Shown here: one piece after another, positions 1-64,000 of the stretch
Layout of the letters: every line of letters starts with the position of its first letter
Position numbering within the stretch: the stretch's first letter is position 1
From: an uncultured Methanosarcinales archaeon
GTDB lineage: Archaea; Nanobdellota; Nanobdellia; Woesearchaeales; DSVV01
DNA length: 64,000 bases
Direction of reading: 5' to 3'
Assembly (NCBI GenBank): GCA_964556185.1
Contig: CAZKVI010000003.1
Coordinates: 2,089-66,088, forward strand
Position numbers and translations under genes: made by a program
The notes under the pieces: model-generated
What the model was told of the DNA's origin: nothing
The model's input: only the letters and a program-made list of their open reading frames with translations
Databases searched by the model: none

Positions 1-683
1 AACGAGGTTTTGCAGTTAAACAAAAATATCTTGTAAAAACTTTTGTAATCGGCGGATTAATATTTGGATTAGTTCCAATTGCATTGTGTTTATTAGGGTT
101 TGTTGCAGCAAATCCAGCTGTAAGTATAGAAGTAGCAGATCCACAAATGGTTGGTCCATTAGTTATTGGACACTTTTTACCAAAAGCAGCATTATTGTTA
201 TTTGTATTTATGGCTTTTGCAGGTTTGTCCTCGACACTAGACTCTGCTTATTGTGCAATTAGTTCTTTGGGAACAATTGATTTGTATAAAAAATACATAA
301 ATCCAAATGCAAGTAGTAGAATATTATTAAAAGTTTCAAGAACTTTAATGATAGCCATGGCTGTAATTGGTACAGTAATTGCATTATTACAACCAAAACT
401 ACTTTGGGTGTTCTTAATTTACGGTGCACTAGCATCTGCTGCCTTATTTCCAACAATATTTAGTTTGTATTGGGATAGATTAGAGAAAAATGCTGCATTC
501 TTAGCAGTAGCATTGTCCTTAGTAATTGGATTACCACTTTCAATCTATGCCAATGTTGTTGAGAATGTAAACTTGATTGTATTAGCAGCAGTATTAAGCG
601 CAACTATTGGATTAGTTGTTTGTTTAGTTGGTGGATTCATGAATACAAAACGATATAAGTTTGAAGTTTACGAGAAAGAGTAA
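1..683 (+). CDS. sodium:solute symporter family protein, C-terminal part (5' end lies outside the window)
   Basis: Frame 3 is open from nt 3 with no stop before the listed ORF at 84. The product is all hydrophobic TM segments. 'GLSSTLDSAYCAISSLGTIDLY' resembles the conserved SSS-family TM motif. Confidence 0.5.
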   Translation, partial: RGFAVKQKYLVKTFVIGGLIFGLVPIALCLLGFVAANPAVSIEVADPQMVGPLVIGHFLPKAALLLFVFMAFAGLSSTLDSAYCAISSLGTIDLYKKYINPNASSRILLKVSRTLMIAMAVIGTVIALLQPKLLWVFLIYGALASAALFPTIFSLYWDRLEKNAAFLAVALSLVIGLPLSIYANVVENVNLIVLAAVLSATIGLVVCLVGGFMNTKRYKFEVYEKE

Positions 684-1055
684 TCAAACCTCACAAACCA
701 ATCTAGAATTTGGCAATGGCTCAGAGATCTGTTGCATTATGATTGGATTCTTTTCTATAATTTTATTTCTAATCTCTACTTGGAACATCAATCTAATCTC
801 TAATTTTCCATCATTAACACTTACATTAAATTCCCATTTTGGAATTTTTAAAAGTTTATTCTTACTTAATTCTAAAAATTTAGATGCTTCGAATATTTGA
901 ATACCAACAATATAACCTTCTTTATCTATATCAAGAACTATGTTCTCCAATTCTATTGATTTAATATAATCTCTTTCTAATGTTTTAAAGAATAATATAT
1001 CTTGTTTAAAGTCATAATCAAATTCTCCTTTTGCTCTTAAAAATTTATCTTTCAT
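684..1055 (-). CDS. DUF2283 (YuzE-like) small protein
   Basis: 123-aa ORF. The 'DYD..D.L....Y..S.E..VLDIDKEGYIVGIQIFEAS' pattern is typical of DUF2283. Confidence 0.4.
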   Translation of the reverse strand: MKDKFLRAKGEFDYDFKQDILFFKTLERDYIKSIELENIVLDIDKEGYIVGIQIFEASKFLELSKNKLLKIPKWEFNVSVNDGKLEIRLMFQVEIRNKIIEKNPIIMQQISEPLPNSRLVCEV

Positions 1056-1057
1056 TG

Positions 1058-1408
1058 TTATCTATGTTTAACAACAATCTTTTTCTTTATTTTGTTGTGT
1101 ACATGGTGTTTGGTTGTTTCCCAATAGAAATCTCTGAATTTTTTAATTACTGGGTTTGTTAATGCAAGTTTATACATCTTGGCTTTTCCAACAATTCTTG
1201 TATTAATTACAATTCCTTCATCTTCTAATCTTTGCCAAAATAATTTTAATGTAGAATAACCAACTCCAGATAAACTAGCTATGTCTGTCATACTGTAATC
1301 AAAGTCTTCATTAACTACAAGAAAATCTAAAACTCTCAAAATAGGAGTATCTCCAAATATTTCCAAAAATACTGTTTTTCCTTCCATTGTATACATAATA
1401 AGACACAT
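1058..1408 (-). CDS. winged-helix transcriptional regulator
   Basis: 'YSMTDIASLSGVGYSTLKLFWQRLEDEGIV' is an HTH plus wing. Several in-frame ATGs at the 5' end leave the start uncertain. Confidence 0.5.
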   Translation of the reverse strand: MCLIMYTMEGKTVFLEIFGDTPILRVLDFLVVNEDFDYSMTDIASLSGVGYSTLKLFWQRLEDEGIVINTRIVGKAKMYKLALTNPVIKKFRDFYWETTKHHVHNKIKKKIVVKHR

Positions 1409-1502
1409 TTCATATATAAATCTTTCTATTTATAGCCAATATAAGCTATATATAAGAACTAAAATAAATAAGCTTTTAAATAATTACTTTATTGAATTTT
1501 TT

Positions 1503-1772
1503 ATGGGGAAAAAGTTAACTAATTCTGATTATGTAAAAATTAAGAAAAACATTCTTAAAAGATTATATTCTAAACAAGCATTTAGTCAAGGCCATTTGTT
1601 ATATGAAAGATTACGATCAAGTATCCCCCCTCATTTACATGGATTTGTAGAAGATGTTCTTAAAGATCTTATAAAAGATGGGTTAGTTATATCTTATGGA
1701 AAAACAAAACATGGAAATGCTTATCAATTAAATATTAAGAAATTAGATGAGATTGAGAATATAATAATTTAA
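1503..1772 (+). CDS. hypothetical small protein (possible wHTH)
   Basis: 89-aa ORF with a TATA-like 'ttttaaataatt' upstream. No recognisable family. Confidence 0.3.
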   Translation: MGKKLTNSDYVKIKKNILKRLYSKQAFSQGHLLYERLRSSIPPHLHGFVEDVLKDLIKDGLVISYGKTKHGNAYQLNIKKLDEIENIII

Positions 1773-2914
1773 TTGAAATAACTCAAAACCCTATCTATTT
1801 TTTTATTTTTCTTATATTCTTTAGCTAAAGACATAACTTTCTTCTTGTCAATATCCAATCCACTTCTCTCGATAAACTTACCTGAAGAGAAGAATTGCAG
1901 AACTTGAGTTACATTCTTTGGTCTTTCAGAATAATTAGATCTTTCAAAGTCAATCAAATGAATTTTGTTCTTGTCGTCGATTATAATATGTTTCATTGGT
2001 TTATGCATCTCTTCTTTGTTTATGTTTAATTCATCCATTTTCTTCATCAATCGCAATAATTGTCTCATTACATCTTTTATTTCTTTTTTATTTCCTTTCT
2101 CAAATAAATCATGTATCAATTTCCCGTCAACAAATTCCATTACAAAGTAATCATCGCAACCAAAACACAATTTTGGACCTATTTTTTCTTTATTTAGTTT
2201 CTTTAGCCAGTTTTTCTCAATCTTTACTCTTGATATTGCTTCACTCATAGGATTTTTAGATTTGACAACAACTTTTTTACCTTTATAATTAGCTAAAAAC
2301 AATAATCCTCTATTACCTTTTGTAAAATATTGAACATTTGTTAATCCTTTTCCTTCTAAAGTTTTCAAAAACTTTTGTTTTTCAATAATATAAACATACA
2401 ATTCTTCAAAACCAACTTTCAACTTATCAATTTCCTTAAACTCAAATAAATTTCTATCTAAAATCTCACAAACTTTCTTTTTCTTAGATAATGAACTAAA
2501 TAATAACAATATTTTACCATTTTCAACTAAATAAGAATTAACATTATCCAAAAACCTCTCAATAAGTTCATAACCTTTTTTACCTCCATCTAATGCAATA
2601 TCTCGAGCATAATCTTTCTCAGGATCTGGTAAATAAGGCGGATTAAAAATAACTAAATCAAACTTCCCAGTAACTTTTGAGAACAAATCACTTTCAATAA
2701 CTTTTACATTCTTCAAATTTTGTTGTTTAACATTCTTTTGAACAAACTTAACAGCTTCTGGATTAATATCAACAGCTAATACATTAGCATATTTAGCAGC
2801 TTCTAAAGCAAGTATTCCAGAACCAGTACCTATTTCCAATACATTACCTTTGCAATAGTCTTTCAAATGCTTTTGCAATAGATAAGAGTCTTCTCTTGGT
2901 TGATATATTTCCAT
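1769..2914 (-). CDS. fusion of an N5-glutamine/HemK-Mtq2-type SAM methyltransferase and a Bud32/RIO-like small kinase-fold domain
   Basis: N-terminal part has 'VLEIGTGSGILAL', 'DINPEAV' and 'FNPPYLP' (the NPPY motif). C-terminal part has 'KKVVVKSK', 'YFVMEFVDG' and 'KIHLIDFERS' (kinase-like VAIK, hinge and DFG-like order). Confidence 0.6.
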   Translation of the reverse strand: MEIYQPREDSYLLQKHLKDYCKGNVLEIGTGSGILALEAAKYANVLAVDINPEAVKFVQKNVKQQNLKNVKVIESDLFSKVTGKFDLVIFNPPYLPDPEKDYARDIALDGGKKGYELIERFLDNVNSYLVENGKILLLFSSLSKKKKVCEILDRNLFEFKEIDKLKVGFEELYVYIIEKQKFLKTLEGKGLTNVQYFTKGNRGLLFLANYKGKKVVVKSKNPMSEAISRVKIEKNWLKKLNKEKIGPKLCFGCDDYFVMEFVDGKLIHDLFEKGNKKEIKDVMRQLLRLMKKMDELNINKEEMHKPMKHIIIDDKNKIHLIDFERSNYSERPKNVTQVLQFFSSGKFIERSGLDIDKKKVMSLAKEYKKNKKIDRVLSYFN

Positions 2915-2950
2915 AAAGGTAATAATTCATAACTATTTATTAATTCTTTC

Positions 2951-3412
2951 CTAAAAATCCAAATCAATTTTCCTAAAATAGTCAGTTACTCTGCTCATTA
3001 TTGGTGGTAAAACATATTGTTCAATCTTCTCCCTATAAACATCTTGTAAATCACTGAATTCAACAATTCTATAATTATTCTTAATTTTCTCAACAAGAAA
3101 AATATCTCGAAGTCTTTTAATTTGTCTTCTTACATTTGAAGAAGCCACTCCAGTCAAAGGTAATTCATAATTATTCCTTGTTTCAATTACCATTGATCTT
3201 ATTTCATCAGAACTTAAGTTCTTTCTGTCTTTTTTTGCTTCTAAAATAACATAGAGTACATCAACAATTACATCTCTACTATCACCTGGCTGTAAAAGAC
3301 CCATGCTTAAGCAGAACTTTCTTACTAATTCTCTTTTATCCAAGGAATCTGGTTTTTCATATCTTCTTAATGTGAGTTCCATCAAAGGAGTATCGCGGGA
3401 GATTGTTGCCAT
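2951..3412 (-). CDS. hypothetical protein (possible DNA/RNA-binding)
   Basis: Start moved to ATG 3412 (MATISRD), which is preceded by GAGGTGAT at 3424-3417. The longer listed ORF runs into the SRP RNA element. Confidence 0.5.
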   Translation of the reverse strand: MATISRDTPLMELTLRRYEKPDSLDKRELVRKFCLSMGLLQPGDSRDVIVDVLYVILEAKKDRKNLSSDEIRSMVIETRNNYELPLTGVASSNVRRQIKRLRDIFLVEKIKNNYRIVEFSDLQDVYREKIEQYVLPPIMSRVTDYFRKIDLDF

Positions 3413-3433
3413 AATTATCACCTCAATTATATG

Positions 3434-3547
3434 TAGCAGCATTGAGCTCAAAATTCACTCAAAGAACACATCGCGACCGTTGCGAGGGGTTGCTCCCTCC
3501 GGGAACGCAGGTCCTTTGAAACATCATCCAGAATTTTGAAGCTGCTA
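3434..3547 (-). ncRNA. ffs: SRP RNA (7S/4.5S-like), apparently only helix 5 plus helix 8
   Basis: The minus strand reads 'GGACCUGCGUUCCCGGAGGGAGCAACCCCUCGCAACGGUC'. This contains the near-universal helix-8 motif CCCGGA(A)GGGAGCAAC. It is closed by long terminal pairing TAGCAGC/GCUGCUA and UCAAAAUUC/GAAUUUUGA. A TATA 'GTATATAAAC' lies about 21 nt upstream. The element is a GC island in AT-rich DNA. Confidence 0.55.
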
Positions 3548-3741
3548 TATTTATTATGATCAAACTTGTTTATATACTTCACACCAACCTGTCCAGTGTA
3601 AACAATAATACAAGCTATAACAACAAAATATAGCTAATACAAGCCATATCAACCACTCGCCAACACCTTGTCCAATACATTATTTACATATAAAAAAACT
3701 AAAATTCTGTCCACTGGATGCTAAGAAATAATAAGTAATTC

Positions 3742-6700
3742 CTAAACCTTCTCACAACTTATCAAAACTTCCATCTTTTTAATCTTCTCTTTAGAACAAT
3801 CTTGTAATGTGTCTGCTTCAACACCAACAAAGATCTCAACAGCCCCACATTTGTCTTTAATATCATCTTGCCATTTGATTAACATATCAACATATGATTG
3901 AGTACTCTGCAAATGCAATTTAATATTATCTTTTTTCTCCAATCCTAACTTTTTCCTAAATGCTTGAACTCTTCGCATGACTTCTCTGGAATAACCTTCT
4001 GCATCTAAGTCAGGAGTTCTTGTTTTATCTAAAAACAATTGTCCATGTCTATATTCTGCTTCAACTAAGTTCTCAGGCAGTTCTTTCTCAATAATAAAGT
4101 GCTCTTTTTTCAAACTTACTTTATGTCCATCTAAAACAACAGTATGTGCACCTTTTTCAACATCTGCCAAGATTTTCTCGTCAGCAACTTGTATTAATCT
4201 AGTAATTATTTTAGGAACTAATTCACCATATTCTTGACCAATTGTTCTATGGTTTGGTTTCATTTTTATCTTAACTTCAGTACACTTATCAACTAATTCA
4301 ATATGTTTGACATTTGTTTGTTTTTTAATAGTTTCATCTAACTTAGTAATAGATTCAATAGTATCATTATCAGTAACTACAATCCTAATTTTACCAACAG
4401 GCCATCTTACTCCTAGTTGTGCTCTTTCACGAGCAGCTAAAATACTTTGAATTGTATCTTTTGCAATAGAAAACTCTTTTTCTAAAGAGTTATCAATAAA
4501 CTTTGCATCAAATTTAGGCCAATCAAACAAATGAATACTCTCAACCTCAAGATCAAAGTACTCTTTCAAATCTTGATACATTCTCTCAGCTATAAATGGA
4601 GAAACAATTGCAAACATTTTCAAATTCTCTAAAAATGTTTCAAATATAACATTAAATACAACTTGTTTTTGTTCTTCCAACCCAAGAGCTGCTTTCTCAC
4701 GAACCAATTGAATATATGTTCTTGATAATTCCATAAATATTTCTTCAACTTTCAAAGGAACTTCATTTATCTTATAACTATCCATTAATTCTGTTATTTC
4801 TTTAATACCAGAATGTAATTTTGAAATCATATACTCTTCTTCTTGTTCTAAACAATTCTTATCAATTCCAGTGAATTTCAAACCATTATTCTTAGCTAAA
4901 TCAATTATAAACTTGTGCAGATTCCAATACACACCTAAATTCTTATATTTTAATTTACAGTCATCAAAATTATAATTAATATCAATTCCAGGATTAGCTC
5001 CACCAATCATATAATATCTTAATGTGTCTGCTCCGTATTTATCAACAACTTCTTGAGGTAAAATATAATTACCAAGAGATTTACTCATCTTACGTCCCTG
5101 TGAATCTTGTACAAAACCATGCATGTAAACATTTCTAAAAGAAGGTTTTTCCATGCTTACCATAGAAGCAACATGTAATAAATTAAACCAACCTCTAATT
5201 TGATCTTTTCCTTCTAAAATAAAATCAGGTGGAAACAAATTCTTAAAATTCTCTTCTTTATGTGGATAATCCAAACAAATCCATGAAGTACAACCAGCAT
5301 CTACCCAAACATCTAAAATATCTGGAATTCTTTTTTTAACACCACCACAATCACATTTGATTGTTACTTCATCAATCCAAGGTTTATGTAATTTCTCTAC
5401 TTTTTGTCCTGATAACTTTTCTAATTCAGCAACATCACCGACGACAATATAATTATCACACTCTTCACATCTCCATACTGGTACTGGTGTTCCCCAGAAT
5501 CTTTGTTTTGTAATAGAATTGTCTCTTAAGTTTTCTAACCATGAATTAAAAGCATTATAAGCAGCTTGAGGTACCCATTTAATTTTATTATTCTCTTCAA
5601 TTAACTTTTCTTTCATATCATCTACTTTAAAGAACCATTGTTTTGTAGTTTTATAGACAACAGCTTCATGACATCTCCAACAATGTGCATAACTATGATT
5701 AGTTTTACTTTGTGCAATTAAAGTGCCATTCTCATCCATTAGTTCAACAAATTTCTTATCATCTTTCTTAGCAACTAAACCAGAGAACTTTGAATCATCC
5801 TTTGGATATGTGCCATTTTCATCAATAAGATTAAATGGTTTAATACCTTTTCTTACACATAATTCATAATCAGAATCCCCGCAACCAGGTGCAAAATGCA
5901 CTAAACCAGTACCATCATCTAAATGTACATATTCATCTGATAATAAAACTGTATAAATCTTATCTTGTGTTTTTCTTGCTTCTTTAATTTGAGGAAATGA
6001 ATTTTCAAAAGAAGGAATATATTCTTTGCCTTCTAATTTCTTTCCTTTGAATTCTTCAACAATTTCATAATCTTTTCCTGCTTTTAATTTAATAACTTCT
6101 TCTGCAAGGTCTTTTGCAACAATCCAATGTTCATCACCAACTTTACATTTAACATATTCAAAATCAGGATGTACAACAACTGCTAGATTAAAAGGAATTG
6201 TCCATGGAGTTGTTGTCCAAATGATTAAATAATCATTTTCAGTTCCTCTTAATTTAAATCTTAAATAAATAGAATCATCAGTAATATCTTGGTATTCTAA
6301 TTCATGCTTTGCTAATGCTGTTGCACACGAAGCACACCAAGTCATTGCTCTTTCTCCTTCATACAATCTTTTATTTTCATGTGCTTTTTTAATTAACCAC
6401 CATTCTCCTTCAATAAATTCTTTTGAAATAGGTTGGTAAGCATTTTCAAAGCCCATCCATACACCTAATCTAGTAAAATCCTTATTCATTACATGCATAT
6501 TTTCTATAGATAGTTTTTTACATTCTTCAATAAACTTAGCAACACCAAACTTCTTGATTCCTTCTTTTCCATTAATTCCTAGTTTCTTTTCAACTGCATG
6601 CGCTGTAGGTAATCCATGCATATCATAGCCAGCTCTATCCCAAACATTGAAACCAGCCATTCTTTTATATCTAAGAACCATATCTTTTAGTGATTTGTTC

Positions 6701-6870
6701 CAAGCAGTACCTATATGAACCTTCCCAGAAGTATAAGGTGGTCCATCTAAGAAATAGTAGTCTTGGCCATCTTTACATTTATCTTTAGCTTTCTGGTATA
6801 TACTGTTCTTATCCCAGAACTCTAAAGTGCCTTCTTCAACTTCCTTGAAATCATAATTCCCTACTTGCAT
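3742..6870 (-). CDS. ileS: isoleucyl-tRNA synthetase
   Basis: Contains 'PPYTSGKVHIGTAWNK' (HIGH), 'KMSKSLGN' (KMSKS), zinc-binding CxxC pairs and the editing domain. Start placed at MQVGNYDF (ATG 6870), 26 nt downstream of the TATA 'atatttataaatc'. Confidence 0.95.
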   Translation of the reverse strand: MQVGNYDFKEVEEGTLEFWDKNSIYQKAKDKCKDGQDYYFLDGPPYTSGKVHIGTAWNKSLKDMVLRYKRMAGFNVWDRAGYDMHGLPTAHAVEKKLGINGKEGIKKFGVAKFIEECKKLSIENMHVMNKDFTRLGVWMGFENAYQPISKEFIEGEWWLIKKAHENKRLYEGERAMTWCASCATALAKHELEYQDITDDSIYLRFKLRGTENDYLIIWTTTPWTIPFNLAVVVHPDFEYVKCKVGDEHWIVAKDLAEEVIKLKAGKDYEIVEEFKGKKLEGKEYIPSFENSFPQIKEARKTQDKIYTVLLSDEYVHLDDGTGLVHFAPGCGDSDYELCVRKGIKPFNLIDENGTYPKDDSKFSGLVAKKDDKKFVELMDENGTLIAQSKTNHSYAHCWRCHEAVVYKTTKQWFFKVDDMKEKLIEENNKIKWVPQAAYNAFNSWLENLRDNSITKQRFWGTPVPVWRCEECDNYIVVGDVAELEKLSGQKVEKLHKPWIDEVTIKCDCGGVKKRIPDILDVWVDAGCTSWICLDYPHKEENFKNLFPPDFILEGKDQIRGWFNLLHVASMVSMEKPSFRNVYMHGFVQDSQGRKMSKSLGNYILPQEVVDKYGADTLRYYMIGGANPGIDINYNFDDCKLKYKNLGVYWNLHKFIIDLAKNNGLKFTGIDKNCLEQEEEYMISKLHSGIKEITELMDSYKINEVPLKVEEIFMELSRTYIQLVREKAALGLEEQKQVVFNVIFETFLENLKMFAIVSPFIAERMYQDLKEYFDLEVESIHLFDWPKFDAKFIDNSLEKEFSIAKDTIQSILAARERAQLGVRWPVGKIRIVVTDNDTIESITKLDETIKKQTNVKHIELVDKCTEVKIKMKPNHRTIGQEYGELVPKIITRLIQVADEKILADVEKGAHTVVLDGHKVSLKKEHFIIEKELPENLVEAEYRHGQLFLDKTRTPDLDAEGYSREVMRRVQAFRKKLGLEKKDNIKLHLQSTQSYVDMLIKWQDDIKDKCGAVEIFVGVEADTLQDCSKEKIKKMEVLISCEKV

Positions 6871-6991
6871 AAGAATTAGTGAATGAATGAGTGATTTATA
6901 AATATTATGGCATAATAACACATATTATATATGAAAAAGGCGTATTTTATTACACAAAAATTTAAATACTTCCTTACCAAGAAATTAAATC

Positions 6992-7219
6992 ATGGCTAAA
7001 TTATGGTTCAAAGCTAAGAAATATGGATGGGGATGGACTCCATGCACAAAAGAAGGATGGTTAATAACTTTGCTTTTTATTTTAGCTGTAATAACAATAG
7101 CAATGAGATACGCAGAAACAAATAGTATAATGTTCTTTACTTCTTTGATTGCATTAATAGCAATTTTCTTATTAATTGCTTACAAAAAAGGCGAAAAACC
7201 AAGATGGTCTTGGGGATAA
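6992..7219 (+). CDS. small membrane protein
   Basis: 75 aa with two predicted TM helices. The N-terminus is W/K-rich. Confidence 0.4.
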   Translation: MAKLWFKAKKYGWGWTPCTKEGWLITLLFILAVITIAMRYAETNSIMFFTSLIALIAIFLLIAYKKGEKPRWSWG

Positions 7220-7239
7220 TAAAAATCGAGGTGAATTAA

Positions 7240-7452
7240 ATGGGATTAATAAATTGGATGGAAAGTATGATAAAAAAGATGAAATGGTATGATATTTCAC
7301 TTGTTAAAATGTCAACACTATGTTCAACATTGTTTTTAATGACAGTTTGGCCAGCATTTGCAAACTTTGTATACAGCATTGCTTGGTATTATTGGTTAAT
7401 CTTAGTGTTTGTATTCGCAGCAATACCATTGAAAAGAATGTTTCTAGATTGA
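7240..7452 (+). CDS. small membrane protein
   Basis: 70 aa with two hydrophobic helices. SD 'cgaggtga' lies upstream. Confidence 0.4.
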   Translation: MGLINWMESMIKKMKWYDISLVKMSTLCSTLFLMTVWPAFANFVYSIAWYYWLILVFVFAAIPLKRMFLD

Positions 7453-8769
7453 ACATAACATATGCTCTCTGAAGAAATTCATCTTCCGAGGGTATTTATT
7501 TATTTTTTCTATTGTTTTCTTATAATTATTTCTTAATTTAATAGCTTCTTTATTAGTCAATCCTGAAGAAACTTCATAAGTTAATCTAGGCTCCAATACA
7601 GTTCTTTGTTCTTCAATAATCTTAGTTATTTTGAATTTCTTTGGGTTTTTGTATACTTGAGAATCTTTTTGCAAACCAAATATTGAAACAGAGACTAAAT
7701 CAATATATTCATCATTATCTTTTAAGAATTGAATAGTTTCTAAGAATTCTTCTCTAGTTTCCCCTGGAAAACCAAACATTATGTAGACTACATTCTTTAT
7801 TCCTACTTCATGTGAATGTTTTAATACTTTTTCAACTTCTTCTTTGTTTGTTCCTTTGTTCATTAATTTCAAAACTCTATTATTTCCAGACTCAACACCC
7901 CAAATAACCATTGATAAACCAGATTCTTTTAATTTAACTAATGTTTCTTTGTTAATATCTTTTGGTTTTAATTGACAAGTGTAATTAACTTTTAATGGTT
8001 TTAAAACATTAGCTATTTCTAATAATCTTTTCTCATGTATCATGTCATCAATTAAAAAGAAATGTTTTTGTTTTGATTTCTTAATTGTTTGTTTTATTAA
8101 TTCTAAATTATATTCACAATAAGGTTGATTTGTAAAATGTGTACAAAAAGTACATCCTTTATAATAACAAGTTGATGATGTTTTAATTGGAATAACTGGT
8201 TCTGGACAAAAATACTCTTTTAGATTGTAAATAGAAAAATCAGGAACAATTTCACAGTTTAATTCATCATGTTTCACTTCTTCACCAATATATTTCAATA
8301 ATTCAACTTCATTATTCAAACACTTGGCCAGAGATTTTAATTTATCATTAACAGCAGGCCCACCAATTACAACATTCTTTAATTCTTTCAATAAAGCATA
8401 TGCATAAAATGCTTGACTTGAATAAACTAAACTAAATAAAACCAAATCAGGTTTCTTTTCTTGAATTTTCTTTAACATTTCTTCAAACAATTCTGGTTTT
8501 TCACCATTTACAACTGCTCTATTATTTTTCAGATATAATTTTGAAGTTATTTTGTTAAATTCTGTTGTTGTTTTTTCATAATCATCAAATTTACCTTCTT
8601 GGTAGTATTTATGATACTCTGGAAATTTCTTTTTATGAAATTCTAAATTCAAATCTAATACATCAATATTATGCTTTGAATTAGCCTTTAGAAATGAAGC
8701 TAAATAAGTCAATGAATAAGGAGGACTCGCAGGAGTACAAAACGGTAAATATACTAGTAATATGTTCAT
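7444..8769 (-). CDS. B12-binding-domain radical SAM protein
   Basis: The N-terminus is a Rossmann-like B12-binding region. 'CYYKGCTFCTH' is the CxxxCxxC radical-SAM cluster motif, followed by 'VIWGVESGN'. Confidence 0.75.
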   Translation of the reverse strand: MNILLVYLPFCTPASPPYSLTYLASFLKANSKHNIDVLDLNLEFHKKKFPEYHKYYQEGKFDDYEKTTTEFNKITSKLYLKNNRAVVNGEKPELFEEMLKKIQEKKPDLVLFSLVYSSQAFYAYALLKELKNVVIGGPAVNDKLKSLAKCLNNEVELLKYIGEEVKHDELNCEIVPDFSIYNLKEYFCPEPVIPIKTSSTCYYKGCTFCTHFTNQPYCEYNLELIKQTIKKSKQKHFFLIDDMIHEKRLLEIANVLKPLKVNYTCQLKPKDINKETLVKLKESGLSMVIWGVESGNNRVLKLMNKGTNKEEVEKVLKHSHEVGIKNVVYIMFGFPGETREEFLETIQFLKDNDEYIDLVSVSIFGLQKDSQVYKNPKKFKITKIIEEQRTVLEPRLTYEVSSGLTNKEAIKLRNNYKKTIEKINKYPRKMNFFREHMLCSI

Positions 8770-8852
8770 TTCTTTAGTTAATTATCAATTGTTATTAAGG
8801 TTTTGGGTAAATAAGCATAGTCTTATATACTACCACTAATTTCACATGAATT

Positions 8853-9290
8853 ATGGGAAGATTTGAAGGTTCAAGAGGCAGAAGTTCTGGCCGTGGAAGA
8901 GACTCAAGAAGAGGCGGTAGAAGCGGCAATAGAAGAGATTCTAGTTATAGTAGAGACTCTAGCAGAAGTAATTATGGCAGAAGAGACTCTGGCAGAAGTT
9001 CTTATGGTGGAAGATCTAGCAGAGGCAGAGATTCTGGACGAAGTTATGGTGGCAGAGGCAGTAGAAGAGATAGTAATGACATTGAAATGACCAAAGTTAT
9101 TTGTGCTTCTTGTAAAGAAGAATGCGAAATCCCATTCAAACCTAAAACAGACAAGCCAGTCTATTGCAGAGATTGTTATTCAAAAGAAGGCAATGGCAGA
9201 TCATCTGGCAGATCTAATAATTCTAGCAGAGACCTTGACCAAATCAACGAAAAACTCAACAAAATCATGAAAGCATTAAATGTTGAATAA
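8853..9290 (+). CDS. RG/RS-rich low-complexity protein with a C-terminal CxxC...CxxC zinc ribbon (probably RNA-binding)
   Basis: About 75 aa of GR/SR/RD repeats are followed by 'CASCKEECEIPFKPKTDKPVYCRDCY'. Confidence 0.6.
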   Translation: MGRFEGSRGRSSGRGRDSRRGGRSGNRRDSSYSRDSSRSNYGRRDSGRSSYGGRSSRGRDSGRSYGGRGSRRDSNDIEMTKVICASCKEECEIPFKPKTDKPVYCRDCYSKEGNGRSSGRSNNSSRDLDQINEKLNKIMKALNVE

Positions 9291-9339
9291 ACTCTTAGTT
9301 AGGTTTATATACTGTATTTGATTTCTCTAGTATAAAGAG

Positions 9340-10713
9340 GTGGTTTTATGGGTGCAAAAATTGAGTTTAATAATAGATCCAAACGCAGCAGAAGAATTTG
9401 ATTATCAATTAGATAGATCTCTAAGAGTTGATATTACTTATGATCTTGATCTTGGTCTTTCAGAAAATTTAGAAAGAAAAATAGCAGCAGTCGCTAGTTC
9501 AAGAGAAAGACCAGATATTATTTGTGGGCAAAGATCTTCTTTAATACAATTACCTGAACCTTCTACTATTTTCAAAGGCTTTGATTTACAAGCCATACAA
9601 GTAAAAGGACATTTCTTTAGACCAACAGAAGAAAGCCGTGTTATTCATAATCCACAAATGACTATTTACACAGGAAGAGGTCATCCTGAAGTAATTTGGC
9701 ATTTCGATGATAAAGGAACACTAATTCTTATTCCAAATCCTGATATTCCTTGTGGTGCAATGCTCTTAGAAAATGCAAAACTTGAATTTAGAGCAGCAAA
9801 AGAAATGATGGAAGTAGGTTTACCTGTTGTTTGTCCAATGGGTTATGGAAATTTTCCTGATTTAGGATTTAATGTATATGATTCTATAATGGCTGCAACT
9901 CCAGGCACACTAAGTGGGTTTGCTATACAAGCTGGAGCATATGGTGATTTGGCAGCTATTAATAGAAGACAAGAAGTTGGATTTATGGTTTATGGAATTT
10001 ACACACCTGATAATTGTCGTTGTTTTGAAAGTGTTCTCAATGTAACTTCTGAATTAGATAAATCAAATAAAAGATTATTTTTAGCTGATTTCTTTAGAGC
10101 TTATGGAGCAGCACTAAGACAATTTCATGATAAAGGTTATATTCATGGGTCTCCTAATTTAGATAATCTTTCTCTTGTACCAGTTAGTGAAGCTAGACGA
10201 GGAATGAAATTACCAAATAAATTACAAACATTTTCTGTGTATGAAATTGTTTTCCATGATCTAACAGGAGACCTTGGAACTATTACGAGAAGAAAAGATG
10301 TTTCAAAAGAAAAATGGTTAAGTCATGTTATTTGGGATTTATCAGTTACAACAGGATTGTTATCTAATTTTTATTTTACACCAGAACGATGGGATATGGT
10401 TTATGGACATGATGGAGAAGCCCGTAGAAATATAATTAGAAGAAACCAAAGAATTGCTGAATTAACACAAGAAGTAGGTTATAATCCTGGTCCTGCTTTT
10501 TTTAAAGGATATTTAGGTGAAGATTTTCATAAACTTCCATCAGATTATTTTGAACATGATGGCAGTATGCTTATGCCATGCGATATAAGAACAAGAATAA
10601 CAATACCTTTACAATTAGCCATGAACAGAGGAGAAAAACCACAAGTAAACATCCCAGAATTCTGCAAAACAGAACCTTTAATGAATGTTGTTAGAAATGT
10701 TTATATGCAGTAA
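9340..10713 (+). CDS. hypothetical protein, possible atypical protein-kinase-like fold; start codon unresolved
   Basis: Long ORF with 'AIQVKG', 'GYIHGSPNLDNLSL' (catalytic-loop-like) and 'VFHDLTGDLG' (DFG-like). The only SD-linked ATG (9348) is out of frame by one nt; see findings. Confidence 0.5.
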   Translation: MVLWVQKLSLIIDPNAAEEFDYQLDRSLRVDITYDLDLGLSENLERKIAAVASSRERPDIICGQRSSLIQLPEPSTIFKGFDLQAIQVKGHFFRPTEESRVIHNPQMTIYTGRGHPEVIWHFDDKGTLILIPNPDIPCGAMLLENAKLEFRAAKEMMEVGLPVVCPMGYGNFPDLGFNVYDSIMAATPGTLSGFAIQAGAYGDLAAINRRQEVGFMVYGIYTPDNCRCFESVLNVTSELDKSNKRLFLADFFRAYGAALRQFHDKGYIHGSPNLDNLSLVPVSEARRGMKLPNKLQTFSVYEIVFHDLTGDLGTITRRKDVSKEKWLSHVIWDLSVTTGLLSNFYFTPERWDMVYGHDGEARRNIIRRNQRIAELTQEVGYNPGPAFFKGYLGEDFHKLPSDYFEHDGSMLMPCDIRTRITIPLQLAMNRGEKPQVNIPEFCKTEPLMNVVRNVYMQ

Positions 10714-10757
10714 ATATTATAAATACTACTTCATTTCTCTCTTTTTGGGGTTAGTTA

Positions 10758-11843
10758 ATGGGTGTTGAAGAACTTAGAGCAGCAGTAATTGGAGCAAATA
10801 AAACTAATTCAGGCTTAGGTCTATATATTGTTCAGAAATTCCATAAATTAAGTAGAGTAGATTTAGTTGCATTCTCGTGTAGAACAGAAGAATCTGCTAG
10901 ATATGCAAATACTGCTTTTAGAGAACACGGAATTGATGCAACACCTTATTATACTCATAATGGTTCTCCAGAAGATTCAATAGATGCAATGTTAACAGAA
11001 AAAAGACCAGATATTGTTGCAATATGTACACCTAATAGAACACATTTAGATTATCTTGAACTTGTTCTTGATCATAATGATACTTCTGATCGTAAAACCC
11101 ATGTTCTTCTTGAAAAACCTTTAGCAGAAAGTTCTCCAGAGCATATAGAAAGAGATCTTGACAGAGCAATTGAACTTGTAGAAAGAGCTGAAAAACAAGA
11201 CATAGTTCTTACATACAATGCTTCACTTGCTGCATTAGTTGACCCATATAAAGGAAAAGTTGGAGATTTAGATGATAATCAATTTACTGTAGCAATGCAT
11301 ATGAAACATAAAGGAGGGGAATTACCTTCTCCAAGAACACTCCAATACTCAATCTTATCCCATACAATAGGAATACTTCAAGCATATTTTGGTCCAAACA
11401 TGGGTATTGAAAATCTTGAAAGAAAAACTACTGAGCCAACAGGTGATGATAATGCAGTTGGTGCTTATCACAAATTTACATTAACATATGGTGGATGGAA
11501 AAGTGTTCCTTGCATTATTGATCTTTCTAAATCACCAGAACTTGCGAAGCATGAAAGATATTTTGGAGTTAAAGACAATTATGCTCACATTGAAAAGAAA
11601 GATGGTTTCTGGCATCTTGTTTTCAAAGATGAAGAACGAAAAGTTGAAGACTTCCAAGACACAGTTATTGCAAACATGGTAGATGTAGTCAGAACAGAAC
11701 CAAATCGTCGAGGTGTACTTGATCACCCAAAACCAATCCTCGACGGTAGAGCAATGATAATGAACCAAGTCATATTGCACACATTAATGGGAGATCTAAC
11801 ACCAGAAAAAGCTGAACAATATCAGAGAAAGTTGTATAATTAG
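10758..11843 (+). CDS. Gfo/Idh/MocA-family NAD(P)-dependent oxidoreductase
   Basis: N-terminal Rossmann region 'AAVIGANKTNSGLG', then 'PDIVAICTPNRTHLDY' and the 'LLEKPLA' signature. Confidence 0.75.
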   Translation: MGVEELRAAVIGANKTNSGLGLYIVQKFHKLSRVDLVAFSCRTEESARYANTAFREHGIDATPYYTHNGSPEDSIDAMLTEKRPDIVAICTPNRTHLDYLELVLDHNDTSDRKTHVLLEKPLAESSPEHIERDLDRAIELVERAEKQDIVLTYNASLAALVDPYKGKVGDLDDNQFTVAMHMKHKGGELPSPRTLQYSILSHTIGILQAYFGPNMGIENLERKTTEPTGDDNAVGAYHKFTLTYGGWKSVPCIIDLSKSPELAKHERYFGVKDNYAHIEKKDGFWHLVFKDEERKVEDFQDTVIANMVDVVRTEPNRRGVLDHPKPILDGRAMIMNQVILHTLMGDLTPEKAEQYQRKLYN

Positions 11844-11937
11844 ATCTTATTCTACCGTAACCTTTATAAACCACCTCTCAATTCATCAGTCTATTCCCGT
11901 ACAACTATTACCAGAACGGCAATAGGAGGGCCTAAAC

Positions 11938-12585
11938 ATGAAAACAGAAGATATTCAAAAAGCATTAGAAACAATAAGAAAGGACTCTAAAAAGCGTAAT
12001 TTCCCACAAACTGTGGAATTAATTCTAGGATTACAAAACTTAGATTTGAAAAAACCTGATCATCAAGTAGAGTTCTTTACAACATTAGCAAAATCACCTA
12101 AAAAACGAAGAATTTGTGCTTTCGTAGGTCCAGAATTAAAAGATGAAGCAGAGAAAGTATGTGATTTAATAATCTCAGCAGATGACTTTAATAAATATAC
12201 AGACAAGAAAAAAGCTAAAGCATTAGCAGTAGGTTACGACTTCTTCATAGCCCAGGCAAACATCATGGCAAAAGTAGCAACTGCATTTGGTAGAACATTA
12301 GGTCCAAGAGGAAAGATGCCAAATCCAAAAGCAGGTTGTGTAGTTCCACCTAAAGCAAACTTACAACCATTATACGATAAATTACAAAGAACAATAAAAG
12401 TAAGTGCAAAAACTCAATTACAATTACAACTTTCAATTGCAAATGAAGACATGGAAGATAAAGATATTATTGAAAACATATCACATGTTTACAAACAATT
12501 AGTACATCACTTACCAACACATGAAAATAATATAAAAACTACTTATATTAAATTTACAATGTCAAAACCAGTTAGGGTGTTATAA
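11938..12585 (+). CDS. rpl1: 50S ribosomal protein L1
   Basis: Product resembles L1 ('FPQTVELILGL..LD', 'GPRGKMPNPKAG'). SD 'taggaggg' upstream. It lies first in the L1-P0-P1 order. Confidence 0.9.
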   Translation: MKTEDIQKALETIRKDSKKRNFPQTVELILGLQNLDLKKPDHQVEFFTTLAKSPKKRRICAFVGPELKDEAEKVCDLIISADDFNKYTDKKKAKALAVGYDFFIAQANIMAKVATAFGRTLGPRGKMPNPKAGCVVPPKANLQPLYDKLQRTIKVSAKTQLQLQLSIANEDMEDKDIIENISHVYKQLVHHLPTHENNIKTTYIKFTMSKPVRVL

Positions 12586-12587
12586 AG

Positions 12588-13892
12588 ATGGTAAAAAGAG
12601 CTGGAATGAAACAAAAGTTAGGAGTAATTAAGGAATTTGAAGACTTAATAGTTGAATATCCTATTATTGGTTCTGTTAATATGACTTCTTTACCAACTAA
12701 AACAGTTCAGCAAATGAGAGCTCAATTAAGAAAAAAAGGCGTTGTCCTTAAAATGAGCAAAAGAAGATTAATTAATATTGCAATAAATAATTGTAAAGAG
12801 AAAAAGAAAGGTATTGAAAATCTTCTACCTGAACTTAAAGGTATGCCAGCATTAATATTCACAAAAGAAAATCCTTTTGCATTATACAAGTTTTTATCTA
12901 AGAATAAATCATCTGCTCCTGCAAAAGCAGGCCAAATAGCTCCAAATGAAATTGTAGTTAAAGCAGGTCCAACAGGTTTTTCACCAGGACCAATTATTGG
13001 AGAACTAGGTGCTGTAGGAATTAAAGCAGGTGTTGATGGTGGAAAGATTGCAATCAAAGCAGATAGTGTTGTAGCTAAAGAAGGAGATGAAATTACAGAA
13101 CAATTAGCAGCAATATTAACAAGACTTGGTATTGAACCAATGGAAATTGGTTTAAACATGGTTGCAGTATTTGAAGAAGGTAATGTTTATGATAGTAAAA
13201 TCTTAGCAATTGATGAAGATGAATACATGAATAACATAACAACAGCAGCAACTTGGGCTTTCAACTTAGCAGTTGAAGCAGCAATACCAACACCAGATAC
13301 AACAGAATTACTATTACAAAAATGTTTCAAAGATTCCAAAGCAGTTGCAATGGAAGGAAATATTATGGCAGATGCTGTTGCAGAAGAATTACTTGCAAAA
13401 GCTGAAAGAGAAATGTTAGCTCTAAAAGCAGAAGCAAATATTAGTGATGCACCAGTAGTTGACAAAGTCAACGAAGAAGCGCAAGCTTCTGTAAAAGAAG
13501 AAGTTAAAGAAGAACCAAAAGCTGAAGAAAAACCAGCTGAAGAAGCAAAAGAAACAGAAACAAAAGAAGTTTCCGAACTTTCCGAGGGAAAGCAAGAAGC
13601 TGATAAAGCTTCTGTGGGAAACGAAGAAGTCGCAGAGACTTCTGAAGAAAAACCAGCAGAAACTACAGAAACTAAAGAAGGACCTGAAGCAGAAGGAGCT
13701 GATGAGGCACCTAAAGCAGAAGAAAAACCAGCTGAACCTGCACCAGCAGAGGAAGCAAAAGCTGAAGAGAAAGCTGATGAGGCTAAACCTGAAGCTAAAG
13801 AAGAAGCTGCACCAGAAGAACCAGCTAAAGAAGAACCTAAAGCTGAAGAAGCTCCTGCAAAAGCAGAAGATAAACCAGCTGATGAATCATAA
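12588..13892 (+). CDS. rplP0: 50S ribosomal stalk protein P0 (L10) with a long E/K/A/P-rich C-terminal extension
   Basis: The N-terminal 280 aa are typical archaeal P0. The C-terminal ~140 aa are low-complexity and end 'AEDKPADES' rather than the GLGALFG-type tail. Confidence 0.9.
13576..13617. repeat. copy of the 42-nt double-hairpin module (inside the P0 coding sequence)
   Basis: 'aactttccgagggaaagcaagaagctgataaagcttctgtgg' is 36/42 identical to 53151-53192. The stem differences are compensatory (CT..AG versus TC..GA). Confidence 0.7.
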
Positions 13893-13933
13893 TCAAGAGG
13901 TTGATTAATTATTATAACAAGGAGGAATTAAAA

Positions 13934-14245
13934 ATGGAATACGTTTATGCCGCAATGTTAATCCACAAAGCAGGTGGAAAAGTTGATGAAGCTAATGTTA
14001 AAAAAGTTTTAGAAGCAGCCGGAGTTAAAGCTGATGATGCAAGAATCAAAGCTTTAGTCGCAGCTCTCGATGGTGTCAATATTGACGAAGCAGTCGAGAA
14101 AGCAGCAGCAGCTCCTGTCGCAGCCGCACCAGCAGCTGCTCCAGCAGAAGGAGACGCAGCACCAGCTGAAGCTAAAAAAGACGAAGCTAAAGAAGAAGAG
14201 AAAAAAGAGGAAGCAGCAGCTGGCCTTGGAGCTCTTTTCGGATAA
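13934..14245 (+). CDS. rpl12: 50S ribosomal stalk protein P1 (L12)
   Basis: Starts '[15 protein letters not shown]' and ends '[12 protein letters not shown]'. SD 'aaggagga' lies 7 nt upstream of ATG 13934. Confidence 0.9.
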
Positions 14246-14307
14246 AGGCTTTTTAGCCTTTTTTTATTTTATTTTTAATAGAAGTTGACAACGCCAAGTG
14301 AGATCTA

Positions 14308-15198
14308 ATGGATAAAAAAGAAAAAGATAATTTATTGAAAGACATTTCTGATAAAAAGAAGGATGTTTCTGGGTTAAAACAACAACTCAATGACATTAAT
14401 TTAGAAAAGGAAAAATTCTATCAAGAAAAAGAAACTCATTCTAAGAAGATAAAAGAATTATTATCTAATCTAAAGTCTCTAAAAAAAGAAAGAGATAAGT
14501 TTACTAGAGCTGTAAGAGAACATAAAGGTAAAAGAGAAGTTATCAATAAACAAATTCAAAAGAAAATTAAAGTAGTAAGAGAATTTACTAAAGAAAAAGA
14601 CCAAGTAACTAAAAAACTCCAGATTAAAGACGATCCTGTAAAATTAAAGAAAACTATTGACCATTTAGAGCTTTCAATTGAAATAGAAGCAATGTCTTTT
14701 AAAAAAGAACAAGGAGTTATGAAAAAAATCAAGGAATTAAAGAAGAAATACGAAGATCTTTCTGAAATTACAGTTGTTCATAAAAAAATTAAAGAATTTT
14801 CAAAAGAAATAAAGAAATTAAAAAAAGAAGCAGACCAAATTCATAGAAGTGTTCAAGAGAATGCTAAAAACTCTCAAGAAAGACATGAAAAACTATTAGG
14901 ATTTTCTAAAGAAATTGACGAATTAAAAGAAAAAGAAAAAACAGCTTATGAAAAATTCTTAGAACAAAAGAAAGCTTTTACTAAAATAAATAATAAACTA
15001 AAAGAAATCTTGCCTGATATGAATAAATTACATGGAAAACTAAGTGACGAAAAGAAAAAACAAAGAAAAAAACACGAAGAAAAACAACAAAAAACTCTTC
15101 AAGAAAAAAAGAAACAAGTAAACGAGAAACTCAAAAAAGGCAAAGGCGTTACATTAACAATGGAAGATCTTCTAGCATTTCAATCTGGTAAAGAATAA
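14308..15198 (+). CDS. K/E-rich coiled-coil protein, function unknown
   Basis: 296-aa ORF that is almost entirely heptad-like K/E/L sequence. Confidence 0.5.
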   Translation: MDKKEKDNLLKDISDKKKDVSGLKQQLNDINLEKEKFYQEKETHSKKIKELLSNLKSLKKERDKFTRAVREHKGKREVINKQIQKKIKVVREFTKEKDQVTKKLQIKDDPVKLKKTIDHLELSIEIEAMSFKKEQGVMKKIKELKKKYEDLSEITVVHKKIKEFSKEIKKLKKEADQIHRSVQENAKNSQERHEKLLGFSKEIDELKEKEKTAYEKFLEQKKAFTKINNKLKEILPDMNKLHGKLSDEKKKQRKKHEEKQQKTLQEKKKQVNEKLKKGKGVTLTMEDLLAFQSGKE

Positions 15199-15262
15199 TT
15201 CCGAGTAAATATCTAACTTTTCTACAGAAAGTAAAGAATAAGTATAAATAAAAAAAATAATT

Positions 15263-15439
15263 TTACAATTTCTCCATATAATGGCATTTACCGCAAGTCA
15301 TTCTGTTTTTGTGTTGTGCCATGAATACACCTTTACCACACTTTGGACAGAATTTATTTTTAGATTTGCCATTCTCATAGGATTTGTATAATTGTGATGG
15401 TTTTCTTTTAGTATCTTTTTTTCCTTTGTCTGCTGCCAT
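15263..15439 (-). CDS. rps27ae: 30S ribosomal protein S27ae
   Basis: Absent from the ORF track because it is only 58 aa. My translation is '[58 protein letters not shown]'. It has a C4 zinc ribbon and lies directly after rps24e. Confidence 0.85.
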
Positions 15440-15441
15440 TT

Positions 15442-15873
15442 TTATTCACTCTTTTCTGCAGGTGCTTCTGCTTTCTCTTCACCAGCGTCTTCTTTCTTTT
15501 CTTCGGCTGGAGCTTCTTTTTTATCATCAGCACTTTCTTCCTTCTTTTCTGGTGCTGGAGCTTCTTGTTCTTCCTTCTTCTCAATCACTTTCTTAAAATG
15601 CTTTGCAATTAAACCTTCGCTCTCTAATTTCTCAAGCAAGTCTTTTTTATCATAGACATGAGCAATTAATTTAGCTCTTCTTGCTCCAAATCTTTGATAA
15701 ATGTGTTTAATTATAACTAAATCAGGATTAACTTTTAATTGAGTACCTAATGCAAACTTTAATTCTAGTCTTGAAGGTGTTGTAGCTGCAAAATTAACAA
15801 ATGCAGTTACTCTTTTCCTTGATAATAAAGGTGCGTCATTTTGTTTTGTTACTTCGATTTCCATCATCTTCAC
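15442..15873 (-). CDS. rps24e: 30S ribosomal protein S24e with an acidic/Lys-rich C-terminal tail
   Basis: '[12 protein letters not shown]...TPSR.E' type core. It is followed by the tail '[32 protein letters not shown]...'. Confidence 0.85.
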
Positions 15874-16058
15874 CTACACTTAATTGCATATTCGCCATCT
15901 TTTTCTATGCCAATCTTCTTTGCAATCTCAGATTTTTTAACATCAGTTATTGTGATTTTCCCTTGCCAGTTATTTGTAAAAGAACTTGCCTTACAAAGTG
16001 GACATTTAGCTCCTTCAACAAAACTTTTGCATAATTTACAAACTTTTTTCTTTGCCAT
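15870..16058 (-). CDS. spt4: transcription elongation factor Spt4 (RpoE'')
   Basis: 62 aa with zinc ribbon 'CKLCKSFVEGAKCPLC' followed by 'W.GKITI'. It has the conserved position after rpoE'. Confidence 0.8.
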   Translation of the reverse strand: MAKKKVCKLCKSFVEGAKCPLCKASSFTNNWQGKITITDVKKSEIAKKIGIEKDGEYAIKCR

Positions 16059-16059
16059 T

Positions 16060-16638
16060 TTACTTACCTGCTTTTGAGACTTTCTTTACTTTGCCTTCTC
16101 TTTTAGCTTTGTCCTCGTCAAACCATTCAGGCTTACCCAAACCTGATTGTCTCATTGTAAGTCCTAATTTTGGATTTGTTGGATCTTTGTAACTTACTGC
16201 AATAACCCTTGCTTTACAATCGTCACCAACTTTTAAACTTCTTTTACTTTCTTTTCCAAGTAAAACCTTATCCTTAGAAAAACTCACAAAATCATCCATT
16301 GTTTGTGATACATGAACCATTCCTTCTGTTGGTCCAATACTTAAGAAACCTCCAAAGTCTGCAATATCTTTCATTTTTCCTAAGAGAACTTCTTGCAACT
16401 CTGGTTTAAATGTGAATAAGTCAAAAACACATTCATAATAAGGGCTTCCATCGCCCGGAATTATAATTCCATCTTTTATCTCTTCAATACCACCTACATC
16501 AATAACGATTCCTAGGTCTTTTGAGATAAAACCCTCAAACTTAGCTTTGATTTGTTTAACAACTGCACTCTTTAATTCTAAATCGAATAATTCAGGAGTG
16601 ACTCTTATATGATCCCTAACTTTTGTTTTATAAAACAT
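16060..16638 (-). CDS. rpoE: DNA-directed RNA polymerase subunit E' (Rpo7)
   Basis: The N-terminal Rpb7-like region and the S1 domain 'VGDDCKARVIAVS' are both present. Confidence 0.85.
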   Translation of the reverse strand: MFYKTKVRDHIRVTPELFDLELKSAVVKQIKAKFEGFISKDLGIVIDVGGIEEIKDGIIIPGDGSPYYECVFDLFTFKPELQEVLLGKMKDIADFGGFLSIGPTEGMVHVSQTMDDFVSFSKDKVLLGKESKRSLKVGDDCKARVIAVSYKDPTNPKLGLTMRQSGLGKPEWFDEDKAKREGKVKKVSKAGK

Positions 16639-16640
16639 TT

Positions 16641-17021
16641 TTATTCAAACACCAAATATTTTTTTTGTCTTAGGAAGACTTTCCTTCCTGTCAATCTTTT
16701 TTTCAACTCTGTATCTTGCGTTGCAATAATGTAATCATCATTTAACCTTACTAATACATCATCAACATAGTCATCAGAGTCTTCTATTAACACATTGATT
16801 TTCTTTGCGTCAATTAAACTCAAAGCAAGCTTAGCTTCCCTCGAATCCTTGCCACGGCCCCTTTCCTGGATTCTCTCCAGTTCTTGCTTGGACTTTTCCA
16901 AGACAAAAAGCTCATAGGGGAAATCACACATTTCCTCAAACTTCTCAAAGATATCTACACCAAGACTGGCTGGTATCATCAAAAAGTTTGTATCAAGTAT
17001 GATTTTCTTTGCCACAGGCAT
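16641..17021 (-). CDS. PIN-domain protein (Fcf1/Utp24-like)
   Basis: 'ILDTNFLM' is the first acidic PIN motif and 'IIATQDTELKKRL' follows. This is the conserved neighbour of rpoE' in archaea. Confidence 0.7.
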   Translation of the reverse strand: MPVAKKIILDTNFLMIPASLGVDIFEKFEEMCDFPYELFVLEKSKQELERIQERGRGKDSREAKLALSLIDAKKINVLIEDSDDYVDDVLVRLNDDYIIATQDTELKKRLTGRKVFLRQKKYLVFE

Positions 17022-17164
17022 TTATAGAGAAGATTTGAAGGGGATTTATAAATGTTTAGGTCCTTACTACTATTTTCCATTACATACAGAAGCTAACGCT
17101 TCTTACTTTACTGCGTAAAGTTTATATATGAACTAATCCCTAAAATACTAAAAGAGGGGACAAT

Positions 17165-19261
17165 ATGGCATTCTTTGGATCAGGATATAAAGGAGAAATG
17201 AAAGAGTACTTCTCAAGTCCAGCAGGTTATTTAGGTAGTTTTGGTGATAATCCTAGAGCTCCAAACATAGAAGCACCAATTATAGGTGTGAAAGATCTTG
17301 GCCAGAGCGTTACAGAAGGTCAAAGATTTGGTAGCTTATTACAAACTTCTACAGAAGCAATAAGAAGAGGAGCAGGTAATATGGAACTTGCAACTATTGC
17401 AGGTGGTCAAGAACCAGGCGGTGCAGAATCTTATGGTGTAGAAGCTAGACAAGCACTAAGAGAATTAGCAAGAGCAAATAATATTTACTTTACTTCAGTC
17501 CATTCGCCTGTTCAAGTTGGAAATGTTTCTGGATTTAATCCTCAAGAAAGAGGTTTTAATGATGAATTTAGACATAGAAGTGTTGAAGAAGTTAAAAGAG
17601 CAATTGAATTTGCAGCAGATGTAGGCGCAGGCGCAGTTGTTGTACATACAGGAGAAGCACAAAGAGATATGTCTCAAGCTCCTTGGAATAGAGAAATTGC
17701 TCCAGGACTGATGGAAATGATGAGTTTTGAAGAAGAACCAGGCAGACAAGTTCTTTATATGGTAGACAGAAGAAATGGTAAATTAATTACAGAAGTTAGA
17801 AAATCTCAAATTGTTTTCGAACCAGAATATGAAAGAGTAGAAATAGCAAACGGTGATTGGAGATATGTATCTGCAGATGGAGATATATTAGATGAGAATA
17901 ATGTCGACCATCTACTACTGAGAGTACCAAAATGGGATAATGAAAGAGCTAAGTTTAAAACATTTAGAAGAGATTGGGATTGGTTTAAATATAAAGCAGA
18001 ACGTTGGGATAAACTTTATCCAAGACCAGATAAAAGAAACTGGACAGCAGAAGAAATGTTTTTTAGAACACAAATGGAAACCAGAATTTTACAATCAAGA
18101 GGTCATTCTTTATTCTATGCAGGTAGATATGAAAAACAAGTAAAACAAAGAGATAGATTATTGAAAGCATTGGAATATTATGGGGAACTTGAGAAAAATA
18201 TACCTGAAGAAGAACTTTGGAAAATTATGAGAGAAGATACTGTATTTTATGGTGCTGCAGGCCAGATTGTCCACGGTGAAAAGAAAAAACCATCTGAAAT
18301 ATTAAAAGATGAACTTAGAGAAACAAATTTAAGTCTAAGACAGATTCATGAAGCTTCTTCTGCAGCAGACGCGCAAGCGGACGAGTATGAAGAAACCCTA
18401 TTACATGTCATGCCAGTTGTTGATTATGCAAAAGATAAAACATCTAGAAGTTATGCAGAAGCAGGAATCTTAGCAATGGATGTAACCCAAAATAATAAAA
18501 ATGTTCAACAAGATGTTTTTGTTGCTCCAGAAAACCTTTGGCCAGAGATGGGTTATGGAACACACCCTCAAGAATTAATTGAATTAGTGTCTGGTGCAAG
18601 AGAACGAATGGTTCAAATGCTTACAGAACAAATGATACCTGATCCTCACGAGCGAAGAGATGAAAAAGGACACCTTCTTATGGTTCCAAATCCTAATTAT
18701 CAGAAAATGGAGAAAGGCAAAGCACAAGAATATGCAAAAAGACATATTAGAGCAACATTTGATACACAACATTTAGGTATGTGGTGGAAACATTTTCAAC
18801 CTTTACCAGGAGAAACAAGAGATAAAAGAAGAGGACGTTTTAAAAAATGGTTTAAGTCTCAAGTTAAAGATATGTTAAAAAAAGATATTCTTGGTCATGT
18901 GCATGCAGTCGATGCTCTTGGTGGTGGTCATCATCACTTACCAATTGGTCAAGGTGACTTACCAGTTAAATGGGCCTTAGAATATCTAAAAAAGAAAGGT
19001 TTCAAAGGAACAATGGTTTCAGAAGGTCATGAAGAAGAATCAAGATTTGGTGCAGGAAGACAATTAACAGCTTCTTGGAGACACTTAGGCACAAATATTA
19101 CTGGTTCTCATGCTGGTGCAGGTGGTGCTGTACCAGGTGGTGGAAATTGGAATGATATTCAATATTCTTATTTCAGAAATATGCAATCTCCTTATTTTAT
19201 TTTCGGAGCTTATTCACCAAGCAATGATTGGCAATTATGGTCACAAGTACCAATGGAATGA
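17165..19261 (+). CDS. xylose-isomerase-like TIM-barrel (AP endonuclease 2 superfamily) protein with a very large internal insertion
   Basis: The motif order 'FTSVHSP', 'AVVVHTGE', 'FDTQHLGMWW', 'GHVHAVDALGGGHHHLPIGQGDLP', 'MVSEGHEE' matches Endo IV/sugar-isomerase barrels. About 350 aa of charged helical sequence lie between the second and third motifs. Confidence 0.55.
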   Translation: MAFFGSGYKGEMKEYFSSPAGYLGSFGDNPRAPNIEAPIIGVKDLGQSVTEGQRFGSLLQTSTEAIRRGAGNMELATIAGGQEPGGAESYGVEARQALRELARANNIYFTSVHSPVQVGNVSGFNPQERGFNDEFRHRSVEEVKRAIEFAADVGAGAVVVHTGEAQRDMSQAPWNREIAPGLMEMMSFEEEPGRQVLYMVDRRNGKLITEVRKSQIVFEPEYERVEIANGDWRYVSADGDILDENNVDHLLLRVPKWDNERAKFKTFRRDWDWFKYKAERWDKLYPRPDKRNWTAEEMFFRTQMETRILQSRGHSLFYAGRYEKQVKQRDRLLKALEYYGELEKNIPEEELWKIMREDTVFYGAAGQIVHGEKKKPSEILKDELRETNLSLRQIHEASSAADAQADEYEETLLHVMPVVDYAKDKTSRSYAEAGILAMDVTQNNKNVQQDVFVAPENLWPEMGYGTHPQELIELVSGARERMVQMLTEQMIPDPHERRDEKGHLLMVPNPNYQKMEKGKAQEYAKRHIRATFDTQHLGMWWKHFQPLPGETRDKRRGRFKKWFKSQVKDMLKKDILGHVHAVDALGGGHHHLPIGQGDLPVKWALEYLKKKGFKGTMVSEGHEEESRFGAGRQLTASWRHLGTNITGSHAGAGGAVPGGGNWNDIQYSYFRNMQSPYFIFGAYSPSNDWQLWSQVPME

Positions 19262-19498
19262 TTAAGGTAAGAAATCAAAGTCAGCTGGATGTCTATAAAT
19301 TTTAGGATTAACAGGTTTTTTGTTTTTCTTATAACAATCTTTACAAAAAAAGAATTTCTTATAAGTGTTAGGAATTTTTCTAGCATGCATATGTTCTTTA
19401 CAAATATACATACCACAATGATCACAGAACATATCTGTATGGGCTTTGCATTCTTTACACTTTCCGTCGACATGCATACGAATTCCCAATAAAATCAC
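19262..19498 (-). CDS. Cys/His-rich zinc-finger protein
   Basis: 'CKECKAHTDMFCDHCGMYICKEHMH' and 'FCKDCY' are present. The start could be the internal MHVDGK. Confidence 0.4.
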   Translation of the reverse strand: MILLGIRMHVDGKCKECKAHTDMFCDHCGMYICKEHMHARKIPNTYKKFFFCKDCYKKNKKPVNPKIYRHPADFDFLP

Positions 19499-19505
19499 CT
19501 ATTAA

Positions 19506-19775
19506 TTATTTAATTAGTTCATCTAATTTATCAGTTGCTTTTTCATCACCAGGTTGCTTTGCAGCCATTTCCTTAGCTTGTGCTTCTAAATCAACACCTA
19601 AATCCTTAAGTCCTTTAACATGCATTTGCATTAATTGCTCTACAATATTTAAGATCTTAATCATTTCTTCTCTTTCTTTTGCTAATGTAGCTAATGCTCC
19701 CTTGTGAAAACCTATTTGTTCTTCTTTACTTGCTGCAGGAACTTGAGCAGCAGGTTGTGGTTGTTCTTCAGCCAT
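19506..19775 (-). CDS. hypothetical helical protein
   Basis: ORF with start at MAEEQ. A leaderless-type TATA lies upstream. Confidence 0.4.
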   Translation of the reverse strand: MAEEQPQPAAQVPAASKEEQIGFHKGALATLAKEREEMIKILNIVEQLMQMHVKGLKDLGVDLEAQAKEMAAKQPGDEKATDKLDELIK

Positions 19776-19896
19776 TATGTACACCTCATAATCTTGATAA
19801 AGTTGATTAAATTACAATCATATATAAATTAATCGCTTAAAATTATTTATTCTAATAGCGTAAACTTTATATATCTCTACATACTAAATCAACAAC

Positions 19897-20112
19897 ATGG
19901 GAACAAAAAGATCAACAATAATACCAAAAGCACCTTTAGCAAGAATTCTAATGAATGCAGGTGCAAAAAGAGTTTCAGCAGATGCAGTAAATGCACTAAC
20001 AGATGCAATGGAAGATTTCGCAGAAAGAATAGGAACACAATCTGTTAAAATCGCAAAACACTCAGGTAGAAAAACAGTACATGAAGGAGATGTTAAATTA
20101 GCTGCAAAATAA
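19897..20112 (+). CDS. archaeal histone (HMf family)
   Basis: 71-aa histone fold with 'PKAPLARILMNAGAKRVSADAV' and 'HSGRKTVHEGDVKLA'. BRE/TATA 'cgtaaactttatatat' lies upstream. Confidence 0.85.
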   Translation: MGTKRSTIIPKAPLARILMNAGAKRVSADAVNALTDAMEDFAERIGTQSVKIAKHSGRKTVHEGDVKLAAK

Positions 20113-20144
20113 GTTATTTCTTTTATTATTTAATTTAGAATTGA

Positions 20145-21047
20145 TTAAGCTGCAGGTCTAGGTTGTTGTTGACGTACTGGTCGAGGTCTTGCAGCAAGAT
20201 ATGTTCCAGTAGCATCTTCTAAAGAATATGCATGAACATCTATTCTTGTTTCTATTGTTGTAGTTGCATCAGCTTCAATAATTTTTGGTCTTGATCTAGC
20301 CTTAGCAGCACAAGCCATCATCGCATCAATTGTACTATTAGCTCTTGTTGATCCATCATATTTATTGAAAGCTCTCATTGTATATTGAAGTCTTTGATCT
20401 TCCATTCTTTGTTGTATCTGTAAATCTTCTTCACGAGCAGCATCTTCTGTTTCTCTATATCTATCAACTGCTGCAACTAAAGTAGATCTATTAACTTCTC
20501 TCTTAATAGGTTGCCTTAGTGGAACTACATTAGCAGGTCTTTCTAAATACTCATCAACTGCTGTAACTATTCCTGGTTTAGTACCAGAAGCTCTCCTACT
20601 ACCTACTAAATCTCCATAAGAATAACCTGTTGCAGCCCTTGTTCTTGCTCTTTGCTTAGCAGCTGTTTGAGAATATTGTCTAACTTGAGGTTTAGCATAA
20701 CTTTTTCCACCATATGCTGAAACCATATCTGCATGACTTGGACTATTTCCATAAGCTGATCTTCCAGAACGTACAGCAGGTTTTCTTTCTGAGTCTGCAT
20801 ATGTTATAGCAGGAAGATTTGCATACCATGTTCTATATGCTTGAGCTCCAGCTATTACTGCAGCACCTACCAAAGCAAATAATGATGAAGTTTTATCAAA
20901 TCCATAAGTTAATGCTTCATTAATACCAAAAAGAACTCCACCTAATCCAGCTGCTTGAGCTGTTCTAACCATCATTTCTGTAAGTAAATCTACTTCTCCT
21001 ACTGCTGACTCAACTACATCATCTATTGTTCTAGTTATTGAGGTCAT
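20145..21047 (-). CDS. hypothetical Arg/Ala-rich protein with an N-terminal hydrophobic region
   Basis: ATG start at MTSITR. By manual count the product has about 10 Lys against about 30 Arg. It ends 'RPRPVRQQQPRPAA'. Confidence 0.5.
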   Translation of the reverse strand: MTSITRTIDDVVESAVGEVDLLTEMMVRTAQAAGLGGVLFGINEALTYGFDKTSSLFALVGAAVIAGAQAYRTWYANLPAITYADSERKPAVRSGRSAYGNSPSHADMVSAYGGKSYAKPQVRQYSQTAAKQRARTRAATGYSYGDLVGSRRASGTKPGIVTAVDEYLERPANVVPLRQPIKREVNRSTLVAAVDRYRETEDAAREEDLQIQQRMEDQRLQYTMRAFNKYDGSTRANSTIDAMMACAAKARSRPKIIEADATTTIETRIDVHAYSLEDATGTYLAARPRPVRQQQPRPAA

Positions 21048-21134
21048 CCCATATCTATTAAACACTTCAATTATTTAAAATTTTACTTATTATCACCTAA
21101 AAGTTTATAAATAACCCCGAAAAAACAGACTATA

Positions 21135-21172
21135 GCCTGTGACTAATGAGAATCGAAAGGTTTGAATGAGGC
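21135..21172 (+). promoter_or_regulatory. putative kink-turn (K-turn) in the rpl7ae 5' leader
   Basis: 'GCC-UGU-GA-C...U-GA-GGC' has a 3-bp C-stem, a 3-nt bulge and tandem G.A/A.G. These enclose AAUC-GAAA-GGUU. The element starts about where a TSS is expected, 25 nt from the TATA 'aaagtttataaata'. Confidence 0.4.
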
Positions 21173-21227
21173 CATAAGTTCTATTAGTCATTTACTATTA
21201 ATTAAAGGCATATTGGAGGTAAATAAA

Positions 21228-21545
21228 ATGGCAGACAATGATAAAGTATACGAAGCTATTGAAGTAGCAAAAGCTACTGGAAAAATTAGAAAAGGTACAA
21301 ATGAAGTTACAAAAGCAATTGAAAAAGGCAATGCAAAATTAGTTGCAGTTGCATCTGATGTTAATCCACCAGAAATTACAATGCATCTTCCTTTATTATC
21401 AAAAGAAAAAGGTGTTCCATGTTTTACAGTTGGAAATAGAGAAGAACTTGGAGCTGCTGCTGGTTTAGGAGTTTCTACAACTGCTGTTGCAATTGTTCAA
21501 GAAGGAGAAGCAAAAAACCTTATTGGAAGATTATCTAAAGAATAA
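21228..21545 (+). CDS. rpl7ae: 50S ribosomal protein L7Ae
   Basis: '[29 protein letters not shown]' matches L7Ae. SD 'ggaggt' lies upstream of ATG 21228. The listed ORF start at 21162 is an upstream extension. Confidence 0.9.
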
Positions 21546-21556
21546 GGTGTAATAAG

Positions 21557-21847
21557 ATGGCAGCAATAAAGAAAATGGTTAAAAAACCTGGCAAAGAAGA
21601 AGCCTCTGCAAAAGGTCAAGTTAATTTTTCTTATGCAGTTCCTGCAAAAGTTGAAGAAGTAATTGGCAGAACTGGATCAAGAGGAGAAGCTACTCAAGTA
21701 AGATGCAGGGTTTTAGATGGTCGTGATAAAAACAAAGTATTGAGAAGAAATGTTAAAGGTCCTGTTCAAAAAGATGATGTGTTAATGTTAAGGGAAACAG
21801 AAATCGAAGCTAGACCATTAACAAAAGCAGGAAGAGGACAAGGGTGA
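21557..21847 (+). CDS. rps28e: 30S ribosomal protein S28e (with N-terminal extension)
   Basis: '[51 protein letters not shown]' matches S28e. Confidence 0.85.
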
Positions 21848-21852
21848 TTATA

Positions 21853-22035
21853 ATGGTTAAATGTACTTTTTGTGCAAACGAATTCCCTAAAGGAACTGGA
21901 AAGATCTTTGTTAAAAAAGATGGAAAAATATTTTATTTTTGTTCAAGCAAATGCGAAAAAAGTCTCTTAAAATTAAAGAGAAATCCAAGAAAAACTTCAT
22001 GGACAGAAACATGGAGAAAAATAAAAAAGAAATAG
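21853..22035 (+). CDS. rpl24e: 50S ribosomal protein L24e
   Basis: 'MVKCTFCANEFPKGTGKIFVKKDGKIFYFCSSKCEK' matches L24e. Confidence 0.85.
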   Translation: MVKCTFCANEFPKGTGKIFVKKDGKIFYFCSSKCEKSLLKLKRNPRKTSWTETWRKIKKK

Positions 22036-22047
22036 GTGATGTTAATG

Positions 22048-22524
22048 ATTCAACAAACATTAGTTTTACTAAAACCTGATGCAGTCGAAAGAGGACTTAC
22101 AGGTAGAATAATTGATAGGTTTGAAACAGCTGGATTAAAACTTATAGCTATGAAAATGGTTTGGATTGATAAGGAGTTTTCAAAAAAGCATTACAAAGCT
22201 CACGTCGACAAACCTTTTTATGCAGGTCTTGAAGAATTTATTGTTTCAGGTCCAGTAGTTGCAATAGCTATTGAAGGTATTGAAGCTGTTGAACTTGTAA
22301 GAAAAATGGTTGGTGCAACAGAACCAAAAGCTGCTCAACCTGGTACAATTAGAGGAGATTTTTCACATCACTCTTATGGTTATGCTGACGAAAAAGGCAT
22401 AGCAATCAAAAACCTAGTTCATGCTTCTGGTAGCTTAGATGATGCTAAAGAAGAAATGAAAATTTGGTTTACAGAAGAAGAACTACATAAATATGATTTA
22501 GTTCATGAAAAACATACAAGATAA
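22048..22524 (+). CDS. ndk: nucleoside diphosphate kinase
   Basis: 'QQTLVLLKPDAVERGL', 'GATEPKAAQPGTIRGDF' and 'NLVHASGS' are present. SD 'aggtga' lies 9 nt before ATG 22048. Confidence 0.9.
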   Translation: MQQTLVLLKPDAVERGLTGRIIDRFETAGLKLIAMKMVWIDKEFSKKHYKAHVDKPFYAGLEEFIVSGPVVAIAIEGIEAVELVRKMVGATEPKAAQPGTIRGDFSHHSYGYADEKGIAIKNLVHASGSLDDAKEEMKIWFTEEELHKYDLVHEKHTR

Positions 22525-22549
22525 ACAAAAGAATTAGTGAGGTAGTAAA

Positions 22550-24718
22550 ATGGGAGAAAAGATGGTAGATAGGGTTACAAGAAGTATGAAGAACAAAGAA
22601 CAAATTAGAAATATTGCTATTTGTGCTCATATTGATCATGGTAAAACAACATTCTCAGATAACTTATTAGCAGGAGCAGGAATGTTGAGTGAAGAAATCG
22701 CAGGAAAAGCTTGTGTTCTTGATTTTCACGATGACGAACAAGAAAGAGGAATCACAATTGATTCTGCAAGTGTATCTATGGTTCACACTTTCAAAGAAAA
22801 AGATTACTTAATTAACTTAATTGATACTCCTGGTCACGTTGATTTTGGTGGAGACGTTACAAGAGCAATGCGTGCAGTTGATGGTGCAATTGTTTTAGTA
22901 GACGCTGTTGAAGGTGTTATGCCACAAACAGAAACAGTTCTAAGACAAGCATTAAAAGAAAGAGTTAAACCAATACTTTTCATTAATAAATCTGATAGAT
23001 TAATCAAAGAATTACAATTAACACCAGAACAAATGCAAGAAAAGTTTGTCAAAGTGATTACACATGTTAATAAATTAATCAAAGATATTGCAGGCGAAGA
23101 ACTTGGAAACAAATGGCAAGTTAATGTTCAAGACGGTTCTGTTTGTTTTGGATCTGCTTTCCACAATTGGGCACTTTCTATTGACTACATGCAGTCAAAA
23201 GGAATTTCTTTTAAAGATATTATTGATGCTTATGAAGCAGGCGAAGAAGCTTACAAAGAACTTGGAAAAAAAGCACCTTTGCATGAAGTTATCTTAAATT
23301 CTGTTATTACACATCTACCAAATCCAGATGAAGCTCAAAGATATAGAATTCCAAAGCTTTGGAGAGGAGATATGGAAAGTGAAGACGGAAAAGGATTAAT
23401 ATCATGTGATCCAAATGGCCCTTTATTTTTTATAATTACAAAAATTGTTGTTGATCCTCAAGCAGGAGAAATCTCTGCCGGTAGATTATTCTCAGGAACA
23501 ATGAAAAAAGGGACACCTGTTTACTTAAACAGAGCAAAGTGTAATTTAAGAGTACAACAAGTGTTTATTTACAATGGATCTAAAAGAGAAATTGTCGACG
23601 AGGTTCCAGCAGGAAACATTATTGGTGTAGCTGGATTAAAAGCAGCTCCTGGAGAAACAATTACATTAGAACCTTCAGAACCTTTTGAAGAAATTAAACA
23701 CATTTTTGATCCTGTTGTTACAAAAGCAATTGAAGCAGCAAGACCAAGCGATCTTCCAAAATTAATTGAAGTCTTAAGAATGGTTCAAAAAGAAGATCCA
23801 ACAATTAAAATTGAAATTAATGAAGAAACAGGCGAACATTTAATGAGTGGAATGGGTGAACTACACCTGGAAGTAATTGAAAATAGAATTAAGACAGAGA
23901 AAAATGTAGAAGTAAAGACTTCACCACCTGTTGTTGTTTACAGAGAAACCATTACAAAAACATCTGAAATATTTATGGGTAAATCCCCTAATAAACACAA
24001 CCATTTATTCTTTAGTGTGGAACCAGTTCCACAAGCTGTAGCTGATGCAATTAAGTCTGGCGACATCCCATCTGGAAGAATAAAGAAAAAAGACATTGAA
24101 TTAAGAGACAAATTGGTTGATTTAGGAATGGACTCTAAAATGGCTTCACAAGTTAAAAATATTCATGAAGGAAATATGTTATTTGAAACCACACGTGGTC
24201 AAGTACATATTGGAGAAATCATGGAAATGGTTAACGATATGTTTGAAGATGTTATGCATGCAGGTCCAGTTGCTAGAGAACCATGTACAGGAGTTTTAGT
24301 GAAATTTGTTGATTGTAAATTACATGAAGATGCTATTCACAGAGGTCCTGCACAAATGTACCCAGCAATTAGAGAAGGTATTAGAGAAGCAATGGCACAT
24401 GCAAAACCAATGATCTTTGAACCAGTACAAACCCTTCAATTCGAGGCTCCTGAAGAATTTATGGGAGAAGTTTCCAAATTAATCTCTAACAAAAGAGGAC
24501 AACTATTAGACATGCAACAAGATGCAGGTACAGTAGTTGTAAAAGGTAAAATGCCAGTTGGAGAAATGTTTGGGTTAAGTAATGATCTTAGATCTGCAAC
24601 AGGGGGAAGAGGAAGCTCTTCTTTAGTTGATCAGACATTCGAAAGACTACCTGATGAATTACAGCAAAAGATCATAAAACAAATTAGAGATAGAAAAGGG
24701 CTAACAGATGCTCAATAA
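22550..24718 (+). CDS. fusA: translation elongation factor 2 (aEF-2)
   Basis: G domain motifs 'AHIDHGKTT', 'DTPGHVDF' and 'NKSDR' are present, as is the diphthamide region 'HEDAIHRGPAQ'. Confidence 0.95.
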   Translation: MGEKMVDRVTRSMKNKEQIRNIAICAHIDHGKTTFSDNLLAGAGMLSEEIAGKACVLDFHDDEQERGITIDSASVSMVHTFKEKDYLINLIDTPGHVDFGGDVTRAMRAVDGAIVLVDAVEGVMPQTETVLRQALKERVKPILFINKSDRLIKELQLTPEQMQEKFVKVITHVNKLIKDIAGEELGNKWQVNVQDGSVCFGSAFHNWALSIDYMQSKGISFKDIIDAYEAGEEAYKELGKKAPLHEVILNSVITHLPNPDEAQRYRIPKLWRGDMESEDGKGLISCDPNGPLFFIITKIVVDPQAGEISAGRLFSGTMKKGTPVYLNRAKCNLRVQQVFIYNGSKREIVDEVPAGNIIGVAGLKAAPGETITLEPSEPFEEIKHIFDPVVTKAIEAARPSDLPKLIEVLRMVQKEDPTIKIEINEETGEHLMSGMGELHLEVIENRIKTEKNVEVKTSPPVVVYRETITKTSEIFMGKSPNKHNHLFFSVEPVPQAVADAIKSGDIPSGRIKKKDIELRDKLVDLGMDSKMASQVKNIHEGNMLFETTRGQVHIGEIMEMVNDMFEDVMHAGPVAREPCTGVLVKFVDCKLHEDAIHRGPAQMYPAIREGIREAMAHAKPMIFEPVQTLQFEAPEEFMGEVSKLISNKRGQLLDMQQDAGTVVVKGKMPVGEMFGLSNDLRSATGGRGSSSLVDQTFERLPDELQQKIIKQIRDRKGLTDAQ

Positions 24719-24738
24719 TTCTTTCTTTATTTTTCTTA

Positions 24739-26331
24739 TTATTTTTTCAATTGCTCAGATTTAGCAAAATCTCTATTTGCTTCATCTTGTCTATCCATCC
24801 TTTCTAGTGCACAACCTCTATTGTTATAACATGTAGCCAAGAATTCATCTGAAACGTCTTCTGCTTTATCAATTACAATTGAATATTGTTCAAATGCATT
24901 TTCATTATCTCCTTTTTTAAGGTAAGCATATCCTAATCCTGATATTGCATCATAATCATCTGGTTCTAATTTTAATTGTTCAAATCTACACTCAATAGCT
25001 AAATCATATTCTTCTAAGCTTACAGCTGCAACTGCAGCATTATTATAAACAGCTTTTTGTGTTCCTTCCTCTAATTCATTTCTAACTTCTATTAATATTT
25101 TATAATGACGTAGTGCATCTTCTTTATTTCCAAGTTCTCCATTAGCATAAGCTACACCAAAACGTGCATCATGATTATTTGGATCAAAAGCAAGTAAATA
25201 ATAACCATCTACAATAGCACCTTTCCAATCACCGACTTCTCTTCTTGCACCAAAACTATTAGTTCGTATATACATACAATTAGGAAATAAAGAACTTGCT
25301 CTATTCAAACAATCAGAAGCTTTTTCCATACATTGCTCTTTTTCACCTTCTTCAGCAATATCAGATCTTACTATCCATTCATATCCTAAGTTCCCATACA
25401 TAATTCCAGCAATTTGTTTTTTATTAAGACCTTTCATATATCCTCCTCTTTCTAATTCATCTCTACCTAAACCAAATTCTTCAATATATTCTTCATCACT
25501 CCTTGCAATTCCTGCAGTAGTTTCCCAATTCACATGACTACCATCAAATTTCCCCCATCTTACAAACATATGTTCTGGGCCTAATACAGCTTCAATAGGG
25601 AAATTAAGTACTTGCCCAATTGCAAGATAAATCATTGACATATTGTCACAATCCATTTGGTAAAATCCTTGACTATATTTTTCTATTTTTCTTCTTCTTG
25701 AACCTCTTCTATATTCACTAAGGAAAGAGAAATAACCAGAAGGAGATTGAGTACGTAAAATATGATCATTTATGAAATCATTTACTTCTTCTGATGCTTC
25801 TGTAAATTCATCTCCTTCAAAATCAATAATTTTTTGAGCATTTCCTTCATCTTTTAGATATTCTACAATTTCTCCTTCTTGTTTTGTAAATGCTGAACCT
25901 AGTCTATTATTTTCTTTATAAACAACATTAAATATATCAGAAAGAGCTTCATCAATCCATCCCATAATCTTTCTTATGTCATCTAGATCATATGTTTCTA
26001 TCATTTCACTACTAAAAGCTGAGTCAACTCCTTCCTCACCAAGCCTTGAACCTAAAGATACTCTTTCTGGGCTTGCAATTTCTGCTTTATATTTTGTTCT
26101 AATTTCATGAATAACAGAATCTAAGAAATCATAATTTTCTTGAGTTACTTCAAAACCTTGTAGATGTTCAGCATCTAAAAATGAATGAGCATATGTATTA
26201 TATCTAGAATCAAATCCAGATCTTTCTCTCTCAATTGCCAAGGCTGTAACAGGTGCAAAACTAGTCACAATTGCTGCCAAACCAGCTGCAGCTCCACTAG
26301 CACCCAAAAACCACCTTCTACTCCTTTCCAT
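24739..26331 (-). CDS. Tat-signal protein with a SirB1-like transglutaminase-fold domain and C-terminal TPR repeats
   Basis: 'MERSRRWFLGASGAAAGLAAIV' carries a twin-Arg motif. 'DCDNMSMIYLAIGQVLNFPIEAVLGPEHMFVRW' shows the Cys...His spacing of Transglut_core2. The C-terminal ~200 aa are TPR-like. Confidence 0.55.
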   Translation of the reverse strand: MERSRRWFLGASGAAAGLAAIVTSFAPVTALAIERERSGFDSRYNTYAHSFLDAEHLQGFEVTQENYDFLDSVIHEIRTKYKAEIASPERVSLGSRLGEEGVDSAFSSEMIETYDLDDIRKIMGWIDEALSDIFNVVYKENNRLGSAFTKQEGEIVEYLKDEGNAQKIIDFEGDEFTEASEEVNDFINDHILRTQSPSGYFSFLSEYRRGSRRRKIEKYSQGFYQMDCDNMSMIYLAIGQVLNFPIEAVLGPEHMFVRWGKFDGSHVNWETTAGIARSDEEYIEEFGLGRDELERGGYMKGLNKKQIAGIMYGNLGYEWIVRSDIAEEGEKEQCMEKASDCLNRASSLFPNCMYIRTNSFGARREVGDWKGAIVDGYYLLAFDPNNHDARFGVAYANGELGNKEDALRHYKILIEVRNELEEGTQKAVYNNAAVAAVSLEEYDLAIECRFEQLKLEPDDYDAISGLGYAYLKKGDNENAFEQYSIVIDKAEDVSDEFLATCYNNRGCALERMDRQDEANRDFAKSEQLKK

Positions 26332-26569
26332 TAAATCAAGGAATAAATTGGCTATATATAATCCTTTCTATAGCGTATTATTTCTAAGTAAATACGCTTT
26401 ATTCAGCTAAAAAACCCAAAAAAAGCCCATTTTCAGCTTTAGAATACGTAACCTTTTTAAATCACTGAAATTTTATCCCTAATACATAAAAAGAGGCAAA
26501 GAAGCCTTTAAATCATGAATAGGGCTCAATTAAGGCTCAAAATCAAGAAAACAGTTGGAGGAATAGAGA

Positions 26570-27862
26570 ATGGCAGATAAAAAAATCCATATAAACCTTG
26601 TTTTTATCGGACACGTCGATCACGGTAAATCCACTACAGTAGGAAGACTACTTTTCGATTCAGGAAATATTGATGAAGCAGCAATGAGAAAGTTAAAAGA
26701 CAAAGCACAAGAGCTTGGAAAAGGTGGCTTTGAATTCGCTTTTGTCATGGACAACTTAAAAGAAGAAAGAGAAAGAGGAGTTACAATTGATCTAGCTCAC
26801 AAAAAGTTTGAGACAGACAAATACTACTTCACTATTATCGATGCACCAGGTCACAAGGACTTTATCAAGAACATGATTACAGGAGCATCACAAGCAGATG
26901 CAGGTGTTTTAGTTGTAGCTGCAAATGATGGTGTAAATGCACAAACAAAAGAACACGTCTTCTTATCCAAAACACTTGGAGTTAACCAATTAATTGTTGC
27001 AGTTAACAAAATGGATATCTCAGGTGTTGACTATGCTGAAGCAAAATTCAATTCAGTTCAAGAAGAAGTAGGAACACTTTTGAAATCAGTAGGTTATAAA
27101 GCAGATGAAATTCCATTTGTAGCAATCGCTTCTTTACCAGGAGATAATGTTGTTAAGAAAACAGACAAAATGCCATGGTATAAAGGAAAATCATTATTAG
27201 AAACAATCAATGATCTTAAGGAACCTGAAAAACCAACAGAACTTCCACTAAGACTTCCAATCCAAGATGTTTATAACATCACAGGTATTGGTGTTGTCCC
27301 AGTTGGAAGAGTTGAAACAGGTGTACTAAAAGTTGGACAAAAAGTTGTAGCAATTCCAGGAAGAGAAGGAAAAGGAGTTCCAGGCGAAGTTAAATCTATT
27401 GAGATGCATCACGAACAATTACAAGAAGCTGTTCCAGGTGACAACTGCGGATTTAATGTTCGAGGCTTTGGAAAAACAGACATTGCAAGAGGCGATGTTA
27501 TTGGTCCAGCAGATAATGCACCAACATTAGCAACAGAATTCACAGCACAAATTGTTGTGTTAAATCATCCATCTGTTGTAACTGTCGGTTACACACCAGT
27601 ATTCCACATACATACAGCTCAAGTTGCATGTCAAATTACAGCAATTGAGAAAAAGCTAAATCCAGCAACTGGAGAAGTTTTAGCAGAAAATCCTGACTTC
27701 ATCAAAAATGGTGACGCAGCAATTGTTAAAATTAAACCAGTACAACCTTTAGTAATTGAAACACAAAAGGAAATTCCACAACTTTCAAGATTCGCAATCA
27801 GGGATTCCGGTGCAACAGTTGCAGCAGGTATGTGTACAGCTTTAACTAAAAAGGAACTTTAA
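26570..27862 (+). CDS. tuf: translation elongation factor 1-alpha (aEF-1A)
   Basis: '[10 protein letters not shown]', 'DAPGHKDF' and 'NKMD' are present. SD 'ggagga' lies upstream. Confidence 0.95.
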
Positions 27863-27926
27863 ACCTTTTTATTTTATTTTATTTTTTTCATGATCATTCA
27901 CACGGTTTTCATGAGGTAAACAGAGA

Positions 27927-28235
27927 ATGCAAAAAGCAAGAATAAAGATAGCAAGTACAGACATAGACAAGATTAATAATACTTGTAGGTATATTTCTGA
28001 TATAGCTGATAAAACTGGTGTTGATATGCGTGGTCCTATTCCTTTACCAACTAAAAAATTAAAATTAACTACTCGTAAAACTCCTTGCGGAGACGGAAAA
28101 GCTTCCTGGGAAAGATACGAAATGCGAATTCATAAAAGATTCATTGATCTCGGCTTAGATGAAAGAGCTTTAAGATTGGTTATGAGGGTACCAATACCTG
28201 AAGGCTTGAACATAGAAATTGAAATGATTGATTAA
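27927..28235 (+). CDS. rps10: 30S ribosomal protein S10
   Basis: 'ARIKI.S.D...L...C..I...A...G....GPIPLPTK' pattern. It has the conserved position after tuf. Confidence 0.9.
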   Translation: MQKARIKIASTDIDKINNTCRYISDIADKTGVDMRGPIPLPTKKLKLTTRKTPCGDGKASWERYEMRIHKRFIDLGLDERALRLVMRVPIPEGLNIEIEMID

Positions 28236-28262
28236 GTTTGTTCTTGATTAACTCTTAGAATT

Positions 28263-28293
28263 GAGGCCGAAAGGCTCGAAGTCGAAGACTTCG
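28263..28293. repeat. two adjacent GC-rich mini-hairpins between the rps10 3'-end copies
   Basis: GAGGCC-GAAA-GGCTC is followed directly by (C)GAAGTC-GAA-GACTTC(G). The second hairpin recurs at 51907-51923 and, in variant forms, elsewhere. Confidence 0.6.
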
Positions 28294-28297
28294 CCCG

Positions 28298-28336
28298 CCT
28301 GAAGGCTTGAACATTGAGATTGAAATGATAGACTGA
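28298..28336 (+). repeat. second copy of the last 12 codons plus stop of rps10
   Basis: 'cctgaaggcttgaacattgagattgaaatgatagactga' versus 28197-28235 'cctgaaggcttgaacatagaaattgaaatgattgattaa'. The two are 34/39 identical and both translate to PEGLNIEIEMID*. Confidence 0.85.
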
Positions 28337-28390
28337 TTCTACCCAAAAGCTTTTATTTGATACTTGATTTCTCTCTATTTAGGGTGCAAA

Positions 28391-28828
28391 ATGGCTAAAG
28401 TTAAGAGTAATGCAATTGGAAAACTTGAAGATGGTACTGAAGATAATAGAGCATATAATGCATTGGTTCGTCAATATGGTGTTGCATTTAAAGAATTATA
28501 TGATAATTTTCCAAGAGAACCAAAACCAAGATTAGGTCTTTATATGATGAGTATTAAAAGACCTGAAGGAGTCTTACGTCTTACACCAGGGGTTGTTGGT
28601 AGTTCATCAGATGGGATCCAGAAAAGAGTTCAAGCACATCTAGGAAAATGCTTAGATCAAATTGGATTAGATGATTTATGTATGGACGTTTTTACAGTTT
28701 CTTGTAATAGTACGAGCAGTGTTTGTGAAATAACTCCTTACACACTTGAAGCTAGAGCTTATTTAAAACATTATGGACAACAAATACTTGTTCCAGAAAT
28801 GCGAAGATTAAGATCTCAATCAAAATAA
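28391..28828 (+). CDS. hypothetical protein
   Basis: ATG 28391 follows 'gggtgcaaa'. The listed TTG start at 28364 lies in the promoter-proximal 'ttgatttctct' block. No family recognised. Confidence 0.5.
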   Translation: MAKVKSNAIGKLEDGTEDNRAYNALVRQYGVAFKELYDNFPREPKPRLGLYMMSIKRPEGVLRLTPGVVGSSSDGIQKRVQAHLGKCLDQIGLDDLCMDVFTVSCNSTSSVCEITPYTLEARAYLKHYGQQILVPEMRRLRSQSK

Positions 28829-29232
28829 TCTTCATAAGCAAATTTTCTTTTTTCAAATGTACAAGATCCTTTGTCTTCAATAACATTTCCATCTAGAGAA
28901 TTCCTAAATCTAGCAATTAATGCATTACAATCACTACATCTTCGAAAACAAGTTCCAATTTCCACTTCAAAACCTTTTTCATTTAATTGTTTTAACTTAG
29001 TTGGCACTTCTGCTCTTTCTCTGAAGACATTATAAACATTATGAACAAAAGAAGAATCAATTATTGCATCAGAGAGTCTAATTTGAAGTTTACATTTCTT
29101 AGGTGCTTTAGTTTCAACAACATCTTTCCTTATAAGGATACATCTAGAATTCTTTAGTCTATTCTCTCTATCTTGCTTTTGCTTTGCAAACTTATCAGGA
29201 AGTTTAATACTTCCATCAGGATTGAATTCCAT
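28816..29232 (-). CDS. hypothetical protein
   Basis: Start moved to MEFNPDGS (ATG 29232), because the listed N-terminal 32 codons are the antisense or same-strand read-through of a tRNA gene. The ATG lies 5 nt after the tRNA 3' end. Confidence 0.45.
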   Translation of the reverse strand: MEFNPDGSIKLPDKFAKQKQDRENRLKNSRCILIRKDVVETKAPKKCKLQIRLSDAIIDSSFVHNVYNVFRERAEVPTKLKQLNEKGFEVEIGTCFRRCSDCNALIARFRNSLDGNVIEDKGSCTFEKRKFAYEDYFD

Positions 29233-29236
29233 TTTA

Positions 29237-29356
29237 CGGGCCCACGGGGATTCGAACCCCGGGCCTATGGCTGTCTGTGCGTAAGCAAAGACCCAGTGGA
29301 TCTTTGATCCTAACGCGTAAGAGGCCACCGCTCTAACCAGGCTGAGCTATGAGCCC
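29237..29356 (-). tRNA. tRNA-Lys(CUU) with a 45-nt canonical (37/38) intron
   Basis: Acceptor GGGCTCA/TGGGCCC. D arm GCTC-AGCCTGGTTA-GAGC. Anticodon stem GTGGC/GCCAT with loop CTCTTA|A. T arm CGGGG-TTCGAAT-CCCCG. G73. Confidence 0.75.
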
Positions 29357-29361
29357 ATAAA

Positions 29362-29442
29362 GGGCTTGACTGACCAAAGGGAAGGAAACCCTTCTTGCGT
29401 GTCGACCGAGCGTAACCAGTCGCCACGGGTGAGATTGAGCCC
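29362..29442 (-). ncRNA. 81-nt GC-rich structured element transcribed ahead of tRNA-Lys (leader or independent small RNA)
   Basis: TATA 'tttataaa' lies about 27 nt upstream on the minus strand. End pairing is GGGCU/AGCCC, with inner helices GACUG/CAGUC and AAGGG-UUUCCUU-CCCUU. It starts with GGGCTCA, as the tRNA does. Confidence 0.35.
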
Positions 29443-29485
29443 ATATTATTCTCAGAATTAAATATTAATTTATAAAAGTTCTTGA

Positions 29486-30367
29486 TTATCCTTGATAAAA
29501 ACCAATTAACTGTCTTTGTCTCTTAACATGTCTTAATTTTCTTAAGGCTTTTACTTCGATTTGTCTTATTCTTTCTCTTGTTAAATCAAATACTTGACCA
29601 ATCTCTTCAAGAGAATAATGACGAGGATGATCAATTCCATATCTCATTTTCATAACTTTTTCTTCTCTGGGTGTTAATTCAGCAAGTACACTTCTAACAG
29701 CCTTTGCTAAATCAGAATCCCCTACATTTTCATCAGGTCTTCGAACACTAGCTCCTTCTATAAAATCACCTATGGTTGCATCTGATTCATCACCAACTTT
29801 TTGCTCTAATGATAATGGTTCTCTTGCAAGCCTATAAATATCTTCAATTTTTTCAACTGGTTCACCTAACCAATCTGCAATTTCTTCAGAAGTTGGTTCT
29901 CTACCAAGATCAGTAACAAGTTTTCGAGCCGTTCTTCTAACTTTAGTAACCATTTCTAATTTATAAATTGGAATTCTTATTGTTCTTACTGTAGCTTCTA
30001 TTCCTCTAATAACACTTTGTCTAATCCACCAAGAAGCATATGTAGAAAATTTATATCCTCTTCTATATTCAAATTTTTCAACAGCTCTTATTAAACCTAA
30101 ATTACCTTCTTGAATTAAATCACCAAGTGGCAAGCCTCTATATTGGTATTGTCTTGCAATACTAACAACTAGTCTTAAATTGCCTTTTATTAAATCTTCT
30201 TTAGCTGTAGCTGCTTCATAAGGAGTGCCTTCTTCCATTGTTGTAGCTAATCTAACTTCATCATCTCTAGATAATAATGCTACAGCCCCCATTTGATTCA
30301 TATACTTCCTTAGAACTCTAGGATCATCTCTATATCTTGGCCCACCTTGATAATGACTAACACCCAT
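29486..30367 (-). CDS. bacterial-type RNA polymerase sigma-70 family factor (regions 2, 3 and 4; no region 1.1)
   Basis: '[61 protein letters not shown]' covers regions 2.1-2.4. '[13 protein letters not shown]' is region 3.0. '[15 protein letters not shown]' and '[29 protein letters not shown]' cover regions 4.1-4.2. Confidence 0.9.
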
Positions 30368-30502
30368 TTCATAAGGTAATCAATAGTTACTTTTAAACCT
30401 TCCTAGGTGGTCTGTGTTGATTATACCCATTCTCAAGTAGTTAAAAACAGAAAGGCTTATATATGGGATAAAGTACCTTCATATATAAAGTGGGGTTTAA
30501 AT

Positions 30503-31510
30503 ATGAGTAAAGCAAGACAGCTTATACAAAGAGCATTGGCAGCAAAAGATGATGAATTTTTTGATGGTGTTTATAGATTTAAAAGAGGAAATGTGTTTTC
30601 ACCAATCCCTATAGACACAGCTGACCATCTTGATCTTTATAGTTCTATAGTTCAGCTTTTGAGACCAAGCAGAACACCAAGAAAATCTATTGGGGCAACT
30701 CTACTTTATCTTTTCTTAGTATCTTCACAGGAGTTTTATGGTCAAGGACCTAAAAATTATACAACTTTTGGAAGAAGAGGAAGAGATCAAATGAAAGAAC
30801 AATTGGAAGCATATTGTAGTTCTATATCTGCTTTAGAAATTGTTTATCATGATAATAATACACCAGATGGAGCTAATGCAACTGTAGGTAAATTTGATGA
30901 ACATAGCACAAGACATGAATTAGAAGATTTACTAGATCTTGTTCGAACTGATGAATGGAGAGAAGGAAGAAGTTATGAAATTGTTTATGTACAATCACCA
31001 GGAGATCTTGTTAGTGAAGATGGCAGAGAAGATATTGTAGCAGGTAGTTTATCTCAAAGATTTATAGAAGGACTTAGAGTACACGAAGATTATTTTGCAA
31101 CAAATGATACATTTAGAGAAGAAGTACCTGATGAAGATTATGCACACCTTTTTGAAGGTGATGTTAGTCATAGGGAAACATATGAACTATGTGATCAATA
31201 TCTTGTAGATCACCAAGAACTTTCAGATACAACAAGAGAACATCTTGAAGGATTTAGAGCTAGAATGTTATTCATGGCATGCTCACAAGAACAAGACCCA
31301 AAGGCGGAAGCTTTCTTTGATGGATTAGTTGCCCAAGTTTTACCAGCTCTCCCAACAGAAGAGTTTTACATAAATCAACTAGCTAGAAACGTTGCACAAA
31401 CTGGCGGTGTGTTAATTCTTGAAGGATTCCAACAACAAGAAGTAGAAGGTTTCGAACTTCTCCAAGAAGATAGGAATGTTCGTTTATACACTAGAGTTGT
31501 TGAGGAATAA
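30503..31510 (+). CDS. hypothetical acidic protein, divergent from the sigma-70 gene
   Basis: ATG 30503 follows 'gtggggtttaaat'. The BRE/TATA 'gaaaggcttatatat' lies about 35 nt upstream. No family recognised. Confidence 0.55.
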   Translation: MSKARQLIQRALAAKDDEFFDGVYRFKRGNVFSPIPIDTADHLDLYSSIVQLLRPSRTPRKSIGATLLYLFLVSSQEFYGQGPKNYTTFGRRGRDQMKEQLEAYCSSISALEIVYHDNNTPDGANATVGKFDEHSTRHELEDLLDLVRTDEWREGRSYEIVYVQSPGDLVSEDGREDIVAGSLSQRFIEGLRVHEDYFATNDTFREEVPDEDYAHLFEGDVSHRETYELCDQYLVDHQELSDTTREHLEGFRARMLFMACSQEQDPKAEAFFDGLVAQVLPALPTEEFYINQLARNVAQTGGVLILEGFQQQEVEGFELLQEDRNVRLYTRVVEE

Positions 31511-31561
31511 CTCTAACTATTTATCAATAAACTTTAAAAGGACTTAATTTATTCCTAATTT

Positions 31562-32260
31562 ATGGATAACTCATTTATTGCTGAAGTTTTGAAATATTCT
31601 AATATGATGAATGTTGAGCAAGGTATGAATATTTATCATTTATTAAGTCAAGTACTTGCACAAGATATTCCTGGAGAAATAGTTGAACTTGGGTGTTATG
31701 AAGGTATTACAGGTGTTCTTATCCAGAAAACATTAGATCAAGCAAATAGTAAAAAAGAATTACATTTATTTGATTCTTTTGAAGGCTTACCAAAAGTCTT
31801 ACCAGAAGATGGTCTTACTACAGCAAAAGAAGGTATGTTACGAACAGCAAAAGATAGTGTTATAGCAAACTTTAACAGATTTAATTTAAAACAACCTACT
31901 ATTTTTGAAGGTTGGTTTAAAGATACTTTACCAACTAATCTACCTGATAAAATATGTTTTGCACATTTAGATGGAGATATGTATTCTTCAATAATAGAAA
32001 GTCTTAATTATATTTATCCAAAACTTTCTAAAGGTGCAATTGTTATTATTGATGATTATTATTGTCGTGAAGGCCATATGAAAATAGAAAAAAGAATGAA
32101 TGAAAATTCATACCAACAATTTCGTAATATAATAACAGAAGTCAAAGATATTCTTCCAGGTGTAAAAAAAGCATGTGATGAGTTCTTTGAAGATAAACCA
32201 GAGAAAATAATTGTTTTAATGGCAGGTTGCGAAAGACATGCATATTTTAAGAAAATGTAG
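31562..32260 (+). CDS. TylF/MycF-like class I SAM-dependent methyltransferase
   Basis: 'IVELGCYEGITG', 'LFDSFEGLP', 'AHLDGDMYSS' and 'GAIVIIDDY' match macrocin-O-MTase-family motifs. Confidence 0.65.
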   Translation: MDNSFIAEVLKYSNMMNVEQGMNIYHLLSQVLAQDIPGEIVELGCYEGITGVLIQKTLDQANSKKELHLFDSFEGLPKVLPEDGLTTAKEGMLRTAKDSVIANFNRFNLKQPTIFEGWFKDTLPTNLPDKICFAHLDGDMYSSIIESLNYIYPKLSKGAIVIIDDYYCREGHMKIEKRMNENSYQQFRNIITEVKDILPGVKKACDEFFEDKPEKIIVLMAGCERHAYFKKM

Positions 32261-32295
32261 TTAAATTTATAATACATTGCTTCTAATCTAAGAAA

Positions 32296-32973
32296 ATGGA
32301 AAAACTACACAGAGTTCAGAAATTATTAAGCAACTACGGCTATTGTTCTAGACGAAAAGCTGAAACATTAATCCAAGATGGAAGAGTTAGAGTAAATAAC
32401 AAAAGAATTACAATTGGTGATAAAGCTACTGAGAAAGATAATTTATATGTAGATAATAAACTAGTAAATAAAGAAAGTAAAATATACATAATCTTCAACA
32501 AACCTGTTGGTTGTGTAACTGCAGTAAGAGACAGAGATTACAAAACAGTTATGGATTTTGTAAAAGTTAAAGAAAGAGTTTTCCCAATTGGAAGATTAGA
32601 TTTCAACACTTCTGGATTATTATTGTTAACAAATGATGGAGACTTTGCTAACAAAGTAATGCATCCAAGATATGAAGTAGAGAAAACATACATCGTAGAA
32701 ATTGACAGACAAATTAGTAAAAAAGATATGCTAAATATCCAAAGAGGAGTTAAATTAAGAGATGGATTCACTTCCCCAGCTAAACTTAGAAGAATTAACT
32801 TAGATATAATAGAAATTAAAATCCACGAGGGCAAAAACAGAGTTGTAAGAAGAATCTTCAACAAATTAGGTTATAGAATTAACTCATTAGAAAGAGTTGC
32901 AATTGGTAAACTAAGATTAGGCAAATTACAATCTAAAAAATACAAAATTCTAAAAACAGAACCAAGAATTTAA
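32296..32973 (+). CDS. RsuA/RluB-family pseudouridine synthase with an S4 domain
   Basis: S4 domain 'RVQKLLSNYGYCSRRKAETLIQDGRVRVN'. Catalytic motif 'PIGRLDFNTSGLLLLTNDG'. Confidence 0.85.
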   Translation: MEKLHRVQKLLSNYGYCSRRKAETLIQDGRVRVNNKRITIGDKATEKDNLYVDNKLVNKESKIYIIFNKPVGCVTAVRDRDYKTVMDFVKVKERVFPIGRLDFNTSGLLLLTNDGDFANKVMHPRYEVEKTYIVEIDRQISKKDMLNIQRGVKLRDGFTSPAKLRRINLDIIEIKIHEGKNRVVRRIFNKLGYRINSLERVAIGKLRLGKLQSKKYKILKTEPRI

Positions 32974-35222
32974 CCCCAAGAATAATCAACAACTATATGC
33001 ACTGGAACTATTGTGCCACCATACTCAAAATTTCCCATACCTGCTCCTTGTAATCTTGTTGCATCGTTATTTAATTCTGCTAAAACATCTGGATTATTTG
33101 GATAATGAGGAACAACACTAGTCTTACTTGTAGATGAATCATGGAAATATCCAAATGGATCTGGTGTTGCAATTCCCCAGAAATCACATGTTCTTGAGAA
33201 CTCAGAAGACTCCCACCAAGATAATAACCAGTCAGTACTTCCATCATAAACATTCAAATTAACTTCATAAGCAGAAGGATCATCTTCAGAAGCTTCTAAT
33301 CTTGTTGGTGCTTTACTTGAAGAAGGATATTTCTCATCAACTTCCCATGTATTATATTCAGAACCACTTACAGTACTTGAATCACTTTCCCATTGCAGAC
33401 TACATGATCTTGCGTATTCTATAAATTGGTGTTCATTATAACTATAATAAAGCATTTGATCTTTAACAACAAACTCATCATTGTCCTCGTCATAAACCAA
33501 TGTATCTCTTGACATCATATATCCTCTTTCAAACCAAGATCCTGTTCCAGGATCTCCTGATAAAGTTAATTCAGACATATCTACAGATGTACTATAACTC
33601 CATGAATAAGTTGTATAACCACTCCATTCAGGAGCACATTTACCTTCTGCATCAATATCAAATTGAGTAAATGCAATATTATCTAAATGTGAATTTGCAA
33701 CAATAACAACTGCTACATCTATTTCTTCTGTTGGTCTTGTTCTACAAAATTTTAACTTTTTCAACTCAGAAACATCTTGGTAAAACCAATGCTCTCCAAT
33801 TTTATAAACTATTTGTGTTGCAAAGTCTGGTTGAGAATCTGTAGTAATTAAACTAAAATCAAACTCAACTCTATCAATATCATCTTCAAAGAAATAATAA
33901 TAATACATTATTCCTCCTGGGTTTAAATTAACTTCTTGAGTGTATTTTTCTTTATTCTCAAATGTTTTCTTTTTCCTACTTTGTCCATATGGTTTTTTTG
34001 TTGGTTTATTATTATGATCATAATAAAACTTAAATGGTTCTGTATTGTAATTGTATAAAGCATATTGTTTAAACTCTTCATAAAAGTCTGGTCTATTTTT
34101 TATTGCATCTTTCATACCTAATAAACCTGCTTCATCTAACATTTTCTTGACGACCATTCCATCTTTTCCATATCTATGTGATAAAAACCAAGGCCATAAA
34201 TAAGAACCATATTGATGATAAGTTACATTATCAGAGTCAAAAAAATCTTTATTAAAATAAGGAAAAATATTACTATCAAAACCATGCTCTGTATTAACTT
34301 CAGGATATGTAAAATCTTCTGACCATGTTGCAGTTGATTCCCAAATCCATTCTTCTGTAGAATATGACTTCAAAGGAATATATTGTTGAAAACAATGAAA
34401 TAATTCATGTGCTGTTGATGTTTTTAATGCATCATCACTTTGTGAAGTACTAATTAAAATATGACATCTATTAGCTCCTTCATGATCATCCATATATTGT
34501 TGTCCATCATCTTCTAAGCTTTGTACTTTTACATAAATCCAATCTGTTGGTTCTTTCATTCCAAGATTTTTATATTTATTATAAGAATGTTCTAAAGCAG
34601 CTTTTACAATATCTGCTTTATCAGTTATCCAAGGATCATCATAATGCACTTGCCATTTTCCATCAATTGGATGTTCATTATCCATTGCATTTACTGAAGG
34701 TATAATAGCTACTGCATCTAAAAATTCCCTTGCTAAAGATTCATCTTCTTGATTAATTTTATACCAATAACTTTCAGGATCATCAGGATTTGTAACAAAA
34801 GGTCTTAGAATATCTTGTGTTTCCTCAGAGAAATCATCAATTCTATCATTAATCATCAATAATAAGAAAGAACTATCTCTTCTTTCTGCTCTAATTGATT
34901 TGTATTCATTTGGTAAGTTTTTATGATCAAATGCTTCCAAAACTCTTAGAATATAATACTCTTCTTCTGTAATTATTCCTTTATTATGATAAGCATCATT
35001 GATTAATGTTAGAGATAATGGTTCTTCAGGTTCCTCTGGTTCTCTTTCTTCATAAATATCTAATAACCAGTCTTCAAAATCACTTGTATCTACATTACCA
35101 CCACCAATTGAAAATCCACTATCATCACTTCCACAACCTTTGAATAACAAGAATAGAATTACTAATATTACAATACCTACAATTGCAAGAAGAATAGTTT
35201 TCCGCCCCATAGGCATTTCCAA
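32970..35222 (-). CDS. membrane-anchored or secreted protein with an HExxH metalloprotease-like motif
   Basis: N-terminal anchor 'KTILLAIVGIVILVILFLLFKGC'. 'TSTAHELFHCFQQ' contains HExxH. The extracellular part is large, W/Y/D-rich and contains very few Lys (Lys-poor). Confidence 0.5.
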   Translation of the reverse strand: MEMPMGRKTILLAIVGIVILVILFLLFKGCGSDDSGFSIGGGNVDTSDFEDWLLDIYEEREPEEPEEPLSLTLINDAYHNKGIITEEEYYILRVLEAFDHKNLPNEYKSIRAERRDSSFLLLMINDRIDDFSEETQDILRPFVTNPDDPESYWYKINQEDESLAREFLDAVAIIPSVNAMDNEHPIDGKWQVHYDDPWITDKADIVKAALEHSYNKYKNLGMKEPTDWIYVKVQSLEDDGQQYMDDHEGANRCHILISTSQSDDALKTSTAHELFHCFQQYIPLKSYSTEEWIWESTATWSEDFTYPEVNTEHGFDSNIFPYFNKDFFDSDNVTYHQYGSYLWPWFLSHRYGKDGMVVKKMLDEAGLLGMKDAIKNRPDFYEEFKQYALYNYNTEPFKFYYDHNNKPTKKPYGQSRKKKTFENKEKYTQEVNLNPGGIMYYYYFFEDDIDRVEFDFSLITTDSQPDFATQIVYKIGEHWFYQDVSELKKLKFCRTRPTEEIDVAVVIVANSHLDNIAFTQFDIDAEGKCAPEWSGYTTYSWSYSTSVDMSELTLSGDPGTGSWFERGYMMSRDTLVYDEDNDEFVVKDQMLYYSYNEHQFIEYARSCSLQWESDSSTVSGSEYNTWEVDEKYPSSSKAPTRLEASEDDPSAYEVNLNVYDGSTDWLLSWWESSEFSRTCDFWGIATPDPFGYFHDSSTSKTSVVPHYPNNPDVLAELNNDATRLQGAGMGNFEYGGTIVPVHIVVDYSWG

Positions 35223-35294
35223 TGTCTTCTACTATTTAAATTTTAAGAAAATCTTTATAAATAACTATATTAATTAATTCCATGGGGTGATATA

Positions 35295-35828
35295 ATGAAA
35301 TACTTAGCAATAATCTTAGCAATTTCACTTTTATTTTTAGCAGCCTGTGGTGGAGATAATGATGACCAATCTGCTCTACAACAAAGAGCAGCTGAAAAAC
35401 AAGTTGAATATGCAGCAGACGCAGCTGAAGATGCTGCAGAAGAAGCAGCTCACGAAGCTTCACAAGAATTAGTAAACTTCAAATGTGTAATTGCAGACAT
35501 GCAAACAATATATTTCTACAAAGAAAAAGCCAAAATAAAATCTGATTGGAGTGAATCATGGTTAAATGATGATGGTTCTTTTGTAGTAATGGAATTAATG
35601 GGTGAAGAATATCTTGTTCAATACCCAGCAGATCAATCTGAAATGGATAGAGAAGGAATGATGACAACTTATCACACTTCTAAAACATTAGATAATATTG
35701 ATTGTGAATTAGATGTTGTCACAGAAGCAGACGTAACTCTTCCAGACTTAGAAATAGTTAGTGACGAAGAATTCCAGAACTTATTAATGGAAGATATGAT
35801 GGCTGGTTACGAAGATATGTATGAATAA
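35295..35828 (+). CDS. lipoprotein, function unknown
   Basis: Signal peptide plus lipobox 'LLFLAACGG'. The mature part is acidic. Confidence 0.55.
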   Translation: MKYLAIILAISLLFLAACGGDNDDQSALQQRAAEKQVEYAADAAEDAAEEAAHEASQELVNFKCVIADMQTIYFYKEKAKIKSDWSESWLNDDGSFVVMELMGEEYLVQYPADQSEMDREGMMTTYHTSKTLDNIDCELDVVTEADVTLPDLEIVSDEEFQNLLMEDMMAGYEDMYE

Positions 35829-35846
35829 TTATTTCTTTTTTTCTTT

Positions 35847-36605
35847 TTATTCTTTTGCTTGTTTCCATAAAGTCTCAAAAAACTTTCTAAAACCATCAAC
35901 TGTTTCTTGATTTTTCATTAAAATTCCAATTGGTTTTTTCTGAGAAATAAACAAAAGCACATATTCATTATAAACATAAGTTTCAACTAATGTTTTTTGA
36001 TGTAAATATCTTATTTCATGTAATTTACAATTATCATAATATATATGTCTTTGTTTTCTTTTTCTCATGTCCTCATTAAAGATTATTCTAACTTTGAAAC
36101 CTCGTTTCTCAACTCTAGCTTGGTGTTTTCTCCAAAAAATATCACCAACTTCAGGTTCTTTTCCAGCACTTGCTCCAAAAACTAAACTTTCATCTCCTTT
36201 TGACATAGAATTCTCAAGAGTTAAAAAAGCAGTTTTCAATCCATCCCAACCATAAAAGACTTCAACATCAACACTTTCTTCTGTTTTTTGATACTTCAAC
36301 AATAATGTTGGTAATAATTCTTCAACTAAAGTTTCTTCTTCAATAATCTCTTTTTTCTTTTCTTGAATAAAGTCCTTTAGTCTTTTAGGATTCGCAGCAC
36401 TAAAATGAATTACTCCATTTTTCTTTACAGATGAGATAATACCTTTTTCTAATAATCTATTTGCTATTTCATAAACCTTTGAAGAAGAAATACCAGATTT
36501 CTTAACTAGTTTTGTTCTAGTACTTTCACCTAATTCTAATAAAGCATTGTATACCTTGATTTCACCTTCTGTAAGCCCTATTTTCTTTAAATCTTTGAGA
36601 TCCAT
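35847..36605 (-). CDS. TrmB-family transcriptional regulator
   Basis: 'LKKIGLTEGEIKVYNALLELGESTRTKLVKKSGISSSKVYEIANRLLEKGI' matches the TrmB N-terminal domain. Confidence 0.75.
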   Translation of the reverse strand: MDLKDLKKIGLTEGEIKVYNALLELGESTRTKLVKKSGISSSKVYEIANRLLEKGIISSVKKNGVIHFSAANPKRLKDFIQEKKKEIIEEETLVEELLPTLLLKYQKTEESVDVEVFYGWDGLKTAFLTLENSMSKGDESLVFGASAGKEPEVGDIFWRKHQARVEKRGFKVRIIFNEDMRKRKQRHIYYDNCKLHEIRYLHQKTLVETYVYNEYVLLFISQKKPIGILMKNQETVDGFRKFFETLWKQAKE

Positions 36606-36702
36606 ATATTTAGATTATATTAAGAATATATAAATCTTTCTATAGTTGCCCCTGAAGGGGGTGCATGAGTTTAAATACCTAATACTATTCAGTAGTAATA
36701 AA

Positions 36703-38541
36703 ATGTGCGGAATAAATGGAATAGTGGATTATAAAGCCTCAATTGATGATTCAATAGTTCATGCTATGAATGATTCATTAGCACATAGGGGTCCAGATGG
36801 TGAAGGAATTTTCACATCAAGAACCAGGAATGTCGCATTAGGGAATAGGAGATTAAGTATTGTTGATATTGACAATGGTTCACAACCTGTTGTTGTAACT
36901 CACAATGGTTATGAATTTGCAATAACTTATAATGGTGAAGTTTACAATCACAAAGAGTTAAGACACGAATTAGAAAGCAGAGGATATAAATTTAAAACAA
37001 ACTCTGATACAGAAGTTGTATTAAATGCATATGTTGAATTTGGAGAAAGATGTGTAGATAGATTTAATGGTCAATTTGCTTTTGCAATCTATGATGGAAA
37101 AAAAGATTCAGTTTATTTAGCAAGAGATAAATTTGGAATTAAACCTTTATATTATGCTAATGTTAATGGTGCACTTGTTTTTAGTTCAGAACCAAAAGGA
37201 ATTTTAACTCATCCTAATTTTAATGCTAAACCAAATTTAGAAACAATTGCAGACTTTTTTTTAACAATGGATATATTTACAGATGGCCATATTTCATTAA
37301 ATAGAACTTTTTTTGATGGAATTCATGCACTTGAACCAGGAATGTATTGTGTTGTTGATAGAAATGGTTCTGAAATACAAAGATATTGGGATGTTAATAT
37401 TCATACAGATAATCCGGATGAAATTACAGAAGAATTAATTAGAAATGCAGTCTCAATTAGAATTCCTGATGAAGTTAGAGTAGGAACTGCTTTAAGTGGT
37501 GGTTTAGATTCAAGTATTGTAACTTATTTAACATTACAACAAGGACACCAACTTCCTGCTGCAACTGTTAAATACAATGGTGTTAAGTACAATCCAGATT
37601 GGGATCATGCACAATTATTTGCAGACGAGTTTGGAGTAGAAAATCTTTGTGTAGGATTAGATGCAAACACACTACTTGATGATATTGATCCAATGATTAG
37701 AGCAATGGATGAACCACATACTTCAATAAGACAACTTGGGTTGTATGCAACTTATAGGGCTTTAAGTAATGCAGGTTGTAAAGTTGTATTGGTTGGAGAG
37801 GGTGCAGATGAATTTAACATGGGTTATTTCTGGGATTATCCTGGGTTTTTTAAAGATCATGATAAAGTCGCTAGTGCAAATTCACTAAGAACATTCATGC
37901 AAAGAAAAGTAGGATTTGTTTCAAGATATTTTACAAGAGATTTTTTAGATGGGATTAATTTTAACACAGTAATTGATTCTACAATTGAAAATTATTACAG
38001 TAGATGTAAACATCCAGATAAATTTGAAAGAATGAGATATTATTATGCTAAAAAATTCTTAAAATATAGATTGGATGCTAATGATAAGTGTGGAATGGCA
38101 CATTCAGTTGAAGCTCGTGTCCCATTTTTAGATCCGGGTGTTGTGGCTGCAGCATTAAGCATACCTTACAAAGATCATTTAAGATTTGGAAGTGAAAAAT
38201 ATCCTTTAAGACATGCATTTGAAACCCAACTTCCACAAGCAATCATTGATAGAAGAAAATATTCTTTTCCTGAGAGCCAAGATGTTAGATTTCATAAAAT
38301 GGTTGCAGATGAATTAGATAGAAATATGTATGGAATTAATAGTGAAGTTTGGGATATTTTTGATAGAAATTATGTAACAGAATTAAATACAAGATTCAGA
38401 AGAAAATTAAGTTTATTACATGGAAAAGACGCTACTGATTTAACCACTGAAACAGCAATGAATGAAGATGATGATGTCAGAATAAAACATGTATTTAGTG
38501 TATTAACATTCATGCGTTGGTTTGAGATGAATTTTGGTTAA
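36703..38541 (+). CDS. asnB: asparagine synthase (glutamine-hydrolysing)
   Basis: Starts 'MCGINGIV' with the Ntn Cys2. The 'SGGLDSS' PP-loop is present. TATA 'agtttaaatacc' lies 23 nt upstream. The listed TTG start at 36646 lies in the promoter. Confidence 0.85.
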   Translation: MCGINGIVDYKASIDDSIVHAMNDSLAHRGPDGEGIFTSRTRNVALGNRRLSIVDIDNGSQPVVVTHNGYEFAITYNGEVYNHKELRHELESRGYKFKTNSDTEVVLNAYVEFGERCVDRFNGQFAFAIYDGKKDSVYLARDKFGIKPLYYANVNGALVFSSEPKGILTHPNFNAKPNLETIADFFLTMDIFTDGHISLNRTFFDGIHALEPGMYCVVDRNGSEIQRYWDVNIHTDNPDEITEELIRNAVSIRIPDEVRVGTALSGGLDSSIVTYLTLQQGHQLPAATVKYNGVKYNPDWDHAQLFADEFGVENLCVGLDANTLLDDIDPMIRAMDEPHTSIRQLGLYATYRALSNAGCKVVLVGEGADEFNMGYFWDYPGFFKDHDKVASANSLRTFMQRKVGFVSRYFTRDFLDGINFNTVIDSTIENYYSRCKHPDKFERMRYYYAKKFLKYRLDANDKCGMAHSVEARVPFLDPGVVAAALSIPYKDHLRFGSEKYPLRHAFETQLPQAIIDRRKYSFPESQDVRFHKMVADELDRNMYGINSEVWDIFDRNYVTELNTRFRRKLSLLHGKDATDLTTETAMNEDDDVRIKHVFSVLTFMRWFEMNFG

Positions 38542-38647
38542 TTTCCTCAGTAAACCTTAAATACTTGTTCTGTATTCTAACTAATGATAAGGGCTCTTTG
38601 AACAATAGTTTTCTATTGGCTTGATGATAAGTATTTAGAGGAATATT

Positions 38648-39094
38648 ATGCTAGACGGAAAACAAATTGCAGATGTTGTTAGAGCTTTTGAAGAAGAAGT
38701 ATTAAGCCAAATAGCTCCTGATCAAGCAGCAGATGCAGCTGCAGATCTTGATATGAGGTTACGTAGAGATTTATTAGGTGATGCAGTGTTCGGTGATATT
38801 GTTTTTAAAGATGGTTATTATTATAGCACAAGTTCCCAGTATGGCAAACAAAAAGCAGACTCAACACCAGGTCTTATCTTAAGGTATTTATTGGACCATG
38901 AAGGAGAAACTTTCTCAAAAGATGAACTCTTTCCAAACATTCCACGTGAAGACAGTACTTGTTCTGGTGCATTAACACTTGATGTTATTCCTTGGGTAAA
39001 TGAATATTCAAAAGTCTATGAAGCATTTAAAGAAGGATATGCACCTACAAAATATGGAATAAGAAGAATACAAGAAGCTCCTCAAGATACTTAA
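38648..39094 (+). CDS. hypothetical protein
   Basis: 148-aa ORF with SD 'agagga'. No family recognised. Confidence 0.45.
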   Translation: MLDGKQIADVVRAFEEEVLSQIAPDQAADAAADLDMRLRRDLLGDAVFGDIVFKDGYYYSTSSQYGKQKADSTPGLILRYLLDHEGETFSKDELFPNIPREDSTCSGALTLDVIPWVNEYSKVYEAFKEGYAPTKYGIRRIQEAPQDT

Positions 39095-40077
39095 TCTTCC
39101 ATATCTTTTATTTTCTTCCAATCTTCTTCCATCTCTCGCAACAATTCAATATCAAATTTCTCAGATAACTTTTTCCTTAATTTTGCAGCACCAGGAACAC
39201 CTTTTGTGAAAAAGAATGCGTGCTGTTTTAAGTCATTGAAATCAAGATTAAACTCTTTCCATAACTTAAGATACTCTTCAAACATTTCAACTTTCGATTT
39301 CTGCTCCAAAACTTTCCCAGTCCTAAGATACTCATCAATCTGTTTAAACAAAAATGGATTTCCACATGCAGCTCTTCCAATCATTATTCCATCACAATTA
39401 GTCTGTTTCAATAATAACTCTGCACTTTTGCAATCAACAACATCTCCATTTCCAATAACTGGAATATTTAATTCATCCTTAACTTCCTTAATCACAAACC
39501 ATTTTGCTTTGCCAGAATAAGATTGCGCAACTGTTCTACCATGAATAGTTATTGCAGATGCTCCTGCCTTCTCTATCACCCTCGCAATCTTCAAACAATT
39601 ATGCTTTTTAATACCAGATCGAATTTTCGCAGTAACTGGTTTATCAGTAGAAGAAACCATTGCTTCAATAATTTCTTTAATCTTTGCAGGCCTTTTCAAT
39701 AAAGCAGAACCAGCACCTTGTTGTATAATTTTTCTAGCAGGACAACCAAAATTAAAATCAATTATATCTGCTTTTTTCTCAATAATTGAAACAGCTTTTT
39801 TAATAACATCTATTCTAGTTCCAAATAATTGCATTGCTACTGGCTTATCTCTAGCACAAGTAGCTGTCATTCTTATTGTAGCTTTATTATTCCTAGATAA
39901 GGCATTTGCATTGATCATCTCACTAACACATAATCCAGCATTATACTTATTACACATAACCCTAAAAGCCACATTTGAAACACCTGCCATAGGTGCCAAT
40001 ATAAGGTTATTCCTTAACTTTAGCTTGCCAATCTTCATATATGTGAAGAAATTCATAATATTTATAAAACCTTCCAA
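39091..40077 (-). CDS. dus: tRNA-dihydrouridine synthase (DusB-like)
   Basis: 'LILAPMAGVSNVAFRVMC', 'NFGCPARKI' and 'ITIHGRT' are present. The true start may be the internal MKIGKL. Confidence 0.8.
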   Translation of the reverse strand: MEGFINIMNFFTYMKIGKLKLRNNLILAPMAGVSNVAFRVMCNKYNAGLCVSEMINANALSRNNKATIRMTATCARDKPVAMQLFGTRIDVIKKAVSIIEKKADIIDFNFGCPARKIIQQGAGSALLKRPAKIKEIIEAMVSSTDKPVTAKIRSGIKKHNCLKIARVIEKAGASAITIHGRTVAQSYSGKAKWFVIKEVKDELNIPVIGNGDVVDCKSAELLLKQTNCDGIMIGRAACGNPFLFKQIDEYLRTGKVLEQKSKVEMFEEYLKLWKEFNLDFNDLKQHAFFFTKGVPGAAKLRKKLSEKFDIELLREMEEDWKKIKDMED

Positions 40078-40091
40078 CTTCGCAATTTTCT

Positions 40092-42887
40092 ATGTCAATA
40101 CAACCTACAAAGAAAAACCCAATATTCTCATTTATTATACCGATCTTAATTGTAATTTTCTTTTCATCAACTAAATTAATCAATTTAGTAACAGATTATT
40201 GGTGGTTCGATGCATTAGGTTTCAAAGAAATCTTTATGATCAGCTTAAAAGCTAAATTAACATTATTCATAGCAGCAGCATTATTCTTCTTCATATTCGC
40301 ATTAATTAATCTAACTATCTCAACCTATCTAAACAAGAAAATAACAATGCCAAAAGGTGTTAAACCAATACCATTTAGATTCAAACTTTTATTAACATCT
40401 TTAGTGGCTTTATTTGTTGGTTTTGTATCTTACAATTCTTGGTTTAATGTTTTGCAATACTTAAATCAAACACCTTTTAATTTACAAGATCCAATATTTT
40501 TTAGAGATGTTGCATTCTATGTGTTTTCATTGCCATTTTTCTTATTTGCCTGGAAATTTTTAATGGCAACTTTAGTAATTACAACAATTATTGTAGCTAT
40601 AGATTATTTACAAGCAATATTCTTTTCATTACTTAAGAAAAAACATGACAAACCACAAGTTGTTGATGCAAACGGAATCCCAAGAAGTACTGGTCAAATA
40701 AACATAGCTGAAATATTCAAAAACATAAAACAATATGCATTAGTACATCTAGCTTTCTTAGGTTCATTATTTTTCATTTTATTAGCTGTAAAACATTATT
40801 TAACAAAATTCTCAATTATGTATTCAGAAGCAGGAATTGTCGTCGGAGCCGGTTATACAGATGTAGTAGTTTTTGTCCCAATTGTAAAATTACTTACAAT
40901 CTTAGCAGTCATTGTGTCTGTATTATTCTTTGTCTGGATTTTTGTAATATCAAAATCACAAAGATTAAAGAAAAGACATATTTTAGCTTACTTCGTAATC
41001 CTATATTTGATATTTTTCTTTATAGCACCAACAGTAATCCCAGGTGTAATTCAAGCATTAAAAGTTGATCCAAATGAAATCAATCTAGAAAAACCTTATA
41101 TTGAAAACAATATTGAATTTACAAAAATTGCTTACGGTTTAGAAGATGTTGAAGAAACAGATTTCTCAGTAGAAATGTCATTAACACCAGAAATCTTAGA
41201 AGAAAATCCAGAAACAATTGATAATGTAAGAATATTAGATTGGAGACCATTAACACAAACATATAAACAAACACAAGAAATAAGGTTGTATTATGATTTA
41301 GCAAATATTGATATTGATAGATATACAATTGAAGGAAAATATACAGAAGTCATGCTCTCACCAAGAGAAATTAATCAATATCAAATCATAGATAATGCAC
41401 AAACATGGGTTAATTTACACATGGTTTATACTCATGGTTATGGTGTTGTAGTAAGTCCTGTTAATAAAGTCACAGAACAAGGAATGCCTGAGTATCTTGT
41501 ACAAGATATTCCATCTGTGTATAATGTTGATGAACCTTCTTTAATTGTAGAAACACCACAAATATATTATGGAGAAATAGACAATGATTTTATCTTAACA
41601 AACACATTAACTCCAGAATTTGATTATCCAAAGGGAAACACAAATGAATACCTGCATTATGATGGAAATGGCGGAATTGTTCTCGACACTTTCTGGAAAA
41701 AAGCATTAATGGCATTAAGATTCATGGATATTAAGATATTATTATCAGATGATTTAACTATAGAAAGTAAGATAATGTTTACAAGAGCAATCCAAGACAG
41801 AATTGCAAAATTAACACCATTCTTAATGCTTGATTATGATCCTTATTTAGTTATCAATGATGGAAAATTATATTGGATACAAGATGCTTACACTTATACA
41901 GGGAACTTCCCATACTCTGAAAAATACAACATGATTAATTACATGAGGAACTCTGTGAAAATTGTAGTCGATGCATACAATGGAGATGTAACTTATTATA
42001 TTGTTGACACAGAAGATCCATTAATTGCAACATATGCAAAAATCTTCCCAGATCAATTTAAGTCATTCGAAGAATTCCCAGAAGGATTAATTGAACATAT
42101 TAGATATCCTGAAAACTTATTTGATATACAAGCTTACATTTATAGTACATATCATATGAATGATCCAACTGTCTTTTATAATAAAGAAGATGCATGGGAT
42201 ATTCCTACAGAAGTCTATGGTACTGGTCAACAAATATATGTTGAACCATATTATATTATTATGAAATTACCAGGAGAAGAATCTGAAGAATTTGTTTTAA
42301 TGACTTCATTTACTCCAATAAGTAAAGATAATATGATTGCATGGCTAGCAGCAAGATCTGACGGAGATAATTATGGTAAACTATTGTTATACAAATTCCC
42401 AAAAGATAAATTAATCTATGGTCCATTACAAATAGAAGCTAAATTTGACCAAGACTCAGAAATATCTCAGCAATTAACACTTTGGTCTCAACAAGGTTCT
42501 AGTGTTACAAGAGGTAACTTATTAGTAATTCCAATTGATGATAGTATTTTATACATTGAACCACTTTATATCCAAGCAGAAACAGGTCAATTGCCAGAAT
42601 TAAAAAGAGTTTTAGTTTCAGATGGAGAAAGAGTAGTAATGGAACAATATTTATCAGATGCATTAGAAATTCTATTCGGAAAATCATCAACAGTTGAAGA
42701 TACAGAAGACGACAGGGAATATACTGGAGATGTAGAATACTCAGGCGATGAAACAGATGAAGAATTAATGCAATCTGCTCAAGATTACTATGATTCAATA
42801 TTAGAATCTATGGAATCTGGTGATTGGGTAGAATTTGGAGAAAACTTTGACAATCTTGGCCAAGTTTTGAATGAATTGAATAATTAA
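40092..42887 (+). CDS. UPF0182-family large membrane protein
   Basis: The N-terminus has multiple TM helices with 'LVTDYWWFDALGF'. A large soluble C-terminal domain follows. Confidence 0.65.
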   Translation: MSIQPTKKNPIFSFIIPILIVIFFSSTKLINLVTDYWWFDALGFKEIFMISLKAKLTLFIAAALFFFIFALINLTISTYLNKKITMPKGVKPIPFRFKLLLTSLVALFVGFVSYNSWFNVLQYLNQTPFNLQDPIFFRDVAFYVFSLPFFLFAWKFLMATLVITTIIVAIDYLQAIFFSLLKKKHDKPQVVDANGIPRSTGQINIAEIFKNIKQYALVHLAFLGSLFFILLAVKHYLTKFSIMYSEAGIVVGAGYTDVVVFVPIVKLLTILAVIVSVLFFVWIFVISKSQRLKKRHILAYFVILYLIFFFIAPTVIPGVIQALKVDPNEINLEKPYIENNIEFTKIAYGLEDVEETDFSVEMSLTPEILEENPETIDNVRILDWRPLTQTYKQTQEIRLYYDLANIDIDRYTIEGKYTEVMLSPREINQYQIIDNAQTWVNLHMVYTHGYGVVVSPVNKVTEQGMPEYLVQDIPSVYNVDEPSLIVETPQIYYGEIDNDFILTNTLTPEFDYPKGNTNEYLHYDGNGGIVLDTFWKKALMALRFMDIKILLSDDLTIESKIMFTRAIQDRIAKLTPFLMLDYDPYLVINDGKLYWIQDAYTYTGNFPYSEKYNMINYMRNSVKIVVDAYNGDVTYYIVDTEDPLIATYAKIFPDQFKSFEEFPEGLIEHIRYPENLFDIQAYIYSTYHMNDPTVFYNKEDAWDIPTEVYGTGQQIYVEPYYIIMKLPGEESEEFVLMTSFTPISKDNMIAWLAARSDGDNYGKLLLYKFPKDKLIYGPLQIEAKFDQDSEISQQLTLWSQQGSSVTRGNLLVIPIDDSILYIEPLYIQAETGQLPELKRVLVSDGERVVMEQYLSDALEILFGKSSTVEDTEDDREYTGDVEYSGDETDEELMQSAQDYYDSILESMESGDWVEFGENFDNLGQVLNELNN

Positions 42888-43204
42888 TCAACTTTCATAT
42901 CTTTTAATTTCTTATTTATTGTAATTTCAATTAAATCTAAATTAATATTTTCATAACCTTTAGATATTCTTAATTGTAACTCTGCATTTACTTTTCTGTT
43001 TAATTTATTCTTAATATTTTCAATATCTTTATCTGGCAATACTGTATAAGTTGGATTTATCTTCTCTCTGTATTTCATAGAAATATCAAAACTATTCTTA
43101 AGTTCTTTATCATAATGTTTTCTAATGTTGTCGTCATCAATGGCTTTAGATAATATTTCATGGATTATTGAATTTGATAAGTTACCAATAAATAAGTCTA
43201 TCAA
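42884..43204 (-). CDS. hypothetical protein (non-ATG start, uncertain)
   Basis: The ORF begins at TTG. It is preceded by the palindromic promoter module at 43207-43300. Confidence 0.3.
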   Translation of the reverse strand: MIDLFIGNLSNSIIHEILSKAIDDDNIRKHYDKELKNSFDISMKYREKINPTYTVLPDKDIENIKNKLNRKVNAELQLRISKGYENINLDLIEITINKKLKDMKVD

Positions 43205-43206
43205 TT

Positions 43207-43300
43207 TATACTAAAAGTGATTAATTTTCGTACAAATTAATCACTTTTGTATATACCAGAGTGTAAAATAATTTGACTTTATTTTACACTTTAAGTATAT
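43207..43300. repeat. palindrome-rich intergenic module, copy 1
   Basis: 'tatactAAAAGTGATTAATTTtcgtacAAATTAATCACTTTTgtatata...AGTGTAAAATAAtttgactTTATTTTACACTttaagtatat'. It shares its ends and core with 50041-50116. Confidence 0.7.
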
Positions 43301-43302
43301 TT

Positions 43303-44100
43303 CTATTTTGAACCACTTTTAATCCCTCTCAAAATCTTTGTTTCTAATTTCTTATACAATTTCTTGTATTTTCTAAGAAATCTCTTTTTATCACTTATTA
43401 TGTTCTCTTTTATTTCTTTGTATGCATTCTTTCCGAACAATTTATCAATTTCCTTGTCAACTTTATCTTTACTTATCTTATTTTTATTTAAAAACAATGA
43501 AATAGAAACAACATTCCTTAACATTTCATATTTTTCATTACCATTTAACATATTAAAGTTTTCAATTAATAATTTGCTTTTTAATAAGTGCAAATCTAAT
43601 ATTTTATAATTAATTTTATGTTTTGTTTTATAGATAAATCTTTTTCTAGTAATACATTTACTTAACATTGTTTGATACAATGGATCTGTATTCAAACCAT
43701 TAATTAAGGCTTTATTATTTATTAGAATTATGTGCGGTTTAATACCTAATTTATTTTCTAATTCTTCTTCAAGATATTTCTCATCAATTTGATCATCCAT
43801 AATAACTAATACATCAATATCATTAAAATGAAACCCTTTTTCTAAAAATGAACCTGTTATGATTAGGTTATCATAAGTTTTGAATATTTTATCTATATTC
43901 TCAAATATTTGGCTGATTATATTAACTTTTACAGGCTCTAAGAAGTCAATATTATAGAAAAATGGTTTCTCAATAGGTCTTTCTAACTCTTGTAATGGTT
44001 TTATGGTTACATGACTACCTACTTCAAACCCAAGCCTTCTTTTTGGGATGTATATTTGATCCATCCTACTTCCTTTACTAATCTTACTTATTAGTTTCAT
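43303..44100 (-). CDS. Pol-beta-superfamily nucleotidyltransferase-domain protein
   Basis: 'LIITGSFLEKGFHFNDIDVLVI' has the GS...DxD motif. The N-terminal 'IYIPKRRLGFEVGSHVTIKPL' is AbrB/SpoVT-like. Confidence 0.5.
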   Translation of the reverse strand: MKLISKISKGSRMDQIYIPKRRLGFEVGSHVTIKPLQELERPIEKPFFYNIDFLEPVKVNIISQIFENIDKIFKTYDNLIITGSFLEKGFHFNDIDVLVIMDDQIDEKYLEEELENKLGIKPHIILINNKALINGLNTDPLYQTMLSKCITRKRFIYKTKHKINYKILDLHLLKSKLLIENFNMLNGNEKYEMLRNVVSISLFLNKNKISKDKVDKEIDKLFGKNAYKEIKENIISDKKRFLRKYKKLYKKLETKILRGIKSGSK

Positions 44101-44140
44101 ATTACGTAATATTACGTAATAATATATAAATCTTTCGGTT

Positions 44141-44443
44141 TTATTTCAGGCTTTTATTATTTAATCTAGCTTTTCTAATTTTAATAAGCTTCTTAATCTT
44201 CTTATTCCATCTTTTAATATCTAAAAATTTAGCAAAACAAGATTTATCACTTCTTAATTTTGTTCTGTCATCATAACCTCTAAATCCATCTCTATAATTT
44301 GTCCAATCATCATACATTTCTTTTGGTTCTAGACATTCTTCAATTAGTTTACTCTTTTTTAACTTAATGGTTGAGTTAGGAGTAACTCTACCACTATGTC
44401 TTCTTTTCTTTCTGTTCATTTTATTAGAATACCCTAATGACAA
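44141..44443 (-). CDS. small basic protein, unknown
   Basis: 100-aa K/R-rich ORF. Confidence 0.35.
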   Translation of the reverse strand: MSLGYSNKMNRKKRRHSGRVTPNSTIKLKKSKLIEECLEPKEMYDDWTNYRDGFRGYDDRTKLRSDKSCFAKFLDIKRWNKKIKKLIKIRKARLNNKSLK

Positions 44444-44556
44444 GGCTTTTACCTTGCCATTTTAAGATTATATCTATTAAGGGTAGCAGCACATGGCTTT
44501 GCATCTTTTCTCACCATCTGTCCAAAAGTACATGACTTATTTTTATTGTTCTTGGA

Positions 44557-44904
44557 CTATGAGTTAATTGTTGGAGAAGTTTTACTAATCTCTTCAATAG
44601 ATTTTAAAGCTTCTTCAATTGCTTTAATCTTTTCTTCAGAGATCTCTTCTTTTTCCACAATCCTTTGTTTCATATTATCATATTCTTGTATGGCTTTCTC
44701 AATCTCTCTTTCTTTATTCCTTTTTTCTCTTTTTATGTCTTCTTCAATATCTTTGTTCCAGTTTTCTAAATCAATCTTTAATTCTTCTATTTGTTGTTCT
44801 TTGTGTTTTAATTTTTCCTTAAATGTTGACTTGGTAGTCATGATGTCAAGTTTTCTTCCTGTAAGTCTTTCCACAATACTATATCTTGATTGACTTTCTG
44901 TCAT
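44557..44904 (-). CDS. coiled-coil protein, unknown
   Basis: 115 aa. SD GAGGTGA lies upstream. The gene begins 30 nt after the 3' end of the unusual tRNA. Confidence 0.4.
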   Translation of the reverse strand: MTESQSRYSIVERLTGRKLDIMTTKSTFKEKLKHKEQQIEELKIDLENWNKDIEEDIKREKRNKEREIEKAIQEYDNMKQRIVEKEEISEEKIKAIEEALKSIEEISKTSPTINS

Positions 44905-44934
44905 GTTCTCACCTCATTTTTTTACTGTTAATAG

Positions 44935-45070
44935 CGCCAGGGACGGGAGTTTCAGTAACTTCAAAGAGTTACACCCCATCAGTTGACATTTGAACCCACG
45001 TGACATTCAGGGGACGAATGTCAACTGGATCATCAGTCCAGCGTCTTGAGCCAGACTCGACCACCCTGGC
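44935..45070 (-). tRNA. unusual class-II (long variable arm) tRNA with anticodon loop CUGAUGA (formal anticodon GAU) and a 40-nt insertion in the T arm
   Basis: Acceptor GCCAGGG/CCCTGGC with G73. Ser/Leu-type D arm 'TGGTCGAGTCTGGCTCAAGAC'. Anticodon arm CTGGA-CTGATGA-TCCAG. Variable hairpin TGACATTC-GTCCCCT-GAATGTCA (8 bp). T arm GTGGG-TTCAAAT-[40 nt]-CCCGT. Confidence 0.55.
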
Positions 45071-45119
45071 CTCGCCAACAGTAAAGTTTATATACTTGTT
45101 TGAATATACAATTAATTAA

Positions 45120-52469: not shown

Positions 52470-53072
52470 ATGCAGTGGAAAAAACTATCTCCATACATAT
52501 TATCTTTCTTTGTGTTACTTACAGCAGTTTATGCAAGAACTAGGTTTCCAACAGGAGAATTAAGAGATGTTATGAATGTATTTGGAGATATTTACAACCA
52601 AGCACCATATTTAGTTGATGCATTAGTATTATTAATTATATTTGTACCTTTAGCAAGGAAGATCCTAGGAGAAAGACTAGGTAAAGTCCCAGCAACAGGC
52701 TTAGGATTTTTATTAGTGCTTTCAGTTATTGTTTCAGAAGCAAAATTCGATTATAGTATTATTAGGGATTTTAGTATTCCAGCAGTTATAATCTTATTAT
52801 CAATGTTTGGAATTAGTTTATTTGTTATGTTAAAACAATTTGATGCAAATACTTGGTTAGCAGTCAGTGCTGGTTGGGTAGCTGTTGTCGTAGTATCTTA
52901 TTTTGCAGTCCCAGATGTTGTTGAAATGATACAAAGAGATTATGAAGTCATTTGGTGGTTTTTAATTGTATTAACTGGATTTTTTATACTTGCATTTGTT
53001 TTTAGTATGTTCTTTGGCGGTGGCGGAGGGGGCCATCATGAACCAGCAGCTCCAGCAGCACCTCATCCTTAA
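52470..53072 (+). CDS. multi-pass membrane protein with a Gly/His/Pro tail
   Basis: Signal or first TM helix, then 'IYNQAPYLVDALVLLIIFVPLARK'. It ends 'GGGGGGHHEPAAPAAPHP'. It is a paralog of the next gene. Confidence 0.5.
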   Translation: MQWKKLSPYILSFFVLLTAVYARTRFPTGELRDVMNVFGDIYNQAPYLVDALVLLIIFVPLARKILGERLGKVPATGLGFLLVLSVIVSEAKFDYSIIRDFSIPAVIILLSMFGISLFVMLKQFDANTWLAVSAGWVAVVVVSYFAVPDVVEMIQRDYEVIWWFLIVLTGFFILAFVFSMFFGGGGGGHHEPAAPAAPHP

Positions 53073-53150
53073 TTACTTTTAGTATAAAATCAAACTAAAC
53101 ATTTATATATACTATTTCTTAGAAATTATACTATTGTGGGTAATCAATTA

Positions 53151-53192
53151 AACTTTCCGAAGGAAAGCAAGAAGTCGATGAGACTTCTGTGG
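53151..53192. repeat. copy of the 42-nt double-hairpin module at the 5' end of gene 53178
   Basis: 'aaCTTTCCgaaGGAAAGcaAGAAGTCgATGaGACTTCTgtgg'. ATG 53178 lies in the loop of the second hairpin. Confidence 0.7.
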
Positions 53193-54143
53193 AAGAGGAT
53201 AATATTAGTTTTATCTATATTTCTTGCTACATTGCAGACTACTCTAGCTTATTCTTGGAGTGAGTTTGTAAGCACAACAATGAAAATATACAATGCTCAA
53301 GCAGATTTCTTTTCTAATATATTTAATGCAGCACCTCCTTTATTCCATGCACTCTTTTATTGGCTTTTTATCTATATTGCAATCTTCAGAAAATATGTAA
53401 AACCAAAATTAGGAGCAGGTTTTGCATTGGGAATGCCTGTTTTATTAGCTCTTGGGGTTGTTACAGCTGAACGCTTAACAGGAGTAAGCTTTTTTTGGAT
53501 GTTTTTAATCTTTTTTGGAATATATAAAACATTGTTTGTAATTCTTGCATTCAGAAAAGCTAATTTTCCAGTAATTTTAATTGGATCATTAGCTTTTATT
53601 ATTGCATTTGTTCTTTTATTATTTTACCAACCAGCATGGTTTATTGATTTTAGACAAGATCATCCACTTATTATGTTATTAGGATATATTTTGTTTGCAA
53701 TCTTTTCAATAATTACTTTATTTGGTGCTTTTAGATACATAATTGGTGGAGGTTATAGTAATATTCAATGGCCACCTCCATTTAGACAAACATATAAAGA
53801 TTTATATGGTGATCCAGGATCCTCCTCCTCTTCAGGTCAATCAACACCAAATATGTCAAGATTACATAGAAAAGCTGAAAAGTTTCTTGCAAATTCTGCA
53901 GAATACGCTGCTGCAGAACAAAAGTATGCACAAATGAATGCATCACAAAGAGCAAAAGTAGAAAAAGATATGCAAGATAGTCGAATTTCTTTGATAGCAA
54001 GGGGAACTGCAATAAGAAATCATAAAAAATATGAAAGAGATGTTCCACAAGATGTTAAACATAGATTTGAAACAGCATTTAATGCTATTATGACTCAAGG
54101 TGGCTCACATGGTGGAGCAGGTGGCGGAGGCCCTGGCCATTAA
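53178..54143 (+). CDS. multi-pass membrane protein with a helical cytosolic tail, paralog of 52470
   Basis: ATG 53178 gives the signal-like 'MRLLWKRIILVLSIFLATLQTTLA'. 'IFNAAPPLFHALFYWLFIYIAIFRK' parallels the upstream paralog. It ends 'GGSHGGAGGGGPGH'. The listed GTG 53136 start is less likely. Confidence 0.5.
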   Translation: MRLLWKRIILVLSIFLATLQTTLAYSWSEFVSTTMKIYNAQADFFSNIFNAAPPLFHALFYWLFIYIAIFRKYVKPKLGAGFALGMPVLLALGVVTAERLTGVSFFWMFLIFFGIYKTLFVILAFRKANFPVILIGSLAFIIAFVLLLFYQPAWFIDFRQDHPLIMLLGYILFAIFSIITLFGAFRYIIGGGYSNIQWPPPFRQTYKDLYGDPGSSSSSGQSTPNMSRLHRKAEKFLANSAEYAAAEQKYAQMNASQRAKVEKDMQDSRISLIARGTAIRNHKKYERDVPQDVKHRFETAFNAIMTQGGSHGGAGGGGPGH

Positions 54144-54176
54144 CCAGGACATTAAAATAAAGAAAAGAGGGAATAA

Positions 54177-55388
54177 ATGGGAATAAGAGATCTTTTTGAA
54201 TCACATCTACAAAGAGTCTTTGAAGATGCAATGGCTAAAGTAGAAGAAGATCTAGAATACTTAGAACAAGAAATAGCTAAAATAAAAGCTAGAGCAGAGA
54301 AAAAAAGACAATTAATTTTACAAGCACAACAATCTGGTCAATATACAGAAGCTCAAGCAGCAGAGCAATTAAGATTTGTAAATGGCAAAGAAGAAAGAGA
54401 ACTAAATAGATTAAGGCAAGGTTTGGATTTAGTTGATGGAACTACCCCAGAAAAAGAAACAGCAGCAAAAGCAGAAATCCCTCGAAGAAAAGAATTTGAT
54501 TCTTTAAGTCATCAAGTTGAAGGTTGTGCAGATGATGCAGAACATACTTTAGCTAAAACTAGAAAATATCTAAATTACTTAAAATCACTTTTGGTTCTAA
54601 GAGTTAGAGAAACACATGAAATTGAAGCAGATATGCAAAAAATAAGAACTCTACTTTCAAATTTTCAACATGCAACGGAATCTGAACAATTAAAACAAGA
54701 TTCAACAAGAATGCAAAAAATAAAACACAATGCTCTTAAAGAATTAGAGGTACTTATAATGCAAGCATCTCATTTTCTTAAATTAGAAGAAAGAGCAGAG
54801 AGAAAAGTAGTAAGAATTGAGAGAAGAATCTTTAGCACAGAAGCAGATTTTGAAAAAGCAGACCAACAATTACAACAATTTATTCTTAAAACAGAATATT
54901 TTATTAAACAAGCATGGCATAATCAACAAGCTTATCAAAAAGCAGAACAACAATTTGGTCAATTAAACTCAGCTTTACATTCCCTGAATGATGATTTTAT
55001 TAATGTTTATAGGCCATTATTAGCAATGACAAAAAAAGTTTATCTAAGAGAACAAAGAATGGAATCTGCATTAAAACAAGTAAGGAACATGGTAGAAACA
55101 TTAGATACTTCATCTAATCAATTACAAAATGCACAAACTTTTAGAAGATTATTTGAACAACTTAGTTTAATTGAACAAGTTTTACAACAAGAAATGGGTA
55201 CTGGTTCTATCCAAGAGTTCTTTCCAGGAATACAAGGAGAAGTGCGAGCATTAAGAAGAGCTGAACAAGATATAGATAGAATGATCCAAGTTCTTGAACA
55301 AATAAATTCTATATTTGATGAATTAAGAAAAATGGAACTTGAAGCAATACAACAACAATCTCCTGAATTAATAGAGCTAGCAGCATAA
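54177..55388 (+). CDS. Q/E/R-rich all-helical coiled-coil protein
   Basis: 403 aa. SD 'agaggga'. No TM segment and no recognisable family. Confidence 0.5.
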   Translation: MGIRDLFESHLQRVFEDAMAKVEEDLEYLEQEIAKIKARAEKKRQLILQAQQSGQYTEAQAAEQLRFVNGKEERELNRLRQGLDLVDGTTPEKETAAKAEIPRRKEFDSLSHQVEGCADDAEHTLAKTRKYLNYLKSLLVLRVRETHEIEADMQKIRTLLSNFQHATESEQLKQDSTRMQKIKHNALKELEVLIMQASHFLKLEERAERKVVRIERRIFSTEADFEKADQQLQQFILKTEYFIKQAWHNQQAYQKAEQQFGQLNSALHSLNDDFINVYRPLLAMTKKVYLREQRMESALKQVRNMVETLDTSSNQLQNAQTFRRLFEQLSLIEQVLQQEMGTGSIQEFFPGIQGEVRALRRAEQDIDRMIQVLEQINSIFDELRKMELEAIQQQSPELIELAA

Positions 55389-55389
55389 A

Positions 55390-57348
55390 ATGAAAAACAA
55401 ACTTATTCTTATAATTTGTATCTCAATCTTTTTAATAATTCCATTATTTTCCACAATATCTTTTGCACAAGCTGGCCATTTAAAATTATTAGCAGTAACT
55501 TCTGAGACTAAAGGTGTAGAAGCAAACCTTGATTTAAGACTAATGCCAGGTACTGGAAGTGTTTTTATTGCAACATCTCCTTTAACAAAAATAGATACAC
55601 AATTATCTACAAGATTTGCTAAAGATATTGCATGCAAATTCCTCGAGAAGGATTGTTCAAATTTAGATTTCTTTTATACAATAACAAGTAATGCATCTAT
55701 TGTTGGTGGCCCAAGTGCAGGTGCAGCAATAAGTGCTTTAACAATAGCCTTACTTGAGGGCTATGAATTAGATGAAAGCTTTACAATAACAGGAACAATT
55801 AATTCAGGTGGTCTAGTCGGAAGTGTAGGTGGCTTAAAACCTAAAATAGAAATTGCTTCAAAAATTGGAGTAAAGAAAGTTTTAATACCTGCAGGAGAAA
55901 GATTTATCATAAATGAAACAATTATTTCTTTAAACACCACTGGATCAAATGCAACATTAAATTCATCAATCAATAATATTAACAATACAAACACTAATAA
56001 TAACACAACAAACACCAATTCAACACTTACTGCAACTATAAACAATACAATTGATTTATACGAATTTGGTAAAGAATTTGGAATAGAAGTAAAAGAAGTT
56101 GCAAATTTATATGATGTTATGTATGAATTTACAAATATAACTTATGAACAACTCTCAGGAGAAATCACACCAGATGATTGGTATATTGAAACAATGAGAA
56201 ATATTTCTAATGATCTTTGCGAAAGAAGCAATAACTTACAAAATGAACTTACTACACCTGAAAACACATCTAGTGATTACTTGTTTTACTCAACAGGATT
56301 AAATTTAACACAAAATGCAGAATCTGCATTATCTGAACAAGATTATTACTCAGCAGCATCATTTTGTTTTGGAGCAGCAGGTAAATTTGGTTATTTATTT
56401 CTAAAAAAACAAAATATGACAAACAATGAAACCTTAATAATACTTAATGAAACAAATGGTTCTATTGATTCAATAAGACAAAAAATAAACAATATTAATT
56501 TACAAACAATCACAGATATTCAAACTTATGTTATTGTAAATGAAAGATTAAAAGAAGCAGAGAACACATTAACTCTTGTTAATGATGCTCTTCAAGAATA
56601 TATTAATATGACTTTAACTTTAACAAATGCTAATATAACAGAAACAAATAACACAAAACAACAACTTGAACAAGTTCATGATATACTTTTACAAAAATTA
56701 GCTTATTCAATAGAAAGATTAAATAGTGCAGTTGCCTGGAGTAGCTTTTTCAATAAACCAGGTTCTACTTTTAACTTTAGCCCAGAATCTATTCATCAAT
56801 CATGTATAATAAAACAAAAAGAAGTAGAAGAAAGAATAAACTATATTCAAATTATTACTCTATTAGGTTTAGAAGGTGTAAAACAAGGTTTAGATGATGC
56901 AAAACAAGAAGAAAAAAGAGGTAATTTTATTCTTTGTCTTTTCAAAGCATCTAAAGCAAAAGCAGAAGCAGATACTGTAATGAGTATGATTGGAGCTAAA
57001 GAAGACTCAATTCAAGGTATTATTGATACAAGATTAACATTAGCTACAGATGTTATACTAAAACAACAACGCCAAGCTAGTTTCCCAATATTTGGTTATA
57101 GTTATTATGAATATGCAAAGACATTACAAATTGATGATCCTAGTTCTGCTTTGATATATTCTCATTATGCTCTTGAATTAAGTAACCTTGATATGTACTT
57201 TGAAAAAGAGCTTGATTTAGCTACTTTAGATACAGAGCTAACTAAAGATCCTGGCAATACATTCTATTTTATAATTGGATTTATTCTAGGAATATTAGTA
57301 ACAATACTCTATGTAATGAATTTTAAACCAAAGAAATCAAAAAAGTAA
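55390..57348 (+). CDS. secreted, C-terminally anchored protein with a Lon-type (S16) protease domain and no ATPase domain
   Basis: Signal peptide, then 'IVGGPSAGAAISALTIALLEG...TITGTINSGGLVGSVGGLKPKIEIASKIGVKKVLIPAGE' (Ser-Lys dyad context). An N/T-rich linker 'NNTNTNNNTTNTNST' follows, then a C-terminal TM helix and 'KPKKSKK'. Confidence 0.65.
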   Translation: MKNKLILIICISIFLIIPLFSTISFAQAGHLKLLAVTSETKGVEANLDLRLMPGTGSVFIATSPLTKIDTQLSTRFAKDIACKFLEKDCSNLDFFYTITSNASIVGGPSAGAAISALTIALLEGYELDESFTITGTINSGGLVGSVGGLKPKIEIASKIGVKKVLIPAGERFIINETIISLNTTGSNATLNSSINNINNTNTNNNTTNTNSTLTATINNTIDLYEFGKEFGIEVKEVANLYDVMYEFTNITYEQLSGEITPDDWYIETMRNISNDLCERSNNLQNELTTPENTSSDYLFYSTGLNLTQNAESALSEQDYYSAASFCFGAAGKFGYLFLKKQNMTNNETLIILNETNGSIDSIRQKINNINLQTITDIQTYVIVNERLKEAENTLTLVNDALQEYINMTLTLTNANITETNNTKQQLEQVHDILLQKLAYSIERLNSAVAWSSFFNKPGSTFNFSPESIHQSCIIKQKEVEERINYIQIITLLGLEGVKQGLDDAKQEEKRGNFILCLFKASKAKAEADTVMSMIGAKEDSIQGIIDTRLTLATDVILKQQRQASFPIFGYSYYEYAKTLQIDDPSSALIYSHYALELSNLDMYFEKELDLATLDTELTKDPGNTFYFIIGFILGILVTILYVMNFKPKKSKK

Positions 57349-57406
57349 TATCTATATTAGTTATTCTAAAAAGCTCTAAATAATCTTCTTTTAACTAGAA
57401 ACGGTT

Positions 57407-57518
57407 AAAAAACCCCGCAAACACTCCCGAAGGAATGTTTGCGCGGGAAAAAGAGGTGATCGTGATTGTTATCTGGCCAATGGCCAATAAATCCCCAAAT
57501 TAGCTTAAGATACCTACT
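57407..57518 (-). ncRNA. candidate small RNA (~112 nt) with its own BRE/TATA and a hairpin plus U6 terminator
   Basis: On the minus strand, 'GGAAAGGTTTAAATA' (57555-57541) lies 22 nt upstream of the predicted start. The 3' end is 'CCCGCGCAAACAUUCCUUCGGGAGUGUUUGCGGGG' followed by UUUUUU. No ORF is present. Confidence 0.35.
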
Positions 57519-57658
57519 TCATTTATTAAGACCATAATCATATTTAAACCTTTCCATTCTAGAGTGGTGACATTTGTTTAGGAGTTTAGAGTGAACTTGG
57601 GATACATACTTCATGTTACCGGAAAATTTATATACCTTATTTCAGAGAAATAAGACTT

Positions 57659-58192
57659 ATGGCCACTGGTAAGAATGTCGACAGAAGTTTATTACAAGTT
57701 GTACGTTATAGGGGTATTTTTGATATAGAAGCAGTCTATAAAGCTGTATATGATTGGTTGAGATCAAGAGGTATGGAAGTCCAAGAAACAAAATTCAAGA
57801 CATATGATAGGGCATATGGAAGAGAACATCAAATTAAATGGAGTGCTTGGAATAATGAAACTGACTTTGTAAAAAATTGGATATTTATCACATGGAGATT
57901 TATTGATGTTGTAGAATTAGAAGTAGTTAAAGATGGAAAAAAGAAAAAGTTAAGTAAATGTCAAGCAGATATTAGAATTCAACACGCAATGGAGTTTGAT
58001 TATAGTGAACGTTTTACAAAAACAGTGTACCAAATCCGCGCATTGGAATTTATTACAGGTTGGTTATTTAGAAAAAAGATAGATACTTTATGGGAAGATA
58101 AGTTAAGGTTTAAATGTTATGAATTGCAAAATGTTGTAAAAGAAACATTAGAAGCTCAAACAAAAGGTAATGAGCATTATGATGTATGGTAA
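57659..58192 (+). CDS. hypothetical protein, tandem paralog A
   Basis: The leaderless promoter 'ccggaaaatttatata' lies 24 nt upstream. It shares the 'W(L)R.(R/K)G...E..W.....V...V.V..DG.KKKL' pattern with the next ORF. Confidence 0.5.
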   Translation: MATGKNVDRSLLQVVRYRGIFDIEAVYKAVYDWLRSRGMEVQETKFKTYDRAYGREHQIKWSAWNNETDFVKNWIFITWRFIDVVELEVVKDGKKKKLSKCQADIRIQHAMEFDYSERFTKTVYQIRALEFITGWLFRKKIDTLWEDKLRFKCYELQNVVKETLEAQTKGNEHYDVW

Positions 58193-58214
58193 TTAGATAA
58201 ACAAAGGTATTAAT

Positions 58215-58715
58215 ATGGTCGAGAGAAGAATTGTTGTAGATACAATGAGGATGCATTACCAAGGTCTTCTTAATGTAGTTGAATTTATGGAATTTGTAGA
58301 TCGTTGGCTTCGTGAAAAAGGTTATTATAAAAAAATTGGCAGAACAGATGAAAAAGTTTTCAAAGAAAACAGACAAGTAGAAATTGAATGGGAACCTTGG
58401 AAAAAAGTTGATGAAAATGCAAAAATAGTTATTCAAATGAAATTCTTATTCACAAATGTAAAAGATGTTGTTGTAGAAAAAGACGGAATGAAGAAAAAAC
58501 TTCAACAAGCCAAGATCTCAGTTACAATGATGGGACTTATGGAATCAGACTGGGAACACAAATGGGAAAAAAGACCTTTTTACTTCTTATTCTTCTCAGT
58601 TATTGATCAGTTTGTCTGGAAAATTCATTCTGATAAGTACTTTGGTTTAGTAGCAGAAGACTGCACAGAACTAAGAAACGAAATGAAAGCTTTCTTGAAT
58701 TTGTATAGGTTCTGA
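58215..58715 (+). CDS. hypothetical protein, tandem paralog B
   Basis: 166 aa, 22 nt downstream of paralog A. The order of conserved residues is the same. Confidence 0.5.
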   Translation: MVERRIVVDTMRMHYQGLLNVVEFMEFVDRWLREKGYYKKIGRTDEKVFKENRQVEIEWEPWKKVDENAKIVIQMKFLFTNVKDVVVEKDGMKKKLQQAKISVTMMGLMESDWEHKWEKRPFYFLFFSVIDQFVWKIHSDKYFGLVAEDCTELRNEMKAFLNLYRF

Positions 58716-58773
58716 GTCACAATACAAACATTTTTAAATATTCTAAATTTCATTTGAAAAAGACCAGATATTT

Positions 58774-58938
58774 GTGGGGGTAGCCCGTAAGAAGATTCTT
58801 TGGGTTCCCTAGAGCAAAGTCTGGTCAAATGCGCAGGACTTAAGATACACTGAAGACAGCCTTCACGGCAAAGTCTTTGTTTTGAATTAGACATCCTGTC
58901 ACTTAGTGTGTTCGGGGGTTCGAATCCCCTCCCCCACA
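58774..58938 (+). tRNA. tRNA-Leu(UAA) with two introns (about 31 nt in the D arm and 48 nt at 37/38)
   Basis: Acceptor GTGGGGG/CCCCCAC with A73. D arm TAG[intron]CAAAGTCTGGTCAAATGC. Anticodon stem CAGGA/TCCTG with loop CTTAAG|A. Variable arm TCACTTAGTGTGT. T arm GGGGG-TTCGAAT-CCCCT. Confidence 0.8.
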
Positions 58939-59035
58939 TTTTATTCTTTATTTTCTATTTTATGTGCGTACTGCTTTGCAAAGCAAATGCAGTACTCGCT
59001 GACTTTTTCCCAAGTTTTTACGAACGTAAAAAGCT

Positions 59036-59058
59036 GGTGGGGATCATCCTCCCCCACA
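59036..59058 (+). pseudogene. tRNA-Leu mini-helix remnant
   Basis: 'GTGGGGATCATCCTCCCCCACA' retains the acceptor 5' strand, a T-loop remnant and the acceptor 3' strand. 'cctcccccacatttt' repeats 58928-58942 exactly. Confidence 0.45.
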
Positions 59059-59083
59059 TTTTCTTTTTGATTTTGATTAAGAA

Positions 59084-60844
59084 TTAAGGTTCAGTTGGTT
59101 CATCTAGTGATGCACTTGTTTCTAAGCCACTTCTTCTTAAACCTTTAAGAGTATAAGTTGGATCTTCAAGATAACTCTCACACTGTGCTTTAATTCCAAG
59201 AGCAGCCATAAGCATTTTATCTTTATCATCGTAAATTTCTCTAATAGAATCTCTATCTTTCATTGTTCTTGGATTAAATACTTCTGATAAAATTCCATCA
59301 AAAGAAAATTCATCTGCTGATTCAGATTGTTCTGTTACTTCACCAAATCCTCCTTTTGCTTTATAAGTTTCATAAAGCCTATGGATTTTATAAACTTTAT
59401 AATGGCTTAAGGAAGAAGAATCACTTGTATGGTAAGAACACAAATGATCAATTATTTGGTTTGTTTCTTCTAAAGTTTTTCTTACTAATACAAAGTTTTG
59501 AACATCTGGAATTTCACGACCTTCTTCGGCTTTCCATCTTCTGTAAGCATTTACAAGAATAACATTTTTGTATAATCTGTATAATCTTTCAAATCCTGCA
59601 TAATATTTTGTTCCTTTTCTAACATTTATTATTGGGTGTTTTTCAGCTAATGCATTTGCTCTTTCCTTTAATTGAGTTCTTATATCTCTTGTCCCATGTA
59701 AATCTTGTCCACTATATGCTGCAATAATTTCATCATAAGTTATTTCTTCAATTGACTCACCATCATCAGTTAATCTTTTTCTTTTCTTACTTCCATGTTC
59801 TCGTCTGCGAATTTCATCAGTATTTGCATGACAATCTGCAAACTTAACCATTATAGCTCTTTCTATATCTTCTTCTTTTATTGCTCTCTCTTTTCCTCCC
59901 CAACAAATTATTCCATCCCAGTCACTAGGTCTAAATATTTTGTTTACAGAATCATAATAATTTTGTTTAGTCCCCTTTGTCAAAAGATAACTAGTAACAG
60001 CAACTCCTCCAATCATTTCAACCATTGTACTATCAATAGCACCACCAAGGTCTTTCATGTAATTTTCTAAACAATTATAAATCCCATGATCGACAAAAAT
60101 ATCAGCTACTCTTTCCCCTTTTGTCATTAATTTACCTCTAACTTCAGATTTCTCTGAGAAACCATGTTTTCTTATTTCATCCCTCTTTTCTTGGATAAAT
60201 TTCTTCTTCTCAATAATTTCTTCTTCAACTCCCTCTAGTTCTTCCATTCTTTCTGCAACCTTTGCTTTATAACCATCTCTTCTTTTCCCTTCTAATTGTT
60301 TAATACTTCTTGTTAAGAAACCATGTCTTTCTATCAATCCACCAAGTTCTTCATGTTCAGCCATATTATAAATTCTAACAGTGTCTCTGATATAATGATC
60401 AATAAATTCTTCAGCAGTATCATGATATAATGCTGCAATAATTGTTGTAAGATCAGTAACACCAGCTTTGATGAGTGTTCTTGTAACTCTTAGTGGATGT
60501 TGTACAAAAGGTGCTCCTGTTAATTTTCTATCTGGTGCAATTCTATATTTCTCAAAACTATCATACAATGCAACTTTTAAGAATGTTTGTTCATCATCTT
60601 CTAAAGCAGAATAAGCTTCTTCTTGACCTCTATAAAGCATTCCAACAACGCTTTCGAGTTTTTCTTCTTTGTCTTTAAAATCAACTTTAAAGCTATCATC
60701 AGAATCTTTGTTTGTAAAGAAAGCAACCATTCCATGATCTATTCGACTTAAATAAAGCTCATTTCTTCCAATAAGCCTTTCAAGATTTACATGGCCACTA
60801 TGTGGACTTGGACTAACACCCATCTTCTCTTCAAATAATCTCAA
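59084..60844 (-). CDS. HD-domain protein with a RelA/SpoT-type (p)ppGpp-hydrolase-like motif and a long unknown C-terminal region
   Basis: 'FVQHPLRVTRTLIKAGVTDLTTIIAALYHDTAEEF' matches HPLxV...G.D..tI.AALLHDxxED. Confidence 0.6.
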   Translation of the reverse strand: MRLFEEKMGVSPSPHSGHVNLERLIGRNELYLSRIDHGMVAFFTNKDSDDSFKVDFKDKEEKLESVVGMLYRGQEEAYSALEDDEQTFLKVALYDSFEKYRIAPDRKLTGAPFVQHPLRVTRTLIKAGVTDLTTIIAALYHDTAEEFIDHYIRDTVRIYNMAEHEELGGLIERHGFLTRSIKQLEGKRRDGYKAKVAERMEELEGVEEEIIEKKKFIQEKRDEIRKHGFSEKSEVRGKLMTKGERVADIFVDHGIYNCLENYMKDLGGAIDSTMVEMIGGVAVTSYLLTKGTKQNYYDSVNKIFRPSDWDGIICWGGKERAIKEEDIERAIMVKFADCHANTDEIRRREHGSKKRKRLTDDGESIEEITYDEIIAAYSGQDLHGTRDIRTQLKERANALAEKHPIINVRKGTKYYAGFERLYRLYKNVILVNAYRRWKAEEGREIPDVQNFVLVRKTLEETNQIIDHLCSYHTSDSSSLSHYKVYKIHRLYETYKAKGGFGEVTEQSESADEFSFDGILSEVFNPRTMKDRDSIREIYDDKDKMLMAALGIKAQCESYLEDPTYTLKGLRRSGLETSASLDEPTEP

Positions 60845-60893
60845 TTAATATTTAAATCTTCCCAACATTAACCACTATAAAGTGGAATAGAAA

Positions 60894-64000: not shown

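Follow-up and report, generated by a model that had tools for sequence, protein, structure and literature searches.

Sigma factors in bacteria and TBP/TFB in archaea mark the textbook divide in transcription initiation. The 64,000-nucleotide stretch of DNA analyzed here (the window) carries a bacterial-type sigma-70 gene on an archaeal chromosome, and the long retention of such a gene raises the question of what a sigma factor can do without its polymerase.

The gene has an ATG start codon and encodes, in order, regions 1.2, 2.1–2.4, 3.0–3.2, and 4.1–4.2 of a sigma factor. Region 1.1 and the nonconserved insert are missing, with only 18 residues ahead of region 1.2, and the domain architecture read from the protein sequence is accordingly group 2-like. 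All four Pfam sigma-70 domains are collinear and exceed their gathering scores, placing the protein in the sigma-70 family (Sigma70_r1_2, 34.6 vs. 22, E-value 2e-8; r2, 71.1 vs. 24, 7e-20; r3, 75.7 vs. 25.3, 3e-21; and r4, 68.9 vs. 24.1, 3e-19). An earlier sequence-only reading of this DNA had described a complete sigma-70 factor with preserved regions 2 to 4 and had proposed a search with the r2, r3, and r4 profiles; all three match, the similarity covers regions 2–4, and both peptide strings quoted in that reading are found in the ORF.

The NCBIfam superfamily model TIGR02937 is the only one from that collection that the protein clears (118 vs. a cut-off of 42.9). RpoD models rank at the top, yet the protein falls below every equivalog cut-off, including those for RpoD/SigA, the group 1 primary sigmas (NF004208, 377 vs. 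555; NF006666, 327 vs. 572; and TIGR02393, RpoD_Cterm, 313 vs. 354), and those for RpoS (TIGR02394, 266 vs. 378.7; and NF004207, 261 vs. 394). RpoD is also the best match among solved structures (3e-87), and residues 51–290 of the archaeal protein align with residues 371–610 of the E. coli sigma-70 chain, which are equal lengths. MzaA, the ~700-amino acid sigma of the MZA anti-phage system, was considered and rejected: the NF041931 score is 313 vs. 800 with only the C-terminal sigma part matched, the PADLOC match is limited to profile positions 430–668, and no other defence genes occur nearby. A six-frame phmmer search found no second sigma in the window.

The state of the protein was assessed at 127 positions chosen for conservation of at least 97% across 99 other sequences of the subfamily, all bacterial. 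The four archaeal copies all leave 102 of these unchanged. Seven positions have changes in common with the sister bacterial clade (described below), and the remaining 18 have archaeal-only changes, nearly all of them conservative (L/M, I/V, K/R/Q, F/Y, A/G, and S/A). None of the 25 changed positions coincides with a determinant of melting, −10 recognition, −35 recognition, or core binding. The residues critical in E. coli for core binding (D403, Q406, E407, and N409), promoter melting (Y425, Y430, W433, and W434), −10 recognition (Q437), and −35 recognition (R584, E585, R588, and Q589) are all kept, as is E458 in the same E. coli numbering. T440 is replaced by Ile and H455 by Tyr, as in the sister bacterial clade. 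The motif TRERIRQIE and a further, 20-residue motif are present, and the archaeal protein preserves the residues contacting β′ and the β flap, together with the GDFIE finger motif, no less well than those contacting DNA. Judged by these residues, the archaeal protein is a complete and canonical sigma with predicted capacity for melting, −10 and −35 recognition, and core binding.

The host is a DPANN archaeon of the Woesearchaeota. The closest named homologues of the EF-2 encoded in the window belong to 'Candidatus Woesearchaeota' or Nanoarchaeota (72–77% identity; 75–77% for Woesearchaeota), and DPANN archaeal markers are encoded together with sigma on the same contig, making this a DPANN sigma-70 gene. 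EF-1alpha and S10 lie 1.25 kb from sigma (Table 1). Pfam annotation of an identical JGI contig adds EF-2, L7Ae, S28e, L24e, and NDK, and a Pfam scan adds L1, L10/P0, an isoleucyl-type tRNA synthetase, S24e, and a PIN-domain gene. The bacterial-type sigma-70 thus sits, with complete domains, in a Woesearchaeon chromosome. Every factual statement of the sequence-only reading about the gene and its surroundings is borne out, since the sigma domains, the archaeal neighbours it listed (EF-1alpha/S10, histone, TFE, Spt4, and Rpo7), and the intron-containing tRNA next door have each been located.

Table 1. Features of the sigma locus and archaeal genes of the window, in positions counted from the first nucleotide of the window
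Feature	Position	Strand	Basis or remark
Spt4, 62-aa zinc-ribbon	15870–16058		Syntenic gene in a relative is PF06093
Rpo7	16060–16638		Pfam scan
Histone	about 19897–20112		Pfam annotation of identical JGI contig
EF-1alpha, archaeal anchor	26570–27862	+	Pfam annotation of identical JGI contig
Ribosomal protein S10, archaeal anchor	27927–28235	+	Pfam annotation of identical JGI contig
Conserved 138-aa gene, far side of tRNA	28816–29232	−	Homologue comparison
tRNA-Lys(CUU), 47-nt intron, directly downstream of sigma and adjoining it	29237–29356	−	Rfam
GC-rich structured element, about 85 nt, between sigma stop and tRNA	29360–29445	−	Locus comparison
Sigma-70 family gene, 293 aa	29486–30367	−	Pfam, NCBIfam, solved-structure comparison
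Divergent intergenic region between sigma and orphan neighbour, 135 bp	30368–30502	.	Whole-locus comparison
Putative archaeal-type TATA box, GGTTTAAAAG	30390–30399	−	TTTAAAA at −30 to −24 from the ATG
Divergent orphan gene, 335 aa from ATG 30503	30503–31510	+	Start set by homologues; mechanical ORF from GTG 30407
TylF-like methyltransferase gene	31562–32260	+	Pfam; absent at this position in strains L008 and L012
S4-domain pseudouridine synthase, conserved far flank	32296–32973	+	Pfam
Two other intron-containing tRNAs	48650–48897		Rfam
TFE-alpha	49376–49879		Pfam scan

A bacterial-type gene on an archaeal contig is by itself a ground for doubt, and the lone one here, as such a gene could be a bacterial fragment joined to archaeal DNA by assembly or binning. 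The identical sigma protein occurs on four other assemblies (56-kb and 4-kb JGI contigs from two samples, an ENA scaffold, and a 69-kb NCBI contig). Comparison of JGI, ENA (SPAdes and MEGAHIT), and Logan contigs revealed identical junctions in different samples, and the same archaeal neighbourhood surrounds sigma in at least five strain-level variants, which stem from independent samples and assemblers. Three orthologues (P0003, P0004, and P0005) from other samples and assemblers are 72–83% identical and retain both archaeal flanks in the same order: EF-1alpha, S10, a 145-amino acid gene, the 138-amino acid gene, the tRNA, sigma, the divergent orphan, and the pseudouridine synthase. A false join made in assembly could not arise repeatedly between flanks that have diverged together, and is therefore excluded. 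These recurring junctions, together with a GC content at third codon positions (GC3) of 10.5% in sigma compared with >90% in the nearest bacterial genes, leave an artefact with practically no chance. Sigma is a stable, vertically inherited part of the archaeal chromosome.

The codons of the gene have come to resemble those of its host. GC3 is 0.105 for sigma and 0.08–0.24 for neighbouring genes, as against 0.90–0.96 for the three nearest bacterial homologues with retrieved DNA, whose contigs are 68–71% GC. Relative synonymous codon usage of sigma correlates with that of the other 36 window genes at 0.95 (median 0.93), and 30 of its 35 Arg codons are AGA. Despite these host-like codons, the amino acid composition is still GC-like: the FYMINK/GARP ratio of 0.76 is the second lowest among 37 genes, for which the window median is 1.49. 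Amino acid composition was also tried as a proxy for AT-rich donors, but this GC-type composition of the archaeal sigma itself made it uninformative.

The region upstream of the ATG carries a candidate archaeal promoter. The TTTAAAA box is preceded by a purine-rich, BRE-like stretch, and GTTTAAAAG is invariant in the orthologous loci of four strains. The position of the box would fit a leaderless or very short-leader mRNA, and promoter function is inferred from this position and conservation. The intergenic region as a whole first appeared to be unusually conserved, an idea that was dropped because its 83–85% identity equals the genomic background (flanks, 85–100%). No sigma-70-type −35/−10 pair occurs in this region. 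Promoter-like sites of this type are likewise not enriched in 20 kb (75 found vs. 88 ± 10 expected) or near the sigma gene (3 vs. 4.5 expected). The sequence-only reading had called the gene resident and expressible rather than a contaminant, citing codons like those of its neighbours and an archaeal-style box before the ATG. Residence follows from the synteny of diverged orthologues and the host codon usage, and the box conserved in four loci suggests that the gene can be expressed.

Identity to the archaeal protein falls in steps among 8000 scored homologues, from 75–100% in the archaeal set, to 64–69% in a ~287-amino acid group (P0006–P0019), and to about 55–62% in many ~290-amino acid sigmas, some of which are labelled Myxococcota or Deltaproteobacteria. 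The P0006–P0019 group, the most similar to the archaeal copies, is a sigma of a high-GC bacterial clade. Three of its members share a bacterial context consisting of methylmalonyl-CoA mutase, TatAC, GGDEF, DivIC, ExbBD, Aminopep, sigma, and a PKD protein. In a neighbour-joining (NJ) tree, the four archaeal sigmas are monophyletic (bootstrap 100) and placed among the bacterial ~290-amino acid sigmas. They are joined by a second, divergent sigma of one strain with 75% bootstrap and by the P0006–P0019 clade with 57%. The direction of transfer, from bacteria to archaea, is clear. The tree had been proposed in the sequence-only reading as a way to identify the donor; it gave a bacterial origin and a firm archaeal clade, but we name no donor lineage because the sister relation to P0006–P0019 is weakly supported (57% NJ bootstrap).

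In another Woesearchaeon (EF-2 80% identical), S10 is followed by asparaginase and pyruvate kinase, and sigma is missing from this place; at this locus, sigma is therefore confined to a narrow lineage. A GTDB genome scan returned only distant bacterial matches, with peptide patterns too specific to gauge taxonomic spread. IMG/VR contained no relative of the archaeal sigma, and the best matches in phage records are about 50% identical (at most about 51%).

Next to tRNA-Lys, the locus varies between strains. The tRNA, 130 nt from sigma, is intronless in the related strain L008. The GC-rich element between the two genes is present in the window strain only (it is absent from L008) and opens with GGGCTCA, as does the tRNA. 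The TylF-like gene is an insertion specific to the window strain. A LAGLIDADG gene follows the tRNA in L008–L010, and integrase and TIR genes lie beside a homologue of the orphan neighbour in L019. L011 and L021 have a radical-SAM gene and a second sigma of 296 amino acids, which is 44% identical to the first and has SGSRIHQ instead of TRERIRQ in region 4.2. The 138-amino acid gene beyond the tRNA was predicted mechanically as a 170-amino acid ORF, the N-terminal extension of which runs into the tRNA and is unlikely to be real.

Such variability makes an ancient element at this site possible, and with it the reading that sigma is a functionless or nearly functionless passenger, brought as mobile-element cargo to a tRNA-linked hot spot and slowly decaying. 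The insertions and losses listed above, including the second sigma, fit this reading, as do the narrow distribution exemplified by the sigma-less Woesearchaeon and the orphan gene adjacent to sigma, which evolves nearly neutrally (omega up to 0.88) and is split into ORFs of 259 and 81 amino acids in one lineage. A 2025 study (PMC12647753) has moreover annotated two rpoS-like genes in DPANN viruses, one of the two being carried by a prophage. The features that would mark a provirus or integrative element are lacking at the window locus: no integrase was found in the Pfam annotation of the flanking genes (contig L001, about 10 kb on each side of sigma) or in the other window ORFs scanned, no tRNA-derived att direct repeats in 27.8–36 kb, and no PHROG matches or viral hallmark genes among the neighbours of sigma. 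The sigma ORF is intact in all variants seen, its classical determinants are untouched, and its promoter box is conserved. The host-like synonymous sites speak for a long stay in AT-rich genomes without loss.

Selection on the gene bears on the same question. The strains carrying sigma are close relatives (synonymous divergence of about 0.3–0.4; flank nucleotide identity of 85–100%). Omega, calculated by the NG86 method, which is biased at extreme AT content to the same extent in control genes, was 0.30–0.50 for six pairs of archaeal sigmas. For each pair the value is significantly less than 1 (0 of 200 bootstraps reached 1, and the upper 95% bound is 0.73 or lower). The flanking archaeal genes gave values of 0.06–0.20 overall (EF-1alpha, 0.13; S10, 0.09; EF-2, 0.07; pseudouridine synthase, 0.06–0.18; and the 138-amino acid gene, 0.11–0.20). 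At similar dS, no gene around the sigma of the bacterial sister clade is as conserved as that sigma itself (0.08, vs. 0.13–0.38 for its neighbours), and in the archaeon this order is reversed. The stem branch and the root-to-tip distances of the archaeal copies are also longer (0.91 vs. 0.73). Purifying selection on the archaeal sigma is real but relaxed, being four- to five-fold weaker than in bacteria.

For a passenger, the residual constraint would mean that the transfer was recent or that misfolded protein is selected against. An omega four to five times that of the bacterial sigma or the flanking genes is in keeping with a passenger, but omega significantly below 1 in all six pairs counts against one, and we consider the passenger reading unlikely.

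Constraint differs along the protein. Omega is lowest in region 2 (0.29) and region 4 (0.36), the DNA-binding domains, intermediate in the N-terminus with region 1.2 (0.44) and in region 3.0–3.1 (0.50), and highest in region 3.2 with the linker (0.71). This pattern does not discriminate among roles, since the linker is the least constrained part of the bacterial sigma as well.

The relaxed constraint in the archaeon was not visible to the sequence-only reading.

As to what the protein does, no bacterial RNA polymerase subunit or anti-sigma factor was recognized among those larger ORFs of the 64-kb window (about 50) that Pfam scans or existing Pfam annotation covered. With no bacterial core seen in the window, constraint loosened, and sigma-70-type promoters not enriched, the archaeal protein has probably given up the usual work of a sigma factor, which is to be the specificity subunit of a polymerase. 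Most bacterial-type helix-turn-helix regulators in archaea modulate TBP/TFB-dependent promoters. By analogy, our preferred reading, to which we assign a probability of about 0.4, is that sigma may have been co-opted as an accessory DNA-binding regulator working without a bacterial core polymerase.

The course of events is reconstructed as follows. A bacterial group 2-like sigma-70 gene was transferred horizontally to a narrow (roughly genus-level) Woesearchaeota lineage, where it lodged in a variable chromosomal spot beside tRNA-Lys. It now has the codon usage of its host and a putative archaeal promoter of the TATA/BRE type, and it has been inherited vertically under weakened purifying selection. 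With no bacterial core in evidence, the protein would have ceased to be a polymerase specificity subunit. In the absence of the autoinhibitory region 1.1, the helix-turn-helix of region 4, and possibly region 2, could bind −35/−10-like, AT-rich sites alone. Sigma bound in this way would modulate TBP/TFB-dependent promoters as a nonessential, sequence-specific regulator.

The retention of core-contact residues and of the GDFIE finger would not be expected from DNA binding alone, and it keeps alive two readings in which the protein still engages a polymerase. In one, the host, a presumed episymbiont, delivers sigma to a bacterial partner and redirects the core RNA polymerase of that partner. Phage sigma factors and nuclear-encoded plastid sigmas act comparably on a polymerase encoded elsewhere. 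Retention of all residue classes for bacterial core binding and −10/−35 recognition would be expected of such an effector, its evolution faster than that of housekeeping genes is as in host-interaction genes, and a bacterial donor implies ecological contact. The residues may, however, have been retained through just fold constraints and limited divergence. The protein is also collinear with cytoplasmic sigmas throughout, without an additional domain at either terminus, and its immediate neighbours include no recognized gene for secretion or transfer. As the known hosts of DPANN are in addition archaea (PMC8204110), we regard an effector as improbable.

In the other of these readings, sigma has adapted to the archaeal RNA polymerase, with region 2 docked on the clamp coiled-coil of Rpo1, and would be an initiation factor, alternative or auxiliary, or else a competitor. 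This coiled-coil is the site used by TFE and Spt5, is homologous to the β′ clamp helices, and is universally conserved in multisubunit polymerases. Such conservation speaks for docking, as does region 2 being the most constrained domain (omega 0.29), and sigma persists in a genome that carries Rpo7, TFE, and Spt4 in the same window. A compensatory pattern was not seen, archaeal-only substitutions at conserved sites being few and conservative, and we know of no precedent for a sigma docking on an archaeal RNA polymerase. Adaptation to the archaeal enzyme is thus quite improbable. There is accordingly a small chance that sigma has been kept because it still engages a polymerase, either that of a bacterial partner or the archaeal one at its clamp; if true, this would be the first case of a functional sigma that originates from, or is used by, archaea. 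The sequence-only reading judged that the sequence does not settle the role of the protein, and with several readings standing beside that of an accessory regulator, we concur.

That reading implied a novelty that the gene does not have. Sigma-70 genes in DPANN had already been described: Castelle et al. 2021 (Front Microbiol, PMC8204110) reported them as family fam00359, 'particularly prevalent in Woesearchaeota', ruled out mis-binning, did not find anti-sigma factors, and left the mechanism open. Literature searches for the function of DPANN sigma-70 turned up nothing functional. The present locus is a well-resolved further case. As in the report of Castelle et al., the gene is on a Woesearchaeota chromosome with archaeal markers adjoining, with no anti-sigma, and with TBP/TFB/TFE-type transcription also present. 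Unlike that report, in which the family takes up one paragraph (PMC8204110), the present analysis defines one clade, a fixed tRNA-Lys locus, the nearest bacterial relatives, the codon usage, and the relaxed selection, as well as the orphan gene linked to sigma and the diverged paralogue that some strains have in tandem with it.

Group 2 sigmas, such as RpoS, mycobacterial SigB, and cyanobacterial SigB–E, are primary-like and nonessential. The archaeal sigma resembles them in having regions 1.2 to 4.2 without region 1.1, and resembles the P0006–P0019 sigmas at 64–69% identity. It differs in having no visible bacterial core, and in an omega of 0.30–0.50 vs. 0.08 for the bacterial sister clade. 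Plant plastid sigmas, which are encoded in the nucleus, provide an analogy, and only an analogy, for an effector, the sigma being in one genome and the bacterial-type polymerase in another.

Virus sigmas (PHROG 351, those of jumbo phages, and the rpoS-like genes of DPANN viruses) are likewise sigma-70-type proteins outside a normal bacterial chromosome. The archaeal sigma matches PHROG 351 at 1e-81, and its locus resembles an insertion hot spot. It is unlike them in that its phage matches are about 50% identical, IMG/VR has no relative, and viral and integrase genes are absent at the window locus. In the archaeal host, the part that sigma plays in promoter recognition falls to TFB and TBP (PMC7289017). 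They share no useful homology with the present gene, which is unambiguously a sigma-70 and not a TFB.

The relaxed selection cautions against taking such genes as proof of a hybrid transcription machinery. The locus offers a tractable case, with a single-copy gene in a fixed place, several natural alleles, a clear bacterial comparison clade, and a diverged paralogue in tandem whose −35-recognition residues are altered.

The genes neighbouring sigma belong to no family of Pfam, NCBIfam, PHROG, or PADLOC, and no anti-sigma factor or regulatory partner was found nearby. The orphan neighbour adjoins sigma in every sigma-bearing strain. Its relatives amount to four clusters among 5.8 billion proteins in a word search and to 21 representatives in a profile search. 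Homology of its 367-amino acid mechanical ORF to the 367-amino acid Aminopep that precedes sigma in the bacterial clade was ruled out (BLASTP E = 0.11). A first structure prediction from four sequences had a pLDDT of 53 and was discarded. The predicted fold has a methyltransferase-like Rossmann core with a large helical insert, which is not a known anti-sigma fold. With an omega of 0.50–0.88, the orphan is near neutral in places, yet it contains invariant blocks.

The codon and amino acid compositions of the sigma gene do not agree. Its synonymous sites are wholly host-like, with a GC content at third codon positions of 0.105, but its amino acid composition is still that of a GC-rich genome (FYMINK/GARP ratio of 0.76, as against a window median of 1.49). 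This combination, at the present dN/dS (omega) of 0.3–0.5, is hard to reconcile with long residence. The mismatch hints that constraint on the sigma was far stronger until recently, or else that its direct donor was itself AT-rich.

Some related strains have a second sigma in tandem, which is 44% identical in sequence to the first and clusters with it in 75% of bootstraps. The second sigma has SGSRIHQ as its –35-recognition motif where the first has TRERIRQ, and 41 of the 127 positions that are at least 97% conserved in 99 other bacterial members of the subfamily are changed. In both L011 and L021, contigs carrying this second copy, the next gene is a radical-SAM gene.

The sigma stop codon is separated from tRNA-Lys(CUU) by a GC-rich element of ~85 nt, in a genome background of 31% GC. 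The element opens with GGGCTCA, as does the tRNA, and has a predicted folding energy of –30.7 kcal/mol (z = –2.6). Rfam offers no match for it, and the related strain L008 lacks it. The window tRNA-Lys contains a 47-nt intron, whereas that of L008, at ~90% nucleotide identity to the window, has none; the intron is thus a presence/absence polymorphism between strains. Directly past tRNA-Lys, three related contigs have a LAGLIDADG_3 homing endonuclease-like gene; none follows tRNA-Lys in the window.

The final 35 nt of the S10 gene recur 101 nt downstream in a copy that is 91% identical. The two copies bracket 66 nt of GC-rich inserted sequence, which contains a pair of short hairpins, GAGGCCGAAAGGCTC and GAAGTCGAAGACTTC. 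The arrangement resembles the trace left by a small insertion that duplicated its target, or else a structured 3' element.

Gene content also varies near the orphan neighbour, the divergent gene adjoining sigma. The TylF-like gene is missing between the orphan gene and a pseudouridine synthase in L008 and L012. In the related Woesearchaeal contig L019, the orphan homologue P0131 adjoins a phage-type integrase, a TIR-domain gene, and an SDH-family protease. These genes lie beside P0131 in place of a sigma, an indication that the equivalent position is taken up by an integrated island of a defence or mobile kind. Further along the window, a 750-amino acid protein has no Pfam match, and its orthologue carries a DUF6055 annotation; its omega (~0.30) is above that of housekeeping genes.

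Coordinates of features at and around the sigma locus in the window and related contigs
Feature	Location	Strand	Remark
S10 3' end	window 28197-28231		
S10 3' end, second copy	window 28298-28332		
tRNA-Lys(CUU)	window 29237-29356	(-)	
tRNA-Lys(CUU)	L008 7060-7134		
GC-rich element	window 29360-29445	(-)	
LAGLIDADG_3 gene	L008 7096-7833; L009 1074-1811; L010 2227-2964		245 aa
Sigma gene	window 29486-30367	(-)	
Second tandem sigma	L011 2264-3154; L021 628-1518		296 aa; some strains only
TylF/macrocin-O-methyltransferase-like gene	window 31562-32260	(+)	window strain only
P0131, integrase, TIR-domain and protease genes	L019 1468-5624		
750-aa protein	window 32970-35222	(-)	hydrophobic segment at N-terminus
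Two more intron-containing tRNAs	window 48650-48763; 48773-48897

Follow-up and report, generated by a model that had tools for sequence, protein, structure and literature searches.

A family of paired hairpin repeats, probably MITE/REP-like, in Woesearchaeota and Nanoarchaeota, and its two decayed copies in a 64-kb archaeal window

Introduction

Are two similar, palindrome-rich modules in the intergenic DNA of an AT-rich archaeon (31% G+C, tRNAs with introns) the binding sites of a regulator, or are they repeats that have moved into the genome? The question is raised by two stretches of the window, by which we mean the whole 64-kb stretch of DNA analysed here. Copy 1 lies 4 nt past the stop codon of ORF 43303-44100 and 3 nt short of the TTG start codon of ORF 42884-43204, both on the minus strand, and copy 2 lies between tRNA-Ala (50269-50342, minus strand) and tfe (49376-49879, minus strand; Pfam TFIIE_alpha, PF02002). 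A first-pass annotation, whose account of these gene neighbours holds, had offered two readings of the pair, namely sites for a shared local repressor of the wHTH or AbrB type, or a MITE-like element carrying an outward promoter. Here we argue that the modules are, very probably, old and decaying copies of a non-autonomous MITE/REP-like element that is abundant in related Woesearchaeota and Nanoarchaeota.

Results

Two related intergenic modules

Copies 1 and 2 are direct repeats on the plus strand, and their alignment has 78% column identity overall, or about 90% if one 16-nt indel is set aside. They have three blocks in common, each of which is found in these two places and nowhere else in the 64 kb; 0.01-0.05 occurrences are expected and none of 100 shuffled sequences reached the same count, which confirms that these are two related intergenic modules at the places proposed for them. 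Folded as single-stranded DNA and compared with shuffled sequences, copy 1 has a z-score of -8.4 (-22.8 kcal/mol) and copy 2 one of -7.5. Both modules are identical to those of the window in six strain contigs that carry the exact TFE or 265-aa proteins. The palindromes described for copy 2, AAAAGTGATTAATCACTTTT and CACTTTTGTATATACAAAAGTG, were both found, as was the distal 12-bp hairpin of copy 1 (AGTGTAAAATAA/TTATTTTACACT). The 15-bp inverted repeat of copy 1 (AAAAGTGATTAATTT/AAATTAATCACTTTT) is present too, but the 16-nt expansion from which it was thought to arise is not an expansion: the long form matches the consensus of the family described below, so that the 16 nt of copy 1 are ancestral and copy 2 carries a deletion.

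Four palindromically arranged CACTTTT half-sites upstream of two same-strand genes, and HTH (50896-51297) and AbrB/MazE (51577-51843) genes no more than 2 kb from copy 2, are the features that speak for operators, at which one repressor encoded nearby, of the wHTH, ArsR-like or AbrB kind, would co-regulate ORF 42884-43204 and tfe. One strand of that argument was the recurrence of the GATTAATC core in a toxin-antitoxin palindrome at 51855-51870, and this link counts against the operator reading, as it is a matter of chance: three occurrences in the window compare with 2.6 expected from composition. The palindrome itself sits upstream of an AbrB/MazE-ParE pair.

A dispersed family of hairpin doublets

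Further copies were sought in the GTDB species genomes with the pattern CTAAAAGTG-N(0-30)-CACTTTTGTATATAC, which gave 38 loci in five genomes, 25 of them in JAGVYH01 and 9 in JACQSP01 (both Woesearchaeota MAGs) and the remainder in Nanoarchaeota/Nanoarchaeia MAGs, and in metagenomes with a stem-free pattern, which gave at least 120 loci. Since most units, on account of a bulged T, escape a palindrome finder that allows no gaps, a folding-based unit finder was used instead, and it was run on 165 loci comprising 1.19 Mb. It recovered 362 hairpin units in 212 arrays (119 doublets, 88 singles, 3 triplets and 2 quadruplets), and at least 166 non-redundant arrays from Woesearchaeota and Nanoarchaeota MAGs and metagenomes were left once overlapping contigs had been removed. 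The module is thus far from confined to the two places in the window. Within single genomes we counted at least 37 arrays in the fetched DNA of MAG JAGVYH01 (about 1 Mb) and at least 12 in JACQSP01, so that the dozens of copies of these relatives stand against two decayed copies in the 64 kb of the window. The viral contigs and the plasmid and phage collections that we scanned held no copies.

A single unit, read in the forward direction (F), consists of TATAC, a bulged T, AAAAG, a stem of 9-12 bp, a loop centred on CGAAC, the complementary stem, CTTTT and GTATA. The canonical element of about 93 nt joins an F unit and a reverse (R) unit, inverted head-to-head, through a common central TATATA, and can be written TA/TAC-T-AAAAG-stemA-CGAAC-stemA'-CTTTT-GTATATAC-AAAAG-stemB-GTTCG-stemB'-CTTTT-A-GTA/TA. 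Doublets measure 91-97 nt and units 44-50 nt, and none contains an ORF. Every one of the 69 FR doublets is bounded by terminal inverted repeats of 11-13 bp, TATACTAAAAG(TG)...(CA)CTTTTAGTATA. The two units of one doublet differ in their stems (A = TGCAAAATAAT, B = TGATTAATTT), and the stems of other doublet subfamilies are quite different again (CACAAAATAAT/GCAATTAATTT, TCCTTAGCTT/GGAATTAGTTT and CGGAAATGAAA/CCAGAATTAG). The foot TATAC-T-AAAAG is conserved in 105 of 105 distinct units, a figure that is partly a product of ascertainment because at each locus the foot of one unit was prescribed by the search pattern; the loop and one bulged T are conserved as well. The order of the units is equally strict: in 69 doublets the unit that comes after F is R, RF doublets number zero, and an F unit follows another only in a nested FFRR array. 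The arrays that lie outside the selection imposed by the search patterns agree, with three FR against no RF.

State of the window copies

Measured against this family, copy 1 is a full-length doublet with one intact and one decayed unit, and copy 2 a shortened one (Table 1); read on the minus strand, both run from unit A to unit B. Unit B of copy 1, TATAC-T-AAAAG TGATTAATTT tcgtac AAATTAATCA CTTTT GTATA, corresponds to the 15-bp inverted repeat mentioned above and is identical to a unit variant found nine times in relatives. Unit A of copy 1, which corresponds to the distal 12-bp hairpin, has lost the conserved foot (AAAAG to CAGAG, CTTTT to CTTTA) and has an altered loop. The sequence of copy 2 is identical across three strain contigs; the 16-nt deletion has removed the hairpin tip of its unit B, leaving AAAAGTGATTAATCACTTTT, and the stem of its unit A contains two non-Watson-Crick positions. 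A possible solo remnant overlaps the stop codon of ORF 52470-53072.

Table 1. Features of the hairpin-doublet family in the window, with the evidence for each
Feature	Position	Strand	Evidence
Copy 1, full-length but partly decayed doublet	43207..43299	.	nhmmer family profile, 63 bits, E = 9e-18
Copy 1 unit B, intact	43207..43253	+	unit HMM, 41 bits, E = 1.7e-11
Copy 1 unit A, decayed	43252..43299	-	consensus comparison; unit HMM only E = 3
Copy 2, decayed doublet, oriented like copy 1	50041..50115	.	nhmmer, 40.8 bits, E = 8e-11
Copy 2 unit B remnant	50041..50071	+	alignment to copy 1 and family
Copy 2 unit A, decayed	50070..50115	-	orthologous unit at L084 4675-4723
Empty target site AGTATATATG, directly 3' of tRNA-Ala	50262..50271	.	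pairwise alignment with L084 4867-4966
Possible solo unit-arm remnant TATACTAAAAGTAATTAA	53069..53086	-	2-mismatch match; unit HMM E = 0.46 (weak)

A contig of a sister lineage, L084, which is 88-94% identical to the window over tfe, HIT and neighbouring genes, allows the history of copy 2 to be followed. At the orthologous site L084 has kept unit A alone; the remnant of unit B is absent, the site is 28 nt shorter, and the junction bears a TTT microhomology. The foot of the remaining unit, TATATAC/GTATATA, has changed from C-G to T-A on both sides. Given that L084 retains the orthologous unit A, copy 2 must be older than the split between the window lineage and L084, and the alignments indicate that it is being eroded by deletions in the two lineages. 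The L084 contig starts 84 nt from copy 1, whose site thus falls outside the comparison. Both window copies carry mutations or a deletion and are probably relics that can no longer move.

Stems that vary and stay complementary

To describe how the hairpins change, 55 distinct units were aligned over the 18 base pairs of their common stem. Paired cells make up 93.2% of this alignment as against 77.8% in shuffles, and changes on both sides were seen in 10 of the 18 pairs, amounting to 141 cells (46 in shuffles). The covariation score of 0.363 compares with 0.091 in shuffles, none of 500 of which reached it, and with 0.04-0.08 when the register was slid by 1-3 columns. The pairs that vary most include every one of the four Watson-Crick types, and even the foot covaries (AAAAG/CTTTT, AAACG/CGTTT, AAATG/CATTT). 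Of the 17 mismatches at the five pairs with the greatest variation, 3 are G·U, which is about its chance share and carries a slight bias, as the unit finder forbade G·U. Compensated changes that do not favour G·U imply that what is maintained is Watson-Crick complementarity on DNA, rather than a fixed sequence or an RNA-style helix, and the strictly Watson-Crick stems together with the conserved loop and bulged T suggest that the DNA is recognised in its folded form.

Strong predicted hairpins and covariation are also what a family of small non-coding RNA genes encoding a double-hairpin RNA would display. Such a family is nevertheless most improbable here, given that G·U pairs are not favoured, that the element is nearly symmetric on its two strands and takes no preferred strand relative to its neighbours, and that it undergoes the insertions, deletions and nesting described in this paper; moreover, a search of Rfam at gathering and E-value thresholds matched no relevant family.

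Filled and empty sites

Mobility is best seen at sites that are occupied in one genome and vacant in another. The 3' flank of tRNA-Ala in the window reads AAAAGAA-AGTATATATG-GACTC and is empty, whereas L084 carries at this place a 90-nt doublet of another subfamily that has TATATA on both sides and folds as two hairpins (z = -9.4). The difference may be an insertion or a precise deletion, since no outgroup fixes its direction; L088, which was considered as an outgroup for this site, is not syntenic. A second set of sites is provided by another repeat family of the relatives, element-2, of about 135 nt. Its hairpin loop GGTTATAAACC is intact, and thus empty, in L010/L157, L072 and L124, and in L023, L045 and L078 doublets of three different subfamilies have been inserted at the same TATA. 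The element can also accommodate itself: the four-unit array of L009, F(B')-F(X)-R(Y)-R(A), is an X/Y doublet lodged within the central TATATA of an A/B doublet. The X/Y subfamily nested in L009 is the one inserted in L084.

TA is present on both sides of all 69 FR doublets and is accompanied by additional TA repeats in 58%, which points to TATA or TATATA as the preferred target. The net gain in both filled/empty pairs is the core plus three TA. Two accounts fit this gain to the same degree, a TAC...GTA element that duplicates TA and an asymmetric element that goes in after TA and duplicates nothing. As TA and TATA are palindromic, a TA duplication is not formally separable from TA ends that belong to the element itself. 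Taken together, terminal inverted repeats, dispersal in many copies, filled and empty sites and nested insertion bear out the MITE-like reading of the modules.

Several other candidates for a presence/absence comparison were set aside. Indels between MAG and metagenome contigs at 100% identity (86, 84 and 172 nt, among others) consist of unrelated sequence and are probably differences of assembly or curation; at the place where window 21240-27375 and L014 are syntenic, another segment of 1.7 kb occupies the would-be empty site; and L029 and L089 are too diverged for a filled/empty call. We likewise rejected the idea that the two copies are att sites of an integrated element, with repeats flanking 6.8 kb by tRNA genes: the repeat occurs genome-wide, and the interval, which contains tfe, HIT and tRNAs, has no integrase.

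Position relative to genes

None of the first 53 copies lies inside an ORF, and of the 124 arrays that were placed only 2 coincide with a called ORF, both of these ORFs being dubious, in DNA that is 82% coding. By type of intergenic region, 76 arrays are tandem, 25 convergent and 21 divergent, roughly as expected from the 58%, 16% and 26% that these types contribute to intergenic base pairs, respectively; about 20% of arrays thus lie between convergent genes. Relative to the genes beside them, arrays run from A to B in one direction about as often as in the other (about 14 to 12), and the neighbours in relatives are ordinary genes, among them those for ATP synthase A, ribosomal protein L44e, RimK, TFB and a histidine kinase. 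Distances to start codons are broad and without a sharp peak. A putative outward promoter carried by the element is not favoured.

These observations leave the operator reading with very little credence. Hundreds of copies lie beside unrelated genes, 25 arrays being between convergent ones; the stems vary freely with compensation, unlike a sequence-specific operator; and the supposed operator in unit B of copy 2 has been deleted in the sister lineage L084 while tfe is conserved. A module that is dispersed in dozens of copies per genome across related DPANN archaea, with no preferred orientation, is not the binding site of a neighbouring repressor, and the proposal of shared wHTH/AbrB sites finds no support. 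The position of the copies upstream of ORF 42884-43204 and tfe is probably incidental and a regulatory role unlikely.

A more general service to the host has to be weighed, in which arrays spread by transposition would have been kept as bidirectional terminators or RNA stabilisers, or else as portable TATA boxes or sites of DNA architecture. Every unit is indeed a strong hairpin followed by TTTT in either orientation, TATA stands at both ends and at the centre of the element, 33 of 127 stop-side distances fall between -30 and +20 nt of the stop codon, with 13 arrays supplying or overlapping the stop, and the C-G to T-A change in the orthologous L084 unit was compensatory. The clustering at stop codons, however, may arise from TAA and TAG offering TA targets and from 3' ends tolerating insertion, and 21 arrays lie between divergent genes. 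The absence of a peak in start-codon distances likewise speaks against this kind of retention, as does the contrast between the two decayed copies in 64 kb of the window genome and the dozens in relatives; decay by deletion of the orthologous copies in the window lineage argues against strong selection. Archaeal termination is, to our knowledge, not known to require hairpins. We thus consider host retention of this kind unlikely, and the mobile, MITE/REP-like element probably has no dedicated host function.

What might move the element

The family has the hallmarks of a MITE in being short and non-coding, in its terminal repeats, its many copies and its presence/absence with apparent TA duplication; the hallmark that did not come to light is a cognate autonomous IS. 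In the 1.19 Mb of flanks, which come from partial genomes, we encountered neither a transposase beside the element nor an autonomous partner that shares its ends. Clustering of 1,236 ORFs from all loci returned housekeeping or tandem paralog families only, with no multi-copy transposase family, and a search for an autonomous element of the form F...gene...R gave one F...R pair, without an ORF. A screen for HUH motifs yielded one IS200-like Y1 gene, at L103 2775-3251 (PF01797, 51.8 bits), which falls below the NCBIfam IS200 cut-off and matches IS200 models and no RAYT model. It has its own, unrelated, G+C-rich 3' hairpin, and no units flank it, the closest lying at a distance of 1.4-2.2 kb; truncated or contig-end copies elsewhere make it a multi-copy gene.

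The doublet inserts at TA, preferably TATA or TATATA, and behaves as if duplicating TA; it can lodge in the TATATA at the middle of a second doublet, and copies decay via small deletions. On the reading that we prefer, a transposase encoded elsewhere in the genome would move it in trans. To judge from the terminal repeats and the TA duplication, that enzyme may be an IS630/Tc1-like DDE protein, and the conserved hairpin, bulge and loop suggest that a folded DNA strand might be recognised. For a classical MITE moved by DDE cut-and-paste, neither a conserved loop and bulge nor complementary stems would be required.

The mechanistic variant that takes up these folded features keeps the mobility and changes the enzyme: in the manner of REPINs, a HUH/Y1 protein, either RAYT-like or an IS200/IS605 TnpA acting in trans, would recognise the units as folded single-stranded DNA and insert them 3' of a TATA-type target without true duplication. 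Several observations accord with it, namely the strict Watson-Crick covariation of the stems with hardly any G·U, the conservation of the extrahelical T, the loop and the sequence of the hairpin foot, the arrangement of units as inverted doublets in REPIN fashion, and the occurrence of a Y1 transposase in several copies within the same population; an asymmetric TAC...GTATA following TA would also explain the filled and empty sites equally well. Against this stand the Y1 gene of L103 itself, which has no flanking units, an unrelated hairpin and scores that miss both the IS200 cut-off and the RAYT models, as well as the lack of the GTAG/CGTC tag of known REPs. In addition, the stems within a doublet differ, so that its units are incapable of the mutual pairing seen in REPIN arms, and the symmetry of the TA flanks, present in 69 of 69 doublets, is more suggestive of a TA duplication. 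On balance we regard this variant as improbable, albeit with an appreciable chance of being right.

Discussion

The two modules that gave rise to this study are best explained as relics of a non-autonomous element, and the family to which they belong may usefully be set beside three known kinds of small mobile repeats. The Correia elements (CREE/NEMIS) of Neisseria are non-coding palindromic repeats of about 100-150 bp with terminal inverted repeats, whose 26-bp ends form one long hairpin; they insert at TA with apparent TA duplication, have TATA-like ends and reach dozens to hundreds of intergenic copies, and we know of no transposase for them that has been identified in the host genome. The hairpin doublets are similar in being small, TA-flanked palindromic repeats with TATA-bearing ends and no visible transposase. 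They differ in having two hairpin units that are independent of each other, whose loop and bulge are conserved and whose stems covary freely, and also in their DPANN host and their unrelated sequence. Among archaea, the SM1-SM4 MITEs of Sulfolobus are tied to known IS partners, and haloarchaeal MITEs and PATEs to IS200/IS605 ends. Our elements resemble such archaeal MITEs as short, non-autonomous, intergenic sequences with terminal inverted repeats; unlike the Sulfolobus MITEs and the PATEs, they are built of modular hairpin units and had no partner in the 1.19 Mb of flanks from relatives.

The REP, BIME and REPIN sequences of Proteobacteria are extragenic imperfect palindromes mobilised by RAYT proteins of the Y1/HUH type (PMC3116915, PMC3479197, PMC3733652). 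With these the doublets share a conserved foot and bulge, inverted doublets and mosaics, high copy number, decay with vertical persistence, and stem complementarity, whereas their foot is TATAC and not GTAG/CGTC, their units show no mutual pairing, their sites are TA-flanked and no RAYT flanked by units was seen. Here we speculate that the doublets might be an archaeal counterpart of REPIN-RAYT systems, acting through folded single-stranded DNA and a HUH/Y1 enzyme, which has persisted vertically in tiny DPANN genomes and has perhaps been co-opted as portable TATA-box or terminator punctuation of a compact genome; as a whole this proposal appears to us rather unlikely. The literature that we searched contained no report of REPIN-RAYT systems in archaea.

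A census of prokaryotic MITEs lists one Woesearchaeal genome at 105 MITEs per Mb, without describing them (PMC11602168), and these are probably the hairpin-doublet family or a similar one. No paper describing the family turned up in the literature searched, nor any description of a modular hairpin architecture, of TATA targeting, of nesting or of an element that targets TATA and regenerates a TATA box at each of its ends. The hairpin doublets are thus a new and well-defined family of small palindromic non-autonomous repeats in a lineage for which such elements have barely been described.

The consequence for the window itself is modest; the family as such is a warning against taking its palindromes for operators. 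With its consensus, its TA/TATA target and its subfamilies now defined, the family offers a marker for strain typing, and it helps to account for breaks in Woesearchaeota MAG assemblies, in which contigs such as L084 end beside repeats. DPANN genomes are among the smallest and most gene-dense of cellular genomes, and yet relatives of the window genome carry dozens of 93-nt selfish hairpin elements, which makes the family a tractable case in which to study how non-autonomous archaeal elements move when no partner transposase is visible.

Additional repeats and mobile elements

In Woesearchaeota relatives, another dispersed repeat of about 135 nt, here called element-2, occurs both without an insert and with the hairpin doublet (a MITE/REP-like repeat of about 93 nt composed of two inverted hairpin units) inserted in it, and it is not present in the 64-kb window. 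Element-2 is closed by a long helix (AGTAAACTTCCCA/TGGGAGGTTTACT), with two hairpins of the form CnCAGC-NNN-GCTGnG and a T-run at the terminus. Folded as RNA, it gives z-scores of -4.8 and -5.1, and Rfam returned no match to it; element-2 may represent either a gene for a small RNA or a further MITE. The doublet-rich Woesearchaeota population also holds several copies of an IS200-like Y1 (HUH) transposase gene, which has a G+C-rich 3' hairpin of its own and is flanked by no hairpin units.

Within the window, a 72-nt direct repeat (81% identical) was observed, of which the first copy forms the 3' end of ORF 45767-46648 (...GYNNGYADGLLKLEE) and the second lies as an orphan fragment 3' of ORF 47556-48176, where it is probably a gene remnant. 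The perfect palindrome AGTAAGATTAATCTTACT, situated just upstream of an antitoxin and a toxin gene, is a plausible autoregulatory operator for this pair. The first-pass annotation had seen in it the core of the window's two doublet copies, but it is unrelated to the hairpin-doublet repeat family; a homologue of the antitoxin, at 895-1158 of L003, adjoins a hairpin doublet.

Positions of the features discussed (L-numbers, loci or contigs from Woesearchaeota/Nanoarchaeota MAGs and metagenomes matching the doublet search patterns)
Feature	Position	Strand	Remark
tRNA genes	window 29237-29356; 48650-48763; 48773-48897		114-125 nt; Rfam match
72-nt direct repeat	window 46596-46667; 48257-48328
G+C-richer stretch	window 49880-49995	-	about 115 nt
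tRNA-Ala gene	window 50269-50342		intron-less
ParE-type toxin gene	window 51341-51583
AbrB/MazE-type antitoxin gene	window 51577-51843
Palindrome	window 51853-51872		perfect, 18 nt
Insert in tRNA-Ala gene	L084 4976-5021		46 nt
Element-2 without insert	L010 1690-1830 (= L157); L072 ~4320-4450; L124 ~2660-2800
Element-2 with doublet inserted	L023 4714-4931; L045 1071-1297; L078 827-1045
Y1 transposase gene	L103 2775-3251	-	Pfam PF01797, 51.8 bits
Y1 transposase gene fragments	L051 5219-5473; contig ends of L091, L026, L076

Comparison with close relatives

The G+C-richer stretch separates copy 2, the decayed doublet between tRNA-Ala and tfe, from the tfe start codon. It is kept in the sister-lineage contig L084 with 1-nt indels and is therefore non-coding, and the 45-aa ORF 49870-50007 is probably spurious. 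Possible identities of the stretch are a small RNA and a structured 5' leader; Rfam gave no match for it, and its fold z-score is only -2.5.

Several indels of gene scale separate the window from L084. The latter lacks a 1.6-kb segment (window 44144-45733) that encodes three small ORFs, one of them the wHTH ORF 45225-45725, and has an additional 265 nt (80-aa ORF) between HIT and tfe (3746-4012) and an additional 685 nt (5637-6320) corresponding to window 50894/50895. GTDB MAG contigs match their JGI metagenome counterparts at 100% identity apart from clean internal gaps (L002/L085, L021/L162, L006/L081, L036/L090, L020/L075); these gaps span 84-172 nt of ordinary sequence, affect one of the two contigs in every pair, and look like assembly or curation differences and not biology.

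As the three Rfam-only tRNA genes of the window, two of them in tandem between copy 1 (the other decayed doublet) and copy 2, received no call from ARAGORN, they presumably contain introns. The tRNA-Ala gene of L084 carries an insert, whereas that of the window does not, and with the insert it was called by neither ARAGORN nor Rfam. This insert is possibly an archaeal tRNA intron of non-canonical type that one of the two closely related lineages has acquired or lost.

Follow-up and report, generated by a model that had tools for sequence, protein, structure and literature searches.

The double hairpin at the 5' end of a membrane-protein gene near position 53,150 is probably an old, fixed copy of a lineage-specific family of DNA elements, 36-44 nt in length and built of two tandem hairpins, in Woesearchaeota-like DPANN archaea. 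Alignment with close relatives shows gains of copies at different sites and in both orientations, as well as their survival in frame within permissive coding regions; this distribution of copies fits a selfish insertional element and not a conserved regulatory site. The window, by which we mean the whole 64,000-nucleotide stretch of DNA analysed, is archaeal with ~31% G+C, and carries the L1-P0-L12 operon, EF-2, EF-1a, S10, and intron-containing tRNAs; the nearest matches to its P0 and S10 carry the name Candidatus Woesearchaeota. Five full copies of the element (A, B, C, D, and F) are present in these 64 kb, and their coordinates are given in Table 1 together with those of the gene start at which copy A lies.

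Table 1. Copies of the double-hairpin module in the window, related solitary hairpins, and features of the gene carrying copy A. Bit scores are those obtained with covariance model R1.
Feature	Position	Strand	Description
Module copy A, 39 nt	53152..53190	+	A + hairpin 1 + CA + hairpin 2 + GT; 56.1 bits
TATA box TTTATATA, promoter of the copy A gene	53102..53109	+	Octamer class as in ~19 other window promoters, 20-25 nt before leaderless ATG
In-frame GTG, candidate ancestral/leaderless start	53136..53138	+	26 nt past the TATA box; at or no more than ~4 nt from the predicted transcription start
Loop ATG, candidate present-day start (MRLLWKRIILVLS...)	53178..53180	+	In the 5-nt loop of hairpin 2
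CDS, membrane protein with signal peptide, without Pfam family	53178..54143 (53136-54143 if GTG start)	+	
Module copy B, 39 nt	13577..13615	+	In frame, C-terminal tail of ribosomal protein P0/L10; 52.6 bits
Module copy F, 36 nt	13457..13492	+	In frame, P0 tail; GTTGAC-aaa-GTCAAC-ga-AGAAGC-gcaa-GCTTCT-GT; 50.2 bits
Solitary hairpin-2-type stem AGAAGTC-gcaga-GACTTCT	13625..13643	+	P0 tail; partial or degenerate copy; 21 bits
Module copy C, 36 nt	17086..17121	-	Between two divergent promoters; 52.6 bits
Module copy D, 44 nt	51882..51925	+	AGTTTACG-gttttaca-CGTAAACT-a-AGAAGTC-gaa-GACTTCT-GT; 46.4 bits
Solitary hairpin AGAAGTTC-aacaa-GAACTTCT	50130..50150	.	Long intergenic region; possible relative

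Both the sequence as read and its folding bear out the earlier note's description of two hairpins with an ATG in the loop of the second. Positions 53153-53188 read CTTTCC-gaa-GGAAAG-ca-AGAAGTC-gatga-GACTTCT, with hairpin 1 at 53153-53167, hairpin 2 at 53170-53188, and the GATGA loop of the latter at 53177-53181; on folding, the strand forms these two hairpins and no other structure (-14.6 kcal/mol, z = -3.0). The exact 36-nt string occurs once in the window. The same module had also been said to lie elsewhere, and a close copy is indeed present at 13578-13613 (40 of 49 positions identical, BLAST E 9e-9); this is copy B, which reads CTTTCC-gag-GGAAAG-ca-AGAAGCT-gataa-AGCTTCT-GT and runs on into GG to give GTGG. 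Between copies A and B the stem of hairpin 2 differs by a compensatory TC/GA to CT/AG change. Hairpins of these kinds are strongly over-represented in the window, with four occurrences of GAAGTC-N(1-9)-GACTTC (0.03 expected) and eight AGAAG..CTTCT hairpins (1.3 expected).

The copies follow a common plan, running from ..AA through a variable, perfectly paired hairpin 1 and 0-2 nt to AGAAG(N1-3)-loop-(N1-3)CTTCT and a final GT. The consensus of hairpin 1 is ACTTTCC-GAA(A)-GGAAAGT, and the loops are mostly of a G..A type closed by C:G (GAA, GCA, GAAA, GCAA, GTTA). The spacing between AGAAG and CTTCT varies (6, 7, 9, or 11 nt) and the bases in between remain complementary. The two ends of the module, ACTTTCC.. 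and ..CTTCTGT, bear no inverted-repeat relationship to each other. A strict structural scan finds 12 distinct modules in the window and the related contigs L166, L169, L170, and L171 (~110 kb); all 12 are preceded by ..AA or ..TA, and in nine of them GT comes directly after the module. The tag 3' of hairpin 2 is GTGG, GTAT, GTAA, or GTAG. Hairpin 1 varies among the copies far more than would be expected for simple copies of one master element, and yet copies A, B, and the copy at L166-7169 have a common hairpin 1 at unrelated loci. In an alignment of ten copies, nine of the 13 stem pairs have two-sided changes and none has a one-sided change, figures that are biased by the initial choice of the copies as perfect hairpins.

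A covariance model built from ten copies (model R1) separates the family well from its surroundings: ingroup copies score 36-58 bits and everything else in the ingroup less than 24 bits. Together, the strict scan and model R1 yield 13 distinct copies in ~110 kb of ingroup DNA, eight of which lie beyond the window, in four related genomes (~46 kb). A scan of metagenome contigs with P0 returned only relatives at 59% identity or less, and these were used as an outgroup; no modules are present in them, with the strict scan giving zero in ~452 kb of this P0-selected, more distant Woesearchaeota DNA and model R1 a best score of 21.4 bits. The outgroup maximum, 23 bits, comes from L019, a contig chosen by the hairpin-2 pattern itself. 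Two wider pattern searches were set aside: the eight matches in viral contigs all score below 20 bits and are attributed to chance, and the pattern AAGAAGTC-N(3-5)-GACTTCTGT gives at least 107 matches across genome contigs, which are bacterial and mostly random.

Contigs of relatives were reached via orthologous proteins, and they differ in where the modules lie. L166, L167, and L168, whose P0 is 92% identical to that of the window, have four copies; L169 (P0 91%) has one; L170 (P0 68%) has three and a degenerate one; and L171 has one that is cut by the contig end. L166 has a copy downstream of the L12 gene, at a site that is empty in the window and also in the outgroup L170. Between the PIN and AP-endonuclease genes, copy C occupies the spacer in the window, L166 has a different copy (L166-10759) that is 30 nt away and in the opposite orientation, and L170 has none; both copies lie between divergent TATA boxes, outside the transcripts of both genes. 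The copy C junction, CATATATAA^[36 nt]^ATGTAATGG, is resolved to within 1 nt by the empty orthologous site in L166 and L168, and has no inverted ends. Insertion sites of this quality are few, with one clean filled/empty pair (copy C) and one approximate (L166-7169). Three copies in intergenic DNA (C, D, and L166-10759) directly adjoin a TATA box on its upstream side. The 5' end of copy C abuts the box at 17121-17128 (+ strand) of gene 17165-19261, and copy D abuts that of the minus-strand antitoxin gene, where it is antisense to both neighbours. This adjacency would follow from the apparent ..(T)AA^ insertion preference of the 12 strict-scan copies.

Copies within coding sequences are 36 or 39 nt long, and all keep the frame. 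The P0 segments corresponding to copies F and B and the third hairpin are missing from relatives' P0 at 84-92% identity (copy F from P0008, P0009, and P0007; copy B from P0 that is 91-92% identical). The P0 tails of L169 and L170 contain other copies at other positions, and P0008 and P0007 have neither these nor the copies of the window. Given that the reading frame runs on to a common C-terminus, ..KPADES, the copies in the P0 tail are translated. With gains at different sites in close relatives and a syntenic outgroup ortholog that lacks the module (see below), the suggestion that a mobile module had landed in the 5' end is well supported.

P0 itself (12588-13892, +) has a ~145-residue tail rich in K, E, A, and P that ends in ..KPADES and has no GLGALFG-type end, and the adjacent L12/P1 (13901-14245) retains such an end. 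Listed Woesearchaeota P0 proteins are mostly ~285 aa; among the relatives the length ranges from 350 to 597 aa, with a widely variable tail that is partly module-built. Copies cluster around the L1-P0-L12 ... S27e-S24e-Spt4-Rpb7-PIN region (window ~11900-17200) in all three species, with 3-4 copies per species at sites that differ by species; no module is present in ~27 kb of non-redundant DNA around EF-2/EF-1a/S10 (window 17200-33000) in the relatives (L180-L183). The clustering near ribosomal-protein genes could reflect function instead of tolerance. In L170, the K/E-rich tail of S24e contains a degenerate module (16552-16589, -; 23.7 bits) that has one G:T pair and whose hairpin 2 has decayed, which suggests that other ribosomal-protein tails also take up modules.

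Copy A is 100% identical in the relatives L006, L007, and L008. Their DNA is identical to the window from 53150 to ~53240, their proteins being 90% (L006), 90% (L008), and 78% (L007) identical, and the stretch from the GTG to the module differs only by aat to ata. Zero changes in the 39-nt module, against an overall divergence of ~17% in L007, indicate constraint; the synonymous conservation of the first 25 codons alone is unexceptional, runs of 22-27 synonymously unchanged codons occurring elsewhere in the gene. That conservation was rejected as evidence for a larger RNA structure, and the larger fold of 53132-53250 is only marginal (z = -2.2).

An exhaustive profile search finds a single distant homolog of the gene, P0126 (30% identity), on L171, a contig from the same sample as L170 and with the same gene order. 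The module is absent from this ortholog. L171 reads TTTATATA, 26 nt, and then GTA GGT AAA ATT AGA ATA AAA AAG AGT GTG ATA GTA.., and removal of 53152-53190 from the window gives GTG GGT AAT CAA TTA AGG AAG AGG ATA ATA.., which is translated as MGNQLRKRIILVLSIFLATLQTTLA. The product of this deletion is in frame and collinear with the VGKIRIKKSVIVGSIIFLASLQTALA of L171, such that MGNQLRKRIILVLS... aligns with VGKIRIKKSVIVGS..., both counted from 26 nt past the TATA box. An in-frame, collinear deletion product and an empty site in L171 identify copy A as an insertion at the extreme 5' end of the gene. Comparison with an orthologous locus lacking the module had been proposed as a check, and L171 provides it, deletion of copy A restoring a compact in-frame signal peptide. 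Copy A thus entered after the L170/L171 lineage had branched off but ahead of the divergence among the window and its three relatives, and it has not changed since. The GTGG at 53136 and 53189 was considered as a target duplication and rejected: it would not restore the ancestral frame, and none is found at the other copies.

The window contains 19 genes in which TTTA(A/T)A(A/T)A ends 20-25 nt before the ATG, a leaderless architecture, and internal genes have Shine-Dalgarno sequences of the GGAGG/GGTGA type. Given the TATA box at 53102-53109 (reported previously as catttatatata, 53100-53111) and a GTG 26 nt further on, transcription is predicted to start at ~53132-53136, roughly 17-20 nt upstream of hairpin 1, and the transcript would thus not begin with the hairpin as had been supposed. 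The loop ATG at 53178 is the sole ATG, as claimed, but the in-frame GTG at 53136 lies in the leaderless position. By a narrow preference, we take the loop ATG to be the present translation start, in which case the start codon and the residues MRLLW, the first five, would have come from the element. All 19 clear leaderless starts in the window are ATG and none is GTG, and a distance of 26 nt is one base outside the range of 20 to 25. The outgroup L171 has GTA, a non-start, at the same position and a single canonical start 27 nt further down, implying that this gene family does use a leadered start lacking a Shine-Dalgarno sequence. From the ATG, the n-region of the signal peptide is a normal seven residues, like that of the paralogous upstream gene 52470-53072, which begins directly with Met and a signal peptide; from the GTG it is 21 residues. 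Moreover, the GATGA loop of copy A differs from the GATAA of copy B at exactly the base, G, that makes the ATG. A 321-aa product from the ATG is on record for the strain in five contigs.

It is also conceivable, if less likely, that the family is as described here but the gene starts leaderless at GTG 53136, with the module translated as a 13-residue insertion in the n-region, NFPKESKKSMRLL, and the loop ATG incidental. The GTG is placed close to where leaderless ATGs lie, the frame is open from it, and the 39-nt insert is divisible by three; removal of the module leaves a compact signal peptide from the GTG, and modules are translated in P0 with the frame kept to ..KPADES. The ATG, for its part, is 42 nt past the GTG, has no Shine-Dalgarno sequence, and has base-paired flanks. 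Gene calls in the five ortholog clusters are divided, three using the ATG and two (P0002 and P0004) the GTG. That the module supplied or captured the start codon is thus plausible; use of both starts, or of another, is less likely than either the ATG or the GTG alone. The signal peptide is presumably cleaved after ..TLA, and the same mature protein would therefore result from either start, which probably explains why the insertion was tolerated and means that N-terminal proteomics could not decide between the two.

If the module were a cis-regulatory RNA with a dedicated role (as a thermosensor, a translational operator, or a site bound by a protein, for example) that presents or hides the start, the other copies would belong to the same regulon. 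This would accord with the perfect conservation of copy A in the window and three relatives, an ATG exposed in the loop of a stable hairpin, the compensatory stem changes across copies, and the several copies in or beside ribosomal-protein genes; we nonetheless regard it as improbable, because copies C and L166-10759 lie in untranscribed spacer at non-homologous positions and in opposite orientations, copy D runs antisense to the genes on either side, modules come and go among relatives with 92% identical P0, and in no other copy is there a start codon. Rfam has no match for the module at gathering or E-value thresholds. With near-identical modules in untranscribed spacers in either orientation and in coding sequences, a translational control device, one of the two purposes that the earlier note had offered, is not upheld as what the module is for; some effect of the conserved copy A on translation of its gene is possible. 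The MS2 replicase operator is a start-codon hairpin that acts as a translational operator, and copy A resembles it in placing a start codon within a small stable hairpin at a gene start. Unlike such an operator, the hairpin pair also occurs in untranscribed DNA and within coding sequences. Operators in double-stranded DNA for a dimeric transcription factor beside TATA boxes would place C, D, and L166-10759 where they are found, at the upstream edge of a TATA box, but that adjacency is accounted for by the ..TAA insertion preference; half-site spacings of 6, 7, 9, and 11 nt with complementarity kept describe a hairpin and not an operator of fixed spacing, and copies are found in coding sequences and at non-homologous positions of orthologous spacers, which makes operators very hard to credit.

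Local production of the palindromes by repair or replication, for example by template switching or snap-back synthesis at AGAAG/CTTCT-like sites, would not require transposition at all, and would explain why the sequence of hairpin 1 differs while its pairing is always perfect, with no one-sided changes; the empty allele of the L166 site downstream of L12 already has TAGAAGT, which resembles an arm of hairpin 2. Against this, the order of the hairpins, the linker, the conserved sequence of hairpin 2, and the terminal GT recur at unrelated sites; moreover, hairpin 1 of copy C is unrelated to the flanks of its empty site, and copies A, B, and L166-7169 have the same hairpin 1 at unrelated loci, such that we give local formation little weight. 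Copying of hairpin 1 from flanking DNA is specifically ruled out for copy C by the empty site. Two further candidates were rejected. An intrinsic terminator does not suit the absence of a T tract from the forward copies or the position of copy C between genes that diverge; and no flank helix of an archaeal bulge-helix-bulge intron can be drawn by eye, with the coding copies keeping frame to the P0 C-terminus as if translated.

For the insertional element that we prefer, insertion would occur 3' of ..AA, in many cases that of a TATAA in a TATA box, without terminal inverted repeats and apparently without target duplication. The lack of the former and the apparent lack of the latter, together with two hairpins on the same strand, asymmetric conserved ends (..AA^, ..GT), and very stable tri- and tetraloop types, would point to recognition of single-stranded hairpins. 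The weakest step is the mobilisation itself, in which the single-stranded hairpins might be moved by peel-and-paste, as in IS200/IS605 or REP-RAYT. No transposase or nuclease candidate appears in Pfam scans of the window or in the precomputed Pfam lists of the related contigs (~140 kb, a small part of each genome), and the window ORFs and those lists give no match to Y1_Tnp. More tentatively, and with rather less than an even chance of being right in full, the modules may form an undescribed class of DPANN elements, 36-44-nt tandem double hairpins lacking inverted repeats and target duplications and mobilised as single strands, which would lengthen proteins in frame (P0 and probably the S24e tail), reshape BRE/TATA regions, and here have donated a selected ATG and a structured initiation region.

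Several families of small palindromic repeats offer points of comparison. Repetitive extragenic palindromes (REPs and REPINs, with their RAYT proteins) are bacterial repeats tagged with GTAG (PMC3733652, PMC3116915), or sometimes with GTGG or GTRG (PMC3733652, PMC3116915). Like the modules, they are lineage-specific stem-loops of 20-40 nt in dispersed copies, with complementary-stem subfamilies and a short tag beside the stem, and are occasionally in frame in genes and at the N-termini of ORFs. The GT(A/G)N tag of the module is 3' of the hairpin on the GT-reading strand, a mirror image of the 5'-side GTAG of REPs (PMC3733652). The module unit consists of two different tandem hairpins on one strand, whereas a REP is a single hairpin or an inverted pair. 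A survey recorded GTAG and CGTC repeats solely in bacterial phyla (PMC3733652); the host of the modules, unlike those of REPs, is an AT-rich DPANN archaeon, and a RAYT was not found in the ~140 kb read. The CGTC-tagged repeats include the Rickettsia palindromic elements (RPEs) (PMC3733652), which like the modules are selfish palindromic repeats that insert in frame in protein-coding genes and are translated as an extra peptide. The modules in genes are 36-39 nt and confined to permissive segments (low-complexity tails and the n-region of a signal peptide), and RPEs are bacterial as well as CGTC-tagged. RPEs are ~100-150 bp in length.

Of the IS families found in archaea, IS200/IS605 has the widest distribution (PMC13343696), and its ends are found in non-autonomous derivatives known as PATEs (PMC3119063, PMC6006769). 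The modules share with these an asymmetric organization with a same-strand hairpin near each end and a lack of terminal inverted repeats, and may, from the few sites compared, also share insertion 3' of a short specific sequence and a lack of target duplications; they differ in being 36-44 nt long where PATEs are hundreds of nt, and TnpA was not detected in the ~140 kb read. In IS608 the hairpins are spaced from the cleavage sites, whereas the module hairpins are directly at the ends. A MITE was rejected, because the module lacks terminal inverted repeats and copy C is not flanked by a duplication. Set against REPs, RPEs, and IS200-derived small palindromic mobile repeats, the modules are distinct in their two-hairpin architecture and in belonging to a new host group. 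DPANN archaea have very small, streamlined genomes, and to our knowledge they are not known for dispersed repeats; the literature searched contains no description of archaeal REP-like elements.

So small and active a hairpin element would offer a compact model in which to study how archaeal DNA transposes as single strands. Through insertion at the BRE/TATA edge it would drive rapid promoter change, and likewise change in protein tails, that of a ribosomal stalk protein included. It is also a practical source of inconsistent start calls, with ATG assigned to the copy A gene in some relatives and GTG in others, and the copy A locus is a concrete, testable case of a mobile element possibly donating the start codon to a formerly leaderless gene.

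Several other features of the window were observed alongside the modules. A second version of the final 39 nt of the S10 gene (28197-28235) is present at 28299-28337, from which it differs at five positions, all of them synonymous. Between the two lies a G+C-rich hairpin pair, GGCC-gaaa-GGC and GAAGTC-gaa-GACTTC (28263-28293), and a 145-aa ORF without assigned function (28391-28828) follows the repeat. L182 (1864-2090) has the same arrangement, and L180 and L183 have neither repeat, hairpins, nor ORF; the 3' end of rps10 looks like the site of a small integrated cassette. The hairpin pair scores 11.5 bits with model R1 and, being part of this separate cassette common to L182, was rejected as a member of the module family. 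Nearby, a 293-aa ORF (29486-30367, -) encodes a complete bacterial-type sigma-70 set (regions 1.2, 2, 3, and 4); one or two sigma-70 genes are present at the same place in L180-L183, indicating a lineage feature and not contamination.

A pair encoding a ParE toxin and a MazE-like antitoxin (51341-51843, -) lies between an HTH gene (50896-51297) and gene 51961-52386, with copy D at its promoter-side edge. Two relatives, the P0005 contig and L171, have no such pair at this position; divergence from the outgroup is too great for the boundaries of the cassette to be defined. A 20-nt motif, TTAATYACTTTTAGTATAAA, occurs in three intergenic positions, 53069-53088 (+), which is directly after the stop of gene 52470, 50039-50058 (-), and 43205-43224 (-), and may be either a common terminator or promoter motif or another small repeat. 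The palindrome ACTTTTGTATATACAAAAGT at 50061-50080, in the long spacer near tRNA-Ala, is also present in a ~100-nt insertion (L008 ~520-620) upstream of the promoter of the copy A gene, and may represent a second type of small palindromic insertion.

Follow-up and report, generated by a model that had tools for sequence, protein, structure and literature searches.

Background

The small RNA sRNA41 of Methanosarcina mazei is reported to mask ribosome-binding sites inside polycistronic mRNAs (Buddeweg et al. 2017; PMC5867862). The mode of action that we propose for the RNA described here is similar, namely an intergenic archaeal small RNA that would pair with the Shine-Dalgarno (SD) regions of genes inside operons. 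sRNA41 has a specific operon target and is confined, as far as known, to one genus, whereas the present family extends across a whole DPANN lineage and carries an invariant seed that matches the 16S rRNA tail. No sequence or Rfam relationship between sRNA41 and the present family was found.

Bacterial Hfq-type small RNAs, such as RybB and OmrA/B, combine a 5' seed with a Rho-independent terminator, and the "Hfq-binding module" consists of a U-rich stretch, a hairpin and a 3' U-tail. The RNA described here shares this layout: a single-stranded seed at or near its 5' end is followed by a U-rich stretch and then by a GC-rich terminator hairpin with its U-tail. Its promoter and host, however, are archaeal, and any chaperone would be an Sm-like archaeal protein. 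Archaeal termination requires a U-tract only, and the hairpin is therefore probably present for stability or binding. In Firmicutes, the C-rich-motif small RNAs (RsaE/RoxS, RNAIII) use an anti-SD-like, pyrimidine-rich motif to block ribosome binding on several mRNAs. Their motif is short (UCCC) and located in loops, whereas here a linear stretch of 8-13 nt is identical to the rRNA tail. CsrB/RsmZ-type sponges mimic the SD side (GGA motifs) and trap CsrA. Some members of the present family have tandem modules, which would likewise suit titration of a binding partner, although the present RNA imitates the anti-SD side and has no known protein partner.

The 3' tail of 16S rRNA (...GGAUCACCUCCU-3') is itself a point of comparison. 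The seed of the small RNA, AUCACCUC, is identical to part of it, and in the locus studied here the match extends over 9 nt (GAUCACCUC). Like the tail, the seed is single-stranded, and GAGGUGAU-type sites would be pairing partners for both. In contrast to the tail, the RNA is a separate gene of ~50-115 nt, has U4-5 rather than CU-3' after the seed, and is ordered from seed to hairpin, where 16S rRNA runs from hairpin h45 to tail.

To our knowledge, the non-coding RNAs of DPANN archaea are almost unexplored; the majority of these organisms are uncultured. We have analyzed a 64-kb stretch of archaeal DNA with 31% G+C (the window, numbered from its first nucleotide). Based on its sequence and on that of its relatives, we predict in it an independent small RNA gene with its own archaeal promoter on the minus strand, belonging to a large family of tiny, symbiotic archaea (Woesearchaeota/Nanoarchaeota) that Rfam 15 does not contain. 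Small regulatory RNAs that combine a seed with a terminator hairpin are already known as a kind of element. What is new is a phylum-scale DPANN family with a seed identical to the ribosome's docking sequence and a fixed place beside a secreted protease gene. The family is compact, is very strongly supported by comparison, can be described by a simple covariance model, keeps a fixed gene context and offers a clear, testable idea of function.

A predicted small RNA gene with its own promoter

The small RNA lies between a 652-aa gene (55390-57348, plus strand) and a leaderless 177-aa gene (57659-58192, plus strand). Most first genes in the window are leaderless and are preceded by (G)GAAAG-TTTAWATA, the first T of which is ~30 nt ahead of the ATG, and operon-internal genes have SD-type sites (GAGG/GGUGA). 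A preliminary description of the locus had proposed a minus-strand promoter of the local consensus, a GC-rich 15-bp stem with a UUCG loop and U6, and the lack of an ORF, and all three were confirmed. The promoter, GGAAAGGTTTAAATA, is read directly from the sequence at 57555-57541 of the minus strand and includes the TATA box TTTAAATA (57548-57541, minus strand). It fits the consensus of the window's leaderless genes and is unchanged in the 86%-identity relatives L010-L012. Given the spacing of that consensus, transcription is predicted to start near 57520 (+/-2 nt) and, with its end set at the U6, to yield a primary transcript of ~113 nt (57407-57520, minus strand). The only ORFs across the region are two mechanical ones of 30-31 aa, neither of which is kept in relatives.

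Four elements make up the 3' half of the predicted transcript, all on the minus strand. The seed AUCACCUC (57453-57460) is single-stranded and preceded by G57461, with which it forms the 9-mer GAUCACCUC (57461-57453, by direct reading). It is linked by a U5 tract (57448-57452; U4 or U5 across the family) to a hairpin (57413-57447) of 15 pairs, including one G·U, with one bulged G and a UUCG loop, the arms of which read CCCGCGCAAACAUUCC / UUCG / GGAGUGUUUGCGGGG. The U6 tract (57407-57412), again read directly, serves as the predicted archaeal oligo-U terminator and 3' tail. A terminator scan of positions 57000-58000 returned the hairpin site as its sole match, against 0.3 in shuffles, and the fold of the whole predicted transcript (-39.8 kcal/mol, z = -2.9) is more stable than those of shuffled sequences.

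The remainder of the transcript (57462-57520, minus strand) is a 5' extension specific to the window's lineage and alignable only with the close relatives L010-L012. It comprises a purine-rich stretch, AAGUAGGU (57519-57512, minus strand), and a small hairpin, UGGCC-AUU-GGCCA (57486-57474, minus strand), which L010-L012 retain with a different sequence. In 5/7 long forms the minimum-energy fold pairs the purine-rich stretch with ACCUCUUU; at this frequency the pairing is suggestive only, and we do not claim that a helix joining the 5' extension to the seed is conserved.

A family of co-varying modules on one strand

The 9-mer GAUCACCUC occurs once in the window and at least once in 20/100 shuffles, and alone is not significant; its significance comes from conservation in relatives rather than from the count in the window. 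Loci L010-L021 were obtained through homologues of the flanking protein at 86%, 56%, 54%, 52% and 51% identity. Contigs encoding an identical 177-aa protein also have an identical intergenic region, and are thus uninformative. All loci reached through flanking-protein homologues have [A/G]UCACCUC, U4/5, a hairpin and a U-run on the same relative strand. The module is found in every protein-reached relative, namely L008, L014, L016 and L018 (two copies each) and L020. In L020 the RNA is still beside the protease gene and the 177-aa gene is elsewhere. A contig search with the protease protein gave two distant loci only. L008, reached solely through the protease at 38% identity, has GUCACCUCUUUUUCCC, a hairpin and U4, and its RNA is convergent with and abuts the protease gene. 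The conservation in relatives that would be expected of an RNA gene, proposed beforehand as a check, was thus found.

A metagenome scan used the pattern ATCACCTCTTTT N0-1 CCYG N20-36 GGGTTTT, which leaves the inner stem unconstrained, and recovered at least 120 contigs with the module; 116-119 distinct instances are present among the matches listed. In these pattern-retrieved loci (at least 120) both seed conservation and the terminal GGGTTTT are forced by the pattern, and the unbiased support for the seed comes from ~10 protein-found lineages and from second copies found by a covariance model. Nearly every family member ends in GGG and three or more U residues. The covariance model, R1, describes the AUCACCUC-hairpin module and was built from 26 rows, the window sequence among them. 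The window contains the features that define it: AUCACCUC, U4-5, a hairpin closed by CC..GG and a U-tail. R1 matches the window copy along its full 59 positions with 60.1 bits (E = 3e-14); the next match has 16.7 bits, leaving a single copy in 64 kb.

The stems of relatives differ through compensatory changes. The 26-sequence seed alignment has 91.7% of its cells paired, 74 double-change cells and changes on both sides in 10/13 pairs; its covariation score is 0.66 against 0.22 when shuffled (0/500 shuffles as high), and slid controls reach at most 57% paired. An 88-sequence, model-based alignment has 94.5% of its cells paired and 339 double-change cells (0/500 shuffles as high), with changes on both sides in 11/13 pairs and at most 66% paired in slid controls. 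Module lengths among the matches listed change in steps other than multiples of three.

There are 230 G·U cells and 25 A·C cells, and pairing is 94.9% on the RNA strand versus 82.7% on the other. Loops are UUCG in 51/116 and GCAA or GCGA in 14/116 of the matches listed. In the family loci listed, perfect TTTAWATA boxes occur upstream 74 times on the RNA strand and twice in the mirrored control orientation. The G·U excess, the UUCG/GNRA loops and the same-strand upstream TATA boxes together fix the strand of the RNA. TATA-to-seed distances in the loci listed cluster at ~35, 65 and 85-90 nt, and the window promoter, 88 nt ahead of the seed, belongs to the ~85-90-nt class. From these distances, the RNA would in many lineages begin directly before AUCACCUC and yield a product of ~50 nt. 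The 5' extension is thus 0, ~30 or ~55-60 nt long depending on lineage, the window being in the longest class. The family-wide unit is the 3' ~60 nt only, with a stable hairpin of ~14 bp and freely varying sequence, the 5' ~60 nt being specific to the window's lineage.

The same loci bear on whether the feature is a plus-strand SD, GAGGUGAUC, followed by a short leader peptide ORF, or an ordinary terminator next to a chance 9-mer. In the window, GAGGTGATC-GTG does start a 13-codon ORF, a start codon lies 1 nt past GAGGTGAT in 24/115 copies, which is about four times the chance rate, and the 9-mer's lack of significance by itself in the window would fit coincidence. However, 63/115 copies lack a start codon within 10 nt, the remaining ORFs have a median of 10.5 aa and share no sequence, and in relatives the micro-ORF has 13, 6, 2, 8 or 9 codons or no start. 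In a plus-strand reading, A·C mismatches would replace the 230 G·U pairs and the UUCG loops would become CGAA, and the promoters are on the minus strand. The conservation of the seed also far exceeds the needs of a plain terminator. The ORF, G·U, promoter and seed evidence refutes both ideas as a family-wide explanation, and we regard them as barely credible for the locus. Both had been raised as caveats at the outset: chance is ruled out by a seed that is invariant across lineages, and antisense to a plus-strand SD by the copies that have no nearby start codon and by the short, unconserved ORFs of the others.

The original proposal of a discrete minus-strand small RNA gene with its own promoter is therefore supported at the level of sequence, since the hairpin co-varies, the G·U pairs fix the strand and promoters lie upstream on that strand. 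We consider it almost certain that a family of such small RNA genes exists, and the locus is best described as a predicted RNA gene that is conserved and structured, has a defined strand and an invariant single-stranded seed, and lies in a conserved gene context. A lone hairpin and a 9-mer, insignificant alone, can thus be the visible tip of a large family.

Known RNA classes

Rfam 15 (4227 models) searched at gathering thresholds over the whole window returned 4 tRNA matches only. At E<=10, positions 57300-57700 gave two noise matches of 10-13 bits, both on the hairpin, and twelve family loci gave no match at E<=1. Neither ARAGORN nor the Rfam tRNA model found a tRNA or tmRNA at 57400-57560. 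Box C (RUGAUGA) and box D (CUGA) of C/D box small RNAs are both missing from the transcript 57520-57407 and from the module. With respect to H/ACA small RNAs, the stem is continuous (15 pairs, one bulge), is followed by U6 and has no ACA. A type I toxin-antitoxin pair was looked for without success, the convergent gene encoding a 570-690-aa protease and no small conserved ORF lying opposite. For a riboswitch or attenuator, the next downstream gene is convergent in the window and in most loci, and on the same strand in a minority. A CRISPR array does not fit one copy in the window and tandem copies elsewhere that have no spacers and differing stems. Literature on the seed, on anti-SD mimic small RNAs and on archaeal RNA motif surveys yielded no description, although the wider literature may hold one, and none was found when an RNA-seq study of Nanoarchaeum equitans was looked for in the literature.

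The seed and its possible targets

The anti-SD-like segment, to which the preliminary description had drawn attention, is the best-conserved part of the family. What it had reported as a 9-nt match to the 16S tail is present as GAUCACCUC; the leading G is not conserved, the base ahead of the seed being U, A or G, and the invariant core is AUCACCUC with the U-tract. AUCACCUC is invariant in all relatives found through proteins, and 127/131 distinct model matches carry AUCACCUCUUUU, the four variant seeds being AACACCUC (twice), AUUACUUC and GUCACCUC. Second copies found by the model in the same loci, for which the exact pattern was not needed, nearly all keep the seed (exceptions AUUACUUC, AACACCUC and GUCACCUC). 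In 104/116 isolated modules among the matches listed, the minimum-energy fold leaves the seed unpaired. That the seed is invariant while the stem next to it varies freely suggests an invariant partner, the simplest being the SD consensus itself.

We tentatively propose that the RNA acts in trans and that its seed masks extended SD sites (AAAGAGGUGAU), a function to which we give somewhat less than an even chance. The seed and U-tract would pair with AAAGAGGUGAU sites of SD-led, mostly operon-internal genes, and the small RNA would compete there with the identical 3' tail of 16S rRNA and lower initiation at the paired sites. The hairpin and U-tail would end transcription and protect the 3' end. 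An Sm-like protein may bind the U-tracts on either side of the hairpin, the U5 tract being one possible binding site, and the ~60-nt 5' extension of the window's lineage may partly sequester the seed. An invariant ribosome-docking seed in an RNA would be unusual and would imply global translational control.

Three observations make SD pairing plausible: the SD-type sites of the window itself, the AAAGAGGTGAT sites at ORF starts and the precedent of sRNA41. In related loci, 55 sites outside the RNA genes are within one mismatch of AAAGAGGTGAT, and 22 of these 55 lie 0-10 nt ahead of an ORF start (ORFs of at least 60 aa); the seed and U-tract could thus form 11-12 pairs with real ribosome-binding sites. 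With the U-tract that follows it, the seed is complementary also to the A-rich stretch preceding SD sites. Target prediction in the 64-kb window found no convincing trans site, the best being weak (about -14 to -17 kcal/mol) and just two or three of them located at gene starts. A seed that matches every SD has no specificity, and the RNA would therefore have to be abundant or need a helper. SD masking also fails to explain the conserved linkage to the protease, since the protease gene is mostly leaderless. The weak targets in the window, the unexplained linkage and the lack of seed specificity are the reasons for our restraint. For the same reason of leaderless protease genes, we rejected the idea that the seed targets the ribosome-binding site of the protease.

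A broader and rather doubtful view is that of a lineage-wide DPANN housekeeping RNA that mimics the 16S 3' tail and acts as a general competitor for SD sites or for the tail-handling factors of late small-subunit maturation and initiation. If true, such a mimic would determine how far SD-led or leaderless translation prevails in these reduced genomes.

The invariance of the seed would also suit a decoy or sponge for a protein that binds the 16S 3' tail, working by mimicry of the tail and not by base pairing, and we think this unlikely. Candidate proteins would be late small-subunit maturation or initiation factors, e.g. Nob1, a RIO kinase or Dim2/Pno1, a KH-domain protein that binds the GGAUCACCUCC tail. 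The seed matches the 16S tail exactly and does not vary between lineages, and arrays of modules would raise valency as in multi-site sponge RNAs. L036 and L089 have tandem two-module arrays with a period of ~52 nt, the flank after the module begins another ATCACCTC in L062 and L086, and two modules lie ~82 nt apart in L016 and L018. In marine Woesearchaeota the RNA is divergent from a RIO1-domain kinase gene. However, this adjacency is limited to one closely related group (kinases 80-95% identical) and may for that reason be simple synteny, no binding partner is consistently encoded beside the RNA, and 16S rRNA has its tail after hairpin h45, where here the seed precedes the hairpin. If the RNA were a decoy instead, it would offer a handle on archaeal small-subunit maturation.

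Gene neighbourhood and host lineage

The 652-aa gene (55390-57348, plus strand) encodes a secreted, membrane-anchored S16 (Lon_C-like) protease, with Pfam Lon_C and NCBIfam LonB-type matches at residues ~59-177, a signal peptide, an NxS/T-rich region and a C-terminal membrane helix. PADLOC gave it a marginal BrxL match only (E 0.0013). The gene is convergent with the RNA, its stop codon 58 nt from the RNA 3' end, and it is leaderless in most lineages. Among the matches listed, a protease homologue (32-92% identity) is convergent downstream of the RNA in 64 loci and on the same strand in 3. The same-strand order with the RNA ahead of the protease gene is seen in L143, L057, L078 and L114. Crude ORF calls place many convergent downstream neighbours 0-80 nt from the RNA.

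As an unbiased sample, four protease homologues (37-41% identity) in NCBI assemblies labelled Woesearchaeota were picked through the protein alone. The RNA adjoins the protease gene in 4/4 of these genomes. In 3/4 the two are convergent (~0, 12 and 470 nt apart), and in one a tandem pair of RNAs lies 46 nt upstream on the same strand. No further RNA copy was found per ~21.7-kb locus of these four genomes.

This arrangement raises the question of whether the RNA is a cis-antisense partner of the protease gene, with read-through mRNA pairing with the RNA or transcription of the two colliding, which would determine where the protease mRNA ends, how stable it is or how much of it is present. The convergent order in the 64 loci listed, including L008 at 38% identity, and in three of the four genomes picked through the protein agrees with this, as does the tight spacing of many neighbours (0-80 nt). 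The protease strand of the window has just a T4 run ahead of the hairpin and lacks a T-run behind it, and read-through from the protease gene is thus likely. Nevertheless, the RNA is upstream of the protease gene on the same strand in L143, L057, L078 and L114, and copies in a second gene context keep the seed although no protease homologue was detected in the stretch examined. Antisense pairing would also need no invariant seed, since co-variation of the two strands is automatic. We consider cis-antisense action quite unlikely as the function of the family.

The second context, seen in ~11-14 loci from marine samples, places the RNA between a divergent RIO1-domain kinase gene and a GHMP kinase gene, the latter on the strand of the RNA and ~55 nt downstream. 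Homologues of the kinases in these loci are labelled Woesearchaeota or Nanoarchaeota, on which ground a thaumarchaeal origin of these copies was rejected.

On the other side of the RNA, the divergent upstream gene encodes a 160-210-aa protein in 49/99 loci among the matches listed, and a TtuA/NcsA-like zinc-ribbon protein is this neighbour in most lineages other than the window's. The proteins scanned have an N-terminal TtuA-type LIM/zinc-ribbon domain and weak similarity to NcsA/TtuA; no clear PP-loop motif was seen in the sequences read. TtuA/NcsA-family enzymes bind tRNA, and both the frequency of this neighbour and its domain would suit an RNP in which the RNA is partner or substrate of the protein, or control of the RNA's expression by it. 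Yet no such TtuA/NcsA-like zinc-ribbon gene occurs in the 64-kb window or in the RIO-context loci, where the RNA is unchanged, and we judge the association improbable as an explanation.

In the window, the divergent neighbour is the leaderless 177-aa gene of unknown function (57659-58192, plus strand), followed by a 166-aa gene (58215-58715, plus strand). It is local context outside the family-wide unit. Its homologues occur in the window's close lineage only, and a PDB sequence search with the protein gave no match. A tie between the RNA and this neighbour was rejected, given the confinement of its family to that lineage. The 177-aa gene beside the RNA in L014 belongs to a different family, the TtuA/NcsA-like one.

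A multi-copy or mobile element was likewise rejected: the window has one copy per 64 kb, each ~21-kb stretch of the four genomes has one locus, and a search of 2.9 million viral contigs gave one match to the RNA family. Homologues of the window's protease carry Woesearchaeota/Nanoarchaeota (DPANN) labels. The proteins nearest to the window's elongation factor 2 are euryarchaeal.

Gene neighborhoods of the RNA family

The commonest divergent neighbor of the RNA is a gene for a protein of 160-210 aa, present at 49 of 99 related loci identified through flanking proteins or a pattern scan of metagenome contigs (including L014:1816-2349, L037, L046, L049, L077 and L094). The N-terminus of this protein carries a TtuA-type LIM/zinc-ribbon domain, its similarity to NcsA/TtuA is weak and no PP-loop motif is obvious in it. 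One possibility is that this protein is related to tRNA thiolation enzymes and binds RNA but lacks their activity. The window does not contain a gene for this protein. There, the RNA is flanked divergently by a gene for a 177-aa protein (57659-58192, plus strand), followed by one for a 166-aa protein (58215-58715, plus strand). The two adjacent proteins appear similar to each other by eye. Neither was matched in Pfam, PADLOC or PDB, and the only marginal match for the 177-aa protein was to NCBIfam RimP (E = 0.008). The protein database contains 38 homologues for the 177-aa family. Among the loci analyzed, homologues of the two proteins were detectable only in the window's close lineage, and in some relatives the 166-aa gene occurs in additional tandem copies.

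In marine Woesearchaeota, the RNA takes a short form of ~47 nt and is flanked on one side by a RIO1-domain kinase gene and on the other by a GHMP kinase gene (L033, L059, L087, L090, L096, L101, L111, L128 and L139). The former is divergent from the RNA at a distance of about 120-130 nt, and the latter lies ~55 nt downstream on the same strand. The palindrome CTACTCTATAGTAG is found between the TATA box and the RNA start at these loci.

Locus L008 (CAZGIN010000021.1), which is titled 'uncultured Methanosarcinales archaeon', has the S16 protease gene paired with the RNA, an arrangement typical of Woesearchaeota/Nanoarchaeota. Either the RNA family reaches beyond DPANN, or this contig has been mis-binned.

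Module arrays, seed context and a candidate target

Two-module tandem arrays of the RNA occur at L036:6148-6248, L089:2118-2222, L062, L086, L016, L018 and L143:9830-9955. In some of them the modules directly adjoin each other (period of ~52 nt), in others they are ~82 nt apart, and the second module is degenerate in some cases (AACACCUCUUUCCC). Family-wide, the seed AUCACCUC, identical to the anti-SD part of the 16S rRNA 3' tail, is preceded by CAY-N in 24 of 115 copies, ~4x the chance rate; in the window, these four nucleotides are CACG (57464-57461). CAY-N at this position places a start codon 1 nt past GAGGTGAT on the opposite strand, and the ORFs that open from it are tiny and show no conservation.

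Just one gene in the local protease operon is SD-led, a 403-aa gene that precedes the protease gene. Its ribosome-binding region as read from the sequence, AAAGAAAAGAGGGAAUAAAUG (54150-54176, plus strand), shows 8 nt of complementarity to CCUCUUUU in the seed. The gene is a weak candidate target of the RNA.

tRNA genes of the window

The sole ARAGORN call in the window was a tRNA-Ala (50269-50342). The Rfam tRNA model detected three intron-bearing, minus-strand genes of 114-125 nt (29237-29356, 48650-48763 and 48773-48897), all missed by ARAGORN. A tRNA-Leu(UAA)-like gene can be read in a GC-rich intergenic stretch at 58770-58936 (plus strand), with at least two introns, an acceptor stem of GTGGGGG/CCCCCAC, the T-arm GGGGGTTCGAATCCCC and its own TATA box at about 58728-58741; neither ARAGORN nor Rfam at gathering thresholds made a call here. 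The 3' end of this putative gene, CCTCCCCCACATTTT, recurs ~120 nt downstream (59046-59062), and this second copy may be either the remnant of an attachment-site duplication or a piece of a tRNA.

Follow-up and report, generated by a model that had tools for sequence, protein, structure and literature searches.

The duplicated 3' end of the tRNA-Leu(UAA) gene in the window (the whole 64,000-nucleotide stretch of DNA that we analysed) looks like a recombination scar rather than a working element. We give a probability of about one half to the reading that the whole gene was replaced by an allele linked to a homing endonuclease, with one of the joints made illegitimately. The argument draws on the following features.

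58716..58773, plus strand: foreign upstream segment, in place of a 58-nt upstream region common to all relatives
about 58725-58778, plus strand: last part (3' remnant) of a LAGLIDADG homing-endonuclease ORF, with ~82-85% identity to the corresponding ORF end in L032
58735-58744, plus strand: TATA-like TTTTTAAATA, ~30 nt ahead of the tRNA, a putative promoter element
58774..58938, plus strand: tRNA-Leu(UAA) gene, 165 nt, with two introns, delimited by ARAGORN after removal of the D-arm intron, by a partial Rfam match and by the exons of relatives
58782..58812, plus strand: non-canonical 31-nt intron at tRNA position 8/9, seen as an alignment gap in relatives, its register ambiguous by up to 3 nt
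58845..58892, plus strand: canonical 48-nt intron at position 37/38, from ARAGORN (i(41,48)) on the D-spliced sequence
58928..58942, plus strand: repeat copy 1, the final 11 nt of the functional tRNA and TTTT
58943..59047, plus strand: inserted non-coding DNA of 105 nt, running from a T-rich tract through hairpins 1 and 2 to GGTGGGGATCAT
58968-58995, extendable to 58964-58999: hairpin 1, 12 bp with a single bulged T
59015-59032, extendable to 59010-59037: hairpin 2, TTTTTACG-AA-CGTAAAAA
59037..59058, no strand assigned: mini-helix GTGGGG/CCCCAC, GTGGGGATCATCCTCCCCCACA, in which the end of the insert pairs with the stub
59048..59062, plus strand: repeat copy 2, the resident 11-nt stub of the tRNA-Leu 3' end with its own TTTT, followed by the native flank
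59063..59083, plus strand: native intergenic flank CTTTTTGATTTTGATTAAGAA, common to relatives
59084..60844, minus strand: HD-motif protein of 586 aa (579 from ATG), RelA/SpoT-type, convergent to the tRNA
48650-48763, minus strand: tRNA-Ser, followed by a displaced 3' end

The 15-mer CCTCCCCCACATTTT occurs as two exact copies, with no third match at up to two mismatches in the 64 kb; the chance expectation is 0.07 matches, and two were reached in none of 100 shuffles. Both copies, the mini-helix and the two hairpins lie where the earlier note had described them. A 128-nt fold spanning the insert has a free energy of -35.1 kcal/mol (z = -5.2), a stability equalled in 0 of 200 shuffles, and ranks about 42-51 among 6388 GC-corrected 120-nt windows, within the top 1%. 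Two ENA metagenome assemblies, made independently and from different samples (L001, SUTE22-1; L002, SCRA20-1), have the locus without a single difference over 375 nt (100% identity), which rules out an assembly artefact. With the same sequence in these two assemblies and in the source contig of the window, and with no such repeat pair in the shuffles, we consider the likelihood of an artefact or a chance repeat to be negligible.

The tRNA-Leu gene escapes standard finders because it carries a 31-nt D-arm intron in addition to the canonical one: ARAGORN made no call on the unedited gene, and Rfam returned a partial match of 18.7 bits, under the gathering threshold. Once the D-arm intron was removed in silico, ARAGORN called tRNA-Leu(taa) with i(41,48), and the spliced sequence has the cloverleaf, UAA anticodon and long variable arm by which we defined an archaeal tRNA-Leu(UAA). 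Its exons are identical to those of relatives. The 31-nt intron is missing from every relative that lacks the endonuclease, and homologous 31-nt introns occupy the same site in L032, L037 and L041. As read from the sequence, exon nt 3-6 pair with the 3' end of the intron in a BHB-like central helix, and this helix co-varies (GGGG/CCCT in the window, GAGG/CCTC in L037). T-loop introns are carried by tRNA-Leu, tRNA-Ser and tRNA-Ala in the lineage of the window. Over 47 positions, the canonical intron of the window differs from that of L007 at 6 and from that of L003/L017 at 4; L007 and L003/L017 differ at 3, and those groups differ at 5 from the much more distant L033. The window copy is about as distant from its closest relatives as the L033 copy is, which fits a foreign gene body, on the evidence of 47 nt.

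The interpretation of the repeats as bracketing inserted DNA was upheld by related genomes, in which an uninterrupted tRNA-Leu flank was indeed found. In nine contigs from at least three related lineages, the 15-mer occurs once and the insert is missing; in L003, L006-L013 and L017, this one copy leads directly into the native flank. The flank is likewise uninterrupted in the more distant L033. In the adjacent p166 gene, the relatives are ~92-98% identical to the window at the nucleotide level, L007 being the closest. The sequence at 59059-59090, after copy 2, aligns to the flanks of L007 and L017 (p < 0.0005); the flank after copy 1 has no similarity to the native flanks (p 0.4-0.6). These alignments identify copy 2 as the native, resident end and copy 1 as the end of the gene that is apparently now in use. 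They show a lineage-specific insertion of 120 bp, comprising a new tRNA 3' end with its T-run and leaving the resident 3' end as a stub. Given the empty site in these relatives and the proximity of the window to L007, parsimony favours a single gain over three losses.

We also considered a simple tandem duplication, and rejected it: the native flank, at only 16-46 nt, is shorter than the 120-nt unit, and the sequence that follows copy 1 bears no relation to it. BLAST of the insert against the window and all fetched loci found no further copies, so that nothing points to a miniature element in multiple copies. A family of 91-nt dual-hairpin indels built on a TATATAC framework (TAAAAGT..ACTTTTGTATATACC..AGTATAT) is present at 43212-43302, around 50030-50130, and in L019 and L007; this framework is missing from 58943-59047, and membership of the insert was rejected on that ground. 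In the insert region, Rfam at E <= 10 gave a partial tRNA match and noise, with no family for the insert. Exact scans were empty for the junction GGTGGGGATCATCCTCCCCCACA in viral and metagenome collections, for the tRNA-Leu 3' exon in genome and viral collections, and for the intron-bearing 5' part of tRNA-Leu and the new tRNA-Ser end in viral sequences. A locus search with the upstream 166-aa protein in genome and metagenome collections recovered distant relatives only, without the tRNA.

The insertion is not the only change on this branch. The same 165-nt gene gained, on the same terminal branch, the 31-nt D-arm intron and an entirely different 58-nt upstream region. No alignment is possible between 58716-58773 and relatives with 97% identity to the window in the adjacent gene. 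A tblastn search identified within it an 18-aa LAGLIDADG remnant (roughly 45 nt), and an exact AAAAGACCAGATATT is common to this remnant and the 3' end of the LAGLIDADG ORF in L032. An intact LAGLIDADG gene abuts a tRNA-Leu(UAA) with the 8/9 intron in three unrelated contexts (L032, L037-40 and L041-45). Each of the four endonuclease-linked alleles has the 8/9 intron, and every allele without the endonuclease (L033 among them) lacks it, although few independent lineages are represented. Alleles with and without the endonuclease therefore differ at or near the presumed target, as a protective change in homing-linked replacement would have it. For tRNA-Ala, comparison of L022/L025 with the window and L019 revealed an endonuclease-linked replacement of the whole allele. 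In all, 89 LAGLIDADG homologues were identified. Among viral contigs, a profile of the endonuclease matched only distant LAGLIDADG genes.

Two further loci in the window have a 3' end duplicated around inserted DNA, in agreement with the earlier note, which had counted the tRNA-Leu gene as the third. At tRNA-Ser, a new, intron-less 3' end with a T-run and a hairpin has been inserted, and the resident 3' end, which retains the T-loop intron known from relatives, has moved 65 nt downstream. Both acceptor strands of tRNA-Ser are altered, and this indicates that the whole gene was replaced. At the gene at 45767-46648, two copies of the 3' end, 72 nt long and with 81% identity, flank a 1.66-kb cassette of two genes. 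A GCAAAGC hairpin apex is common to the Leu and Ser inserts; with 12 occurrences of this motif in the 64 kb, the link is suggestive only.

These results suggest a model in which foreign DNA replaced the resident tRNA-Leu(UAA) region in the lineage of the window. The incoming DNA would have brought its own tRNA-Leu 3' end, a T-run terminator and, beyond it, ~105 nt rich in hairpins. On the right, the joint would have cut into the resident gene between tRNA positions 62 and 63, so that the last 11 nt and the native flank would persist 120 bp downstream as a dead stub. We infer that the tract 58716-59047 most likely arrived as a whole, in a single event, as an endonuclease-linked allele made up of a tRNA-Leu protected by its 31-nt 8/9 intron, a LAGLIDADG gene immediately upstream of it and the downstream flank of the donor. 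A break in the resident gene, presumably made by the endonuclease, would have been repaired by homology on one side and by an illegitimate joint on the other. The endonuclease gene would later have been deleted except for its last 45-50 nt, which apparently bear the promoter of the tRNA.

Several observations sit less easily with this model. The exact searches for the junction and the tRNA end in viral, metagenome and genome collections gave no donor allele. Normal homing via the identical tRNA 3' exon leaves no duplication, and an abnormal end-joining step must therefore be assumed. The endonuclease-bearing tRNA-Leu loci L037 and L041 have no downstream stub. Relatives have the same tRNA exons, and the evidence from the canonical intron is confined to 47 nt; the 3' insertion could therefore be separate from the gain of endonuclease and intron.

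The main rival, which we regard as unlikely, is a decayed integrative element: a virus or plasmid with a tyrosine recombinase would have entered the tRNA-Leu 3' end through a 15-bp att core, of which attL, 105 nt and attR would be left. In a variant of this account, a tiny non-autonomous element would have been mobilised in trans, the gain of endonuclease and intron on the 5' side being unrelated. An exact direct repeat over the tRNA 3' end at both borders, together with an empty site, is the classic att signature, and the same model has been applied to tRNA fragments and intron gain in Caldiarchaeum (PMC3293823). The GTGGGG..CCCCAC inverted repeat around the core might be taken for a recombinase binding site, and the displaced 3' ends at two further loci and the hypervariable neighbouring slot (see below) would suit this account as well. 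However, neither an ORF nor an integrase lies between the repeats, the eight neighbouring proteins scanned contain no integrase domain, and exact-match scans of viral and metagenome collections gave no episomal or larger copy of the junction. The account also needs the same 165-nt gene to have undergone two rare events, each independent of the other, within a single short branch, and leaves the change of both tRNA-Ser acceptor strands unexplained. It is also conceivable that no selfish element took part, and that a short fragment of chromosomal DNA from a related strain was taken up, anchored by homology in the conserved tRNA and joined illegitimately at its far end. All three loci can be described in this way, as a conserved gene, a donor copy of its end, foreign DNA and a resident stub, and the 65-nt and 120-nt inserts are free of mobile-element genes. 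At one locus, the copies are only 81% identical, which rules out a target-site duplication there and indicates a donor allele. Taken alone, however, such uptake does not explain why an endonuclease remnant and a new intron appeared on this branch too, and both the uptake and the chemistry of the joint would have to be assumed. It largely overlaps with the endonuclease-linked replacement, from which it differs solely in the cause of the break; as an explanation of its own, we judge it distinctly improbable.

Two other possibilities carry still less weight. The insert might have arisen in place as a functional RNA or processing element, whether a third intron (T-arm/acceptor), an alternative 3' exon, a small RNA or a terminator module. 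This would accord with its strong structure, with a hairpin and T-run that are terminator-like on both strands, with the T-loop introns of the lineage and with a BHB-like geometry that can be drawn across it. The sole BHB-like solution, however, removes 123 nt instead of 120, leaving a 6-nt T-loop and a 5-nt acceptor strand; our strict BHB scan was noisy and also missed the real, relaxed motifs of the lineage, and is accordingly weak evidence against a third intron. Moreover, the putative intron opens with T4 and holds several T4-T5 runs, which are archaeal termination signals. Given also that no Rfam family matches, that the insert is present in one lineage only and that a terminator role explains retention but not origin, we find this account very hard to support. 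Scarcely credible, finally, is the remnant of a casposon, that is, a Cas1-transposon that entered the tRNA-Leu 3' end, duplicated a 15-bp target site and was later reduced to a 'solo' end. The duplication is exact, has an AT-rich 3' part, lies at the end of a tRNA-Leu gene and is of the expected ~14-15 bp, and Methanosarcina casposons do target tRNA-Leu, with 14-bp duplications and solo terminal repeats (PMC4779613). The ends of the insert, however, are not inverted repeats (ATTCTTTATTTT against the reverse complement ATGATCCCCACC; no inverted repeat links 58943-58960 to 59030-59047), neither Cas1 nor PolB lies in or next to the bracket, and the duplicated segment begins 11 nt inside the tRNA rather than at its final 4 nt.

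The mini-helix requires separate comment. It had been described as a tRNA-Leu with its middle deleted, and when GTGGGG and ATC..CTCCCCCACA are compared with a tRNA deleted for nt 7-58, 19-20 of 22 positions agree. The sequence upstream of the mini-helix differs from the resident upstream region, and at tRNA-Ser the leftover is a plain 3' stub without a 5' piece. The G-run could just as well derive from donor flank or from a T-arm that has decayed as from a middle-deleted tRNA-Leu. For the endonuclease-linked replacement, the exact GTGGGG beside the stub is explained only as donor flank or by selection for the hairpin. The hairpin at 59037-59058 scored as terminator-like on both strands, as judged by a consensus match to a G+C-rich stem and a T-run, and accounts for two of the three sites found by the consensus scan, against 0.4 expected. 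On the minus strand, the mini-helix is followed by CAGCTTTTTA, 26 nt past the stop of the HD gene. Archaeal termination depends mainly on T-runs. From this arrangement, the hairpin of stub and G-run may help to terminate the convergent tRNA and HD transcripts.

The HD gene beyond the native flank proved less unusual than had been thought. Its GC content (0.32-0.33) is not atypical, falling within the range of the window (~0.22-0.38; most 1-kb windows lie near 0.28-0.35). Its description as SpoT-like holds for a match of roughly 50 aa around the HD motif (MESH1/RelA, E about 5e-5) and for nothing beyond it, Pfam HD_4 being below threshold. Nor is 59084-60844 simply present or absent: relatives of the L007 type have a syntenic homologue with 74% aa identity. 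A word-indexed search for homologues returned the protein itself only, and the syntenic ones were found through gene context. PADLOC gave no defence-system matches for the HD protein and its neighbours. In the L007-type relatives, the HD protein is far more divergent (74% aa) than its neighbours (86-98%), and L017 has an unrelated 642-aa protein in its place. Because of this divergence and replacement, the tRNA-Leu 3' flank is a boundary of a hypervariable slot.

The scar itself is of a known kind; its endonuclease and intron context is the interesting part. In a Caldiarchaeum population, tRNA fragments and an intron were gained via integration of a mobile element (Sugahara et al. 2012; PMC3293823). 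There, as here, near-identical genomes include one tRNA allele with an extra non-canonical intron, a partial tRNA copy lies as a direct repeat beside inserted DNA, and both changes came about in a short time (PMC3293823). In contrast, the Caldiarchaeum fragment is a 5' one and lies 1.8 kb away, as against an 11-nt 3' stub 120 bp away, and the Caldiarchaeum insert encodes a recombinase, whereas the present one is non-coding and a LAGLIDADG remnant lies on the other side of the tRNA (PMC3293823). The locus likewise resembles the att sites of archaeal viruses and plasmids with SSV-type and pNOB8-type integrases, and their gene-less remnants, in having a functional gene rebuilt with element-borne sequence and an empty site in relatives. 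Unlike these, it has no integrase or element gene and only 105 nt between the repeats, and the searches gave no episomal form; its core measures 15 bp, compared with the 44 bp that one passage of the Caldiarchaeum paper gives for SSV1 (PMC3293823). With Methanosarcina casposons it shares a 14-15-bp duplication at a tRNA-Leu 3' end and the existence of gene-less remnants, but it differs from them in the lack of terminal inverted repeats and of Cas1 in or beside the bracket, and in the position duplicated (PMC4779613). As in Thermoproteales, for whose non-canonical tRNA introns transposition has been proposed, several BHB-type tRNA introns, in D-arm and T-loop, are gained or lost between close relatives (PMC4090602, PMC4033280). 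Here, however, the genome has 31% GC and belongs to a Nanoarchaeota/Woesearchaeota-like lineage, and one class of intron is physically linked to an endonuclease gene.

A parallel to that linkage comes from phages, in which free-standing homing endonucleases drive the inheritance of neighbouring genes and, together with a nearby intron, engage in 'collaborative homing', as for mobE/I-TevIII of phage T4 (PMC2790892) and F-CphI of a cyanophage (PMC6083498). In both those systems and ours, the endonuclease gene lies beside its target and not inside it, and flanking sequence is replaced along with it (PMC2790892, PMC6083498). The intron lies ~8 nt from the start of the gene and is exclusive to endonuclease-bearing alleles, which is again what collaborative homing looks like. 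T4 SegB, in the tRNA region, is another such free-standing homing endonuclease. In place of a phage group I intron, however, we are dealing with an archaeal BHB intron, spliced by proteins, that interrupts a cellular tRNA gene in a DPANN-type archaeon, and the endonuclease of the window is a remnant only. We tentatively propose, as a possible if somewhat doubtful generalisation, that the stub is a trace of a wider process in which free-standing LAGLIDADG genes immediately upstream of tRNA genes in Nanoarchaeota/Woesearchaeota-like (DPANN) archaea drive the replacement of tRNA alleles and so spread BHB introns that interrupt their own target site, such as the 31-nt intron at 8/9 of tRNA-Leu; this process would be undescribed for archaea.

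Alone, the feature is a minor scar: foreign DNA that lands in a tRNA gene leaves partial tRNA duplicates of this sort. In practical terms, it marks a recombination boundary beside a hypervariable slot, and the tRNA gene to which it belongs escapes standard finders. Its greater value is as a dated, population-level snapshot of an essential single-copy tRNA gene that gained a non-canonical intron, an endonuclease remnant and a new 3' end on one short branch; similar turnover is seen in the neighbouring tRNA-Ser and tRNA-Ala genes. For the origin of multiple introns and fragments in archaeal tRNA genes, the sole detailed population case that we found, Caldiarchaeum, invoked an integrase. The physical link between a LAGLIDADG gene and a BHB intron in four contexts makes a different mechanism directly testable. 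If true, the process proposed above would show in concrete terms, at the level of DNA, how archaeal tRNA genes gain non-canonical introns, and would explain the fast turnover of acceptor stems and introns between genomes that are ~92-98% identical.

The window is AT-rich (~31% GC), and we treat the organism as a DPANN-type archaeon because the closest named protein relatives carry Nanoarchaeota or Woesearchaeota labels, one MAG being labelled Methanosarcinales. Three of the four tRNAs found by Rfam in the window contain introns of 30-52 nt. As it stands, the tRNA-Leu gene gave no ARAGORN call and a partial Rfam match; with a 31-nt D-arm intron removed, ARAGORN reported tRNA-Leu(taa) with a 48-nt canonical intron, bearing out the identity assigned in the earlier note.

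Features at the tRNA-Leu gene (window coordinates)
58774-58938: tRNA-Leu, with canonical 48-nt intron and non-canonical D-arm intron
58782-58812: the non-canonical D-arm intron, 31 nt
58928-58942 and 59048-59062: 15-mer CCTCCCCCACATTTT, direct repeat (copies 1 and 2)
58968-58995: first hairpin, 12 bp with one bulge
59015-59032: palindrome TTTTTACG-AA-CGTAAAAA
59037-59058: GTGGGGATCATCCTCCCCCACA, which contains copy 2

Re-reading of the sequence confirmed the exact repeat, the mini-helix and both hairpins as first described. CCTCCCCCACATTTT has just two matches in the window, even at two mismatches (0.07 expected), and none of 100 shuffles reached two. The repeat and insert together fold with z = -5.2 relative to shuffles, ranking in the top 1% of GC-corrected 120-nt windows across the window. 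An assembly artefact is excluded, since two metagenome assemblies made independently, each from a different sample, match the whole 375-nt intergenic region, repeat included, at 100% identity.

Variants of the upstream 166-aa protein with at least 90% identity occur on many contigs, and the empty-site comparison used nine of these that span the tRNA (L003, L006 and L007-L013; at least three lineages). All nine lack the D-arm intron in tRNA-Leu and carry a single CCTCCCCCACATTTT, after which a short flank follows at once and closes with GATTAAGAATT and the convergent gene's stop. The uninterrupted flank that the earlier note had proposed looking for thus exists in these nine and also in a tenth contig, L017, where the flank reads CCCCCACATCTTTT and hence contains no exact 15-mer. 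As these relatives are 92-98% identical to the window in the adjacent gene (L007 being closest) and have empty sites, one gain of the insert on the window's branch is parsimonious. The flank after copy 2 aligns with that of the relatives (p < 0.0005), whereas the flank after copy 1 gives no significant alignment with it (p 0.4-0.6), indicating that copy 2 and its flank are the resident end. The repeats therefore bracket inserted DNA, as had been suggested: the 120 nt to the left of copy 2 are the insertion, which brought a new copy of the tRNA's final 11 nt together with a T-run and 105 hairpin-rich nt. The feature is a real scar of recombination and belongs to a known type, in which part of a tRNA is duplicated next to an insertion.

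On this branch the gene was altered at its 5' side too. Despite 97-98% identity of the neighbouring genes to L007, the 58 nt that separate tRNA-Leu from the stop of the upstream gene can be aligned to none of the relatives. They do match (~82-85%, with exact AAAAGACCAGATATT) the 3'-terminal 45 nt of a LAGLIDADG homing-endonuclease ORF in another lineage, L032. There the ORF lies between the same upstream gene (166-aa protein 78% identical to the window's) and tRNA-Leu, extends into the tRNA, and is accompanied by a homologous 31-nt intron in the same place as the window's. The endonuclease belongs to a family of ~200-aa proteins with 89 homologues, labelled Nanoarchaeota or Woesearchaeota. Two further homologues, ~61% identical and in entirely different gene neighbourhoods (contigs L037-L040 and L041-L045), abut tRNA-Leu(UAA) genes with a 31-nt intron at 8/9 or 9/10. 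A LAGLIDADG gene directly upstream of tRNA-Leu(UAA) and ending inside it is thus found in three unrelated contexts.

LAGLIDADG gene plus tRNA-Leu(UAA)
L032: 1188-1844
L037: 1899-2645
L041: 2501-3290
Window: 58725-58812 (3' remnant of the gene, and the intron)

Four introns must be removed from the L041 tRNA-Leu. In the presumed splicing motif, the central helix, formed by exon nt 3-6 paired with the intron 3' end, co-varies (GGGG/CCCT in the window versus GAGG/CCTC in L037, read directly from the sequences). The 8/9 intron is absent from relatives lacking the endonuclease, including the more distant L033. With an ORF 3' remnant and an intron homologous to those of L032, the window thus holds a decayed endonuclease-plus-intron module. 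Some 30 nt ahead of the tRNA, the retained remnant has TTTTTAAATA, which in intact genes encodes the conserved RFLN motif; these codons (GATTTTTAAAT) resemble the TATA box of a tRNA. We infer that TTTTTAAATA also serves as promoter of the tRNA; this would account for the retention of the remnant.

The tRNA-Leu gene had been described as the third locus in the window with a duplicated gene 3' end, and the two others do show this pattern; a tRNA-Ala gene provides a related case.

Parallel cases
Window 48545-48763, minus strand: tRNA-Ser(GGA) with replaced 3' end (compared with L019 7838-7990)
Window 46596-48328: 1.66-kb cassette between two copies of the 3' end of gene 45767-46648
L022 2-470 and L025 277-1092: 254-aa LAGLIDADG gene abutting tRNA-Ala(GGC) (compared with window 50270-50341)

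The relatives' tRNA-Ser(GGA) is interrupted by a 31-nt intron in the T-loop, has GCCAGCG/CGCTGGC as acceptor strands and is directly followed by the end of the next gene. In the window the T-loop has no intron and the acceptor strands are new, GCTGTGG/CCACAGC; after the gene come a T-run, an 11-bp hairpin (apex GCAAAGC), a 13-nt exact repeat and then the old tRNA-Ser 3' end with its T-loop intron still in place; ARAGORN still takes the 5' part joined to this stub as a tRNA-Ser. Both acceptor strands have changed while the interior is 98% identical, which points to replacement of the entire gene with a displaced 3' stub. At gene 45767-46648, the repeated end is 72 nt long. Because its copies are just 81% alike, a target-site duplication is ruled out and the foreign DNA must have arrived with a gene end of its own. 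Of the two proteins encoded by the cassette, one (271 aa) has no known function and the other (206 aa) is a DUF6036 nucleotidyltransferase; relatives lack the cassette and instead carry two other genes (253 and 122 aa) on the opposite side of the tRNA pair. The LAGLIDADG gene at tRNA-Ala differs from that at tRNA-Leu; in L022 and L025 the whole tRNA sequence is unlike the window/L019 allele, yet the flanks, including the downstream one, are shared. Here a complete tRNA allele has been exchanged among close relatives in association with an endonuclease gene.

Common to the three loci with a duplicated 3' end are a conserved gene, a donor copy of the gene end, foreign DNA and a resident stub. 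Such a pattern arises from an exchange with homology on one side and illegitimate joining inside the resident gene on the other. For tRNA-Leu, the canonical intron is the sole fast-evolving part of the gene body. In this intron the window and L007 disagree at 6 of 47 positions, and the window and L003/L017 at 4; the L007 and L003/L017 groups are 3 positions apart, and the far more distant L033 is 5 away from them. This favours a foreign gene body, albeit thinly over 47 nt, and hence a single replaced tract, 58716-59047, whose right joint would fall within the resident gene, between tRNA positions 62 and 63. The break may have been made by putative cleavage of an intron-less resident gene by the linked endonuclease. 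The endonuclease insertion site and the presumed protective intron are both found in the first dozen bases of tRNA-Leu. This proposal has two weaknesses: in ordinary homing the identical 3' exon would serve for annealing, so that no duplication would remain, and the stub is absent at the other endonuclease-bearing tRNA-Leu loci (L037, L041).

A decayed integrase-borne element, as published for a comparable case in Caldiarchaeum (PMC3293823), would leave the same repeat and empty site. However, the neighbouring proteins scanned include no integrase, exact-match scans of viral and metagenome collections turned up neither an episomal copy nor a larger one, and one gene would have to be hit twice independently; we consider this origin unlikely, though a serious competitor. 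Far less probable is a casposon remnant: a 15-bp duplication at a tRNA-Leu end fits (PMC4779613), but the insert ends lack terminal inverted repeats and there is no Cas1 in or beside the bracket. A third intron is likewise improbable: the sole BHB-like geometry from a strict scan, which also missed this lineage's relaxed motifs, removes 123 nt to give a defective tRNA, and the region has many T-runs.

Whatever its origin, the stub forms a hairpin with the G-run at the insert end, followed by T-runs on both strands and, on the minus strand, lying 26 nt past the convergent gene's stop. Termination in both directions is a possible role, which would explain its persistence, not its origin. The convergent gene had been called SpoT-like and of atypical composition. 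Its GC is ordinary, and a ~50-aa RelA/SpoT-type HD motif is the sole family signal. It occupies the slot between tRNA-Leu and a PUA gene (window 59084-60844; L007 2574-4289; L017 802-2730), for which PADLOC gave no match. The slot protein is 74% identical (amino acids) in L007-type relatives, compared with 86-98% for flanking genes, and L017 has an unrelated 642-aa protein; the tRNA end therefore borders a hypervariable slot. The suspected variability is thus real, although L007-type relatives do retain a homologue.

Other segments also vary. The most strongly structured in the window are dual-hairpin indels of 88-91 nt, with framework TATATAC / TAAAAGT..ACTTTTGTATATACC..AGTATAT and variable hairpin interiors (window 43212-43302 and ~50030-50130; L019 downstream of tRNA-Ala; L007/L010/L003 after window position 57348); genomes otherwise ~92-98% identical differ in which of them they carry. 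The tRNA-Leu insert lacks these framework motifs and was rejected as a member. Between the DUF371 gene and the next gene (61780-61990) lies a strongly structured intergenic region that matches no Rfam family and differs from L007 and L017 by several indels specific to the window; it could represent a small RNA not yet recognised. L019, L021 and L025 have an extra 267 nt with a 72-aa ORF between the TFE-like and HIT genes, missing in the window (after 49379), and relatives have 28 nt more in the intron of tRNA 48773-48897. T-loop introns are gained or lost between close relatives: a 46-nt one in tRNA-Ala occurs in L019-type genomes (L019 ~4600-4760) and not in the window (50270-50341), and a 31-nt one in tRNA-Leu only in L033 (1153-1320). 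On the marine Nanoarchaeota contig L041 (3330-3425) there is a mirror image of the tRNA-Leu stub, an 11-nt copy of the 5' end of a tRNA (GCTCCTGTGGC) ~75 nt upstream of that tRNA, with a hairpin-rich spacer between.

Taken alone, the scar is of modest interest. The surrounding evidence is the more novel lead, and we found no account of such a link in the searchable literature: endonuclease genes tied both to specific protein-spliced tRNA introns and to whole-allele replacement in a DPANN-type lineage.
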